Positions 1-64,000 of a stretch of 64,000 nt of DNA are shown in pieces. The notes beneath the pieces are model-generated. The model had not been told where the DNA came from, did no database searches, and worked only from the letters and a program-made list of their open reading frames with translations. The translations under genes were made by a program, and so were the position numbers. Source of the DNA: Selaginella moellendorffii (Eukaryota; Plantae; Lycopodiophyta); contig NW_003314270.1 in assembly GCF_000143415.4 (NCBI RefSeq), forward strand, positions 2,349,048 to 2,413,047, read 5' to 3'. Position 1 is the stretch's first letter; every line of letters starts with the position of its first letter.

Positions 1-1547
1 TTGAATGCAATCGAAAACATCCGGTCCACTGCCCAGCTTCTTTCTCAAATCTAAGACTGCTCGAAGTAACCTGCTCAAGAAAGTCTTCGCATTTTTTTTT
101 TCGTGAGAATGGAAACGGAAAGCTTACCCAAATGTCTCTGTAAAAGATAAGTGCTGAAATTTACTTAGGCATGCGGTTCTCACAGGCACTGAAATGCTGA
201 ACATAGAGAAGGTAACACAAAGTTAAAAAGGACCGTAAGAACTTACACAGTATCTAACGAAGAAAAGCAAACAATTTTTACAGTAGAACGAAAGCAAGCA
301 CCCAGCAATAGGTACTTTCTCCAGCCCCAGCCTACAGCAGCGATATGTACATTAAGAGCGAGTATCTGTAAGCCATTGATAGTCAGGAAAAAACCGTAAA
401 GAAGAAACGGAAATGTTTTTACCGTTGCTCCAACGCGAAGACCATGCAGAAAAGTATGCTCCTGGTGAGTCAGTAGCAAGCAAACGTTCTCATCCAGCTC
501 CACCATCCTTCCTTCGAATTGTACCCCAGTAACTACACCAACGTAGGAGCCAAAAGTTTTCTTGTCCCGAACCAGATCAGTCCGCAAGCTTCTCGGACGC
601 TCAAGTTCATCCGGTGTTCGGCTGACGAAAGTAGTCCTTGTGGCCGCCAAAATCAGGTGCAAGTCTTTCGGCCCAACGCTGATCATTTTCTTTCTTAGAC
701 CGGTGATGCAAATCCAGCTACCGACGCAATCCAGTAGAACAGGACGCCAGGCAGACAAAGCCCCCGAGAAGAAAACCCGAACCAGCTGACCATCTTCTTC
801 CGCATCTTTCTTCGAGCGTAGACGCTGATGACTACAGTTCCTTAGCTCCACAAGAAAGCCTTTAAGGACCTGTCCATCGCCCTTTTCACCCCCAGCGAAC
901 AAGCTCTTCGCCATGGAAAACGTTGAGCGTGTGCAGGGAAGAGCGAAGGATGGGCTAAAACAATGCAAGCATCCCCGCATCGTGAGCCGAGCCTTTCCAC
1001 CACTTCGTTTCAGAGGTGGCGTCTCCAGCATCTCATTCTTCACGTCGGCCGACGCTGGACTGAGACACAACCGTGGAAAAACCTGAAGTATCGATCCATC
1101 TTGCACGACATGAAGCTCATGGACCTCCAGACAAACGGAGAGAAAATCCTCCCTTGCTTTCTCAGGCTTGAGCTTTCGAATAGAGGGAATGTAGTTGAAA
1201 GACGTGATCACCACTTTGGAACCCAGAGGACACTGATCCACGTTCCTTAGCAAGCAACACCCCACACCTGTATCATCTGCAAGGGCGAAGCTATCCCCAG
1301 AATGCCCAGACGAGGAGTGGCAGCAAAATCCCTCGTTCCAGAGCTGGATCTTGCCTACGATTACCCACGGAACCCTTGAAGCCAGCAGCAGACCCCCTCT
1401 AGGTTCCTCTACTTGTACCTTCTGGCGCTTGGAAACACCGAATGCGGGCGCATCACTACCTGGATCTGCGGCAACTGTGAAGGGACCCGTGAAGCGCTCC
1501 AGGTCACGCAACCGAAGACGAGGGCGGCCTCGCCACTCTTCCTCCAT
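1..1547 (-). CDS. CTC1: CST complex subunit CTC1 (5' portion; continues beyond window start)
   Basis: ORF 243-1547 resembles the plant CTC1 N-terminal OB folds (FALADDTGVGCC..GSKVVITSFNYIP..CLEV; YVGVVTGV..GRMVELDENVCLLLT..LRVGA..NVH..LLGACFRSTVKIVCFS). Hand-called exons 423-1547, 247-365, 128-196, <1-70 with GT-AG introns; the first intron is 57 nt and in frame, so the ORF track reads through it. Confidence 0.85.
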
Positions 1548-1560
1548 AGCTAGGGCTCAT

Positions 1561-1569
1561 AAACCCTAA
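1561..1569 (+). promoter_or_regulatory. Telo-box (AAACCCTAA) just upstream of the CTC1 start
   Basis: Exact motif 14 nt 5' of the ATG; similar motifs at 5516, 10451, 12124, 16704, 19831 and 26635. Confidence 0.45.
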
Positions 1570-1904
1570 ATTTCAAAATTCATGTTGCCGCCTGTTTGGA
1601 GGCTAAGCAAAATTCGCGTAATGCTTTTCTAAAGCCTCAGAGAATTGCTCGTAGCAACAGGTAGAAACCTCGGTGACAAGAAAAGTGCTTCTCCCATTGC
1701 TTCTGCTGCCCGGACTGAATGTTGCAATGCAACATTACTTGGATTACTAATTCTCCTCAAACAGTGAGAAAACGTATGATAATAGACAAGATCTTGCTGG
1801 ATATGCCACTCTTCAATGCTGCGGCTGTCTCCAATAACAGCTCTTCTTGGGATGAATTGCACTTGCTTGTCTCGATGCAAAGATTTTCTATTCTAATCCT
1901 ATGA

Positions 1905-3880
1905 AAACCACAATTTTTAACCAACTATATTAATTTGATATCCATTATAATTATTATATTAATTTAGCTCTGTGTAAATTGTGTGTGTGTGTGTGTGTCT
2001 ATATATATTCCTTATGTGTCCTTATTTTTAAATTTCCAATTTACTCATTATATTATATAAATTAATATAAATATATAAAACTTTAATTCATATTTATATT
2101 TTAAATATAACTATTTTTGCAAACTATAAATGCAAAGAATCAATAAATAACTGAATAATTAAAAATTAAAACATTTAATGGTTATTGGAGATTATAAGGT
2201 TTATATGTTTTTATTATAATTAACAACAACATAAAAAATATTAAGGTTAAAGTTTTTACTAAATATATATATAATATTAAAAATTACCAAATTTTCCTAA
2301 AATGATTTTTTTTTTGTGGTAATACTATAACAAACATTTAGAAAAAATAATTATTTCTCTAGAAATTAAAAATTATAGGACATTTGTTATATGAGTATTT
2401 TTTTTTGAGTAATGCTTAATGCATAATGTGTAATGTGCATAATTAGATAATGCATAAGAGAAATGACATTAAGTAAGTTAATTTAAGCCACAAAAAAACA
2501 TAAAATTAAAATTAAAAAAATACCAAATCTTATAGTATCTTTTAATTTTTTTTTTTTAAATTTTTTAAATTTTTTTTATTACTATAATGTCATAATTTTT
2601 CTAAATTTAGAGTTAGTGACATGCATCATTTATATAAAATTTAAATAATAAATGAGCTTAACATTATGTTCCCATAGGGTATTTGCTATGTGAAACCCTA
2701 AGACTATCTTATGGGAGTAATCCATTTGTGCCTATGAAACTTCAGGGTTATCTTATAAAGAGTTATCAATTTATATACACAAGATATTATTATCAATTTA
2801 GAATGAAGTTGAAAAATTTATTTAAGTAAAAAAATATTCAACAGTTTTAGTAATAATTGATATTATACATTTTCAACTTGTTGTAATTTAAATGGAAATT
2901 TGGACTTAAATATTGTCTATTAATATCTAGTTATATGGAGAATATTTACTATTTTTTTAATGTTTAACTCATTAAAAACTAAAATAATTTATAATTTAAA
3001 TATTATGGGACATTTAGGAATTAAATTTGATAGCTAAATTTATGAATTAAAATTTTGGGCAAACATAAGGACAAAGCTTTTAATATAAAATTGTTGTTGG
3101 AAACTAAAATTTAATGAATTATATCATTATGTGTATTAAATTTTTATGAAATTATTTTATTCATAATTAATAGCTTAGTAATGTGGTTCACCACCCCTCT
3201 TTTATAAAGGATAGTATTGTTTACAAATATGTCAGTACCAATATTTTAGTAATGGCTATTATTGCTTTTAGGTATTTTTTAAAGTAATTTATATTTTTTG
3301 TAAAACGAAAATTTATATATATGTTACATGGAAATTTATAATTGTTTTTAAACCTTTATGAACATAAGCTCAATTTATATAAGGTATGTATTTTTTGTTT
3401 TTTCTTGTTTTTGCTTGGAAATTAAATTTGGGGTTGTGGTTTTTATTACTTTTAGAATATACATATCATGCAATACTAATACTAATTATTTATTTTGAAT
3501 GGTATTCTTTATTTTTGTTACAGGAAATATAAATCTATAGATTTAAATAATTGGGATGATAAAGCACTGTTTTTATTTTTTGACAGCAAATGTTAAGATG
3601 GTGGAAAGTAAGAATTTATGGATGCAACACAATGTTACACATAAGTGGGCCATTGCAATCTCACTCTAGAGCATTTTGACAAACGAAACAATGTCATATT
3701 TAACCAAGAGAAACAAGACCATCCTCTCCGAACCCTCAAACTTGGCTTTATAATCCATTTGTGTGTGGAAAGGCTTTTTCTTATAAAACGAGTTTTTAAC
3801 TGAAAATTGAAGGTGAAAATATGCTAGAACATACTTAGAAAGCTTCTAAAGTGATTATAAGGTGTCCAAACCATAAAATA
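1905..3880. other. Very AT-rich, CpG-depleted intergenic block (probable decayed TE sequence), with (TG)n at ~1980-1997
   Basis: Abrupt compositional shift relative to flanking genes; no ORFs of 60 aa or more. Confidence 0.5.
3570..3770 (+). mobile_element. Degenerate 3' fragment of an L1-type LINE ORF2
   Basis: 3643-3710 translates with a stop and frameshift to KWAIAISL*SI-x-KRNNVIFNQE, resembling the plant LINE C-terminal W-x-I-W-x-x-RN-x-x-IF motif. Confidence 0.35.
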
Positions 3881-3886
3881 GCTTGA

Positions 3887-5456
3887 TCATCCATTGTTAT
3901 TCAAAGTGAAGGTAACGTGGTCCATGCTTAGAGCTACGCTTGCTTTTCCAAATCTCGACTTAGCTGCTTCAAGTTCCTGGCTTCCAGTTCTCTGCCAAAA
4001 TTTTGTCAACATACAGTTGCATTGCAACAAAAATAGACTCACTGAACAGCCGCTCATCACAAGGGACTTGGCATTGATAGCCTTGGCTTGATCCCCAGCG
4101 ATTTCTGGATTGACATGAGAAGTTTTCTTATTTCATGGATTAGAGGGTGGGACACTTACGAGCTCCATGGATGGTATTGTCAATTTCATGAACGAGAACA
4201 TCCACGTCTTTGGCTTTCAAGCACCATGGTACTCTCTCGCTCTTCCGGCTCACCAAAGCTACGTAGAATTCTCAACTTTAGTGGAAGACGCTTAGCGTAG
4301 AGCTTACCAATGGAGTTTCCCGAACTGCAATCCTTTCAAGTGACATCATTAGTTTGCTACCCACTGTGTTTGGGAACATAATAGAAAACTTACGTTCCCG
4401 TTTCCTTGTAGATGAAACCGCAGCTTTGTTTCTTTTGGCACAAAGACCAGGATATCACGTTGAGGTGGTCATCTTCGACGCTGCACAGAGTTAGACAAGG
4501 CTTTCATTACGACGCAAATAACGAAAGGACTTACAGTGGATATGAATCGTTTCCAGAGCACAGCAGATCGTCTCCATAAAGCTCATCTTCGTGCATCAAG
4601 TCTTGAGATTGCTGATTTCCAACTCTCAAGTCCTGAAAAGAAAAAAAACCATATACAAATCAGCATACTGCAACACAAGGTCCTTACATTGTTTAAAAGG
4701 AGTTCATGCACGGTATACTTTGTGGGAACTCTAGCAAAGCAGGCTCGTAGCGTAGCTCTAATGTACTGCCGCAGACCTTGAGGACCATAGATCACCACGG
4801 GTGGGGGTAAAACTCCAGGCGACAATAGACCTGGAAGGATGATAAATCGCAACGGTGAGAAGAATAAAAACGAGAGAAAGAAAGAGCTTCTTACCAGGGA
4901 GTCCAACAATCTGATGGTTCCATTTGGGAGGAAATTTTCGTTGTCAAGGTTCGAGCTAGAACGAAAAAATGAAAAGAACTTCTTTGGATACATTGTTGAT
5001 GTCCATGCTCGTTACAAAAATCGTGCACTGCTTCTCGAGATAAGAGGCACGCTGAAGTTCTCGATAAACATTGTCTCCGCAGTTAAAAATGAAGCATCGT
5101 CCTTCTAAAACAAAGTTCTCGAAAGCCAAGAAAACAAAAAGAGAGAAAAACTCACCATTTTTTACAAGAAGGCACGGTTCGGTTCTTCCAGGGAAGAGAG
5201 AAGTGCCGAGAAATGCGAACTTCGTGCCCTTGTGTTTGCTGTGATCGGACGAAATGTGGAGGAATTTCCCACCTGGGAGCTCGAAAGATTGATCCGTGAC
5301 AATCTCGACCTTGCGCCTCTCGGCTTGACGGATTTTCACGAGATCGTCACTCACTGCAATGCGTATGAGCCTCCGCGTCGATCGAGAGATCACCTTACCG
5401 GATGAAATGCGCTGCGCAATGCCGCTTTTCCTGAGCTTGGATGCCGCCACTCTCAT
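3887..5456 (-). CDS. tRNase Z (RNase Z/BN, metallo-beta-lactamase fold)-like protein with degenerate active site and basic N-terminal extension
   Basis: The spliced product aligns collinearly with short-form RNase Z: FAFLGTS..FIFNCGD..IFVTSMDINNIVGLPGLL..VIYGPQGLRQYI..SCGFIYKE..AKDVDVLVHEID..SHVNPEIAGDQAKAINAKSLVMSGCS..ELEAAKSRFG..*. About 9 exons, including a 16-nt micro-exon (ATTGTTGGACTCCCTG, ~4895-4910). Stop TGA at 3887-3889. Confidence 0.8.
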
Positions 5457-5662
5457 GAATAAAACGAATGGGGAAATGCTAGGGCTCTTGGGTAAAACAT
5501 GCTAGGGTTCTTGGGTAGGGTTTTAGTGTTTGTGGCGTTCTTGACACGATGATGATCGCCTTTGTGGTGACTGCTGGATGAGCATCACACACAGTTTGTA
5601 TCCACTGAGTGTCAGATCGAAACCGGCAGCTCTAGCTGTCGCATTTACCCACACAGAGATGA

Positions 5663-7474
5663 ATGCCACGACCCTTCCTGCGCGAGATCGATGCGTTCGA
5701 GCGCCTGATCAAGTGCTGCAAGAGCCTGAGCGACGCGCGAGCGATTCACGAGCGGCTCCTGCGCAGCCGTGTGGGCGGCGACACGCTGCTCCGAAACCTG
5801 GTGGTGGAGATGTATGGGCGGTGCAAGAGCATCGACGAGGCGCGCAAGGCCTTCGAATCCATCCCGCAGCCCAATGTTTTCTCCTGGAACATGATGATCG
5901 CGGCCTACGCTCACAACAATCTCACGAGCCAAACCAAGAAAATGTTCGACACGTCGCCTGAGAGGAACGCCGTGTCGTGGAACTCGATCCTTGCGGCATT
6001 TGCCAGGAGCGGGCATTTTGCCCAATCGCAAGAAATTTTCTACCAGATGCCCCAGCACACAGTGGTCTCTTTGACAGTGATGATCGTGATCTACGCGGAC
6101 CACTCCCAGCTCCGCGAGGCATCCGATCTTTTCTGGAAAATCCCCGAGCGAGACCTTGCCTGCTGGAATGCAATGGTCGCAGCATTTGCCTCCAGAGGGC
6201 ATCTGGATCAGGCCACAACGCTCTTTGACGAGATGCCCAAGCGCAATGTCATCACCTGGACGGCGATGATCCAGGGCTTCAGCCAGTCCCGTGGCATCGA
6301 TCGCGCCAGAGGGTTCTTCGATCGGATGTCCTACCGGAATCTCTTCTCCTGGAACACGATGCTCGCAGCGCATTCCCAGCTAGGGCAATGCGCCGAGTCG
6401 CGCGAGCTCTTCGATTCCATGGCGGAGCGCAGCATAATCTCCTGGAACACGATCCTCCAGTGCCACATCGACGCGCGCGACCTCGACCAATCACAAGTCG
6501 TCTTCGATCGCCTTCCCCAGCGGGACCTCGTCTCCTGGAACGCGATGATCGCGGCGCATGGCGAAGCCGGGAACGTCCACTTGGCTCTTGCCCTCTTCGC
6601 CCACGTGGCCGAGGCCGCCGACGTGGTGACGTGGACGGCTGTCGTCCAGGGCCACGCGGCGAGCGGCGATTTGCGCCAGGCCCGGGCTCTCTTCGACCGC
6701 ATGATCGAGCGCGACATGGCGTCGTGGAACGCGTTGATATCGTCGTATGCCCAGAACGGGCATCTGAGCGAGGCGAGCTCCTTGTTCCACAAAATGCCGC
6801 AAAACCATTTTCTGGCCGCATTTGCGCTTATGACCGCACACGCGCAATCCGGGAATCTTTCCCGCGCACGTGCCGTATTCGATTCCATCCCCGACCCAGA
6901 TTCCGCGGCATGGACAGGAATAACTTCCGCATATGCCGAGTCCGGGGATCTTTCTGCCGCGAGAGCCCTTTTCGAGCGAATGCCTGAGAGGAATCTCGCG
7001 GCGTGGAACGCGATGATTGGAGCATACTCGAGAAACGGCCTAGGGCAAGAGGCCCTCGCGCTGTTCGACTCAATGCGGCTGCACGGCGAGAGGCCAGACG
7101 ATATCACGTTCGTGGAGGTGATCAACGCGTGCAGCCATTTAGGGCTGGTGGATCGAGGCTGCGAGGCGGTGAGGCTGATGAACCACGACTATCACGGCCA
7201 GATGCCCACCAGGGACCATTTTTGCTGTACGGTCGACTTGCTAGCCAGGGCTGGCCGTGTGTACGACGCCGAGGAGCTGCTACACACAATGCCGTACTTG
7301 CCGGACAGTGTGGCGCTCAATACACTGTTGAGCGGGTGTAAGATGCATGGTTACGTGGAGGCCGGGAGGAGGGTGGCCATGCACGCGTGTAGCGTCGGCA
7401 CTACCACCGCTAACAATGGAGCGGCTCCTTTTGTCTTGCTCTTCAACATGGTTGCGGCAATTGAGGATTCGTAG
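5663..7474 (+). CDS. PLS-class pentatricopeptide repeat protein (tandem ~31-aa S-type motifs, truncated E domain, no DYW)
   Basis: Intronless 603-aa ORF with repeated ..FDxMPxRxxxSWNxMIxAY..G.. units, then PDDITFVEVINACSHLG, HFCCTVDLLARAG, LLSGCKMHG and FVLLFNM*. Confidence 0.95.
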   Translation: MPRPFLREIDAFERLIKCCKSLSDARAIHERLLRSRVGGDTLLRNLVVEMYGRCKSIDEARKAFESIPQPNVFSWNMMIAAYAHNNLTSQTKKMFDTSPERNAVSWNSILAAFARSGHFAQSQEIFYQMPQHTVVSLTVMIVIYADHSQLREASDLFWKIPERDLACWNAMVAAFASRGHLDQATTLFDEMPKRNVITWTAMIQGFSQSRGIDRARGFFDRMSYRNLFSWNTMLAAHSQLGQCAESRELFDSMAERSIISWNTILQCHIDARDLDQSQVVFDRLPQRDLVSWNAMIAAHGEAGNVHLALALFAHVAEAADVVTWTAVVQGHAASGDLRQARALFDRMIERDMASWNALISSYAQNGHLSEASSLFHKMPQNHFLAAFALMTAHAQSGNLSRARAVFDSIPDPDSAAWTGITSAYAESGDLSAARALFERMPERNLAAWNAMIGAYSRNGLGQEALALFDSMRLHGERPDDITFVEVINACSHLGLVDRGCEAVRLMNHDYHGQMPTRDHFCCTVDLLARAGRVYDAEELLHTMPYLPDSVALNTLLSGCKMHGYVEAGRRVAMHACSVGTTTANNGAAPFVLLFNMVAAIEDS

Positions 7475-7532
7475 CAAAACGTTCTATCCCTTTTGATCTA
7501 TCTAGGGAGCGAAACAACGTACCCGGGAAAGC

Positions 7533-8929
7533 TTAGAAGTTGCTAAAGTCGAAATGGCAGTGATCGAATGCGTCGTAGGGCTCGATGTAGCGGCCCTGGA
7601 GGAAGGACGATGCGATGATCTTGGTGAACGCCTCGGTGGGATGGACGCCGTCCCAGTTGGCAGCCGCGGCGGGGTTGGGGCAGGACGGCGGCGTGAAAGG
7701 CAGGCCATTGACGACGCTGTTGGATCCACACTGCGACGAGACGTTGAAGTTGTAGCGGCCCCCGGTGCCGCAGCAAGCGTGGATCACGTCCTCCATCCCT
7801 GAGTGTCCAGAAGTTTTGTAAAAAGTGACTTAAGCGAGGAAACGTTTTTACCGTAGTTTTGTGGATCGCGTAGGATGTCTCCGGTGATCCGGTAGTAGTC
7901 TGCGTAGACGAAGAGCCCGTCTGGATGGACGTTTCGCAGCCGATTCACTGCGTCCATGAGCACATCGTTGTGCGCTTCCAGGACCGCGTTGTATGGGGTA
8001 AAGCAGCCGGCGGAGTCGTAGTCCTCCGGATTTGTGTCGACGTGATTGAAGAAGGTTAGCAGCTCCGGCGTGCAACCGACTGGAGGTACGTTGACGATGA
8101 GAAAATTCCTGGCCGATTCCGCATAGAGATCCTGGAGGAAATGCCGGTAAAAGTTTTTAAACAACGAACCCAAAGAACCCAAGAAAGGATAGATAGACAA
8201 TGTACCTCGATTCTTTTACCGATTTCATCCACCACGACCGGCACCGCATCGAAGAGCTGATCGATCGTCATGTTGTAGACGAAGAGGCGAGCGTTGTAAT
8301 CGTTGCCCCCAATGAAGACCACGTAGAGCGCCTTGCTGAAGGAGTTGAGATCCGGCAAGAGGGCGGTGTTTACCGGATTGCTGCGCGCGTCCTGGACCTC
8401 GACCTTGAATTTCTTGAGCCAGTAGCCCTGGACGCCCAGCGTGTGAGGGACGAGGAATGTGATGTCGGTGGCCGTAGCTCCAGAGGTCGCGAAATTTACC
8501 CCGTGCTGGAAGCTGGATCCGACCGCTTGCACATACGGGGACAAGAATGGCAATCCCAGCGCCTCCGCTGCGAAAGATCGACATGCATTCACGGATTTCA
8601 ACCAAGAAGCGCAGAATTTCGTCTAAGAACCAAGCTTTACCTATGAAATCAATCATCAGCCTCCCGTCGGAGAAGCGATCGCGCGGCCGGCCGAAGAACG
8701 TCCTCCCGTATGGGGAATGGCTGGCTCTGTTCTGCTCGAATGGGAAGATCCGCTGCGCATTGCCTGTATCCGTGAGAGAATCGCCGAAAGAGAAGAGCAG
8801 CGGGAAGCATTTCGATGACGAATTCCTGCCGTCTTGCGAATGCCTGCTGCTGGCGCTGGCGCCGATCGATGCCTGCGGGAAAAGAAATAATGCCGCTAGG
8901 ATTCCGATGAGCGCCGAGCGCATCGCCAT
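7533..8929 (-). CDS. GDSL/SGNH esterase-lipase (secreted)
   Basis: Signal peptide; FSFGDSLTDTGN, RFSDGRLMIDF, GVNFATSGA, IGGNDY, WDGVHPT. Exons 8641-8929, 8206-8567, 7852-8131, 7533-7798. Confidence 0.95.
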
Positions 8930-9142
8930 CGATCGAGCGAGGCGCGTTCTTGATTCATCAAACGAGGAAAACCATAGCCGTAATATCTAACAGAATATGC
9001 ACAAAACCTGTCAGAATATCTTCTAGGCATATTTCACGCCGACGAAAGGGATATTCTGGCCGTGATTACATTAATCATAGACGCTAAACAAAACTTCCAA
9101 AATTCTTTGAATGAAAGCTCTCTCTTGCTTGTTCGAAAGCTT

Positions 9143-10269
9143 TCACTTCTTAAGAGGTTTTGCCGGCGACGCCGCTGGAGCAGTGCTGGGCCTTACTTTG
9201 GAGAATTCGTCCTTGTTAAAAACTTCGCCCGCTCGATCTTTGGCCTCGTACAAAAACTCTGTCAATGCTGCGTGCGTCCGGAGCTTATACGTTGCGTGAT
9301 CTTGGCGAGCCTGTGTGACAAGGAACAAGAAAACGAGAGAAAAGGCTTTAAAAAACTTTCCTCGCACGGAGTTTTACCTGGTGAACTTTGAAGAAGTTGT
9401 CTTTAACTTCTTCCTTCTTGAATGGCTGGTGTCCTATCGTGATCTTGTCAGGTTTCTGGAAGAACAGTGGCATGAGAAAAACAAAGATCAAAGCAAAAGC
9501 TCTCAACTAGTTGTTTCGGGATGAATCTGCCATCGATGACATCTTCGTTGTAGTGACCGCCGGGAGAGAGTAACTGAGGACCAAGAGCGCAGCGAGGAGG
9601 TATGATGTTATCTTTAGGCCCGAGTTTTCCAGTGATCACACTTCTCTGAGGAACTAAAGCCAAAAACAAAAAGAAGAAGAAAAAGAAAAGGTTGATCTCG
9701 TGAACGAATTCATGAATCACGATTTTACCAGGATGATGATGGGGACCAGGTATGATTTTCTTGCATCGTATTCTTTTCGGAGGAGTTATGTCCCGAATGC
9801 GGCACTGGAAAAGTAAGAAAAGAACACGCAGTTGTTCATTGAAAATCAAGTTTCCTGGATCGAAATGCTTACCCCGCTTCTGATAACACTGTCGTGATGG
9901 CCAGCTTCAATGTATCTTTTGACAGCATGGTGGATTGCAAAGCGCTTCTTAATGTCCGGAATGTGCACTGCGAAATCGAAATCAAAGTTAGAATTCGAGA
10001 AAAGCAAACATTACACCAAAGACGAACTGGACATCAAAGCAAACAAAAGACTTACATCCAAAAGGAATGTATTGCATCGTAGTGCAGGCATTTGGATCGA
10101 AGAACTGAAGCTCGACAGACCCACAAAGTCAGTGAAGTTTGCCCCATTTTATGGTTTCTTAGTTTTGCTGTGACGAGATCGAGTTTTTAACATTAACCTT
10201 TCGCGACCGAGCTAATTGACACAAGAACAAAAGAATACTCACAGTCGATCGCCTCTTGTGCTGCGCCAT
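9143..10269 (-). CDS. Hypothetical basic, Pro-rich protein (~245 aa, 7 exons), no family recognised
   Basis: GT-AG exons join in consistent phase: MAQHKRRST|FFDPNACTTMQYIPFG|LHIPDIKKRF..RSG|CRIRDITPP..|VPQRSV..KQL|KPDKIT..VHQ|ARQDH..RPSTAPAASPAKPLKK*. Alternative start at 10077. Confidence 0.6.
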
Positions 10270-10471
10270 CGCCGACCTCTTGATAGATTCGATCAATCTC
10301 TCGCAAGCGTTTCAGCGCAAGCGTTTCAAACCCTGATGGGGCTTTCGCTTTTGCCCTTTCAACAGATCAGCAAGAAAACCTTACATCCAACGGCCATATT
10401 AGCGCCGCGTGGCAAGTCTTTTGAAATTTGGCGGGAAAGTATCTTCTAGGTTAGGGTTCTTCGTCCTCGCC

Positions 10472-12024
10472 ATGGCGTGGCGGTCGTTCAACGCGCTCGT
10501 GAATGATCCGCAACTGCTCATCTTCGATTCGCGCGAGCAATCGCACTTCGCGGTGGCGCACATCCGGAATGCTGTGTGCGTGCGTGTCAAAGGTGCGTCG
10601 CTCGAGTATGTGATGGGCGCGGTCTGGTCCCAGGATTACTGGTGGGGAAGGGATGTTCTTCTTGTTCCTGGGGTGTGGCCGACGAAGGAGGAAAAGAAAG
10701 AGAAAGAGAAAGAGAAGAAGCGCAAGGCAAGCGAAGTGATTGTCGATCCAGTTGCCAAGTTTTTAATGGAGGAGAATCGTGTCAAGTCTCTGAAAATCAT
10801 GGAAGGTGAGCTAGATTTCTTTCGTTGCTTTTTCGCGAAGAAATCTAATTCTTTCGTGTCTGGCATAGATGAGGAAGGCGGGGACCCGTTTGCCTGTTTC
10901 TCAAAGCGATATCCTTTTATCATATGTAAGTCTGTCAAACCTTGGGCGATTCCAAGCTATCCAGCTGAGGTACTCGCATCAAAAAATTCTCTTTTTATTC
11001 TCATTTCCTGACTCTTGGTTTTAAGATTATACCTCGGTTCCTATACATGGGAACTTGGGAACACGCGAACTCCGTGCCCATTCTCAACGATCTTCACATA
11101 ACATACGTATTGACTGCTCATACCGAGCGTTTAAAGGAAATCAAAGGATGCACGCACAAGTACTTCGACATTTTTGGTGAGCTCCTTTGATTTTTTTCCA
11201 GGAATATTAAAACTATTGCTCGTTCGCAGATGAACCGAACGCAAATATAACTCAGTATTTCGAACCGGCATTCGAGTTTATAGAGGAGGCAAAGAGAGCG
11301 AAAGCTCGGGTGCTCGTCCACTGCGGCGCTGGAGCCAGCCGCTCCGTGACCTTGTGCGCTTACTACCTGATGCGTGTCCAGCACTGGGGAGTCGACGAGA
11401 CAATCAAGTGAAGTGCTGTTCCAAGGTGTTTCGAAACCGACGTTTGTGTGTAACTTGTGAGTTTATTGTTTCTCGATTTTGTAGGTTCCTCAAGGAGCAG
11501 CGCAAGGAGGTTGATCCCAATCCAGGCTTCATCAAGCAACTGCGTGAAGTCGAGAGGAAACGAAGCGGGAGGCCAGCGAAAGAATTTGTTGTGGAAGTTC
11601 ACAAGGTTTGCCCGTTTTTTGTTCTTCGTTTCTTCCTTATATAACTTATGGTATCCGCTATCGCACAGAGTGGACAGATCGTCGACACGATCAACCCCTG
11701 CGAGAAAGAAGAGCTGATCTTCGGTCGCCAAACAACTTGCGACGTCGTCTTGGATCACGCATCCATATCGAGACAGGTACGAAATGGTTTCATTGAATCC
11801 TCTCCTTTTTTGTACTCTTCTCGCGGGAATTCATCGCAGCATTTGTCTCGCAGCACGCGAAATTACTCTGGAGCGGAGAAAGTTTGCATTTGGTCGATAT
11901 GGATTCGGTCCACGGAACTTTCGTGAACAAGAAAAGGGTCGGGAAGAGCAGGCAAGAGCTCCAAGACGGTGATTTTATGGCGTTCGGTGCCAGCACAAGG
12001 AAATATGTGGTACGCGAGATTTAA
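10472..12024 (+). CDS. Dual-specificity protein phosphatase with N-terminal rhodanese-like domain and C-terminal FHA domain
   Basis: Rhodanese-like LLIFDSRE..FAVAHIRNA. DSP motifs: YPAEIIPRFLYMG, DEPNANI, VLVHCGAGASRS (HCGAGASR at 11319-11342), AYYLM, PNPGFIKQL. FHA motifs: IFGRQTTCDVVLDHASISRQHA, DMDSVHGTFVN, FGASTRKY. Stop at 12022-12024. Confidence 0.88.
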
Positions 12025-12159
12025 AATGGGAAAAGATGCACGGGGATATTCTCCTCGATGTCTTTTACTAGATCGCATTATTTTCGGACCGGTCTGGAGG
12101 GAAAATATTTCTTGATCTAGGGCTTAGGGTTCTTGCGGGGCGATGGGGAAGAAATTGCA

Positions 12160-14264
12160 ATGAGCGGCGCGAGGGCGTACCGCAACGGCAGCAGCACAGC
12201 TCAGCTGCCGCCATTGCCCCGGATTTCCAAGATTCCTCCCAAAGTATGGGGGATGCAGCATCAGTCGACCAGTAGCCGGGATTGGAGCTCGAAATTCTGC
12301 CGATTCTTGAGCAATCGGCGCACTGGCCTCTATGTCGCGGCATTCCTGGCCTGCATCTCTCTTCTCATGCTCGTCAGCGATTTCAGCATTGTGTCGCTTC
12401 CCAGGCCGCCTTTGCAAGGTATCGGACTGTTACTCCTTCTTGTCTGTTTGTTCTTGGATCGAGTCTCTCCAGTCCCTGTTTGGTAAATTCCCAGGAGAAA
12501 AGCAAAGATCCATCTTTGGTTCCACGAATGCGGCAAATGAGACGAGTGAAGCTGCGGCAGGCGCCGCGAGTGTGGTCGAGTACCTGAGGCTGCTGCCTCC
12601 GACGTCTTTCCTTGATCCTCCGCTTCCTCATGGGCACCCTTGCGAGTCTTTCACGATGCCGCCCCCTCCTGCGGACAAGAAGAGGACTGGACCACGCCGT
12701 GAGTATCAGTCTTTCTCAAAGTTTTACAGCCAAAGTCTGGAACCTTACACTTGCGTGTTGCAGCCTGCCCAGTCTGTTACCTTCCAGTCGAGGAAGCAAA
12801 GAAGCTTTATCCTCCATCTGGCGTTTTTCCGTCTCTCATCGTCCAGAACCTCACCTATGTACGAGAAGATACTTCTACTGCGGCAACCTCGCCGGGATCG
12901 GCTTTTGGCGGCCATCCCACCTTGGAGGATCGCAAAAGATCACACAAGATAGAGGAGTCGATGCACTTGTACTGCGGGTATGGGTTTTTTAAGTTTCTAT
13001 TCTGTCTACTCACATTGTCCAATGCTCTTCCAGTTTTGCCAGGGGAATCAAACCCGGTGTTGGTTCTGGTTTCGACATTGACGAGTCCGATTTGTATGAC
13101 ATGGAAAAGTGCCATGGCATTGTGGTTATCTCTGCCATCTTTGGTAAGCTTTCTACGGCTGTTTCGTCTCGTCTTATTCATATTGTTCTACAGGAAACTA
13201 TGACCCCTTGCAGCAGCCCAAACACATCAGCGAGCATAGTAAGAAAAACGTTTGCTTTTTCATGTTTGTCGACGAAGAGACCCAGGCAGCAATCATCAAG
13301 AGGGGTGGTTCTTACTCTAGAACTAAAAAGGTTGGTCTGTGGAGAGTGGTGACAGTCCACAACATTCCTTACTTAGATCCAAGGCGCACTGGGAAGGTAG
13401 GTGTTTACAGCTTGTGAATGATATGGAATCACTCAACGTTTCCTTCTGTGCAGATCCCGAAACTTCTCTCGCATCGCCTATTTCCAAATGCAAGGTTCTC
13501 TCTGTGGATCGATGGCAAGCTCGAGCTCGTGGTTGATCCCTACCAGATTCTGGAAAGGTATGTCCGTAGTTTGGTGAAACAATCCTGCATGAACGTTTTT
13601 TCTTTTCTCAGATTTTTGTGGAGAACGCACGACACCTTCGCCATCTCCAAGCATTACAAGCGCTTCGACGTTTTCACAGAGGCAGAAGCTAACAAGGCAG
13701 CTAGAAAGTACAACAATGCCTCCATTGATGCGCAGGTGAATTTCTACCGCAAGGAAGGACTGGTGCCCTACACGACTGCCAAGCTGCCAATCGTTAGTGG
13801 TATGATACAAAGAATCGCGGGTTTGGGATTCACTAACTTGTGCTGCTAGACAGACGTTCCCGAGGGTTGTGTCATCGTCCGGGAGCACACACCGCTGACA
13901 AACTTATTTACGTGCCTGTGGTTCAATGAGGTGGATCGTTTCACATCGCGAGACCAGATAAGCTTTGGGATCGTCCGGGACAAGATCATGGCCCAGGTTC
14001 CATGGCGGATCAACATGTTCCTGGATTGCCAGAGACGAAACTTCGTGGTGCAGGTAACTTTTGATCTTGAGTAAGAGCAATCTTTGATCTTGGCGCTGGT
14101 TTGAGCAGGGATATCATCGAGACGTGATCGAGCAAAGACGAGCTGCTAGTTCCAGGCGGCCCCCGGCCCCTGAGTTAAGCACCGCGAAAGCTCCGCCACA
14201 CCGCTTGCAAGCTCCCACCGCCAAGAACGCGAGGAGCGTCAGACATAGCGGCAAGGTTGCATAA
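12160..14264 (+). CDS. DUF616 family glycosyltransferase (MUCI70/TOD1-like), type II membrane protein
   Basis: TM segment LYVAAFLACISLLMLV; HPCESFTMPPPPADKKRTGPRPCPVCYLPVEEA; FGGHPTLEDR; SAIFGNYD; DPRRTGKIPKLLSHRLFPNARFSLWIDGKL; LWFNEVDRFTSRDQISF; DCQRRNFVVQGYH. Confidence 0.92.
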
Positions 14265-14472
14265 AAATTTCTCTCCCGGTTTTGGTTACCTGTATAGGAG
14301 ATTCGTTTGTCTCTTTCCAGTTGATGGCTGTTGTGAATTACAATGGCCTGAGACGATTTTTCGAAGAGAACCTGTGCGCGAGTTTTTTTCTTTTTCTTAG
14401 AACTCGTACGTACGATCAAATCCTGTGCTAAAATGCGTGTTACCAAATAAAATACACGACACAAACCTCCGC

Positions 14473-16533
14473 TCACTGGTTGTGGTAAATGCTTTGCCTT
14501 GTCCGGACTGATCGCGCAGTCCGACCGGTTTCAGTCCTACATTTTCCAATGTGTAAGTTTTTTCCCCTTGAAAATCCTGAAAGTTTACCTTGCTGAAACT
14601 CCCCAGGAGTCGTACGCTGAGACGATTTCTGTGGATTCGGTGACTAGGCCAGTCGTGTCCACCACTGGTCTTGAATTTACGAACGGATGGTCCAAGAGTT
14701 TCGACGCTGTTGGCCGTTTTGAAGGATCCGCTTGCAAGCACTCTAAGATAAAATCTCGAGCGTCTCCTTGGATGGAGTCGGGAATTTCAGGGAGCGCCCC
14801 ACGACCAACTCTGAAGAAGACGGTGTTCTAGCATAGTGAGGAAGGGGTAAGAAGCAGCGCGAGCAAAGGAGATGGCAAGACAACGTACCCATTCCCAGTC
14901 ACTAAATGGAGGCTTTCCGGTGGCCATTTCAAGAACAGTGCACCCCAAGCTCCAGATATCGGCTGGAAAACCTGCTGTTTTCTTCGGGTTTATAACCTGA
15001 AAGACACTGAGAAGTTGTGAGCATTTTGTGAGACGGGTAAAGATTGCCAAGGCCAACCTCCGGAGCCATCCAGTACACGCTTCCCTTACAGGATCTCATG
15101 CTGTCTATTTTCTCCAACTAAAAATGAGGTAGAAAAGTTGTTTAGAAAGGTCCTGAAGCACAAGAAATAACTTGCCTGCTTGGCCATTCCGAAATCAGCA
15201 AGCTTGACCGTTCCATGAGCGTGAACAAGAATGTTCGCGCACTTTATATCTCTGTAGAAGCCATGAGGTTGCGGTTACTATGTGCGCTGCCACATTGTTT
15301 CATATCATACCTGTGCACAACCTTCTTCTCGTGTAGGTACTTGAGTCCAGAAAGGATCTGCTTCGTATACTTCCTAATTTGTTCGTCGAACATTTCAAAG
15401 TGTTTGTACTGAGATACGATAGACCCCTGGGTCACCAGCTCCAGAAAAATGTACAGCTTGTCTTTCGTCTGGAAAGGATAAGTGAGAATGCCATATCAAT
15501 CGAGAAACCGTGTAAGCACCTTACCTTTTGTGTTCCTAAGTATTGAACAATGTTTTCGTGTCGGAGGTTACCCAACAAATTTACCTCCTGGAAAAGCATC
15601 CTGTCAGGGCAATTGTTTAACGACTGAAAAAACTCTCACCTGTTGCAGCTGAAGACCACTTTGGTCATTTGCGTTGGAAAGAGGGACCTCCTTCACCGCA
15701 AAATAGTTCCCATCACTGCAGAAGAACGAACGTAGAAGTTTAGAAGCAAACATGTTGAAAGATTTCTAGTACCTGCCAACAGCCCGATAAACCGAGCCGA
15801 AGGACCCAGATCCCAGCAACTCGAGCTTCTTCCACGAACTCCAGGATAGCCTTGTCGTCAAACTTGTTGGCTGTGGACTTTGCTCATAGTCCACCGCCTC
15901 AGTTGGATGTGTATCATCTGAGGCCTGCGAATCCATACTCCGGCCCTTATCTTCACCCCCATCACCCGAGCTGCTGTGGCTCCTCGAATCCGAGCTCCCA
16001 TCGTTTAGAAAAGTAAAGTCCCGATCCGATACGGCGGCTTGAGCCTCGCCACGATCGCGATCATATGAAGTGGAGGGTGAGTCCGGACTAGAAGACAAAG
16101 GACTGAGCTGCCGCGTTGTATCTTCCCGAGATTTTTCCTCGAGAGAGTAGCTACGGGGTTGATCAACCTCGAGAGAGTTCCTTGAAAAAGGCGGCTCAAA
16201 CGATCTCGTCCGGTTGCCCAGCCTAGATGGTAGCACCAATTTAGTGCTTGGATTCTCAGCTTCCGGATGTCCTCTGAATTGCAACTCACCAGAAGAGGGC
16301 CGGCTCATCCTGTTATTCCATTCGCTTGCCGGAATCCCCAGCATATCTGGCCTCGTGATACCAATCCTGCTGAGCATATTCGACACGCTCTCATCGTCGT
16401 CTCCATCCAACCTGAATAGATCCTTCTCATCGCCTGGCTCGGTCGAATTATAGCTTGTGTTCCTCCCCAATGCGTTCACTCTATCTAACCGCCGCCTCCC
16501 GCTAGATCCCGAGTGAGAAAAATCCTTCTCCAT
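14473..16533 (-). CDS. MAP kinase kinase kinase, MEKK1-like
   Basis: N-terminal [34 protein letters not shown] resembles the plant MEKK1 clade. Kinase motifs: [60 protein letters not shown]. Confidence 0.93.
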
Positions 16534-16997
16534 CACGACCTGGACGCATTCTACCAATAGATTTACGAGATTTCCATGCCGCCGCGCGTCCTGGGAGAAT
16601 CTAGCGCCCGCATTCTAGCGATTTCTAGCTCCTGTGCTGTGCCCACCAATCCCTAGTTGCAGTGGCGCAGCTCCAAAGCCTCCTCCAGGCGCGACCATCG
16701 CGAAAACCCTACGCGCTCAACCTAAAGGAGGGAAACTATTTGCCAGCTAGACATCTGAGCTGACACTGCTAGAGCCGTCGGATCGAGACTCGCCATGTAG
16801 ACTTTGTCAGTGAGCGCGCTTCGGTCAAATAGCTCGGTGAGCGACCGCGGACCGTCCAATCTGAGCACATCTTGGCCGTCCACGCAGGCCATTAGTGCAT
16901 CTTTGTGCCTCGTTTTTCTTTCTCTTCGTTGGATACAACTGCTACTCTTTGGGATTTCTTTTAGTATGTGTTCTTCACGAGGGGGAGTGGATCGATC

Positions 16998-18945
16998 ATG
17001 GCGGCTGCCAAGGAGCGAGGTCGCGCGCGCCTGGATTCGTCGCTCATGTCGCCAGCCCTCTCGCAGCGAGCTGGAATCGTCCAGATCGTGCGGGATCAGC
17101 TAAGCGCGAGCCCGGCACTGGGTAAGCATCTCGCCCCGCCAGGATGATTGATCCATCGCGCATTCTCAGATTTTCTAGGTCAAATGTAGGCTTCCTGTAG
17201 AGGATTGCACTCTCGATCAGGTGTTTGTGGCTGAAATCTTCGATAATTTCTTCCAGACAAGCACTACCATGCCTGGTCCCAGGAGACGATCGACAAGGTC
17301 GCCGAGAAGCGAGCGACGGAGATTTCTACGTTTTTGGATGCGCTGAGAAGCGCTCGCCAGGAGCTCCTAGACAACGAAGAGACGCCATTCTCATGGAAGG
17401 TAGTGTAATCACATCTTCGATTTTCCCTCTCTGATCGAAAGAAGGTTTATTTTGGTGGTTTTGTCAGATCAAGGAGGAAACGGATGTTATGCGTGTTATG
17501 TATCGGCCAGGCCCAGAAGGCATGCCATTCCACACTTATTGTGTTGAAGGCATTGTGAATGGACCCATGATGAATGGTAGGAAAAAAAAATTTCTCGGAT
17601 GGTTTTCTCAAGCTTTGGCCTTTTGGGATTTTTTTTTCTTTGTCGCAGCTATCTGTGTGGCTTGGGAAGCTCCAGCGTTTTATACATGGTATGTTGGAGC
17701 TTTGTTTCTGCGAGTTCCTCGTTGACGTCTAAACAGGTGGCCGCAGTTTAACATGCCGACGTTCAAAGTTGTGGAATCCAAATGCGTGAAGAGAATTCGC
17801 GTCGGCGAGGATCTGTGTCATATAAGGTATGCGGCTGCGTTGTGGTTTCAGTGTTAACTAAGTTCTCCAGAGTCAAGGTACCGTGGCCTCTGGCGCAACG
17901 GGAGGTTCTCATGACCGAGTTTGAGCTGGAGTACTTTGAGGACGACGTTGTGATTGTTACTTTTGGCACGGTATGCTCGAAGTCCCTGTGTTTCTGCTCT
18001 TAGCTGTTTGCAAAATCGACATGTGTGTAGGCTCCTTCAGATCCAGACGAAGGTGAAGAGGAGATTTATGGATTCTCTGCGGACGAATTACCCCCTGCCA
18101 CACAGGATGTCGTTCGCATGGAAATTTCAGGTGGATTTATGCTGCAAAAGATGACCAACGAGCAGAGCTTCTTCAGGTAGTTTGAAGCTTGTCGACGTTC
18201 TCCGTGTTTCCAGTTTCACCTCAGTGTTTCGCAGGACGTTGGTCAATATGGATATAAAGCTCGACTTTGTTCCACCTTGGGTGATCAACTTCATCACACG
18301 GCAGCTCGTTGGCAGTGGCTACAAACTTTATCAAAAGGTACGCGTTGCCTACAAGTTTGTGCTTTTCTAAACCACTCAGCGGTTTGTTCCCAGGCCGTGC
18401 TATCTGCAAGCCAGCATAAAGTCTTCCAAAAGCTCATGGCTTCGGAGCCTTTGTACCATCGCATCAAGGACGGCATGAAACGATCAGAGAAGAAGCAAAT
18501 GGAGACCAAGAGAATCACCGCTGACACTGCCACTGACAAAATCGAAGAAGTAAAGGAAGCAGCTTCGACATCACAAGAGCTGGTAGAGCGATTTCGTGCG
18601 GAGAAACTCCAAGCCCCCGACCGGCAAGAGGTCATCCACATCGACTCAGAGGTGGAGCGTGCATTGCAAGTTCTAGACAAGATCATCGAGCTCGTGGAGG
18701 ACATGAAGTCACAGACAGCGTCCTCGGAAGCGGCGACAGCATCGACGAGCGCATTAGAAAACGGCGACGTGGCGAAATCGTCACTGCTCAAGAACGCCAA
18801 GAAAAATCTCGCCAGTGACACTAGCTGCTTTGGCTCTGGAAGAAGGCCACTTCTCCAAGCAACGAGACAACAGACATCCAAGCTAGCGTTGCTCAAAGAT
18901 ATTTTAAGGGGAAAATATAAAGGGAGGGATGGGATTTCCCGTTAA
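16998..18945 (+). CDS. START/SRPBCC (Bet v1-like) lipid-transport superfamily protein
   Basis: Multi-exon: WKIKEETDVMRVMYRPGPEG.PFHT..VEG..NGP, WWPQF..PTFK, RVKVPWPLAQRE, GGFMLQK, MDIKLDFVPPWVINFITRQLVGSG, matching a conserved plant START-like family as recalled. Confidence 0.8.
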
Positions 18946-18976
18946 AATCTTTAAACTAGGGTTCTTCGGGTGAGCT

Positions 18977-19745
18977 TTGGCGGGAACGCGATGGGCCAGT
19001 AGAATGCGGGTATTACTGTGGATTATGGCGCAAGCGATGATCTGGGGGACGATTTTTTCAGGTCTTGGATTGCTGGGAAGCTCAGCGCGGCGACGGGGCT
19101 GGATCTTGCCGCCTCGGCCCTTGGCCAAGACCGGGAAGACTCTTCAAATTGTGAGTTCGTGGTTTCTTGCTTGCGGATGTGATTGATCGATGCGATGCGT
19201 CTTGTTGCAGCGATGGATTTGGACCTTGATGGAGGTTTCAACAAGCTAGCCTCGTTCAATAGATCTCGAGGCATTGACGCTGCGACGGAGAAGAATGCTG
19301 ACACAGGATCCAAAACTAAACAAGTGAGTTCTCTTTTTTCTCTTGTCTTTGCAAGCTCTAGGTTCTTGCACAGAAAGGATCCTCTAGTATCCTCGAGACA
19401 ACCTACATGTTGATCTCTCCGGCCTAGGAATGACAAGAGCGCTGACACAGGATCCAAAACTAAAAGAAGTGAGCTTTCTTTTCTCTTATCCTTGCAAGCT
19501 CTAAGTTCTTGCACAGAGAGGACCCGTTTTTTCTCCTGTATCGACGCAAGCTACCTGCTGATCTATCCGACCTAGGTTCTAGGAATGACAAGAGCGCTGA
19601 CACAGGATCCAAAACTAAAGAAGTGAGTTCTCTTTTTTTTTTTTTGCTTTAGAGGCTAGGCTCTAAGTTCTTGAGGATACAGTCTTCTCCAGTATCTTCT
19701 GCTCGAGATAAGCTTGTTGATACCAAGACATTAAAAAGTGAGTTT
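18977..19745 (+). pseudogene. Truncated, decayed copy of the At4g18490-like gene (exons 1-3 plus ~3 repeat exons)
   Basis: Reverse-complement homology to ~25700-26630. The exon-1 donor is deleted, the exon-2 acceptor is CAG>CAA, and no C-terminal exons are present. Confidence 0.8.
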
Positions 19746-19887
19746 TTTTTTTCTTTTTTGGCCAAACTTTTATTTTTTGGCCAAGTTTATAAGAAAGGGT
19801 GGAGACTAACCTTTTGCAATTACTGTTTGTAAACCCTACACCCCGGATATCCGTTTAGGGCAAAAGGGACCGAAGGTCGCAGGCGCG

Positions 19888-20682
19888 ATGGTGCTGTGGG
19901 AGCTCACTCTGGCGACGGCGTACTTCCTTGGGCTCAAGCGCACCTATCGCCTGGCACTGAGGATCCAGAGAAAGGTCCTGCCCAAGAGCGGGCGCCTCCG
20001 GTGTTTCGCGCAGAGGTATGCTTGATCTCCCTTGATCCTTAAACCGTGTTCTTGCTGCTTGTCTTGAGCTAGTTTTGCTCCATAAGTCGAGAATGCTGGT
20101 CGGCATCTTTTTCTTTCCGTGCTCTTGTTCGAGAGTAGGATTTGTCTTTCCCCTTAGAGGAGCTACTTGTCATAGTTTTGCTCCATAAGTCGAGAGTACT
20201 GACCGACATCTTTTTCTTTTCAAGGCGGACGCGGTTTGCATTTGACACCGTCATCAAGATCCAGAAGAAGTTCGCAGCATGGGACATGTCTGCCGGCAAA
20301 CGGCTTGGTAACTGGATTCTGAGGAGATCTCCTGCCGCTCCACAAATCGGGAAAGATCCTCCTCTCGAGATCGAGAAAATGCCAACGCTTCCTCCCGTCC
20401 GAGCTATAGCGCCACCATCCTTCAATCCTCTCGGTAAGAGCTTCTTTCCCTCCTTTTTCTTAAAGAAATACAAACTTTTCGTTCGCAGGGAGCTTGAAGT
20501 CGAGCTGGAGGCCACTGAACAAGGACATCGAGAAATCCCAGAGACTTTACTCCGTGCTCCCGGGAGAAGTCTCGTACGAGAGGTCTCGTCTCAAGAGCAG
20601 CATCATCCGCGAAGACATCGCCATGTACGCAAACCTCCCGCTCAAGTACAGCAGCAACACGAGATCGAGCTGGACGGTTTGA
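19888..20682 (+). CDS. Small conserved plant protein of unknown function (MVLWE-x-TL family)
   Basis: 3 exons: MVLWELTLATAYFLGLKRTYRLALRIQR..|RTRFAFD..GKRLGNWILR..|..IIREDIAMY..*, matching a conserved uncharacterised land-plant protein as recalled. Confidence 0.8.
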
Positions 20683-21093
20683 TGGATTCCGTTTTTGCGT
20701 CGGTCAGAGTTCCGGTTTCCAGCGACGATTTTGTCCTCCTTTTGCCCTCTCCTTTGTCCCTGAGGTATGCATCGTTTTGGTTTCGATCAGCCGTCAAAAG
20801 TGACCATTTGGTTCTAACACGACTGAGAAGGAAAAGCTTCGAGTGTCATTTGCAGGAAGACTCTGAGAAACAGAGATTGTTCCATAGATAATGAAAAACG
20901 TCCCGGAGTCCCGTGTCAATCAAGAGATCTTCTCGGAGGTACTTCTTAGATCAAGCTTTTCAACACTCTGGCCTCCCATTTGTGCACTGTCGATAAGGCA
21001 GGGAATGGGCGGCCACTGTCCTAGAGCTACTGGGATATGGGATTTGACCAGGAAAGGGAGACGAAGAAGAAGAAGATAGATAAAAAAAATGGG

Positions 21094-21192
21094 TCTCTCT
21101 CTCTCTCGTCTCTCTCGTCTCTCGTCTCTCTCGTCTCTCTCGTCTCTCGTCTCTCTCGTCTCTCGTCTCTCTCGTCTCTCTCGTCTCTCGTC
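21094..21192. repeat. Compound microsatellite (TCTCTCG/TCTCTCTCG)n
   Basis: Directly visible. Confidence 0.95.
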
Positions 21193-21680
21193 TTGATCGA
21201 TGGAGACCACTTTATAAAGTTCCAGAGAGATGGGTCGCAGGTCATATAGCTACGGCGGGACCAGAGGCTCGTGTAGGCAGTCCTCGTCAATCTACAGAGA
21301 AAAAGAAGCAAAGCCATGGAGATTAGACGATATTGATATCTCTACATTGCGAAGAGCATCTTCCCGCAAGAGGACGACCCCAACAGATAGAATATAATAT
21401 GGGGAACAAGACAAGGCAGTTTGGGGGGGGTGTAAGGGATCGCGTGAAATCAGAGAAAGATGCCACAGGAGAAGAGGTCTCCCTCCATCGATCGATCCAG
21501 GCGCGCAAGTCAAGCTTCTTTCTTTTTCTCTCCCTCTCGCCCTTGAAATAAAGTTTTAAATCTCTTTTTTTTTCTGTACATATAACAGCAAAGGTGGCGG
21601 ACCAAGAAAATGAGCCAGAAAAGGAAAAAAGGTGGCGCAGCAAGATAAAGGAGAAAGAAAGAAAAAGAAAAGCTAAACAC

Positions 21681-22985
21681 TCAGTCGGACGATGAGAGCT
21701 GTGGAGACGAGGATGGATCGTCCGACGATGAGACACTGGACGGGGCGCGGCAAAAGAGCGCCCTCTGTTGCAAGTGCCTCATGCTCTGCTCCATGCTCAG
21801 CTGGACCATCTCCGACAGCATCTTCCTCGCGGTGATCTCCTCCTCCTCCTCGCCGCCGCCGCCGCCGCCAACCTCGCACTCCATGCCATCGATCGCTCCT
21901 CCTCCGCCGCCACCGCCGCCACCGCCGCCGCCAGCACTGGAGCTCCGCGCCGGCGACTCGCGCAGGAGCTCCAGCAGCGTGTGAGCCATCCGCTGCGCTC
22001 GCGGCGTGCCCTGCACCGTGAGCTCCAGCAGCCCCGGGATGGCCCCCTCGTCCAGGATCGCGTCGCGGTACGTGGATCGATCGCTCTGGCACAGCGCCAG
22101 CAGCGTCCCCACGGCGTGCTCGCGGCTCTTGCTGGATCCGTCCTCGAGCACCTCCACCAGCGTGAGGATCCCGCCCTCCACCTTGCCGATGGACGCCCGC
22201 GCGTCCTCGAAGGCGGACAGCGATTCCAGCAGCGAGGTGGCCTTGTCCGCGACGTTGCCCGATTTCTTGCAGCTCTTGAGGAGGAGGAGGAGTGGCGGCA
22301 CCGGGCGCGCGGCCAGGATTGGTGGGCGATTCTCCGGGAGCGTGGAGAGGTTGTAGAGCGCCATGACCGCGTCCACCTTGCCCTGGACGCTGCCCGAGGT
22401 GAGCATCTCCACCAGCAGCGGGATGGCGCCAGAGGAGCCGATGACGGGCTTGTTGCTCGGCGCGGCGGAGAGGGTGTAGAGCGCCGCGGCGGCGGATTCG
22501 CGCAGCGTGGAGCCGGTCTGGAGGAGGTCCACCAGCGGCGCCACTGCGCCCGACTTGACGATCTTCACCTTGTTCCTGGAAGAATTCGAGCGTGAGATAG
22601 CCTAGATACGAAGAACAAGGAAATCAATGCGAGGAACACGATACCTCTCATTCCCCACGGCGAGATTTAGGACCGCCAGGAGCGCCGCCTCCCTGGAATC
22701 GTGGCAGGAGGACTTGAGCATGAGAACCAGCGGCGGAATCACGCCCGCCGCCGCGAGGTAGACCCTCGTCTTGGCCGATGTCTTGGTGAGCCTGCGAATC
22801 TCTCTGGCGGCCCTCAATCTCACATCTCCTGCCCCAAACATGAAGGACCACACGATGTCCTGGATGTTCTGCTTGATCGATCCTCCCGCGCCGCCGCCCC
22901 CGGGCAGCATCGCCATTGGATTCTCGGGAGAGGGCTTGCCGAGCGTGAGTAGCTTGGAGCGCTCCATTCCCAGCTGGTAACGCAT
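21681..22985 (-). CDS. Armadillo-repeat protein (PUB-like ARM repeats, no U-box)
   Basis: Exons 22645-22985 (or start at 22967) and 21681-22575; AAREIRRLTK, AALLAVLNLAVGNERNKVKIVKSGAV.PLV, GKVDAVMALYNLS, REHAVGTLLALCQSDR, EGAIPGLLELTVQGT; poly-G/poly-E tail. Confidence 0.92.
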
Positions 22986-23849
22986 CTCTCGCCTCGAATC
23001 CCTGGCCTGCTACAAGCGATTCCTCGCCGTAATCTCGCGTTCTTGCCCTCTATCGCGCCGCCGGTCGTGATCCCCCACTCTACACCTGGAATTCATGGCT
23101 GCTCCTATCGATCCAGATGCCGCTACCGCGACCAAGCCCTACGCGAGACTCTCATCCTTCGATTCCTGCGGTTCCTAGAAGCTACCCGGAGCTAGATCTC
23201 TACTTCTTCCACTGTTCTTCCGGACAAGCTCCAAATTTCTCTATAGAACCTAACGAAGAATCCCTCTTCTTCTTCTTCTTCTTCGGGGCGAACGCCGGGG
23301 AGCGGGGAGACGCCGTACATCCCGCCACGTATATTCCTCAATCCAACGGTCACGGTGCCAAGAGGACGTGATCCGACGGCACCGCGCGACGGGAGATCGC
23401 TGCGGTTGGTGGGGGCGTCGGCGGAGCGATCGCCCGACCCAATTTCGCGCCATCTCTTTTGTATTTACATGGTTTGGCATTTATTAGAGATATAACATTA
23501 GTTTCAAATCAAACATTCCTTTTCCTTTCACTTTGTCTTTGTGAGGTTCTTTTTAAATTTTCGTGGGAAAGAAAGAAGCCCTAGTCCTTCCTACTGAAAG
23601 AGCTGTTCCATGGGCAACACGTTGCCACGTTGTAAGCAGTAGTTACATGCGTGCGATTCATGCAAATATACACAAGACTTGACAACCACCTAGAATATCA
23701 GATTTTTCCAGGCTTGATATTTTTGATAGCACGTCCTTCCAATACCCTACCAAAAATATAATCTTCTTAACCTTAACTCTCGAAACTTATTAAACTAAGT
23801 AACGCGATCAAACGTTTACGTTCATTGGAAAGTAAACAAACCAAGTACC

Positions 23850-26607
23850 TCAGACTTTAGAAGGTTCTCCCAGTAATTCATTCACAGAGCGCCTGAGAAG
23901 CTGGATGTGAAGAGAAATATAGTAAGGAAAGGAAGCAAGCTCTTTGAAACTGAGAAATGCAAGGATATTTTCTCGTCGTGCACGGGACTGTTGAGCAACA
24001 GCAGCTTGTTGTTTGCAACGATCGCCCTCACCAGAAGATCTGTGGCTTCCTCCTTCTTCTGCTTGAGCATCTTACACATCTAGAATGCGAAGGACATGAA
24101 AGGAGTTAACGTTAGGAGGTGAAACAAGCCCTTCACCTCCTCCAGAACTTCCGTGTAGCAGTCCACTTTGTCGACCACCTCGTTTTCAGGCTTCTCCAGC
24201 AGTGGAGGAGCAGGCTCCGGTCGCCACTCCATCTCTTGCGCCTGGAAAACTCTCCAAGATAAGTAGACTTCTTAGCAGGAACTACTTACAGCGATGGCCA
24301 GCGGGGGAAGAGCCTCCGGTCGCCACCCCATCTCTTGCGCCTGGAAAACTCTCCAAGGTAAGTAGACTTCTTTGCAGGAACGACTTACATCGATGGCCAG
24401 TGGGGGAGCAGGCTCCGGTCGCCACTCCATCTCTTGCACCTGGAAACTCTCCAAGATAAGTAGACTTCTTGCCAGGGACTACTTACATTGATGGCATCGA
24501 TGGCATCGATGGCAGGATTCTTCTCTCGAGCAGGAGGAGGTGATGAAGAATACTCGTCCACCGATCGTACCACATCTTTACCTTTGGATCCGTTGCTCTT
24601 CTCCTTTGCAGCATCAGAATGGTCCACCTCAAAGGAGTCCAGCTTATCTGCTGGAACCTAGGATGGAAAGAGATTAACATCGTTCTTTTCTCCTTCAAAA
24701 CAAACATACTCACATCTTTACTTGTGGATCCAGCGTCAGTGTTATTGTCATTCCTAGAATCCAGGCCGGAGAGGTCAACACGTAGCTTGTCTCGAGCAGC
24801 GGTTCGAGATACTGGAGAAGACTGTATCCTCAAGAACTTAGAGTTTGGCCTCAAGCAAAAAAAAAAAGACAACTCACATCTTTAGTTTTGGATCCGGTGT
24901 CAGCGTTCTTGTCATTCCTAGAATCCAGACCGGAGAGATCAGCACGCAGCTTGTCTCGAGCAGGCGTACGAGATACTGAAGAAGACTGTATCCTCAAGAA
25001 CTTAGAGCTTGGCTCAAGCAAAAAAAAAAGGAGCTTGGCTCAAGCAAACATAAAAGACAACTCACATCCTTAGTTTTGGATCCGGTGTCAGCGTTCTTGT
25101 CATTCCTAGAATCCAGGCCGGAGAGATCAACACGCAGCTTGTCTCGAGCAGGGGTACGAGATACTGGAGAAGACTGTATCCTCAAGAACTTAGAGCTTGG
25201 CCTCTCAAGCAAAAAACATAGAACTCACTTCTTTAGTTTTGGATCTAGTGTCAGCGTTCTTGTCATACCTAGAACCTAGGCCGGACAGATCAGCACGTAG
25301 CTTGCCTCTAGCAGGGAGACGAGATACTGGAGAAACAACGGGTCCTTTCTCCATCGACTATATCCTTCAAGAAGTTAGAGCCTGGCCTCTAAAGCAAAAT
25401 AAACAGGAGAACTCACTTCTTTAGTTTTGGATCCAGTGTCAGCGTTCTTGTCATTCCTAGAATCCAGACCGGAAATATCAACACGTAGCTTGTGTCGAGC
25501 AGGGGGGCGAGATGCTGGAGAAACAACAGCCATCGACTGTAACCTCAAGAACTTAGAGCTTGGTCTTTTAAGCAAAAACAAAAAAAGAACTCACGTCTTT
25601 AGTTTTGGATCCTCTGTCAGGGTTCTTGTCAGAATCCAGGCCGGAGATACGCAGCTTGTCTCGAGCAGGGGAACGAGATACCGGAGAAATCTCCATCGAC
25701 TGTATCCTCAAGAACTTAAAGCTTGGCCTCTAAACCAAAGAAAAAGAGAGAGAACTCACTTCTTTGGTTTTGGATCCAGTGTCAGCGTTCTTCTCATTCA
25801 TCGAATCCAGGCCGGAGAGATCAACGCGCAGCTTGTCTCGAGCAGGGGGGCGAGATACTGGAGAAATCTCCATCGACTGTATCCTCAAGAACTTAGAGCT
25901 TGCCTCTAAACCAGAACTCACTTCTTTAGTTTTGGATCCAGTCTCAGCGTTGTTGTCGGAGAGATCAGTGTCTCGAGCAGGGGGACGAGATACTGGAGAA
26001 ATATCCATCGACTGTATCCTAAAGAACTTGAGCCTCTAAACAAAAAAAAAGAGAAAAACTCACTTTGGATCCAGTGTCAGGGTTCTTGTCGGAGAGATCA
26101 ACGCGCAGCTTGTCTCGAGCAGGGGGACGACAAACTGGAGAAACCTCCATGGACTGTATCCTCAACTTAGAGCTTGGCCTTTAAACCGAGAACTCACTTC
26201 TTTAGTTTTGGATCCAGTGTCAGCGTTCTTCTCCATCGTAGCGTCAATGCCAGGGAGATCGAGATCGATATTAAACGAGGCTAGCTTGTTAAAACCTCCA
26301 TCAAGGTCCAAATCCATATCGCTGCAACAAGATTCATCGCATCGATCAATCACGTCCGCAAGCAAGAAACGATCAGAATCCATCCACTCACAATTTGGAG
26401 AGATCAAACGTCTTCCCGGTCTTGGCCATGGGCCGAGGCGGCGAGTCGTCAAGATCCAGCCCCGGCGCCGCGCCGAGCTTCCCAGGCTTCCAAGACGTGA
26501 GGAAATCGTCCCCCAAATCATCGCCTGCGCCATAATCCACAGTAAAACACCCGCATTCTACCGTCATCGAGAGAGATCTTACCGAAGCTCCCGGCCGCCT
26601 TCCCCAT
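23850..26607 (-). CDS. At4g18490-like uncharacterised protein, copy A (18 exons, 600 aa) with tandem repeat exons
   Basis: The N-terminus [37 protein letters not shown] and C-terminus [38 protein letters not shown] match the At4g18490 family as recalled. Exons: 26583-26607, 26392-26524, 26198-26321, 26064-26153, 25922-26011, 25760-25876, 25595-25699, 25417-25536, 25229-25357, 25066-25173, 24878-24985, 24714-24821, 24487-24657, 24389-24439, 24290-24340, 24137-24241, 23969-24079, 23850-23906; total 1803 nt, open. Confidence 0.85.
23907..23968 (-). other. U12-type (minor spliceosome) AT-AC intron
   Basis: 5' splice site ATATCCTT, branch TTCCTTAC ~13 nt before 3' splice site ..TTCAC; removal gives in-frame HDEK|[18 protein letters not shown]. 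Confidence 0.88.
24202..24486. repeat. Tandem ~99-bp intron+exon repeat (3 units; xQEMxWRPExxPPL)
   Basis: Directly visible; 51-nt phase-0 exons. Confidence 0.9.
24714..26197. repeat. Tandem ~135-190-bp intron+exon repeat (9 units; [33 protein letters not shown])
   Basis: Each unit on the - strand is a GTGAGT..YAG intron (usually with CTAAG and GATACAG) plus a phase-0 exon. Confidence 0.92.
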
Positions 26608-26649
26608 CGCCTTCCCGCCAAAGCCCACCCAGAGAACCCTAGTTTAAAC

Positions 26650-27021
26650 ATTTTCCTCTTAAATTGTCTTGTCACTGGAGAGAGTTTTTCTGGCGCTCTT
26701 GGGCAGTGTCGATTTTTCTACCTCGCCGTTTCCTACTTCGCTCGTGGATGCTGAAGCAGCCGAGACCGCTGAGGGAAATGGATCCGAGGACGCTGTCTGT
26801 GACTTTTTAAGTTCTCCACGAGCTCGATGATCCTGTCGAGAACTTGCAATGCACGCTCCACCTCTGAGTCGATGTGGATGACCTCTGGGGCTTGGAGTTT
26901 CTCGGCACTAAATCGCTCTACCAGCTCGAAGCTCCTTCCTTTACTTCTTCGAATTTGCGAGTGGCAGTGTCACCGGTGATTCTCTTCATCTTCATTTGCT
27001 TCCTTGATGCGATGGTACAAG
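26650..27021 (-). pseudogene. Decayed fragment of the START-like gene last exon
   Basis: Reverse complement of ~18451-18915 with several deletions (e.g. TCCTTGATGCGATGGTACAA; GAACTTGCAATGCACGCTCCACCTCTGAGTCGATGTGGATGACCTC). Confidence 0.88.
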
Positions 27022-30000
27022 TTTGAGTTTCTTAAATTTTTCTTGAATGATCGTAGGCCGGTGGAACTTCACTTGAAATTGCTTGTGAATGTTCCACTTT
27101 CTGACAGAGAAAAATAAATTGACTGCTCAAGCTGGGTAACATAAATTCTAGCATTATTCAAACTAAAAAGCATTAACAAAAACTCATATAAACTGTATAT
27201 TGTTTAATATGCAATTTTGAGGATGTTCTTATTGGCCAATTACTGTTGGGTAGTATCCAAATACTAATATTCAATAAGCACATGAGGAGATAATTAATTT
27301 AATATACTTCTTTACAAACTACATTTGAATATTAAATTCTATCATCTAAGAAGGAATTCCCACTATGCTACCCTCTCACCACTGCATTGATTGTAAGCAG
27401 TTTTTGTTATACTGGGATGCAATTTAACTTTGGAAATACATATAAAATAGAGGGAGTCTCAATATCAAAGGATGACATGATCATTTATGGGCAAATGGAA
27501 TGTGCTTGGGAAATATTGGGCATAATAGAGAAAGGAAGTTGTTGTGAGATAGGAGGCTAAGTATTGTTATAAAATCAAAGAGCTTGTGCAGTTATGGGGT
27601 GTAAACTATTTAATCTATAATTCTCTCTTTGTAATATTTAGGTAGCACTTGCCATGGGTCTCTCTACAAACAAACCATCTAAAGAAGTTCTTGATCATGA
27701 TCTAATGCATTTTCATTTTCATTTTGACTCATGCTAAATTATTATCTATTACTGTTCTAAAGTTCCTACTTTAGGCTATCAACCATCCTCTTGCACTAGT
27801 TTCTTAGACAAGGAAGATATAAAAGAAGTTGATACACCTATCCAAATCACTCTATAAAGTGTTATTATTCCTAATTCAAGATCACACAACTTGTTGAAGA
27901 TCATCCATGTTTCATAATGGACGTCCACCATTTGTAAAGGATTTTAAAGATCCCAACTTTATCAGCTAGTATGCTTGCAAAACCAAAGTGAGCTTAATAA
28001 AAGGAAGTTTTGGAGTACCTAAAGCAAATATAAATATCCAATAACATCTAATGGCTTGTTGAATTTGACCCATACTTGGAACAACCATAGAATCTAGCAT
28101 GGAAACAACTTACTTTGTACTAGATATACAATATCACACTTCATCTTATGTAGTGCTACACTCTTAAACAATTGTTTTGGGCATAACTACTATAAATGGC
28201 TTCAAAATTGAATCAACAAGATGTTATATTATTTTGTATAACTCTTACAATACAAATTGTGACACACATCATATGCATCACAACGTTTGAGCAGTGACCA
28301 ACTTTTACATTGCTCCATAGAGTCCTTAATACCAAATAAATAAATATAACCCAAGCAAGAGATGAAGATAAGTTTTTAATGCTAGGTGGGAAAGGAGGGA
28401 TTACCTTGATAAAGTATCAAATAGTGCATAACTAACTGCTCCTAGAGCTTGTCATGTTGTGCCATCTTGAAAATAAAAGAAAGCACTGGGGAGAAAAAAG
28501 AGTAAATTAAAGATTCTATACCTTGCTTGCCTTAATTCAGTTTGTCTTAAATTATAAAGTTAGTTTGTTGCATTGACTTCTCATAAGCCAGCACCAATAT
28601 CCATGCACTAGTACCAAATATAATTATAATTAACAATCCCTTATCTAAAGTATATGCATTCTAAAGACAGTTGCAAGTGCTAAGATGATGTGGATCATCA
28701 GCACTTAAAACAATCTCAACCTGATCTTGAATGTGAATTTCTTTAGACTCTAGCCAATTTGCATTTGAGAGTGAGAAGATTGAGGAGGTACCAGTCAACA
28801 AGACTTTTTTTCCCATTGAGACCTTTATATGCCATGTTTTTTATTTGAATACTATCATGTATAAAATCATAGTTATAAAGACAAACTAAAAATAATGAAG
28901 TTTGAGCCTTAGATCCACTTAACTTTGATAGGCATAAAGCTTGATACTTTTCGTTTAAATAGGAATTGGGTGGTTGCTCTTGTTTCTACTAACTGATATA
29001 TTTGCCTCCCATTGATCATTAAACTTCATGCACAATTATTTTATAATCCTGTAAAATTCTTAATGTTAAAATTAAAAACAAAAAACAAAAAAAATATCAA
29101 AGGTATTATCAAAACTCACTTATGTTCTCACTCCTTTAACTTTAACAAATCTTGAGGAATATGTGGTAGTATAGCATGGACACCCTTTTTACATCCATAG
29201 ACTTTATACCAATTCCAAACTTAAATATATTGTCCTTGTCTTGTAGCAAGTTTTGGTATAAGAACCTTTGAAAAGTTATGAAGATCTAGAGGATTAGTTG
29301 GATCAAAATATTGCTCAAACTCCAACGTCTAGAGAAAATGCTAATAAAACTATTTGAAACACTCACATTTCTATCATTTATAAAATGGGAAAAAAGTCAT
29401 ATAAAATTGTGGATAATGGGAAGAACTTACTTAATTACATATGAAAGGTCCTTGAATGAATGAATTTCTACTTCAAACCTCATACAATATTTATGTTTTC
29501 CTTGATATAGTTATAAAATTTGGCAAAGTCATCTTTAATAGTCTTATTGTTGAAGTGTAAAGGTTGTAGATAATATCCTCTCATATATTAGTGCACAAAA
29601 TAATAATAATTATATAGTGGAATACCCATCTATTATTGCATGAACCCATAGGTTTTATTGTGTTAATTTACACCAACCTAGAGGAATAAAAAAAAGTGTG
29701 TTAGAATTCAAGTATTTAGAAGAATCTGTTATGTGTCACATATATATAGGGGCTGTAATATTGTACAATTGGTAATCTATCACCTATAGGAAACATCTTC
29801 CATAGCCTTTTAGGTTGACAAAGATAAATGTCTCATAGTCTTTCTTGGTGAAGACTTTAAAACAAACTTATTAATGATTTATACATATTCTAGACTCTAA
29901 TGGGATCAGCTCTTGAAGCTTTGCTACAATTTGTTGTGAACATAAACTTTATGCCAACCAAATTGGTGCAATGTCTAGAAGTATTATTGGGTGGTGCCTA

Positions 30001-32535
30001 ATGCATGGCTTATTTGCTTTAAATTGCAATCACAAAGAAGATAATGTCAAACAAACTTCACTATCATATCTTTTTTATGATTCTAATTCGTTCCAAATTG
30101 CAAATAAAGGAATATCTATCTTGTCCTCATTGTTGATCTCTACACTACTAGTGCTATTTACTATCATAAGTGCTATTCTCACTATTAGTTACAATCTACA
30201 ATTGCTAGAACTGGTATGGACATTATCTTTCATACAACAATTTATACATAACAATAAAAGTGATCCTTATTAGTTGCCCCAACAATCAAGTAGAACCCTA
30301 ATGGAGCCAACTCTGTTACATTGACAAAGCCCTAGTAACCAATGATTGCCATGGTGCCAACATTCTGAAGGCCTAATTTGTAAAGAAATAAGAATATGTA
30401 AAAGTAGAAAAGGGACTAGCTCAAGCATATTATTTATAAGGTGAAACCTTGAGCCACTTTATGGACTTTTTTTTGGAGATATTATGTATTATTTGATTCA
30501 CACAGCTTTTTATAATGGTAATATTATGCAAATTGAATTTAAACAACTTATTGAACATTTTAAGATAGATTTTCAAGATGAAAAAGCTTTTATCAAGTAT
30601 TTTAAGATGACTAGAAGGAGAAAGTTGGTAAGTAAATCATTATTTTAACATGTAATTATTTTATTTGACAAATAAATCTGATAAGGTGTTCCATACCAAT
30701 ATAAAAGCTAGTCTTTAGTTGGAGAAAAAGTATACTCACAATCAAAGGATAGATTATACAGTTTACCAATTTAATACCAAGTTTATGAGAAGTATTGCTT
30801 TACTAGTTATTATAAAGATCATGGTTTTATTCAAAATTATAAATATAAAAAAATAATTGTACTGTAATTCTTAAAACAAAAACTGTTAACAACTCTCAAG
30901 TAAAATTCAACAAGGAAAATACTTATAAATTTATGTACAATCCTCTTCAAATCTAGCTATATGATATCTTATAATAAGATATGAAGAACATAGTGATTAA
31001 GCTTCTTTGACTTCTACAATACAGGACTATTTTTGTGTTTGGCAACATCAAGTTTATAAAGCTGCTCATGAAAGATTATGTTAATTTACAATAATGTATA
31101 GATAAGAAATTTACTAGATATGGTGAAATTATTTAGATTTACTTAATTATTAGTTGGTCAAGGAATTCTTTCCAATAGCAAGTATCTTGGATTTGTTAAT
31201 TTATATGTGGTGAACTTTTCTAAAAAGTTTATTAATTTTTCAAATTCTATTGGAAATAGTTTTATATTATAATTATATATAGGATTTATTTTCATAGTGA
31301 TTTGATGCACCCAAGAATATTATTAAGGGTTTTAGCATGTAACTCACTTTAAAAGGAAAGTTATTGCTACACAACTTTACACTAAGTACTAAGGTTACAC
31401 TAGATTTACCAATACTTTTAGAACTATATTAAACAAGCCAAACTAATTTATCCATACTAATTTAAATGACATAATGATAATTTAGGGTATCTAAAAGAAA
31501 TAATATATTTTATAGCCAATTATATGTAAATATGTTTTCTCATATAAAACAAAATAGAACTCTAGGTGTGAGTGCATGGAATATGGAAAAGAAATACAGA
31601 AAATGTACGTATCAATTAGCCCAAAAACCCTAACTTATATACAAAAGCAAGTGGTTTGAATTGAAACCAACCCGATGGCTACCAAAATTCCACTATATTA
31701 ATATTAATATATGGCATCGTAGCTATACACTTGGACCTGACATCATCCCCTCTATTTGAAATAATGGAATACTATCAAGGTTCTCTTGTAGATGGGCCGG
31801 GATCTGAAGGAACATTAGAAGGAGGCATCAGTGGATTTGTAGGTGGTATTAGCTATTCTTGATCCCTTTGTACAAAGCATTTCAACCACTACACATTTAT
31901 AATTTTTGAAGGATTGGTCTATTGGATGTCATATCGAACCTCATAAAATTGTGGTTTAACTTGCCACAACACCCGATACAGTCAAGGAGCCCCTTAGATA
32001 AACCACATACACCAAGTCATCCACTTTGTACTCCGCAGGTGGACAATGATGAGAGTTGTAACGCCATTGTTGTCCCACTTGTATATGGCCTAAGTGTTCA
32101 GTAGACTCTGCTCGGACAAGTGAAAGAATGCTTGTCAAATACTGATCCCATGACCTAGCATCGGCAGTTCGTGGCAATTGCGAAAGTAAACCCAACTTTG
32201 TTGGTAATATTGGATTATGACCATATAGAAGTTTATATGGTGAAGCATCAACAGAACTTTGCACCCTTGTGACATATGCATACCGAAGAGATGGCAAATA
32301 ACCATCTCAATCTGAATGCTGAAAGTTCATGTACTTTATGATCATCCCTTTGAACATCCGAACAAGCCATTCCATAAAACCGTTTGATTATGAATGATAA
32401 GCACTCGTGAAAGTGTAGCGTATCCCCAACTAAGACATCAAAACATGAAATGCCTCAACCATAAATGTGGAACCATTATCCAAAACTGTTTTGGACAAGA
32501 ATGTTAGAACACCACTCAATTGAGGAAGAAGTATA

Positions 32536-35500
32536 TGTAAGCCACAAATTTTTCCTTTCCAATTTGCCAGCTTACCTCATCTATCCAACCCACACTGCCT
32601 TGGCTTTTGCTAAGTTCCCTCGCCAAAGTTCCCGCCTATTGTACCAGCTCTTACTTGGTCCTACTTGGTTTCAGCTACTCACTGCACGAGCAATAGAGTG
32701 TTAGCCATCCATCTACGGATTCCCAAATCTCTCCCAATCACCCTCCCCGGGTTAGACTGAACTTAAGGTTCAGCTACACTCCCTGCAGGCATAAATAACC
32801 AAGCACACCAAACCTCCAGGTTCCTAACATCCCTTGGTACAACAAGACTTGATCATGGGACCCTCTAATTCCTAAGCCTTGGGTGCAACACTTGCTTCGG
32901 GACACCGAGGCAAAACATCGTGGCCTAACCACCTGGTATGGGTACCTCAACCCCCCCCCCCACACACACACACTTCTATCCCGAAGAGAAAGCCCAAGCC
33001 CCTAGGAAGGGTGAGGATCAATGAGCCACAAGGTACTCAAGTGGGGCACCACTCCATATGAGCCGGGAGCACCGCAGTCGATTTCCCTTTTAGGAGTGGG
33101 AGCTGCTCTTGAGCACTTCCTTGGGTGGCCCCTCCAGCACCACCCGAATCCATGCTCACTCCCACCCAGTCTCAACCTCAAGTCAGTTTGGAAGCACCAC
33201 TGCCCCCCCCCCCGGGAGACGCACGCTTTGGGCTTTCACCCCTTGACCTATATTAGTACTCGGACTCGGTCTCGATCTTAGACCTGACTTTGGACTCGGT
33301 CTCGGACTCGATCTCGGACTCGACTTCGGACTCAACCTCGCACTTGGTCTTGAACTCGGTCTCCGAGTTGGCCTTGGACTCGATCCCAGACTCTATCTCA
33401 AACTCAATCTCAGAGTTGGTCTTGGACTCGATCTCAACTCAGTCCCATCCCATAAACTCTTTATCATTTCGGTCATGCTTTTGGGGATCTTTTAGCCTAC
33501 GACACATCGAGGAGTTGGTTCCTTACAACTCCACCACCCATAGAAGAAGTTCGATGCCCACATCAAATGTCTCTTTTAAAATCCTACGACTTGTTGACCA
33601 TGTCTCCGGGGGCATCCCCCCACTTAGCAATGAATGCCTAAGTTAGCCTCCCTAGCCAAGAGCCCATGACAACGGAATATAGGTGTCCCTATACCCCTCA
33701 CCTCACCATGCCCTAGTATGGGGTCGGGACTTGAACCTAGCCTTGGTTTACTAGGGGGTTGAGACTCGAACCCAACCTCCGTAGAATACGTTTAAGGATT
33801 CGACATCCCTGTAGGGAGTCGGGCATAGTGCCCTACGCCTGGTCGACCTAGCTAACCCATGCTAATTAGCTTACCTTCGGTGCACCTTCAGGTCCCAACA
33901 TATACCATTGCTCAACTTCACAAATTGATACTTTTTAATTAAACTTTGCATAAGTACATAGAGTCTGCCATGTAGAAATTCCTCCATTAGATCTTGCACA
34001 ATTGCTAAGTTCTCCTCTGGTTCCCATGTTGCTTTGCAGTGTGGAAATCCTTTCCACTTCACATGGAACTCTCTCACTTTGCGTCCTTGTCACTTGCTCT
34101 TGCGTGCATTGAGGATGGCCTCGACTTTGTATTCCTCTTCCCCTTGGATAACCTCAGGTAAAGGTCTTATTTGGTCCTTGCGAAGCAGATCCTCAAAGTA
34201 CGGCTTGAGTAAGTTCACGTGGAACACTGGGTGCATCTTCCCCATCTCTTGAGGAAGTCGGAGACAGTAAGCCACTTTACTGATTCGTGCCTCAATCTCG
34301 TAAGGCCCCGCAAACCTGCTTAAGGAACTCAAGATCAATTCATTTACAGGAATACATGCATTTTACCTTTGGGTCAACTTCTAGCTGATCCCACTTGGTA
34401 GCTTGAGGTTCTTGGTGTTTAGCCACACCTTCTCCCCAGCTTGGAACTCCACATCTTGGTGTTTCTAGTTCACATACTTAGTTTGCCTTTGTTGAGCCTG
34501 TTCTAAGGAATCCCTCACTAGATTCTAAATGTTGAGTCTCGCTGCCGTGAATGCCTCCACTGCAAGTAACTCTCCATGATACTCGGCCATGCCAAGTTCC
34601 ACAGGACCTTCAATAGCTTGCCCATTAATGACTTCCTATAGACTCACCCCGATACTCGAGTGTGGTGAGTTGTTATAGCACATTTCCGCAAGTCCCAAAT
34701 GACTTACCCAATCAGTCTGGTCTCCCGAGACATAGCATCGCAAATAGTCCTCCAACTGCCTATTCACCCTTTTCATTTGTCCATCTGTCAAGAAAAGTTA
34801 GTGCCATTCAACTTGACTTAATACCCAATACCTGTCTGTGGGTGATAGGTTGTGCTCAACTTGGTGCGATACTATTCCAGAAGAGTTCTCCAGAACCTGC
34901 TAGTGAAGATTTTATCTCAATCTAAGATGATCTCCTCTAGCCTTCCCCGCACTCGAACCACTTGTTTGAAAAACAGCTTCGCCACACCTTCTGCATCCAC
35001 TTCCGTTGTGGTGGGTATGAAATATGCCATCTTTAAAAATTGGTCCACCACCACGAATATCACATCAAACCCGGGGAGTCCCGTGATGAAGTCTATCATA
35101 AGACATTTCCACGGACGATCTAGAATTGAGATGCTTTGTAACAAGCCCCCACTAGCCTTAGTCACGGCTTTGACCTGCTGACATGTTGGACATGTCTTTA
35201 CATAGTCTTGGACATCCTTAGCCATATCTGGCTAGTGGTACTTCCTCTTGAGTAAGCCCATCGTCTTGGGCACTCTGCCGTGTCTCGCAAGATGTCCGTC
35301 ATGACACTCTTCTAAGGCTACCTTAGTTCCCCTTCCTTAGTTCCCCTTCTGTAACATACACCCTCATTTACTTGTAATAAATGAGTCCGTTGTGTTTCGC
35401 ATAGCCCGTTTCCTCTTTTGTTGGCAGCTCACCTCTCTGGTGAGCTTCCTATACCTCTAGATTCCTCAGCAACAGTTTTTGTGCTAGACCATCGTTTTCA

Positions 35501-38500
35501 TATGCTGTTCGCACATCATCCCAAAAGGTCGCTGTCGCGCTAGATATCGCCAATTTCAAGCTCACTTTTCAACTTAGCGCATCTGCCACAATGTTGCTTT
35601 TCCCAGGCTTGTACAGAATCTCACAATCAAACTCGGCCAAAGCATTGGCCCACCGACCCTATTTCCCTCTCAGGTCGGGGAAACAGGGTGACAAGAAGTG
35701 TTTTGTGCCACATTGTCTGTGTAAACCTTGAAGTGTCTCCCAAGGTAGTGTTGCCACTCCTTGAGCGCCTTGACCACCGCAAACAATTTCTTCTCATGGG
35801 CAGGCCACTTTTGTTGAGCCTTGTCCAACTTCTTCAAGAAGAACGCTACTGGATGGTTGTCTTGCTTCAAAACTATGCCCAACGCAAAGTTTGAAGCATC
35901 TGTTTCTACCTCAAAGTCCTTACCAAAGTTTGGTAACGCTAACACAAGAGCCTTCCTCAACTTCCCTTTGAGGTGGACAAAAGCCGCCTCGCATTCCACT
36001 GTCCATACCATTTTCCCTTTTCCCATTTGGTCCGTTAAGGGTAGGGCTACTCCTGAATAGTGTTTGATAAACTTTTGGTAGTATTTGCATAGCCCCAAGA
36101 ATGCCCTTAACTCATGTACATTCAATGGTCTCTCCCAATCTTGGATCGCTTGGACCTTCTCAAGGTCCACCTTGAGCCCGTCCTTGCCCACCACATGCCC
36201 AAGAAACTTTACCTCTTGTTGAGCAAAGTCACATTTACTCTCTTTAGCATACAACTGATGTTCCTTTAGTTTCTCAAACATCTTCGTCAAGTGTTCGGCA
36301 TGCTCCTCTAGCGTTTCGCTATAGATCATGATATCGTCAATATAGACGACCACAAAGTGACCTAGAGAGGGTACAAAGATGTGGTTCATCAACGCCGAAA
36401 ATGTTGCTGGCGCATTGTATAGCCCGAAGGGCATCACCAGAAACTCAAAGCTCCCATACCTTGTTCGACAAGTTGTCTTCTCGACATCTTCCTTTGCTAC
36501 CCTGATTTGGTAATATCTTAACCTTAGGTCAATCCTCGAGAAGTATTTTGCCTTTCCCAACCTATCGAATAGGTTTTCAATCCTTGGCAAAGGGTATTTG
36601 TTCTTCTTTGTATATTTGTTGAGCAACCAGTAGTCTATGCACATGCGCATAGATATAAATCTTTCTTCTTCAAAAATAACACTGGCACCCCATACGGCGA
36701 CTTGCTCAACCTAATATACCCTTTGTCCACGAACTCCTCTAGTTGGCGCTTGAGCTTTTCAAGTTCTTTTTTGTTCAAATGATAGGGGGACGAACCACCG
36801 CCTCAGCACCCTCGACCAGCTCGATATTATGTTCTATTGGTCGTGTGGGGGGCAACCCCACTGGTAGCTCCTCCGGCATGGTATCCTGGAATTGGTCCAA
36901 CACTCGTTGGATCACTAAAGGTACTTCTTTCGTTCCTGTTTTTTTGTCACTCTTCATCGAGAGTAAGCACAAAAATGCTACATTGGTTCCTTGAGTGAGT
37001 TGTCCTCTCGTGGACACCAGGTTTATGTAGGAATCTTTGGCCTTGCATTGCCCTACCTTTAGATCTTGGGCCTCCACCCTGGATCTTCTTCCTTGGGCAT
37101 TCACTAGTACCACAAGGTTCCTACCTTGTCCATGCAGGGCTACCACGAACCGATTGAACCAATCCATCCCGAAGATCACATCAAATCCCGCCATGTCCAA
37201 GACGGTGAAATCTTTGTCTACTTTCCATGTCCCTACTTCGACTCTCGCTTGTCGAAGTACCTCATCGGTGCTTTGGCTACCTTGAACAAACTCTATAGTC
37301 CTTGGTTCCCCCAACCACTACAGTATTAGTTTGGTTTTCCGGACTATGTTTGCAGCCACAAAATTATTCGAAGCACCCGTCTCAATAAAGATCTTAATAA
37401 AGCTACCTTCGAACTTCTTTCGGAAGGCTAGTAGATGTTGCAAATGACTGTCTACCAAAGTTTCTTGTGTAATGAGTAACTTTGAGCTAGGGACTGAATC
37501 ATGTACCTCAATTTGGATTTCACCCCACTTAATGGCCATATTGACTTTGGCCTTCTTCAGGTAATGACATTTTTCTCAAAAAGTGTCATACAATTGAAGC
37601 ATATGTTATTTCCCATGCTACTAGTTGACTTGACCTTTTTATCCTTGGGTTTGTCCCTTTTCACTTGACTCCCCCACGTACTTGCTCGCTAGCTGCTGGA
37701 TTTGCATTTCTGGAACCCCAAGGACTCATTCTTAGAAAAGCTCTTCTTGAATTTCCCTTTACTATACATTCCCCTTTGTTTGGCCCCTTTACTAAACATG
37801 GACCCCAACCCTATCGTGTTCCCCTTTTGCAGGTTATCGTTGAAATGCACCTTGATGGCTGCATCCAACAGTTTCTTGGTTGGGTTCCAATGCATCACCT
37901 CACTACGAGCTCAGGTTTGCAAACTTGATATGAAGGCATGGAATGCATCCATATCCCTCATGTCCATGACAAGTATCCTCTTTTCCATAAACCCATTCAC
38001 ATACTCCTGAATGGTTCCGGTTTGCTTCAGCCTACTCAACTCGTCTCTTAGATGTAGAGTAGTATTCGAAGGAACGTAAGTTGCGCAGATCCTCACCTTC
38101 ATCATTTCTCAAGTGGCCACCGGTTCTTTGTTGGCCTCTATTGTTCTCCACCAAGACTTCGCATTATCTGTTAAGTATGGTTTTGGGCATGGGACCTTCT
38201 CCAAGCTTGGTAACCACAATTCTCGGAAATAGTCCTCCATATCGTAAAACCAATCCTCCACCACCTTATAGTCGTTCACTCCCTTGAAGACCGGTGGGGG
38301 CTTTGGTTTTTACTTGGGAACTGCTTGAGGGACTGATTCCACTTCAGTCTATATGACCTTGTTTGGTTTTAACTCAGTCTCTGCCGAAGGGTCCGCACCT
38401 TCTACGCTGCCAGCATTTGCAGACTTTTGCATTTTCTTCCACTTTTTGTCACGTTTTAGCTTGCGTATGAGAGTCTCCAGTAGGGCATTGGTCTGTGCCA

Positions 38501-39789
38501 ATTGTCCTTCTAGAACGTCCAATCAAGCCTTGGACAACCGAACCTCACCACCGTACTCCTGTTTGGAAGTTTCCTCACTTGAGTCCTCCTCATGCAAGGA
38601 TTCCTCATCCATAGCCTCTTGTTCGACTGGAGGCTCCAATTCTGGAGGAGGTTCTATCTCCACCTTAGTTCGTTTCCACCCTGCTTTTGCCATCTCTCAG
38701 CAATCCACCTTTATCCTTCGCTAGAACTGAGGAAAAGGCTTCAATACCAAATTGTAAACAACAAATTTTTCCTTTCCAATTTGCTAGCTTACCTCGTCTA
38801 TCCAACCCACACTGCCTTGGCTTTTGCTAAATTCCCTCACCAAAGTTCCCGTTTATTGTACCAGCTCCTGCTTGGTCCTACTTGGTTTCAGCTACTCACT
38901 GCACGAGCAACGTAGTATTAACCATCCATTCACAGATTCCCAAATCTCTCTCAATCCCCCTCCCCGGGTTAGACTGGACTTAAGGTTCGGTTACATTCCT
39001 TGCAGGCACAAGCAGCCAAGCACACCTTCCTAACATCCTTTGGTACAACAAAACTTGATCATGGGACCTTATAAATCCTAAGCCTTGGGTGAAACACTTG
39101 CTTCGGGACACCGGAGCAAAACACCATGGCCTAATTGCCTGGTATGGGTACCTCTACCCCCCCCACTTCCATCCCCAAGCCCCTAGGAAGTGCAAGGACC
39201 AATGAGCCACAAGGTACTCAAGTGGGGCACCACTCCACATGAGCCGAGAGCACCACAGTCGGTTTTCCTTTTGGGAGTGGGAGCTGCTCTTGAGCACTTT
39301 TTTGGGTGGCCCCTCCAGCACCACCCGAGTCCATGCTCACTCCTACCTAAGGCCCCTCAGCCCCACTCTCAACCTCAAGTCAGTTTGGAAGCACCATTGG
39401 AGAGTTCCTTCAAGACTGGTTCCTAGACCTCACTATCCCTACTATACTTTTGGAACCCCCTATAGCCCCCCCCTTATCTCAATCTTGGACTCGATCTTGG
39501 ACTTAATCTCGGACCTGATCTCGAACTCAACTTCAGACTCGATCTCGGACTTGGTCTGGGCCTGATCTTGGATCTCAAACTCTATCTCAAACTCGGTCTC
39601 GAACTCGGTCCCGAACTTGGTCTTCAAGTCGGCCTCGGACTCAATCCCGGACTCTATCTTGAACTCGGTCTCAGAGTCGGTCTTGGACTCGATCTCAGAC
39701 TCGGTCCCATCTGATGAACTCTTTATCATTTCGGTCATGCTTTCGAGGATCCTTTAGCCTACGACACATCAAAGAGTCGGTTCCTTACA
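32536..39789 (-). mobile_element. Element 2: chromovirus-type Ty3/Gypsy LTR retrotransposon (LTRs 32536-33527 and 38753-39789), inactive
   Basis: TSD gtata/atata; PBS TGGTATTGAAGC (iMet-like). Domains: gag (LRDELSRLKQTGTIQEY), PR, RT (VVYIDDI, 35670-36650), RNase H (ETDASNFALG), INT (MHPVFHVNLLKPY) and chromodomain (YKVEAILN..FHVKWKGFPHCKATWEPEENL), with stops and frameshifts. Confidence 0.95.
33258..33442. repeat. ~12-bp minisatellite (GACTCGATCTCG-like) in the element 2 LTR; longer copy at ~39477-39708
   Basis: Directly visible in both LTRs; produces the spurious S/D- and E/I-rich ORFs. Confidence 0.85.
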
Positions 39790-42700
39790 ATATACAACAG
39801 CAGTTGCAAAGGCACTAGCAAGAGCACTAGCTTCCACCCAATGAGTCAAGTAGTCAAAAGCAATAATAACATACTCATTGCCAATAGTTGATTGTGGAAA
39901 AGGTCTTATAAAATCAAATGCCACCAATTTAAATGGATGAGAAACTGCAATTAACTCCAACTGTTCTTTCGTAGCACAAGGAGGAGTATTATGAGCTTGA
40001 CACCAAACGCAGCTATGCATATACTAGATAACATTGTGTCATATCTCTAGCCAATAGAAAGACTTGCATAGCTTCTCAGTCACACAACAATGTCTTAAAT
40101 GCCCACCTAAAATAGGAGAATCATAGTAGGCATGGAGAAACCGTGGAATAAAAATTAAAGGCACCACCAGCTGTAAATGATCATCAGGATCTATCCCCAC
40201 AAAATAAAAAAGGTTGTTTTCAAGATGATATTGAGATTTAAATGCCGAAATGGTAAGTCATCAGTAAGTGATGTAGGATTCTTAAACCCTTCTTGAAGCC
40301 TTTGAATCCATGGCTCAATATTTTGAGCCTCACAAATCTCATCAAAAGAAGGTAGGTCTTACTTTGTAAACTATGGACACTAAATGTCAAGTACAGCAAC
40401 CACTAATGACACAGAATCCTTGTCTAAAAAATCCACATATGCTGGAATAACAAATTCGTCAGAAATATGAGAAGAAAGCAAAGAAGGAAGAGGAGTTCAA
40501 GAAAGGGCATTAGCATCAGCTATAGTACTCCTCGGGCAATGAATAACATCAAAATCATATATCTAAAGCTTTAAAGTCCACTGAGCAGTATGACCAACTA
40601 GGTTCTTTCATTTCAATAATGAAGTAATAGTAGCATAATCACCTTTTAGTAACGTTCGAGAACAATGTAAATATGCAAAAACCCCAAACTACTGTTAAAC
40701 ACTCCTTCTCTATCGTGGAGTAGTTCACCTCCACTGGTTGTAATATACGGCTTATATACACAATGGGATGGCATTGACCAGGCACACTCGGGATCTCTTG
40801 CATCAACACACCTCCAAGACCAATATCAGAAGCACACGTGCAAAATGAAATGTTGAGTGTAGTCAGGATATGCGAACATCGGAGGAGTCATCAATAGCTC
40901 TTTGAGATCAATGAATGCCTACTCACAATTCAGAAACTAAATAAAAGATGATGTTGATGACTTTAGCAATGCTCACAACGGTGCAATGTGATTAGAAAAA
41001 TGATCCACAAAACGACCGAGATACTGCACCTTGCTTAGAAAGCGCTACACATCATTCACACACTTCGGAGTAGGGAATTTTAGAATAGCCACAAGTTTGT
41101 CAGAATCATCTTGCAAACCCTTATGAGAAATACAGTACCCAAAATAAGTCATGTCCTTGGATCCAAACATGCACTTCGATCGCTTTAGCTTTAAACCAAG
41201 CTTTAATCCCATAGCCGATCCAACGCTTTATAAACATCACAGATATGCTCTTCTCACATCCCCTCCAAGTGTATCAAGACATCATCAATAAAGTTAGCAG
41301 TCATTTTCGGCATATCACAAAAAACCTCGTCTATCATCCGCTAGAAAGTTGCTAGAGCATTGTTCAAACCAAACGGCATTACCAAAAACTCGTGCAAACC
41401 AAATAGTGTACAAAAAGCAGTCTTAGGAATATTTTCTTCGACCATTGGTACTTGCCAATACCCAAAAACAAGATCTAGGTTGGTGAACCAATGACTCTTT
41501 CCCATATGATCTAAAAGATCAGTAGTGTGAGGAAAAGGGTATATATTCAGAATTGTCACTTTGTTTAAAGGATAATAGTTGATGCAGAAATGAATAATCC
41601 TATCAAGCTTCATCACAAAATGAGATTCATATGCCTAAGGACTCTGTAACTTTCAAATAACACCCTTCTCTAACATCTCCTTGACATTTTCATGTAAAAT
41701 CTTGATCTCTTTGGGTAACTAATGACAAATAGGAACCTTGATTAAACGAGCATCTCTAGTTAGAATCAGATGATGTATGGCAATGTTGGCCCCAAATGAT
41801 AAGTCAAATTCAAAAAGATCAGAATACTCCTTTATGAGCTGGTCAACTACTGCAACACAAAAACTGTTGAAGGGATCAAAAAAGGGAAGAGCAGAATAAG
41901 ACAAAAACATAGAAGGAAGTAGTGGGGGGACAAAAATAATGGAAGCAAAAGTAGAAATAAAGGGATAAAAAAGTATGAAAGTGAGAAGAATGGATGAAAT
42001 ATAAAGAAGTATAAGACAAAGGGGAGAAACTTCAAAGTCACACTTGGCATGATTGCGCTGCAACCAATCTATACCAAGGATGAGGTCAAAATCTTGATTT
42101 GGCACCACCCGCAATAACTGCAACCCAAACTTGAGATTGCCCACACGCACAACTAGGTCCACCTTATCCCATGCATATACATGTGTATAACCATTGCTAT
42201 AAAGAATGAAAACTGGCTCCACTGCACAACACAAGTGTAGACAGCAGCGTGTGGTAACAGATCAAGCAATAAAAGATAAACTCAAACCTATATCAACCAA
42301 CATGTAGAGAAAAATAGGAGACCACTTGTTATAAAAACAAACTTGAAAAGTAAACACTAAATGAACTGGTGCCGAGTGAACCCTTTGATGATACTCCCGA
42401 AAGAAAGATGAAGTCCCTAATTTATTCACACAAAGTCCCACCATTACTCGTGTGACTCCTCATTTCCCGAATGCATTTCGGTGTCCAAAGCTTCCACTAT
42501 AGCAGCACCAACAGAATGTTGTTGATGGCGAAGGTCTCCACCCAGGAAATGGTGGCTGCCAATCTAGAAATGCCAACAACGCCGATAAGTGTGACCAACT
42601 TTATCACACGCCCAACAATAAACATTATGGCTATGACCACGTCCTTGCCCTTGTTCTTGGACTCAAGCAACAATAACATCAACCTCCATTGGAATAGGAC

Positions 42701-43237
42701 TATCACCCATAAGAAGTGGAGCTGAAAGACGTGTAATGAGAAGTGGAAAAGGCAATGTTTCATAACATTGTGCCAAGTGAAGAGCATCATCAAGGGTGGT
42801 TAAAGCAAATGCATGTAGAAGTCCGACAAAATTTTGATGAAGTGCTAGCCATAACATTCTTAACTTCATCTACTCCAATATATTTGGCTCTGCATGAAGT
42901 AAGAAGCTTCGGAAACAAATGCCAAAGAGCATCACTGACTTAGATGGCCCTTGACAAAAATGATGCAATTATTAGAAGGCATCATCACAATCATCAACAT
43001 ATTTGAATGCATAGTTGAAGACGTCTGGAAGAACACTCTAATCCCCACGAGTGGCTATACTTAAACTATTGTACCACTACAATGCCATGCCTTGGAGACA
43101 GATGGGAAACTCACGTAAACATCAAGCATCATCCCAAGAATGACATGTGGCAATCACTATGAAGTGATTGAATCAATAGTACACATCATCCCCAAAATTC
43201 TTGTGAAAGAACTCTGGCCGAACACAAGGATTGACAC

Positions 43238-46200
43238 TGTAGCGCACATGGTTTTGACCCTTTATCCTATGGTGATTTACCATAGGATAACACCACGAAG
43301 CGGAACCTAAACCCTCTATGCCACGTGACACATGCCACGTGTCATATGCCATGTGTCCAAAGGACAGTGGTGCGGAACCCGAGGTTTAGGGCCTTGGGCC
43401 ATTGAACGAAGGAACGGTGCCAAACTCCCAAGCATGGAGCCAAATAGTGATGGAACCGAACTACAGAGCAACTCCCGAGCATACAGCCCAAGGAGCGAAG
43501 GGACAGGAGTCCGGAACGACTTCGAACAGTCTTGGAGTAACCAGCATCCTAATGCTAGGACCAGCACGCAAAACGGAGCCAAACGGAGTCTGGCGCTATT
43601 TCGGCATACCGGTGGCCTAACGTGAGGACATGGGTATTCCACCAGCTAGCATGGAATGGAACTTAGGCTTAGATCCAAGTCGGACGCAGAACAAGGACAG
43701 GCATGCAAGCGGGAGCTAGACTATGCCTCAGGTTGGTCGGCCATGCCTGACCTACCCACTATCCCTACTATACATTTGGAATCCCCTACAGGAACACACG
43801 CTTTGGGCTTTCACCCCAAGCCTCCCTTAGTATTAGGAGTTAGTCTCTAGGACAAGCTCAAAACTTACTAAATATGGAATGTCCCTAGATTGTGAATTTG
43901 GACACGGGACGAACACCATTGTGTTCAGGCCGATCTCTACATTCCGTAGATATGCCAAATGAGTAAATCTGGACACTTTCCATAAATAGCATTTGGGACC
44001 GAAATGAGACTAATACAAAGGGCATGATAGCGAGGGTGTTTGGCAAACACAGTAAGCTATCATGTAGTGATATTGAGGGACCAATCTTAATACGCGAGGG
44101 TTCTTGTCAAGCCAGTGCAAGACAGAGCAAAAGAGAACTAAAAAGTCAGGCCAAGTATGCTTGGCTAAATAGACACTTATGAATTTTGTCCTTATGCTCA
44201 TCCGGCCAAGTACAGGTGCAAAGTCCAGTTTATTAACACTTGAACAAGAGGGGCTGATAAAGGGTCCAGCAATACCGACCTCCTGCCATCGTGGCAGTAA
44301 GGAAAGAATATCTGAAAGGACTAGTCGACAGGTAACTTTCGATACCCGAAGTCACATTCGCGACACTCTCCCCCCCTTGGGGAAAATCGACGTCCTCGTC
44401 GATGCATACTCGAGTCTAGAATACCGCCAAGGAAACAACTCCAAAAAAAAAGTTCACGGTACTCACATTATGTGAGAAATGCACCAACTTAAATGAGTGA
44501 GGGGGCAACCTCTTTGTCTAATGCGGATGCGCTACCAGCTCAGACACCTTTCGGCCGTCGCCGACAAGGAAATGACCAACGGAGTCAGCCACCCTTGCTG
44601 TTTTGGGTGTCACCCAGCTACAAAAGTGTGATATGCCCCTGCTTGTAAGTGGCATAGAGAGAGAAGCCAGAGGCCCCAACCCTCCTGAGCAAAGAAACCA
44701 AACCCGTCGGTAAAGTTTAGATAGACTACTGTAAATAGGCAGTTAGAGTTGTTTACATGGTCATGCCCTTTCAACGGAATAAGGAACATTGACAAAGAGC
44801 TGGGTTATGTGATCAGTCAACAATAGCTACCCCATGACTAGAGATTTCAGCATGCACACGAAGTGCCGAGACCAGTCTGCCTATACTGGCCCAAACTCAA
44901 AGATTAATATATGGACTATATCAAAGTCATAGACAATGATATCTTAAAGATTTAATTATCAGTGAATAAAGCTTAGATTAGAACACAAAAGTATTCCAAG
45001 TAAGTTATCATCTGATAAACTAGTATTATAGTACAAGAACCACCAAGATCACTATCTTTGGAAAACAAAAGATTCACCATCCAACAAAATTCAATAGTAA
45101 ATATATCATCAAGTAAACTCAATGAGAAAACTTAACTACCAAAGATTGTAGACAGTACGCTAAACAATTTACGAATGATAACTCAAAAAACACAAAGTAT
45201 CTTTAATCGACAAGGACAATGCTCGTGAATGTATCACCCAAAGGAAATAACATCCTAATCTATTAGAACTAACTTGAGCAACAATCAACAAAATAGAATG
45301 AATGTGGTAAGACCAATAAACACCCATTCATGCCAATTACCACATAAGCCAATCTGAATAGATCTCGGTCAATAATACAAAGGTACTCAAGTTGCTTAAG
45401 CAAGTGTTAGTAACAATCTATCGATATCTTAAACCCAAGAGACCAATCCAGAGCAAACCACAAAGAATATGTGGTATTGCAAAAAGCCAAAAGCCATCAA
45501 AGAGAACAACTAATCATCATGAAAGATCATCAATCATCCCATCAATAAAAAGATACAAAATCATCGTCTAAAAAGGAATCCACCATCCCGAAGAATAGCA
45601 AATTATTCTATACCAATAATAATTAAGCAAAACCTTTTGACAAGGATAATCAATTATCCTAGATGATAGTCAATCATCACCAATGATTGCTAGATACAAA
45701 TACTAACTTCAACATTGAAGCTAATGAGCCAAAATGCCTTCCCCAACAACTTCTAACAAATGGAACAATGAGACAAAACTCAAGGAACCAAAGCTCGAAG
45801 AAACCTATAGCCAAGTCTTGCCTAATAATGATCACAAGTCTCATAGAAGCTAACTTCAATGCGAAAGAAGAAATCGTGATGAAACTCACAATATCTTCCT
45901 CAATACATCCATAAGCCAAACTTCATAATGCCAAAGCTAATGAAGAGCATGTCTGCATCAATCCAAAAGCTAAACATAACGAAGTTATACTTAACAATTG
46001 ATCATCAAACAATCCTCCATGAATCCATCTATAGCAAGATATAACTCACTTCATAACAAGCCCAAAAAGAATCATTAATGATTGCTATATCCTGATCTCA
46101 AATCTAGCAAGGACTCAACATTCTAATATCAATCACTAACTCTTCCTCTCATAAAGTTAGCATAGTCCACGACTAAATCACTTTTCAAGGAAAAGTTAAA

Positions 46201-49200
46201 GCTCAACCCTCTACTAAATAATCTCGTCTAGAACACAACTAACTCAACTTGCCACTCAGTTTGTTTGAATGTCAAACAGTTGCTAATTAGCAAATGCACG
46301 AATGCCAACAACACAAAGCTATAGCCAAATCATCAACACTATCTTCATCAAGACTAATGAAATTCAATATCAATCCTACGGAGAGACATCTCATTTCACT
46401 TGAATCTCAATATCAACAATGTCAATGACAAAGCATCACTTCAATGCCATCAACACCAAAACAAAGCTAGAAGAAAGCACAAATGAATCACCACTCAAAA
46501 CTCTCCAACAACCAAGCTAACCAAAGTCGAAGATACCTTAGTATCTGAGACCAATCCTCCAACAAAACTCAGTTACAGATAACACTTCATCAATGAGTGA
46601 TTCACCACGTCCAAGATTGAATGAAATCCAACACTACGGACTAGATGTAACCAAATGATATTGATAGAGGTAGAGTCGACCTGTCAACATGGAAAAACCA
46701 TGTAAGTCTAACGACACGATCCTCCGCAACATCATCTGGTAAAGCAAGCCCATCACTGCTAAATCATCATCGAGCGAAGCAAGTATCAACAGTCTTTGGC
46801 AAAGTCTACAAGCAATCATTAATTGCAAAGCAACTAACAATCACTCTTCAACTTGCCTACACAAGACCTGAACACTAACTCATGTCATCGAGTCACATAC
46901 TTGTCCAATATGAATACAATACCCCAGGTACAAGATAAAAGTTCATAGACAAGCACAAACTAAATGACCACTTGAATCCAACTCAATTGCAATAAGCTCA
47001 CTAATGCATTTAGTCAATAGCTCTGAGCATGCCTTGAAGAGGCTAGTTATGCAATCAACACTCAGTCGAAACTAAAGTGAAGACCATAAGATGGACTCAT
47101 ATTGGTACACAACCTCCTCATAGACATAGCTATAGTATGGGTACCAACATCTCAACCTCAAACAACTAAGTTGGACATCACCATCTTCAGCCAAGGCATA
47201 GGGCCACCAAAACTAAGTCAAGATCAGTGAGAGCTTACTACTCTAATAGAGTCTAATGAAATGCAAGGTGCAACCTGCCACCAAGCAAAACGCTATAAGA
47301 AAGGCACAAGGATCACCCTTCTTAGAAAAGTGCAACAGCCACTTTTCTATACCAACTCCAGACTCTATCCAACTCAATTGCCTTAGCCCCAAAAGTTAGC
47401 ATCCTTTTTAGGCCGCATCATACAAACTATTTACCAAGGTCTAAGCTAACCAAAGTCAACTCCAACCCCTTCATTAGTTTATATTGGCTTACGAAAAATG
47501 GAATGGTTTTCGCCAAAGTGATCAACAAATCAGCCTTTGGAGAAGTCTAAGAAAATTTGTGGAAAATTTCCACCCTAGAGAAAGAATGACTCTTAGTCCA
47601 GGATTGCAAACTTTCAAGACTCAACCAACTTCCTCCTACTAACAACTTCACATAGGTTCACCTCAACACAAATTCTCATGACCCATAATATGCTTAAGCA
47701 TCGAACATCTTTGCCCATTTTTTTGATATCCAACACTAACATCGGCAAAATGCAATGTGAACACCCAAGGCTTGATCACGAAGACCACATTTCCGGATAT
47801 CCACATTGCACTAACACTCTTCTTCAATCACTTTCAGGATTCAATGTGAAGTCAAAACACTAATAAGAAAAATGGCACGAAAAATCAAGGTCCAAGGAAA
47901 ATTCCTCATTACTTGAAGTAACAATGCTACTTCCACTATCACTAGTGTTAGTGATGTTAATGCCTTAACTACACACCTTCTCCATCCAACAATTTACTCC
48001 AAGTGTTAACAGATCAACCGACAAGTTATTGGAAATGAATGTTATAACCCTTTTCCAACACCTTAATGGGAGAACTCTAGGAAACAAGGTACCTACTTAA
48101 GTTTAGCATAATGGACCACCATCGAGAATCCAGTCAAAGCTACTACAATGCTACTTCGTGCAAGTAGACTAACTTCACCATCAACCACTTTGGGGTTGAT
48201 CATCGTTTAACCAAGCAACTTCGTAAACACATTGCTCATTATCACATGGATATGATATAAATAACAATGACTTGATCATCAATCAAGCAACATTATGAGC
48301 AATGCCCATGTCACTACTGCAAAGGTTTATGTGAATATCAAGTGCCAACTCGATTCAACAAAATGCAACATAAATGCCACACCCCATCAATAGAGATTTA
48401 CAACACCTAACACTACTAACTTTTGTTCACAACATGGACAAGCTCATGCCACTCTCTTTCCGACCAAACTCAACACTAATCCAACACCAAACTACTCAAG
48501 GAGCAATAACAAGGTTCCCCGGAAAAGAATTGAGCATTGCAACCCAAGTTTTACAATAACAAGCCTCAACAAAATGGTATTGCGCTTCACTACTATCCAT
48601 CCCACGACTCACCACTTGTAAGACCATCACTTCCAATATACATCAAGATAGGAACTCTTGATTGCATACCGTAAACACGAGCAATGAGTCACACCTCGTT
48701 GCAAATCATCTCTCCAAGAAGAGAAAATGATTTACGTGTTTGATCTTTCGTCCTTGACGACTCTCTTTTCGGTCTCATCTTTGACTAAACCTCAAGCTTG
48801 CTTTTGCACTGCCTTCAGTCCAATCCAAGAAAAGTTTATGAGAGAGCACGGCAATAACTACTTAAACCAATAGACTAATCCCTATAGTCTTTATTGATCC
48901 ATTTGTAATCATGCCTAGGAAGGATCTACTAGTGCCATGCTAAACAGCTATGGACCAGCCTATTTGCCACTCATAACAAACTTAGAGAAAGTTTACTTTC
49001 ACCCATGGTACATGGAACAACTTATAGAACCACCGATAGGCTAATATTAATCCTGCCAACTCAAAGTGTAACCTCAAGTTGCTAATGTGCCTCACTTATG
49101 AGCCCAAGCTCAAACTCGTGCAAAGGAAACATCTCCAAACCATCCTAAGAGCCCAAGCGCAAGCTCACATCATAAGGTACAACAAGGTAACAATATCCAT

Positions 49201-50440
49201 ACCCAAGGAACTAATTGCGAAGCCTTTGCACCAAACGTGTACCCAATTGGATCATTGTTTTCATCTCTGCGTATGCAATGAGACTAGTTGCCCAATTTCA
49301 TTGGATAGTATTCGCTGAGACTCATCCTCTGATACCAAATGTAGCGCACATGGTTTTGATCCTTTATCCTATAGTGATTTACCATAGGATAACACCACGA
49401 AGCGGAACCTAAACCCTCTTTATGCCACGTGACACATGCCATGTGTCATATGCCATGTGTCCAAAGGACAGTGGTGCAGAACCCGAGGTTCAGGGCTTTG
49501 GGCCACTGAACAAAGGAATGGTGCCAAACTCCTAAGCATGGAGCCAAGGAGTGATGGAACCGAACCACAGAGCAACTCCCAAGCATATAGCCCAAGGAGC
49601 GAAGGGACAGGAGCCCGGAGCGACTTGGAAAAGTCTTGGAGTAACCAGCATCCTAATGCTAGGACCAGCACGCAAAATGGAGCCAAACGGAGTCTGGCGC
49701 TATTTCGGCATACCGGTGGCCTAACGTAGCATGGAATGGAACTTGGGCTTAGACCCAATCCGGACGCAAAACAAGGACAGGCACACAAGTGGGAGCTAAA
49801 CTATGCCTCAGGTTGGCCATGCCCGATCTACCCACTATCCCTACTATACAATTAAAACCCCCCACAACACCCCCCCCCCCAACTTGAGGAACACATGCTT
49901 TGGGCTTCACCCCAAGCCTCCCTTAGTATCAGGAGTTAGTCTCTAGGACAAGCTCAAAACTTACTAAATATGGAATGTCCTTAGATTGTGAATTTGGACA
50001 TGGGACAAACACCATTGTGTTTAGGCCGATCTCTACATTCCGTAGATATGCCAAATGAGCAAATCTGGACACTTTCCATAAATAGCATTTGGGACCAAAA
50101 TGAGACTAATACAAAGGGCATGATAACGAGGGTGTTTGGCAGACACGGTAAGCTATCATGTAGTGATATTAAGGGACCAATCTCAATACGTGAGGGTTCT
50201 TGTCAAACCAGTGCAAGACAGAGCAAAAGAGAACTAAAAAGCCAGGCTAAGTATGCTTGGCTAAATAAACACTTAAGAATTCAAGTACAGGTGCAAAGTC
50301 CAGTTTATTAACACTTGAACAAGAGGGGCTGATAAAGGGTCCAGCAATACCGACCTCCTGCCATCGTGGCAGTAAGGAAAGAATATTCAAAAGGACTAGT
50401 CGACAGGTAACTTTCGATACCCGAAGTCACATTCGCGACA
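43238..50440 (-). mobile_element. Element 3: non-autonomous (LARD-like) LTR retroelement with ~1.1-kb LTRs (43238-44365, 49340-50440)
   Basis: Perfect TSD GACAC (43233-43237 / 50441-50445); TG..CA ends; PBS TGGTATCAGAG (iMet); PPT AAGGGGGGGAGAG preceded by a Gypsy-like CGAGGACG motif; ~5-kb interior without a recognisable intact ORF. Confidence 0.93.
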
Positions 50441-51093
50441 GACACCAAGAATAAAAGGAGCTATACCACGTGCCACGAATACCACTATCAAATGAGTTTG
50501 GTTGTTCAATTGCAATCTCATAGCATCAAGCAATTGCACCAACTATTACTCCAAAGTCAAAGGAGATTGAGACTACTAATCTACTATGAAAATGAATGAA
50601 AAGGAAATAGCAAAAGAAGTAAAATGAAAAAATGCTAGAAGGAAAGGGATATTTAGACAATGCAAAAGCTATATCTAAACAAAAATCCTAAAAGGAAAGA
50701 ACAAAAAAAAAGGAAATGGAGAAAGTTAGATTTAAACAATGCAAAATCTAAATTTAAATTAAAATCCTAAATCCAAACACTCCTCAGAAACAATTAAAGA
50801 TGCCCCTTAACTCCACCAATGTGAGTGCATGTAATATAGAATGAAAATATAGAAAATGTGCATATCAATTAGCCCAAAAACCTTAGTTTATAGACAAGAA
50901 CGAATGGTCCAGATTAAAATCAATCTAATGGCTACCAAAATCTCACTATGCTAATATTAATATACAACATTGTAGTCATACACTTGGACCTCACATATCA
51001 CATAGGGAATTATTCATATTATTTATTGATTGAGTTTACAATGTGTTTATATCTATATTTATTCACTAGGCTACTCATAGTTTACCATTAACT

Positions 51094-51486
51094 ATGTATT
51101 TTCTTAAATTGTATTTAGCTTTTTTTTGTTTTCTATTTTTATTAGATCTTTATTTAAATGATGGTATTGATTGTTCAAATCGTTCTTGGGAAAAACTCAT
51201 GACTTGTGATTTAAATATTTATTATAATAAGTATGGCAGAGATGTCAATGTTTTTATATATAAATCTTCTTTATCATTTGAAATTAGAACAGATCCAAAT
51301 CCAATAATAGAAATTGTTGATTTTAGAATAGATGGAGAGCCTTATCAATTAGTTGTTTTTCCAGGCTCGGCAATATATAAAACAAAAGGTGATTATGGTT
51401 GGAATAATTGGTCATTCGAGGGATGTTATAAACATGATGATTCAATTATTGTAGAATTTCTAGATTATAAAAATAATTGTAAATAA
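51094..51486 (+). CDS. Small predicted secreted protein (130 aa) with Y-x-L-x-VF..GD-x-GW-x-NW-x-F-x-G motif; bacterial/fungal-like
   Basis: Intronless, very AT-rich open ORF with a hydrophobic N-terminus (MYFLKLYLAFFCFLFLL), 4 Cys in the predicted mature part, and C-terminal YQLVVFPGSAIYKTKGDYGWNNWSFEGCYKHDDSIIVEF. Confidence 0.7.
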   Translation: MYFLKLYLAFFCFLFLLDLYLNDGIDCSNRSWEKLMTCDLNIYYNKYGRDVNVFIYKSSLSFEIRTDPNPIIEIVDFRIDGEPYQLVVFPGSAIYKTKGDYGWNNWSFEGCYKHDDSIIVEFLDYKNNCK

Positions 51487-51860
51487 GAAATAATTTTCTG
51501 TATGTTGTAATACTTTCTTTCCTTTTTAACATAAAATTATTTTATATGATCAATTTTATATTATATTTTGAATATATGTTTCTAATTTTAATATTTTAAA
51601 ATGCAAATGTATAATTATGTTCTGCACTATAGGTTTGCTACACCATACAGCAACACTTACTTTGTATTAGAAAAGATAATTAAATTATTATTAATACAAT
51701 AAGCTGGTAATAAAGATTATCAATTGAAGATTTTGATAATTAGATTTATTTTTGAATAATAATTTCCGAATACATAGCTTAAATATAAATCTGACAATGT
51801 TATCTAACTCCGTGTTTTAATGGTATAACAATTAAAATATAAAAGAATATACTATAACAT

Positions 51861-52019
51861 TCTGGCGGCCCTCCTGTCCCAAACATGAACCTCCTGGATG
51901 TTCTGATTGATCGATCCTCCCGTGCCACCGCCCCCGGGCAGCATCGCCATTGGATTCTCGGGAGAGGGCTTGCCGAGCGTGAGTAGCTTGGAGTGCTCCA
52001 TTCCCAGCTGGTAACGCAT
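51861..52019 (-). pseudogene. 5' fragment of the ARM-repeat gene at the duplication breakpoint
   Basis: Matches 22803-22985 with small deletions, then runs into unrelated AT-rich DNA. Confidence 0.88.
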
Positions 52020-52888
52020 CTCTCGCCTCGAATCCGTGGCCTGCTACAAGCAATTCCTCGCCGTAATCTCGCGTTCTTGCCCTCTATCGCGCCGCCGGTC
52101 GTGATCCCCCACTCTACACCTAGAATTCATGGCTGCTCCTATCGATCCAGATGCCGCTACCGCGACCAAGCCCTACGCGAGACTCTCATCTTTCGATTCC
52201 TGCGGTTCCTAGAAGCTGCCCGGAGCTAGATCTCTACTTCTTCCACTGTTCTTCCGGACACGCTCCAAATTTCTCTATAGAACCTAACGAAGAATCCCTC
52301 TTCTTCTTCTTCTTCTTCTTCGCAGCGAACGCCGGGGAGCGGGGAGACGCCGTACATCCCGCCACGTATATTCCTCAATCCAACGGTCACGGTACCAAGA
52401 GGGGTGATCCGACGGCGCCGCGCGGCGGGAGATCGCTGCGGTTGGTGGGGGCGTCGGCGGAGCGATCGCCCGACCCAATTTCGCGCCATCTCTTTTGTAT
52501 TTACATGGTTTGGCATTTATTAGAGATATAACATTAGTTTCAAATCAAACATTCCTTTTCCTTTCACTTTGTCTTTGTGAGGTTCTTTTTAAATTTTCGT
52601 GGGAAAGAAAGAAGCCCTAGTCCTTCCTACTGAAAGAGCTGTTCCATGGGCAACACGTTGCCACGTTGTAAGCAGTAGTTACATGCGTGCGATTCATGCA
52701 AATATACACAAGACTTGACAACCACCTAGAATATCAGATTTTTCCAGGCTTGATATTTTTTATAGCACGTCCTTCCAATACCATACCAAAAATATAATCT
52801 TCTTGACCTTAACTCTCGAAACTTATTAAACTAAGTAACGCGATCAAACGTTTACGTTTGACGTTGGAAAGTAAACAAACCAAGTACC

Positions 52889-55351
52889 TCAGACTTTAGA
52901 AGGTTCTGCCAGTAATTCATTCACAGAGCGCCTGAGAAGCTGGATGTGAAGAGAAATGTAGTATGGAAAGGAAGCAAGCTCTTTGAAACTGAGAAATGCA
53001 AGGATATTTTCTCGTCGTGCACAGGACTGTTGAGCAACAGCAGCTTGTTGTTTGCAACGATCGCCCTCACCAGAAGATCTGTGGCTTCCTCCTTCTTCTG
53101 CTTGAGCATCTTCCACATCTAGAATGCGAAGGACATGAAAGGAGTTAACGTTAGGAGGTGAAACAAGCCCTTCACCTCCTCCAGAACTTCCGTGTAGCAG
53201 TCCACTTTGTCGACCACCTCGTTTTCAGGCTTCTCCAGCAGTGGAGGAGCAGGCTCCGGTCGCCACTCCATCTCTTGCGCCTGGAAAACTCTCCAAGGTA
53301 AGTAGACTTCTTTGTAGGAACGACTTACATCGATGGCCAGCGGGGGAGCAGGCTCCGGTCGCCACTCCATCTCTTGCACCTGGAAACTCTCCAAGATAAG
53401 TAGACTTCTTGGCAGGAACTACTTACATTGATGGCATCGATGGCAGGATTGTTCTCTCGAGCAGGAGGAGGTGATGAAGAATACTCGTCCACCGATCGTA
53501 CCACATCTTTACCTTTGGATCCGTTGCTCTTCTCCTTTGCAGCATCAGAGTGGTCCACATCAAAGGAGTCCAGCTTATCTGCTGGAACCTAGGATGGAAA
53601 GAGATTAACATCGTTCTTTTCTCCTTCAAAACAAACATACTCACATCTTTACTTGTGGATCCAGCGTCAGTGTTATTGTCATTCCTAGAATCCAGGCCGG
53701 AGAGGTCAATACATAGCCTGTCTCGAGCAGCGGTTCGAGATACTGGAGAAGACTGTATCCTCAAGAACATAGAGTTTGGCCTCAAGCCAAAAAAAAAAGA
53801 CAACTCACATCTTTAGTTTTGGATCCGGTGTCAGCGTTCTTGTCATTCCTAGAATCCAGACCGGAGAGATCAACACGCAGCTTGTCTCGAGCAGGGGTAC
53901 GAGATACTGGAGAAGACTGTATCCTCAAGAACTTAGAGCTTGGCCTCTCAAGCAAAAAACATAGAACTCACTTCTTTAGTTTTGGATCTAGTGTCAGCGT
54001 TCTTGTCATACCTAGAACCTAGGCCGGACAGATCAGCACGTAGCTTGCCTCTAGCAGGGAGACGAGATACTGGAGAAACAACTGGTCCGTTCTCCATCGA
54101 CTATATCCTTCAAGAAGTTAGAGCCTGGCCTCTAAAGCAAAATAAACAGGAGAACTCACTTCTTTAGTTTTGGATCCAGTGTCAGCGTTCTTGTCATTCC
54201 TAGAATCCAGACCGGAAATATCAACACGTAGCTTGTGTCGAGCAGGCGGGCGAGATGCTGGAGAAACAACAGCCATCGACTGTAACCTCAAGAACTTAGA
54301 GCTTGGTCTTTTAAGCAAAAACAAAAAAAGAACTCACGTCTTTAGTTTTGGATCCTGTGTCAGGGTTCTTGTCAGAATCCAGGCCGGAGATACGCAGCTT
54401 GTCTCGAGCAGGGGAACGAGATACCGGAGAAATCTCCATCGACTATATCCTCAAGAACTTAAAGCTTGGCCTCTAATCCAAAAAAAAGGAGAGAGAACTC
54501 ACTTCTTTGGTTTTGGATCCAGTGTCAGCGTTCTTCTCATTCATCGAATCCAGGTCGGAGAGATCAACGCGCAGCTTGTCTCGAGCAGGGGGGCGAGATA
54601 CTGGAGAAATCTCCATCGACTGTATCCTCAAGAACTTAGAGCTTGCCTCTAAACCAGAACTCACTTCTTTAGTTTTGGATCCAGTCTCAGCGTTGTTGTC
54701 GGAGAGATCAGTGTCTCGAGCAGGGGGACGAGATACTGGAGAAATATCCATCGACTGTATCCTAAAGAACTTGAGCCTCTAAACAAAAAAAAGAGAGAAA
54801 AACTCACTTTGGATCCAGTGTCAAGGTTCTTGTCGGAGAGATCAACGCGCAGCTTTTCTCGAGCAGGGGGACGACATAGTGGAGAAACCTCCATGGACTG
54901 TATCCTCAACTTAGAGCTTGGCCTTTAAACCGAGAACTCACTTCTTTAGTTTTGGATCCAGTGTCAGCGTTCTTCTCCATCGTAGCGTCAATGCCAGGGA
55001 GATCGAGATCGATATTAAACGAGGCTAGCTTGTTAAAACCTCCATCAAGGTCCAAATCCATATCGCTGCAACAAGATTCATCGCATCGATCAATCACGTC
55101 CGCAAGCAAGAAACGATCAGAATCCATCCACTCACAATTTGGAGAGATCAAACGTCTTCCCGGTCTTGGCCATGGGCCGAGGCGGCGAGTCGTCAAGATC
55201 CAGCCCCGGCGCCGCGCCGAGCTTCCCAGGCTTCCAAGACGTGAGGAAATCGTCCCCCAAATCATCGCCTGCGCCATAATCCACAGTAAAACACCCGCAT
55301 TCTACCGTCATCGAGAGAGATCTTACCGAAGCTCCCGGCCGCCTTCCCCAT
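52889..55351 (-). CDS. At4g18490-like protein, copy B (16 exons, ~544 aa)
   Basis: Same structure as copy A minus one 108-nt and one 51-nt repeat exon and a 9-nt AID unit; U12 branch TTCCATAC; MCK>MWK. Confidence 0.75.
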
Positions 55352-55394
55352 CGCCTTCCCGCCAAAGCCCACCCAGAGAACCCTAGTTTAAACA

Positions 55395-55763
55395 TTTTCC
55401 TCTTAAATTGTCTTGTCACTGGAGAGAGTTTTTCTGGCGCTCTTGGGCAGTGTCGATTTTTCTACCTCGCCGCTTCCTACTTCGCTCGTGGATGCTGAAG
55501 CAGCCGAGACCGCTGAGGGAAATGGATCCGAGGACGCTGTCTGTGACTTTTTAAGTTCTCCACGAGCTCGATGATCCTGTCGAGAACTTGCAATGCACGC
55601 TCCACCTCTGAGTCGATGTGGATGACCTCTGGGGCTTGGAGTTTCTCGGCACTAAATCGCTCTACCAGCTCGAAGCTCCTTCCTTTACTTCTTCGAATTT
55701 GCGAGTGGCAGTGTCACCGGTGATTCTCTTCATCTTCATTTGCTTCCTTGATGCGATGGTACA
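55395..55763 (-). pseudogene. Decayed START-like last-exon fragment, copy B
   Basis: Near-identical to 26650-27021. Confidence 0.85.
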
Positions 55764-57984
55764 AGTTTGAGTTTCTTAAATTTTTCTTGAATGATCGTAG
55801 GCCGGTGGAACTTCATTCTTGAAATTGCTTGTGAATGTTCCACTTTCTGACAGAGAAATTAAATTGACTGCTCAAGCTGGGTAAACACTCATACTTTTAC
55901 TTTTGAGAATAGCTATCAATCATAAGCCAAAATCTAATAATAGAGGGTTGCCATAGAATGGTGAGACTCCTCGCTAGATAGTAGATATTGGGTTGAGGAC
56001 ATAATGAAAATGTAGAACAATCATTGTAGTATCTATGGTGCTCAATGGATTGAAACACATAGCATATCATAAACAACTTAATTCATCATAAACTGAAGCA
56101 TTATTCAAATTAAAAAGCATTAACAAAAACTCATATAAACTGTATATTCTTTAATATGCAATCTTTAGGATGTTCTTATTGCCCAGTTACTGTTGGTTAG
56201 TACCTCCTCCATCTTCTCACTCTCAAATGCAAATTGGTTAGAGTCTAAAAAAATTCACATTCAAGATCATGTTGAGATTATTTTTAAGTGCTGATTGATC
56301 CACATCATCTTAGTACTTGCAACTGTCTTTAGAATACATATACTTTAGATAAGGGATTGTTAATTATAATTATATTTGGTACTAGTGCATGGATATTGGT
56401 GCTGGCTTATGAGAAGTCAATGCAACAAATCAACTTTATAATTTAAGACAAATTTAATTAAGGCGGCACAACATGACAAGCTCTAGGAGCAGTTAGTTAT
56501 GCACTATTTGATACTTTATCAAGGTAATCCCTCCTTTTCCACCTAGCATTAGCAGGTGTATGCAGAGAATCCATATGACGTTAAAAACTTATCTTCATCT
56601 CTTGCTTGGGTTTTTTTTTTTTTGGTATTAAGGACTCTATAGAGCAATTTAAAAGTTGGTCACTGCTCAAACTTTGTGATGCATATGGTGTGTGTCACAA
56701 TTTGTATTGTAAGAGTTATACAAAATATAATATAACATCTTGTTGATTCAATTTTGAAGCCATTTATAGTAGTTATGCCCAAAAAAATTGTTTAAGAGTG
56801 TAGCACTACATAAGATGAAGTGTGATCATCCTATATCCAGTACAAAGTAAGTTGTTTCCATACTAGATTCTATGGTTGTTCCAAGTATGGGTCAAATTCA
56901 ACAAGCCATTAGATGTTATTGGATATTTATATTTGCTTTAGGTACTCCAAAACTTCCTTTTATTGAGCTCACTTTGGTTTTGCAAGCATACTAGCCCATA
57001 AAGTTGGGATCTTTAAGATCCTTTACAAATGGTGGACCTCCATTATGAAACATGGATGACCTTCAATGAGTTGTGTGAGCTTGAATTAGAAATAATAACA
57101 CTTTATAGAGTGATTTGGATAGGTGTATCAACTTCTTTTATATCTTCCTTGTCTAGTCAATGCATCACCATTTGACACTATAATTAATTGTGCAACTCTT
57201 GTTTTTTACCTAACTCTATCTACATTAAAGGCTTTATGATGTATAAAATTGTTATTATGAACAAACTAGTGTAAGAGGATGGTTGATAGCCTAGAGTAGG
57301 AACTTTAGAACACTAATAGATAATAATTTGTTTAGCATGAGTCAAAATGAAAATGAAAATGCATGAGATCATGATCAAGAACTTCTTTAGATGGTTTGTT
57401 TGTAGAGAAGTGCTACCTAAGTATTACAAAGAGAGAATTATAGATTAAATAGTTTACACCCCATAACTGCACAAGCTTTTTGATTTTATAACAATACTTA
57501 GCCTCCTAACTCACAGCAACTTCCTTTCTCTATTATGCACAATATTTCTCAAGCACATTCCATTTGCCCATAAATGATCAATTCATCCCTTGATATTGGG
57601 ACTCCCTCTATTATATATGTATTTCCAAAGTTAAATTGCATCCCAATATAACAAAAACTGCTTACAATCAATGCAATGGTGAGAGGGTAGCATAGTGGGA
57701 ATTCCTTCTTAGATGATAGAATTTAATATTCAAATGTAGTTTTGTAAAGAAGTATATTAAATTAATTATCTCCTCATGTGCTTATTGAATATTAGTTCAT
57801 TAAGTTTGTCAACAAGACTTTTTATCCCATTGACACCTTTATATGCCATGTTTTTTATTTGAATACTATCATGTATAAAAGCATAGATATAAAGATAAAC
57901 TAAAAATAATGAAGTTTGAGCTTTAGATCCATTTACCTTCAATAGGTATAAAGCTTGATACTTTTTGTTTAAATGGGAATTGGG

Positions 57985-60900
57985 TGTACCACACATGAAT
58001 TTGGAGCCGAAATCCAAGCCGGTTACACTATGAAACAAGGGTCCAATACAATTCCATGAGCACCAGCTCCTCGTATCTAGCACCTGCACGCAAAATGGTG
58101 TCAAATGGAGTCTGGCACAATTTTGGCATACTGGTGGCCTAACACGAGGAGGAGGGTACCTCACCAATGTGGAGCTTGGGCTTAGACCCAACCTGGACGC
58201 AGAACAAAGAGCAACACAACCCAGCGGGAGCCAAACTAATGTTTTAGATGGTCGGATATGCATTTCAACCACTATCCCTACTATACATTTAAAACCCCCT
58301 TTGAGGAACACATGCTTTGGGCTTTCACCCCAAGCCTCCCTTAGTACCAGGAGTCAATATCTGGGACAAGCTCAAAACTTACTAAATATAAAATGTCCCT
58401 AGATTACGAATTTGGACACAGGATGAACACTATTGTGTTCAGGCCAATCTTTACATTCCAAATGAGCGAATTTAGACACTTTCCATAAATAGCATTTGGG
58501 ACCTAAATAAGACTAACACCAAGGGTATGATAGAGCCTCAAAGGAGGACCTCCTATCCTCCGCCTTTGCAGACAACACAAGCCTGATCGTGGAGGGATCA
58601 CCGGAGAACCTCTCAAACGTCAAAAGGGACCTGGAGTTCTTTAATGAGGCCATCGGATCAAAAATAAACTAGCATAAATCGGTAGGACTATGGCTCCCCC
58701 CCGGCAGACCTCCAACATGGGGCACGGATCTGGGTTTCAAATGGCTGAACACAGAGGAGACCACCCGCTACCTTGGATTCCAAGTCGGATGCTAGTATGA
58801 TCTAGAACCTCAGAACCAAAAAGCAGTTACAAAACTAAGGGATCAACTCAAGTTCTGGGCGAGCAGAAAACTATCATTCTCAACACGCTACATGGTGGCA
58901 AACAGCATCCTACTTGGAGCGATCTGGTTCCCGGCAGCATGCTGGAATATAGACAGGCGAACAATCCAGGAAATGAACTAACTCATTCGAACCTATGTCT
59001 GGAAAGGCTCCTCCTGCGTCTCATGTGGTGGAGCAAAGGTCAACTGGTGGTCAATAACACTTCCGAAGCATGAAGGGGGCCTCAATATCATTGACATCAA
59101 AGAATAATGCAAGGCTCTCCTCTTCAAGATTTTCACGAGGATGCTCATGCCTGGCAACCAGCCATGGAGAACATTGCTGCGAGCACAACTTTTGAAAGTC
59201 CTCCCGGATAGGAATGAGCACACTAGACAAAATTGGGTGACAGATGAACAATGGCTTTTTTAGGACACAAAACTCAAAATGACAAAGGCTCACACGCTCT
59301 CAGGAAAGCTGTTCAAGCTCTGGAGGCAATTCAAATACAAGTTGGAACATAGACCACCTCACACCAAAGAACAACTGGACCGGCAACCAATCTTCTTGAG
59401 CAAACTCCTCACTGTCAATGGTAAAATGCTCGGAGCCTCAGAAGATCGCGGCCTGGACCAGACATGCAGAGACCTGCACAGAGCAGGGATAAGAACCTTT
59501 GCAGAGGTAGACAGCATGATCCAGCCCAACCAGACGGCTAACAACTGTGACCGAATCAGTGCCTTCTACAGATTAACCATCTCAAAATACAGGATGCGTA
59601 AATTCCAGACAGCCTTTTTAGCAGCCAAACTCTAAACCTACAAGAAGACCAACACCATCGATGGTGGAAGGTGGACGAGTTGATTGTATGCACCCTCCCC
59701 AACATGGCATCGAGACTAATCTTTAAGGTAGGACAGGCCGGATGCCTGTACCCCATCGTCTCCCCTGAGTACGAGGACCTCCTCGATATGAGCAGAGCTA
59801 AACCGATCAGAGTGATTCAAATGGAGAAAAAAACTGCCAACGTTGATCCATTGATCCTAGAACAACAATATGCCCGCCTCTACTGGTTCCGCCAACAAAC
59901 CCTGGATGAACTCAAGTGGGATCCTGTAGAGTGGCGTTGGAGAGGAACCATGTGCAAGGGCTCCTTCCAGTACGAAACCAAGCTGGGCCTAAAACTGATC
60001 AGAGTGCCGACTCGATCCTCCCTCATCCGGAAAGCAAAGGCCCAACAGATCCCCTCCAGGAACCACTCACGCTGCATCAACATGATCTGGAAGGGGCGCT
60101 GGTCAGCTAAGAACCGCTATTTCATGTGGCTGGCCCAACAAGAACGTCTTCCCTCTCTGGCAGCCATACATCTCCCAAACACAGCCTGCAAGACCTATGG
60201 AGCCACAGAAACATAGCGACACATCTTATGGGAATGCCTGGAAGCACAGGAAGTATGGGAAGGTGCAGCAGCAGTACTCAAACGAACGTCAACCGGAGGA
60301 GTTGCAATCACATACAAATCAGCATTTTGGGGTAGTTTCATCCAGGGAAAAACAAAGAATCCTGATGCATGGAAGTGGCAATACAACGAGGCCCCACACT
60401 TTGATCAACTCAACCAAACTCGGACACACATTAAGCATCTCCACTAGGAGCTCTTCGATGTGCTTCGGAGACGCACACTAGCAGAGGTATGGAAGGCTCG
60501 CTGCTCCAAGCTGTTCAATGACACGGACCCCTCGGCTCGAGCAACTATTTCAAAGGTTTGGTCCAGATTGATTGTCTCACTCGCAGCTCGTCTGGACATG
60601 CTGATCAAACATGGCGAGGAAGGGAAGATAGCAAAGGAGAAGGAGCTGTGGCCATTTTTTAGAGGAAGAAGTGAGGCTGGAGAAGAAGAATGGGCGTGGA
60701 AACCCCCAATATGGATTTGGCAGCACATGAACGATGGCACGTGTACCTCCTCGAGTCAACAAAGTTTAACACCAAGAACTTTGGAAGTTGGAGGATTGGA
60801 GGTTACAGACTCGAGTACCAGTTTTACTTTGTCCCCCTTGTCACACCCCCCCCCCCCCCCCTAAAAAAAATCTTGAAGAGCTCTTTCCCTGTTTCGAGTA

Positions 60901-61271
60901 GGTCAAAATCAGACTCTATGGTTTATAGAGGATAAATTAATTAAAACCCCATTAACAAAGGGTATGATAGCAAGGGTGTTTAGTAGACATGGTAAGCTAT
61001 CATCCGACGATATTGAAGGACTAATCTCAATACACAAGGGTTTTTGCCAAGCCAATGCAAAATAAAGCAAAAGAGAACTAATAAGCCGAGCCAAGTATGC
61101 TTGGCTAAATAAACACTTAGAAATTCCTTCCTTATACTCATCCGGCTAAGTATAGATGCTAAGTTTAGTTTACTAACACTTGGACAAGAGGGGTTAATAA
61201 AGGGAATTAGTAGTACCGACCTCTTGCCATCGTGGCAATAAAAAAAGAGTGTTCGTAAGGACTGGCCGACA
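57985..61271. mobile_element. Solo/partial LTR related to the element 3 LTR, interrupted by a LINE
   Basis: Shares long blocks with 43560-44335 (GGACAAGCTCAAAACTTACTAAATAT, CATAAATAGCATTTGGGACC, CCAAGTATGCTTGGCTAAAT). Absent at the equivalent site in copy A (~28972). Begins TGTA and ends CCGACA; no TSD. Confidence 0.85.
58534..60957 (+). mobile_element. 5'-truncated L1-clade LINE (RT C-terminal part plus zf-RVT), inactive
   Basis: SAFADNTSL..GSKIN*HKS..TRYLGFQVG; KVNWWSITLPKHEGGLNIID; CKTYGATET*RHILWEC; EVWKARCSKLF. 13-bp TSD AAGGGTATGATAG at 58521-58533 and 60958-60970. Confidence 0.92.
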
Positions 61272-63739
61272 AATATCTACTAGTTGATAGATTTTCCTCC
61301 CATTGATAATTGCACAATTATTTAATAATCCTGTAAAATTCTTAATGTTAAAATTAAAAACAAAAAACAAAAAAAAATATCAAAGGTATTATCAAAACTC
61401 ACTTATGTTCTCACTCCTTTAACTTTCACAAATCTTGAGGAATGTGTGGTAGTATAGCATGGGCACCCTTTTTACATCCATAGACTTTATACCAATTCCA
61501 AACTTAAATATATTGTCCTTGTCTTATAGCAAGTTTTGGTATAAGAACCTTTGAAAAGTTATGATAATCTAGAGGATTAGTTGGATCAAAATATTACTCA
61601 AACTCCAACTTCTAGAGAAAATGCTAATAAAACTGATTGAAACACTCACATTTCTATCATTTATAAAATGGGAAAAAAGTCATATAAAAATTGTGGATAA
61701 TAGGAAGAACTTACTTAATTACATATGAAATGTCCTTGAATGAATGAATTTCTACTTCAAACCTCATACAATATTTATGTTTTCCTTGATATAGTTATAA
61801 AATTTGGCAAAGTCATCTTTAATAGTCTTATTGTTGAAGTGTAAAGGTTGTAGATATATCCTCTCATATATTAGTGCACAAAACAATAATAATTATATAG
61901 TGGAATACCCATGAACCCATATGTTAATTTACACCAAACTAGAGGAATAAAAAAAAGTGTGTTAGAATTAAAGTATTTAGAAGAATCTGTTATGTGTCAC
62001 ACATATATAGAGGCTGTAATATTGTACAATTGGTAATCTTTCACCCAAGAAACGTCTTCCATAGCCTTTTAGGTTGACAAAGATAAATGTCTCATAGACT
62101 TTCTTGGTGAAGACTTTAAAACAAACTTACTTAATGATTTATGCATATTCTAGACTCCTTAGTTGATCCCACCAGCCTCTAATGGGATCAGCTCTTGAAG
62201 CTTTGCTACAATTTGTTGTGAACATAAACCTTATGCCAACCAAATTGGTGCAATGTCTAAAAGTATTATTGGGTGGTGCCTAATGCATGGCTTATTTGCT
62301 TTAAATTGCAATCACAAAGAAGATAATGTCAAACAAACTTCACTATCACATCTCTTTTATGATTCTAATCCGTTCCAATTTGCAAATGAAGGAATATCTA
62401 TCTTGTCCTCATTGTTGATCTCTACACTACTATTGCTATCTACTATCATAAGTGCTATTCTCACTATTAGTTACAATCTACAATTGCTAGAACTGGTATG
62501 GACATTATCTTTCATACAACAATTTATACATAACAACTTATTAGTTACCCCAACAATCAAGTAGAACCCTAATGGAGCCAACTCTGTTACATTGACAAAG
62601 CCCTAGTAACCAATGATTGCCATGGTGCCAACATTCTGAAGGCCTAATTTGTAAAGAAATAAGAATATGTAAAAGTAGAAAAAGCACTAGCTCAAGCATA
62701 TTATTTATAAGGTGAAACCTTGAGCCACTTTATGGAAAGATATTATGTATTATTTGATTCACACAACTTTTTATAATGATAATATTATGAAAATTGAATT
62801 TAAGAAACTTATTGAACATTTTAAGATAGATTTTCAAGATGAAAAAGCTTTTATCAAGTATTTTAAGATAACTGGAAGGAGAAAGTTGGTAAGTAAATCA
62901 TTATTTTAACATGTAAATTCTTTTTATTTGACAAATAAATCTGATAAGGTGTTCCATACCAATATACAAGCTAGTCTTTAGTTGGAGAGAAAAAAGGATA
63001 GATTATACAGTTTACCAATTTAATACTAAGTTTATGAGAAGTATTGCTTTACTAGTTATTATAAAGATCATGATTTTATTCAATTATAAATATGAAAAAC
63101 TAATTGTAGTGTAATTCTTAAAACAAAAACTGTTAACAACTCTCAAGTAAAATTCAACAAGGAAAATACTTATAAATTTATGTACAATCCTCTTCAAATC
63201 TAGCTATATGATATCTTATATTAAGATATGAAGAACATAGTGATTAAGCTTCTTCGACTTCTACAATAGAGGATTGTTTTTGCGTGTGGCAACATCAAGT
63301 TTATAAAGCTGCTCATGAAAGATTATGTTAATATATAGATAAGAAATTTACTAGATATGGTGAAATTATTTAGATGTACTTAATTATTAGTTGGTCAAGG
63401 AATTCTTTCCAATGGCAAATCTTTCAAATTCTATTGGAAATATTTTTATATTATAATGATATATAGGATTTATTTCATAGTGATTTGATACACCCAAGAA
63501 TATTATTAAGAGTTTTAGCATGTAACTAACTTTAAAAGGAAAGTTATTGCCACACAACTTTACATAAAGTACTAAGGTTACACTAGACTTACCAATACTT
63601 TTAGAACTATATTAAACAAGCCAAACTAATTTATCCATATTAATTTAAATGAAATAATGATAATTTAGGGTATCTAAAAGAAATAATATATTTTATAGCC
63701 AATTATATGCAAATATGTTTAACAAAATAAAACTCTAGG

Positions 63740-64000
63740 TATGAGTGCATGGAATATGAAAGGAAATATAGAAAATGTGCATATCAATTAGCCCAAAAAC
63801 CTTAACTTATATACAAAAAAGCAAGTGGCCTGGATTGAAACCAATCCAATGGCTACCAAAATTGCACTATACTAATATTAATATATGCCATTATAGCTGT
63901 ACACTTGGACCTCATATCATCCCCTCCTCTTGGAATAGTGGAAGGCCATTAAGATTCTCTTGTAGATGGGCCAGAATCTAGAGGAACGTTAAGAGGAGGC
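63740..64000 (-). mobile_element. Duplicated 3' LTR (63740-63916) and PPT of element 1 in copy B
   Basis: Homologous to 31567-31826 with the same CTCTAGG left flank. Confidence 0.85.

What the first reader, a model, noticed from the sequence alone, without database searches (positions are those of the whole stretch)
23850..26607. Gene built from tandem arrays of frame-symmetric cassette exons (At4g18490-like): a copy-number-variable linker
What looks like a non-coding ~160-bp satellite is, on the minus strand, nine intron+exon units. Seen in sequence: the exons are 90, 90, 117, 105, 120, 129, 108, 108 and 108 nt. All are multiples of 3, stop-free and phase 0 despite many internal indels, while the introns vary freely in length. 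A second array of 51-nt phase-0 exons follows. Both arrays sit between conserved N- and C-terminal domains. The frame-preserving indels point to selection for coding. Most long units carry SP-x-x-R and some TP-x-R, which are proline-directed/CDK-type sites (established consensus). Inference: exon skipping and unequal crossover could tune linker length and phosphosite number in an uncharacterised conserved plant protein.
Basis: partly seen in the sequence, partly recalled or inferred. Interest (0 to 1): 0.8.

Follow-up and report, generated by a model that had tools for sequence, protein, structure and literature searches.

The report
Repeated exon cassettes in spikemoss gene
An intact spikemoss gene, probably the counterpart of the meiotic chromosome-pairing protein SCEP3 (Arabidopsis At4g18490), builds its floppy middle part from tandem exon-plus-intron units. 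The number of units differs between two near-identical gene copies 29 kb apart, so this is a clean example of a known way of making protein repeats, not a new kind of system.

Summary
On the minus strand, 23850-26607 holds an 18-exon, 600-codon gene of Selaginella moellendorffii (SELMODRAFT_440171). Nine tandem intron+exon units have exons of 90, 90, 117, 105, 120, 129, 108, 108 and 108 nt. Three units with 51-nt exons follow. All array exons are phase 0.

Evidence that the array is coding:
- All 8 exon indel events among the units are multiples of 3, while intron lengths are not constrained.
- Third codon positions vary twice as much as first and second positions.
- A decayed third copy in the same window (18990-19740, +) has only frame-breaking indels.
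- RefSeq's independent model of a second copy (52889-55351) uses exactly these junctions.

The two full copies differ in length only by one whole A unit, one whole B unit and a 9-bp repeat. This shows unit gain or loss directly.

At4g18490 is no longer uncharacterised: it is SCEP3, a central-element protein of the synaptonemal complex (2025 papers). Membership is likely but unproven here. The architecture fits and one language-model search points to it, but no sequence search reached a non-Selaginella relative.

Exon skipping and phosphosite tuning are untested. The last intron looks like an unannotated AT-AC (U12-type) intron. The scan noted similar cassette look-alikes elsewhere in this genome.

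The parts
23850..26607 (-). Gene copy 1 (SELMODRAFT_440171): 18-exon model, 600 codons, ATG at 26607, stop ending at 23850
   Evidence: The database model P0002 is 100% identical over exons 1-5 and 10-17.
26198..26607 (-). Exons 1-3 (26583-26607, 26392-26524, 26198-26321). They encode the acidic, Phe-containing N-terminal block. The last ~60 nt of exon 3 are already homologous to the 3' part of an A unit.
   Evidence: There are no differences from copy 2 in these 94 codons.
24714..26197 (-). Array A: nine tandem units of 134-188 bp, each a 44-80-nt GT-AG intron followed by a phase-0 exon. The exons are 26064-26153, 25922-26011, 25760-25876, 25595-25699, 25417-25536, 25229-25357, 25066-25173, 24878-24985 and 24714-24821.
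24487..24657 (-). Exon 13 (171 nt). Its first half is an older, diverged copy of the A-unit module. It contains a 9-bp tandem (A-I-D codons) that is one copy shorter in gene copy 2.
24191..24486 (-). Array B: three units of 98-99 bp, each a 47-48-nt intron plus a 51-nt phase-0 exon. The exons are 24389-24439, 24290-24340 and the first 51 nt of exon 16.
   Evidence: (period 99, 3.0 copies, 88% matches).
23969..24241 (-). Exon 16 (24137-24241) and exon 17 (23969-24079). They encode the only region predicted to be helical.
   Evidence: In the AlphaFold2 model of the copy-2 protein, the only helices apart from one in the read-through tail are at residues 476-496 and 498-518.
23907..23968 (-). Putative AT-AC (U12-type) last intron, 62 nt. 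It starts ATATCCTT, has the branch-like site TTCCTTAC with its A 16 nt before the 3' end, and ends AC. Both database models read through it.
   Evidence: The compound pattern is unique in the window and was found in 0 of 100 shuffles.
23850..23906 (-). Exon 18 (57 nt): 18 codons plus the stop. It is reached only if the AT-AC intron is spliced.
26671..27053 (-). Frame-shifted remnant of the 3' part of a START-domain gene, lying just upstream of the gene. It was carried along by the duplication and probably holds the promoter.
   Evidence: tblastn of P0008; sequence read.
52889..55351 (-). Gene copy 2 (LOC9631081 / SELMODRAFT_440172): same structure with 8 A units and 2 B units, 545 codons under the same model.
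18990..19740 (+). Copy 3: an older, decayed partial copy (exons 1-3 plus three A-like units) directly downstream of an intact START-domain gene.

Best explanation
The locus 23850-26607 (minus strand) is an intact protein-coding gene of Selaginella moellendorffii.

The protein has three parts: a short acidic, phenylalanine-containing N-terminal block, a long disordered middle, and a short helical C-terminus.

The middle was built at the DNA level by tandem duplication of whole intron+exon units. There are nine A units (30-43 aa each) and three B units (17 aa each). Older copies of the A module lie in exon 3 and exon 13, on either side of array A.

Every array exon has a length divisible by 3 and starts in phase 0. 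In-register unequal recombination between units therefore adds or removes a module without breaking the frame.

Shown here: the structure; the frame constraint; the loss or gain of exactly one unit in each array between two copies.

Inferred:
- The gene is the spikemoss member of the SCEP3/At4g18490 family, which encodes a central-element protein of the synaptonemal complex. I put this at about 0.65-0.7.
- The helical C-terminus would then mediate self-association and ZYP1 binding, and the arrays would form the poorly constrained linker.
- Selection keeps the frame and the splice sites, but constrains module sequence and module number only weakly.
- The last intron is a U12-type AT-AC intron, so the true C-terminus differs from both database models.
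For: Structure.

Frame constraint:
- Eight exon indel events among the A units are all multiples of 3. Intron lengths modulo 3 are mixed.
- Diversity by codon position is 0.102, 0.084 and 0.192.

Internal control: in the decayed copy 3, exon-equivalent indels are 38, 8, 8, 2, 2 and 7 nt, and A-like exon lengths are 95, 106 and 55 nt. The START-gene remnant upstream of copy 1 is also frame-shifted.

Independent gene model: XP_024528568.1 equals the copy-2 translation spliced at the same junctions for 527 of 527 residues.

Unit lability: copy 1 and copy 2 are about 98.8% identical. Within the gene their only length differences are 188 bp (an 80-nt intron plus a 108-nt exon), 99 bp (a 48-nt intron plus a 51-nt exon) and 9 bp. 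The JGI protein from the other scaffold (P0005) shows a third combination.

SCEP3 link:
- The Atlas feature search ranks the cluster 'putative uncharacterized protein At4g18490 isoform X1' second, at 0.89 with 195/256 features shared.
- In the AlphaFold2 model, residues 1-440 have pLDDT below 50. Apart from one helix in the read-through tail, the only helices are at 476-518.
- This matches the published SCEP3 description: about 79% disordered, helices only at the C-terminus, and conservation only at the two ends.
- Feng et al. list a S. moellendorffii homologue.

AT-AC intron.
Against:
- No sequence search reached a relative outside Selaginella.
- The Atlas search with the N-terminal part alone gave no usable hit.
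- The motifs quoted for SCEP3 (FKLD, FKMD, FAFSYDF, FxF repeats) are not reproduced literally. Selaginella has only look-alikes (K-F-D-M-D, S-F-N-I-D, S-F-E-V-D) and no FxF.
- The published Selaginella accession (XP_024528147.1) is not the accession of copy 2 (XP_024528568.1), and I could not map it.
- Purifying selection on module sequence is weak and not significant.
- RefSeq seems to have no protein for copy 1 in the database searched.
- Copy 2 carries a substitution in the putative U12 branch site.
Confidence: 0.65

Rival explanations
1. The array is a non-coding satellite inside one large intron. Exon 3 is always spliced to exon 13, and the exon-like look is an accident of the repeat.
For: Short exons are easily stop-free; many are also open in a second frame. 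The 3' half of each 'intron' is as conserved as codon positions 1-2. A similar look-alike elsewhere in this genome was judged to be a decayed satellite (note s1-385127). No transcripts were seen.
Against: 8 of 8 exon indels are 3n, against mixed intron lengths. Third-position diversity is in excess. Donors and acceptors are consensus in all nine units, in both copies. The unconstrained copy 3 shows what decay looks like. Gnomon's model uses the cassettes.
Confidence: 0.07
2. The gene copies are recently duplicated, unexpressed or dying genes. The frames are intact only because too little time has passed.
For: Copies 1 and 2 differ by 13 nonsynonymous and 5 synonymous changes, so dN/dS is near 1. 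The putative U12 branch site is mutated in copy 2. No RefSeq protein for copy 1 was found.
Against: The units within one copy have diverged about 18% at synonymous sites, yet they kept the frame through 8 indels. Exons 1-3 are identical between the copies. Both copies keep all 17 (copy 1) or 15 (copy 2) splice-site pairs and have no stop codon. The older copy 3 decayed, as did the START-gene remnant upstream of copies 1 and 2, while this gene stayed whole in both full copies.
Confidence: 0.12
3. The gene is a lineage-specific disordered protein unrelated to SCEP3/At4g18490. The resemblance is only compositional.
For: All HMMER and word searches found Selaginella proteins only. The N-terminal Atlas query was blank. 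There are no FxF repeats and no FAFSYDF motif. The accessions do not match.
Against: An Atlas cluster named At4g18490 ranks second with 195/256 shared features, and all three top clusters are streptophyte. The tripartite architecture is the same. SCEP3 is reported to be conserved only at its ends and was detected in lycophytes only by PSI-BLAST, so a failure of single-pass searches is expected.
Confidence: 0.3
4. Copies 1 and 2 are not paralogues. They are the two haplotypes of one locus, placed in tandem by the assembler, so the unit-number difference is an allelic polymorphism.
For: Divergence is about 1.2%, in the range I recall for the two haplotypes of this assembly (own knowledge). Only one full-length model (P0005) was found on the other scaffold.
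Against: Adjacent duplicated blocks are only about 90% identical, and one is inverted. That looks like an older, rearranged segmental duplication. P0005 is a third distinct version.
Confidence: 0.3

Closest known systems
SCEP3 (At4g18490), synaptonemal complex central-element protein of plants (Feng et al. 2025, PMC12283363; second study PMC12711579)
   Same: Both are plant-only. Both have a short conserved acidic/Phe N-terminal block, a long disordered and poorly conserved middle rich in polar and charged residues, and helices only in the last ~70-80 residues. Both are multi-exon genes. A feature search points to this family.
   Different: The Selaginella protein is shorter (600 aa against 801-803 aa). 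It lacks literal FKLD, FKMD and FAFSYDF motifs and FxF repeats. Neither paper, as far as I read them, describes a linker made of tandem exon cassettes. Homology was not demonstrated here by any alignment.
Tandem exon duplication giving arrays of symmetric exons, e.g. the PEVK exons of titin or the nebulin repeats (own knowledge, not tested here)
   Same: The unit of duplication is exon plus intron. All exons have lengths divisible by 3 and the same phase. They encode a disordered or elastic spacer, so gain, loss or skipping of units keeps the frame.
   Different: In those animal cases differential splicing is documented. Here no transcript data exist. The introns are only 44-80 nt, and the array is small (9 + 3 units).
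SYP-4 (C. elegans) and SIX6OS1 (mammals), proposed structural counterparts of SCEP3
   Same: They are mostly disordered synaptonemal-complex central-region proteins with one coiled-coil end and short linear motifs at the other.
   Different: The domain order is inverted and there is no sequence relationship. The comparison applies only if the SCEP3 assignment holds.
The 120-bp exon+intron look-alike satellite elsewhere in this genome (scan note s1-385127)
   Same: Same genome, and a tandem unit that can be read as an exon+intron cassette.
   Different: That one was judged not to be maintained by selection. This one keeps the frame through 8 indels, sits inside a complete 18-exon reading frame, and has a decayed paralogue as a contrast.

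Membership tests
SCEP3 / At4g18490 family | Detectable sequence homology to the conserved N-terminal (~150 aa) and C-terminal (~80 aa) regions | tested here: inconclusive
   phmmer of exon 2 against 1.84 billion representatives found only the locus's own protein plus spurious repeat proteins. Word searches with the whole protein, residues 1-82 and residues 500-566 found Selaginella only. The Atlas feature search ranked an At4g18490-named cluster second at 0.89. The joined 600-aa model was not searched.
SCEP3 / At4g18490 family | N-terminal phenylalanine repeats (FxF), FKLD and FKMD sites, and the FAFSYDF motif (PMC12711579) | tested here: not met
   Literal motifs are absent from the translated exons 1-3. 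Only look-alikes are present (K-F-D-M-D, S-F-N-I-D; S-F-E-V-D in exon 13). Six Phe occur in the first 82 residues, and there is no FxF.
SCEP3 / At4g18490 family | Helices confined to the C-terminal ~70-80 residues, the rest disordered | tested here: met
   AlphaFold2 single-sequence model of P0006: pLDDT is below 50 for residues 1-440, with helices at 476-496 and 498-518. The model's third helix lies in the read-through tail and is not trusted.
SCEP3 / At4g18490 family | Named as the S. moellendorffii homologue in the published phylogeny | tested here: inconclusive
   The paper lists XP_024528147.1. Copy 2 is XP_024528568.1 and copy 1 is EFJ31340.1. The listed accession was not among the hits and could not be mapped.
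SCEP3 / At4g18490 family | Meiotic expression, localisation to the synaptonemal complex central region, ZYP1 binding | not testable with these tools
   This needs expression data, cytology or interaction assays.
Tandem exon-duplication array of symmetric cassette exons | The repeat unit is a whole intron plus a whole exon, with consensus splice sites in every unit | tested here: met
   GTGAGT donors and (C/T)AG acceptors in all nine A units, and GTAAGT with CAG in the B units, in both gene copies.
Tandem exon-duplication array of symmetric cassette exons | All exon lengths are divisible by 3 and share one phase, maintained against indels | tested here: met
   Lengths are 90, 90, 117, 105, 120, 129, 108, 108, 108 and 51, 51 (+51). 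All 8 of 8 exon indel events are 3n. The control copy 3 has 0 of 6.
Tandem exon-duplication array of symmetric cassette exons | Coding constraint on the substitutions | tested here: inconclusive
   Third-position diversity is twice that of positions 1 and 2 (my chi-square on 14, 11 and 25 minimal changes gives p about 0.04). pN/pS is 0.63, interval 0.36-1.12.
Tandem exon-duplication array of symmetric cassette exons | The exons are present in mature mRNA, with or without skipping isoforms | not testable with these tools
The only indirect support is that the Gnomon model uses the junctions.
U12-type AT-AC intron | 5' splice site ATATCCTT, a branch site like TCCTTAAC 10-20 nt before the 3' end, terminal AC, and in-frame joining | tested here: met
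   23907-23968 starts ATATCCTT, has TTCCTTAC with its A 16 nt before the end, ends AC, and joins the frame to 18 more codons plus a stop. The compound pattern was found in 0 of 100 shuffles. In copy 2 the branch site reads TCCATAC. Splicing itself was not observed.

The most novel reading that the evidence does not exclude
A synaptonemal-complex central-element gene (SCEP3 orthologue) has a disordered spacer encoded by arrays of symmetric exon cassettes. The arrays gain and lose units between near-identical copies or alleles. This would give a natural series of linker lengths and motif valencies, possibly widened by exon skipping, that affects synaptonemal complex assembly or crossover patterning in a lycophyte.
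Probability: 0.2. Interest if true: 0.6.

Novelty: new member of a known kind. Interest (0 to 1): 0.35.

Why it matters
If the SCEP3 assignment holds, this is the lycophyte version of a protein shown in 2025 to be needed for synapsis, crossover assurance and crossover interference in Arabidopsis. Both papers leave the role of its unconserved linker open. A linker made of countable modules, present in this genome in three versions with different module numbers, would allow tests of whether linker length or motif number matters.

For annotation, three points are concrete:
- The JGI model of this gene is mis-spliced.
- Both database models probably carry a wrong C-terminus, because an AT-AC intron was not recognised.
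- The window holds a second intact copy and a pseudogene copy.

As gene-structure evolution it is a textbook-clean case with a built-in decayed control, but it is not a new principle.

Tried and rejected
- Pfam on six single exons and on the whole database proteins gave nothing. One sub-threshold Lge1 hit (18 bits against a cut-off of 25) was ignored.
- phmmer of exon 2 against all representatives gave three non-Selaginella hits. They are cadherin-like, EGF-repeat and mucin-like repeat proteins that score by summing many stretches, so I rejected them.
- Three word-index searches (whole protein, residues 1-82, residues 500-566) returned Selaginella only. One search was a parameter slip and was corrected.
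- The Atlas search with the N-terminal 94 residues gave no usable hit.
The unit count of that copy is therefore known only from an unreliable JGI protein model.
- The supplement of Feng et al. holds the SCEP3 alignment only as an image.
- A full-text search for the locus names and accessions found only that paper.
- A search of the scan's own notes by sequence was blank.
- I considered the upstream alternative acceptors used by the JGI model (an extra ~10 aa, [10 protein letters not shown]). I rejected them because they would leave introns of 14-30 nt in most units.
- I considered the plus strand. Its long ORFs (e.g. 25427-25909) are antisense read-through of units whose lengths happen to be 3n. 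I did not scan the plus strand for splice signals; the case for the minus strand is its consensus splice sites, the continuity with the N- and C-terminal exons, and the RefSeq model.
- I considered a GT-AG alternative for the last intron (donor inside exon 17, CTG|GTGAGG, to the acceptor at CATCCAG). It is in frame but would delete the helix-forming part, so I rate it less likely than the AT-AC reading.
- The joined 600-aa model was not handed to any search or fold tool. Exons were searched by reference and database proteins were used instead.
- I did not run a metagenome scan, because plant single-copy genes are unlikely to be there.
Full report
**The observation**

Tandem Repeats Finder reports two arrays in the region. 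One has a period of about 164-188 bp over 24708-25957. The other has a period of 99 bp, three copies, over 24200-24495.

Read on the minus strand, each long unit ends in A-A-A-G-A-[A/T/C] followed by GTGAGT. Each exon is preceded by (A/T)TA(C/T)AG.

Taking those sites gives exons of 90, 90, 117, 105, 120, 129, 108, 108 and 108 nt. All are open in phase 0. The introns are 44, 52, 45, 60, 58, 59, 55, 80 and 56 nt.

Three units follow, each a 47-48-nt intron plus a 51-nt exon.

With three 5' exons and exons 13 and 16-18, the model has 18 exons, 1803 nt and 600 codons. It runs from the ATG at 26607 to a stop ending at 23850.

The non-array introns of the same gene are 56-70 nt. The array introns are therefore normal for this gene, and for this genome, which is known for short introns (own knowledge).

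**Is the array coding?**

Being stop-free says little for exons this short, because many are open in two frames. Four other lines of evidence are stronger.

- Aligning the nine units shows eight separate indel events inside the exon parts: +3, +9, -9, -9, -6, -18, -6 and -9 nt. All are multiples of 3. The intron parts carry indels of 1, 2, 3, 6 and about 26 nt and variable T runs, so intron lengths modulo 3 are mixed.
- Mean pairwise diversity by codon position is 0.102, 0.084 and 0.192. This is the pattern expected in the proposed frame.
- The window contains a natural control. An older partial copy on the plus strand (18990-19740, 70-79% identical) has exon-equivalent indels of 38, 8, 8, 2, 2 and 7 nt and a mutated acceptor. 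Its A-like exon equivalents are 95, 106 and 55 nt long and contain stops.
- An independent gene model agrees. RefSeq XP_024528568.1, the Gnomon model of the second copy, is identical over its first 527 residues to the translation of that copy spliced at exactly these junctions.

Substitution-level constraint on the modules is weak. pN/pS among units is 0.63, with a bootstrap interval of 0.36-1.12.

**Three copies in one window**

A phmmer search with exon 2 returned the database protein of this locus. It is P0002, also known as EFJ31340.1 or SELMODRAFT_440171. This fixes the genome as Selaginella moellendorffii, in agreement with scan note s1-418421.

P0002 is mis-spliced. It retains the 45-nt intron, uses an upstream acceptor for exon 7, translates exon 8 out of frame, skips exon 9, and reads through the last intron.

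A self-comparison shows that 22826-27139 is duplicated at 51871-55884. BLAST puts the blocks at 96-97% identity. The second gene copy lies at 52889-55351.

A global alignment of the two copies shows 19 mismatches in 1635 exon positions and 11 in 827 intron positions. Within the gene there are only three length differences:
- 188 bp, exactly one A unit (an 80-nt intron plus a 108-nt exon);
- 99 bp, exactly one B unit (a 48-nt intron plus a 51-nt exon);
- 9 bp, one A-I-D codon triplet in exon 13.

So one copy has 9 A units and 3 B units, and the other has 8 and 2. Both are intact, with all splice sites preserved.

A third full-length version on another scaffold (P0005, SELMODRAFT_405447) appears from its protein model to combine a single exon-10/11 unit, three B units and one A-I-D triplet. 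Its DNA could not be fetched.

The codon differences between copies 1 and 2 are 13 nonsynonymous and 5 synonymous. None falls in exons 1-3.

The older copy 3 sits about 50 nt downstream of an intact START-domain gene (16998-18946, plus strand). Copies 1 and 2 carry a frame-shifted remnant of that gene's 3' end just upstream of their ATG. The ancestral arrangement was therefore START gene followed by this gene. At the copy-3 locus the START gene stayed intact and this gene decayed. In copies 1 and 2 the START piece decayed and this gene stayed whole. This reciprocal pattern is good evidence that the gene is under selection.

**Origin of the modules**

The last third of exon 3, the A units and the first half of exon 13 align as one module...K-L-x-x-[V/I]-D-L...[E/D]-K-N-x-x-[T/N]-G-S-K-x-K-[E/D].

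The array is therefore a young expansion, carrying its intron with it, of a module that was already repeated in the protein. It multiplies part of the N-terminal block.

**What the gene is**

Pfam has nothing.

A literature search shows that At4g18490 is SCEP3, a central-element protein of the synaptonemal complex. It is needed for synapsis, crossover assurance and crossover interference. It is described as conserved in plants only at its N- and C-termini, about 79% disordered, and carrying C-terminal helices that bind ZYP1 and self-associate.

Is this gene a member of that family?

For:
- An Atlas feature search with P0006 puts a cluster named 'putative uncharacterized protein At4g18490 isoform X1' second, at 0.89 with 195 of 256 features shared. 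All three top clusters are streptophyte.
- An AlphaFold2 model is disordered for residues 1-440. Its helices are at 476-496 and 498-518, plus one in the read-through tail that I do not trust.
- Feng et al. report a S. moellendorffii homologue found by PSI-BLAST.

Against or open:
- Every sequence search found Selaginella proteins only.
- The N-terminal Atlas query was blank.
- The quoted motifs FKLD, FKMD, FAFSYDF and FxF are not literally present.
- The published accession (XP_024528147.1) differs from that of copy 2, and I could not place it.

I put membership at about 0.65-0.7. I did not hand the joined 600-aa model to any search; that step is left out.

**The last intron**

After exon 17 the sequence reads ATATCCTT. 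Then TTCCTTAC lies with its A 16 nt before a terminal AC. Splicing these sites joins the frame to 18 further codons and a stop.

The compound pattern occurs once in the window and in none of 100 shuffles.

Both database models read through it instead, into a hydrophobic T/F/S-rich tail.

I read it as an unannotated U12-type AT-AC intron. Copy 2 has TCCATAC at the branch site, which may weaken it.

**How it most likely works**

Shown:
- Units are whole intron+exon cassettes with symmetric phase-0 exons.
- Units are gained and lost in register between copies.

Inferred:
- Unequal recombination between units drives the changes.
- The protein tolerates them because the arrays encode a disordered linker.
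- Selection acts mainly on the frame and the splice sites.

These are exon skipping and tuning of CDK-type phosphosites. S-P-x-x-R occurs in 8 of 9 units, but the full [ST]-P-x-[KR] consensus occurs in only 3. Neither SCEP3 paper, in the passages I searched, reports phosphorylation of SCEP3.

**Comparison and novelty**

Tandem exon duplication that yields symmetric exon arrays in flexible spacers is well known; the titin PEVK exons are the classic case (own knowledge). The gene is annotated as hypothetical, and its probable family is now characterised.

What is new is local:
- the cassette make-up of this linker;
- its three versions in one genome;
- the pseudogene control;
- the corrected C-terminus.

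I class it as a new member of a known kind, of moderate interest.

The scan noted cassette look-alikes elsewhere in this genome (s1-388289, and s1-385127, which was judged decayed).

Noticed in passing
window 51871-55884 and 61276-64000, against 22826-27139 and 28985-31826; 27263-28463 against 57796-56465: A segmental duplication about 29 kb apart carries a second intact copy of the gene. The gene block is 96-97% identical by BLAST. The neighbouring blocks are only about 90% identical, and one is inverted. It could instead be two haplotypes stacked by the assembler.
   Followed up: partly
window 18990-19740 (+): A decayed partial third copy (exons 1-3 plus three A-like units) with frame-breaking indels and a lost acceptor. 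JGI's model on the other scaffold (SELMODRAFT_438663) fuses its equivalent to the START-domain gene.
   Followed up: yes
window 16998-18946 (+), 26671-27053 (-) and 55415-55797 (-): An intact START-domain gene ends about 50 nt before the ATG of copy 3. Frame-shifted remnants of its 3' end lie upstream of copies 1 and 2, so this gene's promoter probably lies inside the old START coding sequence.
   Followed up: partly
window 23907-23968 (-) and 52946-53007 (-): A putative AT-AC U12-type intron is missed by both the JGI and RefSeq models. Copy 2 has a T-to-A change in the branch-site motif and a second substitution 6 nt downstream.
   Followed up: partly
the last ~36 nt of each array-A intron, e.g. 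window 25877-25912 (-): The 3' half of the cassette introns is as conserved among units (diversity 0.093) as codon positions 1-2, and more conserved than third positions (0.192). It includes a CTCTAAG branch-like site about 20-26 nt before the AG. This could reflect constraint on very short introns, or gene conversion. Unexplained.
   Followed up: partly
window 25005-25056 (-): A 26-bp tandem duplication inside intron 10 makes it the longest cassette intron, at 80 nt.
   Followed up: no
window 19889-20680 (+): A small multi-exon gene follows copy 3. Its first exon is merged into JGI's fused START model (P0008). Not identified.
   Followed up: no
window 21093-21193: A TC-rich microsatellite with period 9/16/25, about 100 bp.
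   Followed up: no

Follow-up and report, generated by a model that had tools for sequence, protein, structure and literature searches.

Does a small open reading frame (ORF) embedded in AT-rich DNA of the lycophyte Selaginella moellendorffii represent a functional gene and, if so, was it acquired from a microbe? The ORF lies within the 64,000-nucleotide stretch of the genome that was analyzed (hereafter, the window). A first-pass annotation, made from the sequence alone, described it as an intact, intronless gene for a small secreted protein and as a candidate for horizontal gene transfer (HGT). Here we identify the family to which the predicted protein apparently belongs, examine the DNA in which the ORF resides, and weigh the explanations for its presence in a plant genome.

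A complete, unannotated reading frame

The ORF runs from ATG to TAA over 130 codons plus the stop, without internal stops or frameshifts, and matches exactly, both in the list of ORFs and in the sequence, the intact 130-aa frame that had been claimed. As had also been noted, it is a complete single-exon frame located between an LTR and the breakpoint of a segmental duplication (Table 1). On scaffold GL377574.1 of assembly GCA_000143415.2, it maps to about positions 2400141-2400533, as located through a host ORF of the window (5663-7471) that occurs on this scaffold letter for letter, and it is a gene without annotation in S. moellendorffii. No Selaginella protein was found among the phmmer matches from 1.84 billion representative proteins, indicating that the gene has remained unannotated and has not been captured from assembled read sets; the exact product is also absent from 153 billion recorded gene positions. 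With a GC content of 24.4% (34, 27.5 and 11.5% at codon positions 1, 2 and 3, respectively) compared to about 47-60% for genic DNA elsewhere in the window, the ORF is, as observed previously, far more AT-rich than the host genes. By itself, the length of 130 aa is only mildly unusual and is weak evidence for a gene: when the 14 kb of AT-rich DNA in the window was simulated 300 times with a first-order Markov model, an ORF of at least 130 aa starting with ATG appeared in 8 runs (p ~0.03). It is homology to the YvgO family, rather than length, that argues against a chance frame.

The N-terminus of the predicted protein is compatible with a putative signal peptide, in which K5 is followed by a hydrophobic run (residues 6-17, Kyte-Doolittle hydropathy 2.3-2.7) and then by a polar stretch, D-L-Y-L-N-D-G; hydrophobic leaders likewise open the fern and bacterial relatives. 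The mature part contains four cysteines that are conserved neither in ferns nor in bacteria.

Table 1. Features of the ORF and its surroundings (positions in the window)
Feature	Position	Strand	Basis
YvgO/DUF7888-like small-protein CDS, complete, single exon	51094-51486	+	ORF list and sequence; profile matches
Putative signal peptide, residues 1 to about 24	51094-51165	+	Hydropathy; AlphaFold helix 2-22
YvgO-like domain, residues 29-122, long helix then eight strands	51178-51459	+	Alignments; hhalign columns 29-122; AF2
Family signature G-D-Y-G-W-N-N-W-S-F-E-G, residues 99-110	51388-51423	+	39-sequence alignment
AT-rich island holding the ORF, 1.4 kb, 26% GC, CpG o/e 0.36	50441-51870		Composition, dinucleotide statistics
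Degenerate LTR retrotransposon, directly left of the island	43238-50440		LTR pair, TSD
Segmental duplication, second copy	51871-55884		Self-comparison; first copy 22826-27139, 96% identical
Repeat fragment of 177 bp, roughly 100 bp ahead of the start codon	50820-50996		Self-BLAST, alignment

The ORF product as a diverged member of the YvgO/DUF7888 family

The first-pass annotation quoted a C-terminal motif, which is indeed present in the ORF (Table 1), and likened it to a family of small proteins of Actinobacteria and Bacilli with the motif GDGGWINWAF-x-G. This family is real: it is the YvgO family, the clusters of which carry the Pfam domain PF25411 (DUF7888). A phmmer search of the representative proteins with the ORF as the query yielded three matches, two of which were judged to be true, namely, an 883-aa SGNH/GDSL hydrolase of Micromonospora (WP_210857731; E = 5e-6, the best E-value) and a fern protein of 111 aa, from Ceratopteris richardii (E = 6e-4). 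The third match, a coral hemicentin (P0002), was discarded as a spurious similarity of Ig strands.

A hidden Markov model (HMM) built solely from bacterial sequences, 83 single-domain proteins, recognized the ORF with a score of 33.1 bits (E = 1.9e-9) and matched no other stop-to-stop ORF of the window, whether 782 such ORFs of at least 40 aa or 2622 of at least 15 aa were searched. Profile comparison with hhalign aligned the single ORF sequence with 34 bacterial members over 77 columns (probability 95.9%, E = 5e-9), and an alignment of the Selaginella and fern proteins with the bacterial alignment over 88 columns (96.9%), so that the similarity to authentic bacterial members extends across the domain. 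Among 39 plant and bacterial sequences, G99, G102, N105, W106 and G110 (ORF numbering) are invariant, and D100, N52 and G91 are nearly so; the ORF retains all these columns. The signature of the family (G-D-G-G-W-x-N-W-x-F-x-G, followed by D ... V-x-F and preceded upstream by N-V and Y-x-x-x-V-F) is recognizable in the ORF, which carries G99, D100, G102, W103, N105, W106, F108, G110, D116, V120, F122 and N52; the sole departure from the bacterial C-terminal signature is Y101 in place of G. The HMM, the hhalign comparisons and the retained invariant columns agree and thus demonstrate, at the level of sequence comparison, that the predicted product is a true, very diverged homolog of bacterial YvgO/DUF7888; it appears to be a new member of a known but uncharacterized family.

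The ORF does not reach the gathering threshold of PF25411 (27 bits) and produced no Pfam matches even at E <=10. The PF25411.1 model also misses the bona fide Bacillus YvgO (12.5 bits), and Pfam 38.1 labels 83-94% of the YvgO clusters. Searches of NCBIfam, PADLOC and PDB sequences with the ORF returned no matches, nor did a word-index protein search, and nothing usable came from a feature-based search of the ESM Atlas.

Like the ORF product, the YvgO proteins of Bacillus (B. subtilis, B. atrophaeus and B. thuringiensis SF361) are small and consist of an N-terminal leader and one domain, and they share with it the helix, N-V-x-V, Y-x-x-x-V-F and G-D-x-G-W-x-N-W-x-F-x-G ... D ... V-x-F. However, the identity is only about 20-30%, the Bacillus proteins contain a low-complexity linker of roughly 40 residues after the leader that is missing in the ORF, and the ORF differs by the Y for G replacement in the signature and by its four mature-part cysteines. 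Furthermore, the ORF, with 24% GC, belongs to the nuclear genome of a plant, where SigB-type regulation does not apply.

Relatives in bacteria, ferns and beyond

When 185,579 genomes of bacteria and archaea were scanned with the motif as a guide, 233 loci proved to encode relatives, in Streptomyces and other actinomycetes, Bacillus, Paenibacillus, Brevibacillus, heterocystous cyanobacteria, alphaproteobacterial MAGs and Sorangium; the product of the Bacillus atrophaeus locus is named 'stress response protein YvgO' by NCBI. The best bacterial identity, to a protein of Paenibacillus agilis, is 30% over 99 residues. In plants, the searches turned up three fern proteins only and no relatives from seed plants, in agreement with the first-pass annotation, to which the family was not known from the latter. 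The first-pass annotation had also likened the protein to small secreted proteins of ectomycorrhizal fungi, a conjectural link; the sequences retrieved included no fungal ones. The protein of Ceratopteris richardii (KP509_15G045600; 35% identity to the ORF over 78 residues, 47.8 bits) is the product of an annotated gene that spans 1.9 kb and has four isoforms, which fits long residence in plants; the full isoform is 168 aa long. This protein led to two proteins of Adiantum, GOP47_0001366 (A. capillus-veneris) and L7F22_006840 (A. nelumboides).

The three fern proteins are the best-scoring relatives of the ORF, with 30-34% identity in the alignment, and resemble it in the plant-type leader and in the tyrosine of G-x-Y-G-W-x-N-W. 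In contrast to the ORF, which keeps the aspartate of the family, they have tryptophan in this position (G-W-Y-G-W), so that the G-D-Y-G-W of the ORF combines the D common to bacteria with the Y common to ferns. The fern proteins also differ in having longer N-terminal regions, in being encoded by annotated genes and in not being AT-rich proteins. The name 'S-protein homolog' attached in UniRef to the Adiantum protein GOP47_0001366 (P0007) was not adopted, given that neither P0007 nor P0005 matches any Pfam family at E <=1, the self-incompatibility S1 family included; we treat it as an automatic mislabel.

A scan of metagenomes with plant-type patterns detected no relatives. A 113-aa YvgO/DUF7888-like protein is attributed to the nematode Panagrolaimus superbus (UniRef A0A914YQ14; P0009) and could be either contamination or another eukaryotic acquisition. 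A 189-aa YvgO homolog is encoded in a 52-kb viral (prophage-type) contig of IMG/VR (L081:4524-5093), which implies that the family travels on mobile DNA in bacteria; this homolog adjoins a ParB-like or methyltransferase-like ORF.

Predicted structure

The AlphaFold2 model of the ORF product, obtained with the family alignment, has a mean pLDDT of 80.9. An N-terminal helix (residues 2-22) is set apart from the domain, which is predicted to consist of a helix (32-46), five strands (51-57, 62-66, 73-79, 82-90 and 93-97), a short helical turn that falls at the W-N-N-W of the signature, and three more strands (106-109, 111-115 and 119-123). The model of Bacillus YvgO (pLDDT 80.6 overall and above 90 in the domain) comprises a helix (72-86), strands 92-97, 102-107, 111-117, 120-127 and 129-134, a turn, and strands 143-146, 149-152 and 155-158. 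Thus, both predicted models place a single helix ahead of eight strands, in an identical order, consistent with a shared fold.

A Foldseek comparison of both models with solved structures found nothing significant (best E 0.13-0.15), VIA-align gave best Z-scores of 5.7-5.9, below the stated noise level of the tool (7-8), and a profile search of the PDB found no entries of the YvgO family. The resemblances to LC8/dynein light chain and to monooxygenase effector proteins (Z 5-6) are under the same noise level and were rejected. Because neither model has a convincing solved relative, the fold is silent on the mechanism.

Genomic setting and base composition

The retrotransposon to the left of the AT-rich island is bounded by LTRs (43238-44365 and 49340-50440) that are 88.6% identical, have TG..CA ends and are accompanied by a 5-bp target site duplication (TSD), GACAC. 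Its interior is A-rich and contains no long ORFs, and the element is a non-autonomous or degenerate LTR retrotransposon. On the other side, the left breakpoint of the duplication copy abuts the island.

The first-pass annotation took the AT-richness of the ORF as a sign of foreign origin. This argument fails because the non-coding flanks of the ORF (31% and 21% GC) and four other AT islands (2001-3900, 27140-31900, 55890-57800 and 61276-64000; 22-32% GC, CpG o/e 0.06-0.18) have the same composition without containing a YvgO-like gene. All AT islands of the window are depleted of CpG (o/e 0.06-0.36) and show an excess of TpG/CpA (1.1-1.3); as controls, the CpG o/e is 1.01 in genic DNA and about 0.5 in younger LTR elements. 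Such CpG depletion combined with TpG/CpA excess points to long-term cytosine-methylation decay of host repeat DNA. The other AT islands look like very old methylation-decayed repeats, and the ORF has come to match the host DNA around it in composition. The bacterial members of the family come mostly from GC-rich or mid-GC genomes.

Proposed function and best explanation

In actinobacteria, one to three N-terminal copies of the YvgO-like domain are fused to secreted enzyme or lectin modules: an SGNH/GDSL hydrolase plus fn3 in Micromonospora (loci L001, L050 and L052), and a GH30 glycosidase or a ricin-B lectin in Streptomyces (L061, L067 and L078) and Kitasatospora (L066 and L070). The N-terminal half of the Micromonospora protein WP_210857731 consists of three tandem domains ending in G-D-G-G-W-x-N-W-x-F-x-G. 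Stand-alone genes form tandem arrays as well, with two to four separate ORFs in 18 of the fetched loci; many Streptomyces loci carry arrays of this size. Such fusions and arrays are typical of accessory modules that bind extracellular polymers. The Micromonospora SGNH/GDSL, Streptomyces GH30 and Kitasatospora ricin-B proteins contain the same domain and signature as the ORF, but there the domain is accessory, present in three tandem copies or a single one beside a catalytic or lectin domain, whereas in the ORF it stands alone. For DUF7888 as a family, the GH30, SGNH and ricin-B fusions suggest a role, open to experiment, as an extracellular binding module, and they lend some support to the possible lectin-like role on which the first-pass annotation had speculated.

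Our best explanation overall, held with moderate confidence, is that the ORF is a complete, unannotated, diverged plant member of the YvgO/DUF7888 family that encodes a secreted protein with a binding or antifungal function, is anciently bacterial in origin, and is maintained by selection. The hydrophobic N-terminus would send a domain of roughly 105 residues to the secretory pathway and the apoplast, where the protein could act as an extracellular binding or antifungal module like its bacterial relatives, with the aromatic-rich surface formed by G-D-x-G-W-x-N-W-x-F-x-G probably recognizing a cell-wall polymer. From homology and domain association, we would guess that the plant protein is secreted and targets a component of microbial cell walls, probably those of fungi. 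The passage of the family from bacteria into plants would be ancient, not recent, and selection would have kept this copy until now or very recently.

The fern protein Tma12 is an insecticidal, chitin-binding defense protein of bacterial origin. Like Tma12, the ORF product is a small bacterial-type protein, putatively secreted, that is confined to non-seed vascular plants; the two families are unrelated, and for Tma12 both activity and phylogeny are documented. Should the ORF be expressed, a bacterial-type secreted protein family would join the defense repertoire of non-seed vascular plants, in another case of ancient bacterial gene flow like that of Tma12. Tma12 has been discussed in connection with the Azolla and Salvinia genomes (PMC6786969). 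Among the bacterial relatives, YvgO of B. thuringiensis SF361 is listed in reviews as antifungal, with the mechanism unknown (PMC8703302, PMC9755354), yvgO of B. subtilis appears in a list of the SigB regulon (PMC7824861), and the YvgO signal peptide drives Sec-dependent secretion (PMC5142396).

Live gene or relic

A possible, if somewhat unlikely, alternative is that the ORF is a silent relic, that is, a once-functional YvgO-like copy in methylated heterochromatin that is not expressed and has stayed open for lack of time since it lost its function. The ORF sits between a retrotransposon and a duplication breakpoint, in TE-rich, CpG-depleted DNA that looks like the usually methylated, silent type; it carries no annotation, and none of the protein collections searched contains it. 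Its very long terminal branch in the phylogenetic tree (see below) is consistent with this reading as well, and possibly reflects relaxed or changed constraint. However, the frame is very fragile under neutral change: 80 of the 1170 possible single-base changes (6.8%) create a stop, and the probability that no stop arises, indels not counted, is 0.26 at 5% neutral divergence and 0.07 at 10%; the two LTRs of the neighboring element already differ by 11.4%. Moreover, all invariant residues of the family are kept, including those specified by GC-rich Gly and Trp codons, which survive in the signature at 24% GC, and the gradient of GC content among the codon positions persists. The fragility of the frame, the surviving Gly and Trp codons and the gradient favor constraint on the ORF. 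A silent ORF would amount to another decaying copy and to nothing out of the ordinary. The ORF also shows that small intronless genes located in AT-rich DNA escape the standard S. moellendorffii annotation.

A more far-reaching version of a selected gene would be a whole unannotated YvgO/DUF7888 family in Selaginella, acquired from bacteria together with ferns or apart from them, residing under selection in methylated AT-rich islands, and switched on conditionally, upon fungal attack or in particular tissues, as a hidden arsenal of antifungal effectors in early vascular plants. We put this forward tentatively and consider it doubtful.

Phylogeny and origin

A quick maximum-likelihood analysis of 44 sequences put the Selaginella ORF and the three fern proteins together on one side of a branch with SH-aLRT support of 87, at which long-branch effects call for caution: the terminal branch of the ORF amounts to 3.55 changes per site, and the grouping may result from long-branch attraction. 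The placement is unstable. Without the ferns, the ORF falls with Paenibacillus and Brevibacillus (SH-aLRT 98); without the ORF, the ferns are nearest to Bacillus YvgO; and with all sequences included, a tree in which the ORF is forced to group with Paenibacillaceae is not rejected (delta lnL 0.69, p-AU 0.48). In the tree of 44 sequences, the group of ferns and Selaginella nests in no bacterial clade.

A single old branch of the family comprising ferns and lycophytes is possible in view of this tree, and an ancient transfer from bacteria to plants is plausible. It is the distribution of the family, which occurs in hundreds of genomes of bacteria but in only a handful of non-seed plants, that suggests a bacterial origin: the recipients are patchy (ferns and one lycophyte, as opposed to the 233 bacterial loci), and integration in host DNA is evident. 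In this ancient form, the proposed HGT is plausible, even though the composition argument was wrong and recent transfer has become very unlikely.

It also appears improbable that the ORF is the cargo of a mobile element or of an integrated large DNA virus and spread through the AT-rich islands. The 177-bp repeat fragment upstream of the ORF is shared with the ends of two larger AT islands (31567-31743 and 63742-63917; 80-84% identity), one YvgO homolog is located on a viral contig, and in S. moellendorffii one or more gene families derive from giant viruses (PMC4083422). Nevertheless, there are no terminal repeats, TSD, transposase or other TE hallmarks around the ORF, and the HMM search of stop-to-stop ORFs detected neither another copy nor a relic elsewhere in the window, its other AT islands included. 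The weak tblastn matches at 61450-61611 and 29167-29328 contain stops and lack HMM support, and were rejected. The scan of viral contigs yielded no homolog from a eukaryotic virus, and Maumus et al. saw no further viral genes beside their Selaginella families; a giant-virus origin of the ORF thus finds no support from either source.

The reading favored by the first-pass annotation, a recent HGT from an AT-rich microbe with the composition still being that of the donor, is very unlikely. The family is overwhelmingly bacterial, the ORF is intronless, and the attachment to Paenibacillus and Brevibacillus in the tree without ferns, not rejected when ferns are included, would fit such a transfer; yet the divergence is too great, with the best bacterial identity at about 30%, the fern proteins score at least as well as the bacterial ones, no bacterial genes flank the ORF, and the AT-rich, CpG-poor composition is equally found in the non-coding flanks and gene-less islands. 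Finally, that the ORF is a chance frame with a fortuitous motif, or else an assembly chimera or contaminant, is hardly credible, even though frames of this length arise in about 3% of the simulations of AT-rich DNA: the profile matches extend well beyond the motif, the structure is predicted with confidence, and the island lies within a 3.1-Mb GCA_000143415.2 scaffold, where plant repeats and a plant gene duplicate adjoin it on either side.

Several other features of the window deserve mention. Fragments related to the LTRs occur at 58077-58533 and 60955-61271, and two tandem 79-bp A-rich units, 72% identical, lie just upstream of the 177-bp repeat (50612-50769). The AT islands 28985-31826 and 61276-64000 are copies of each other with 90% identity, and this pair carries duplicated ORFs of 100 and 103 aa (29971-30273 and 62253-62564) that begin with M-S-R/K-S-I-I-G-W-C-L and have a hydrophobic C-terminal half.
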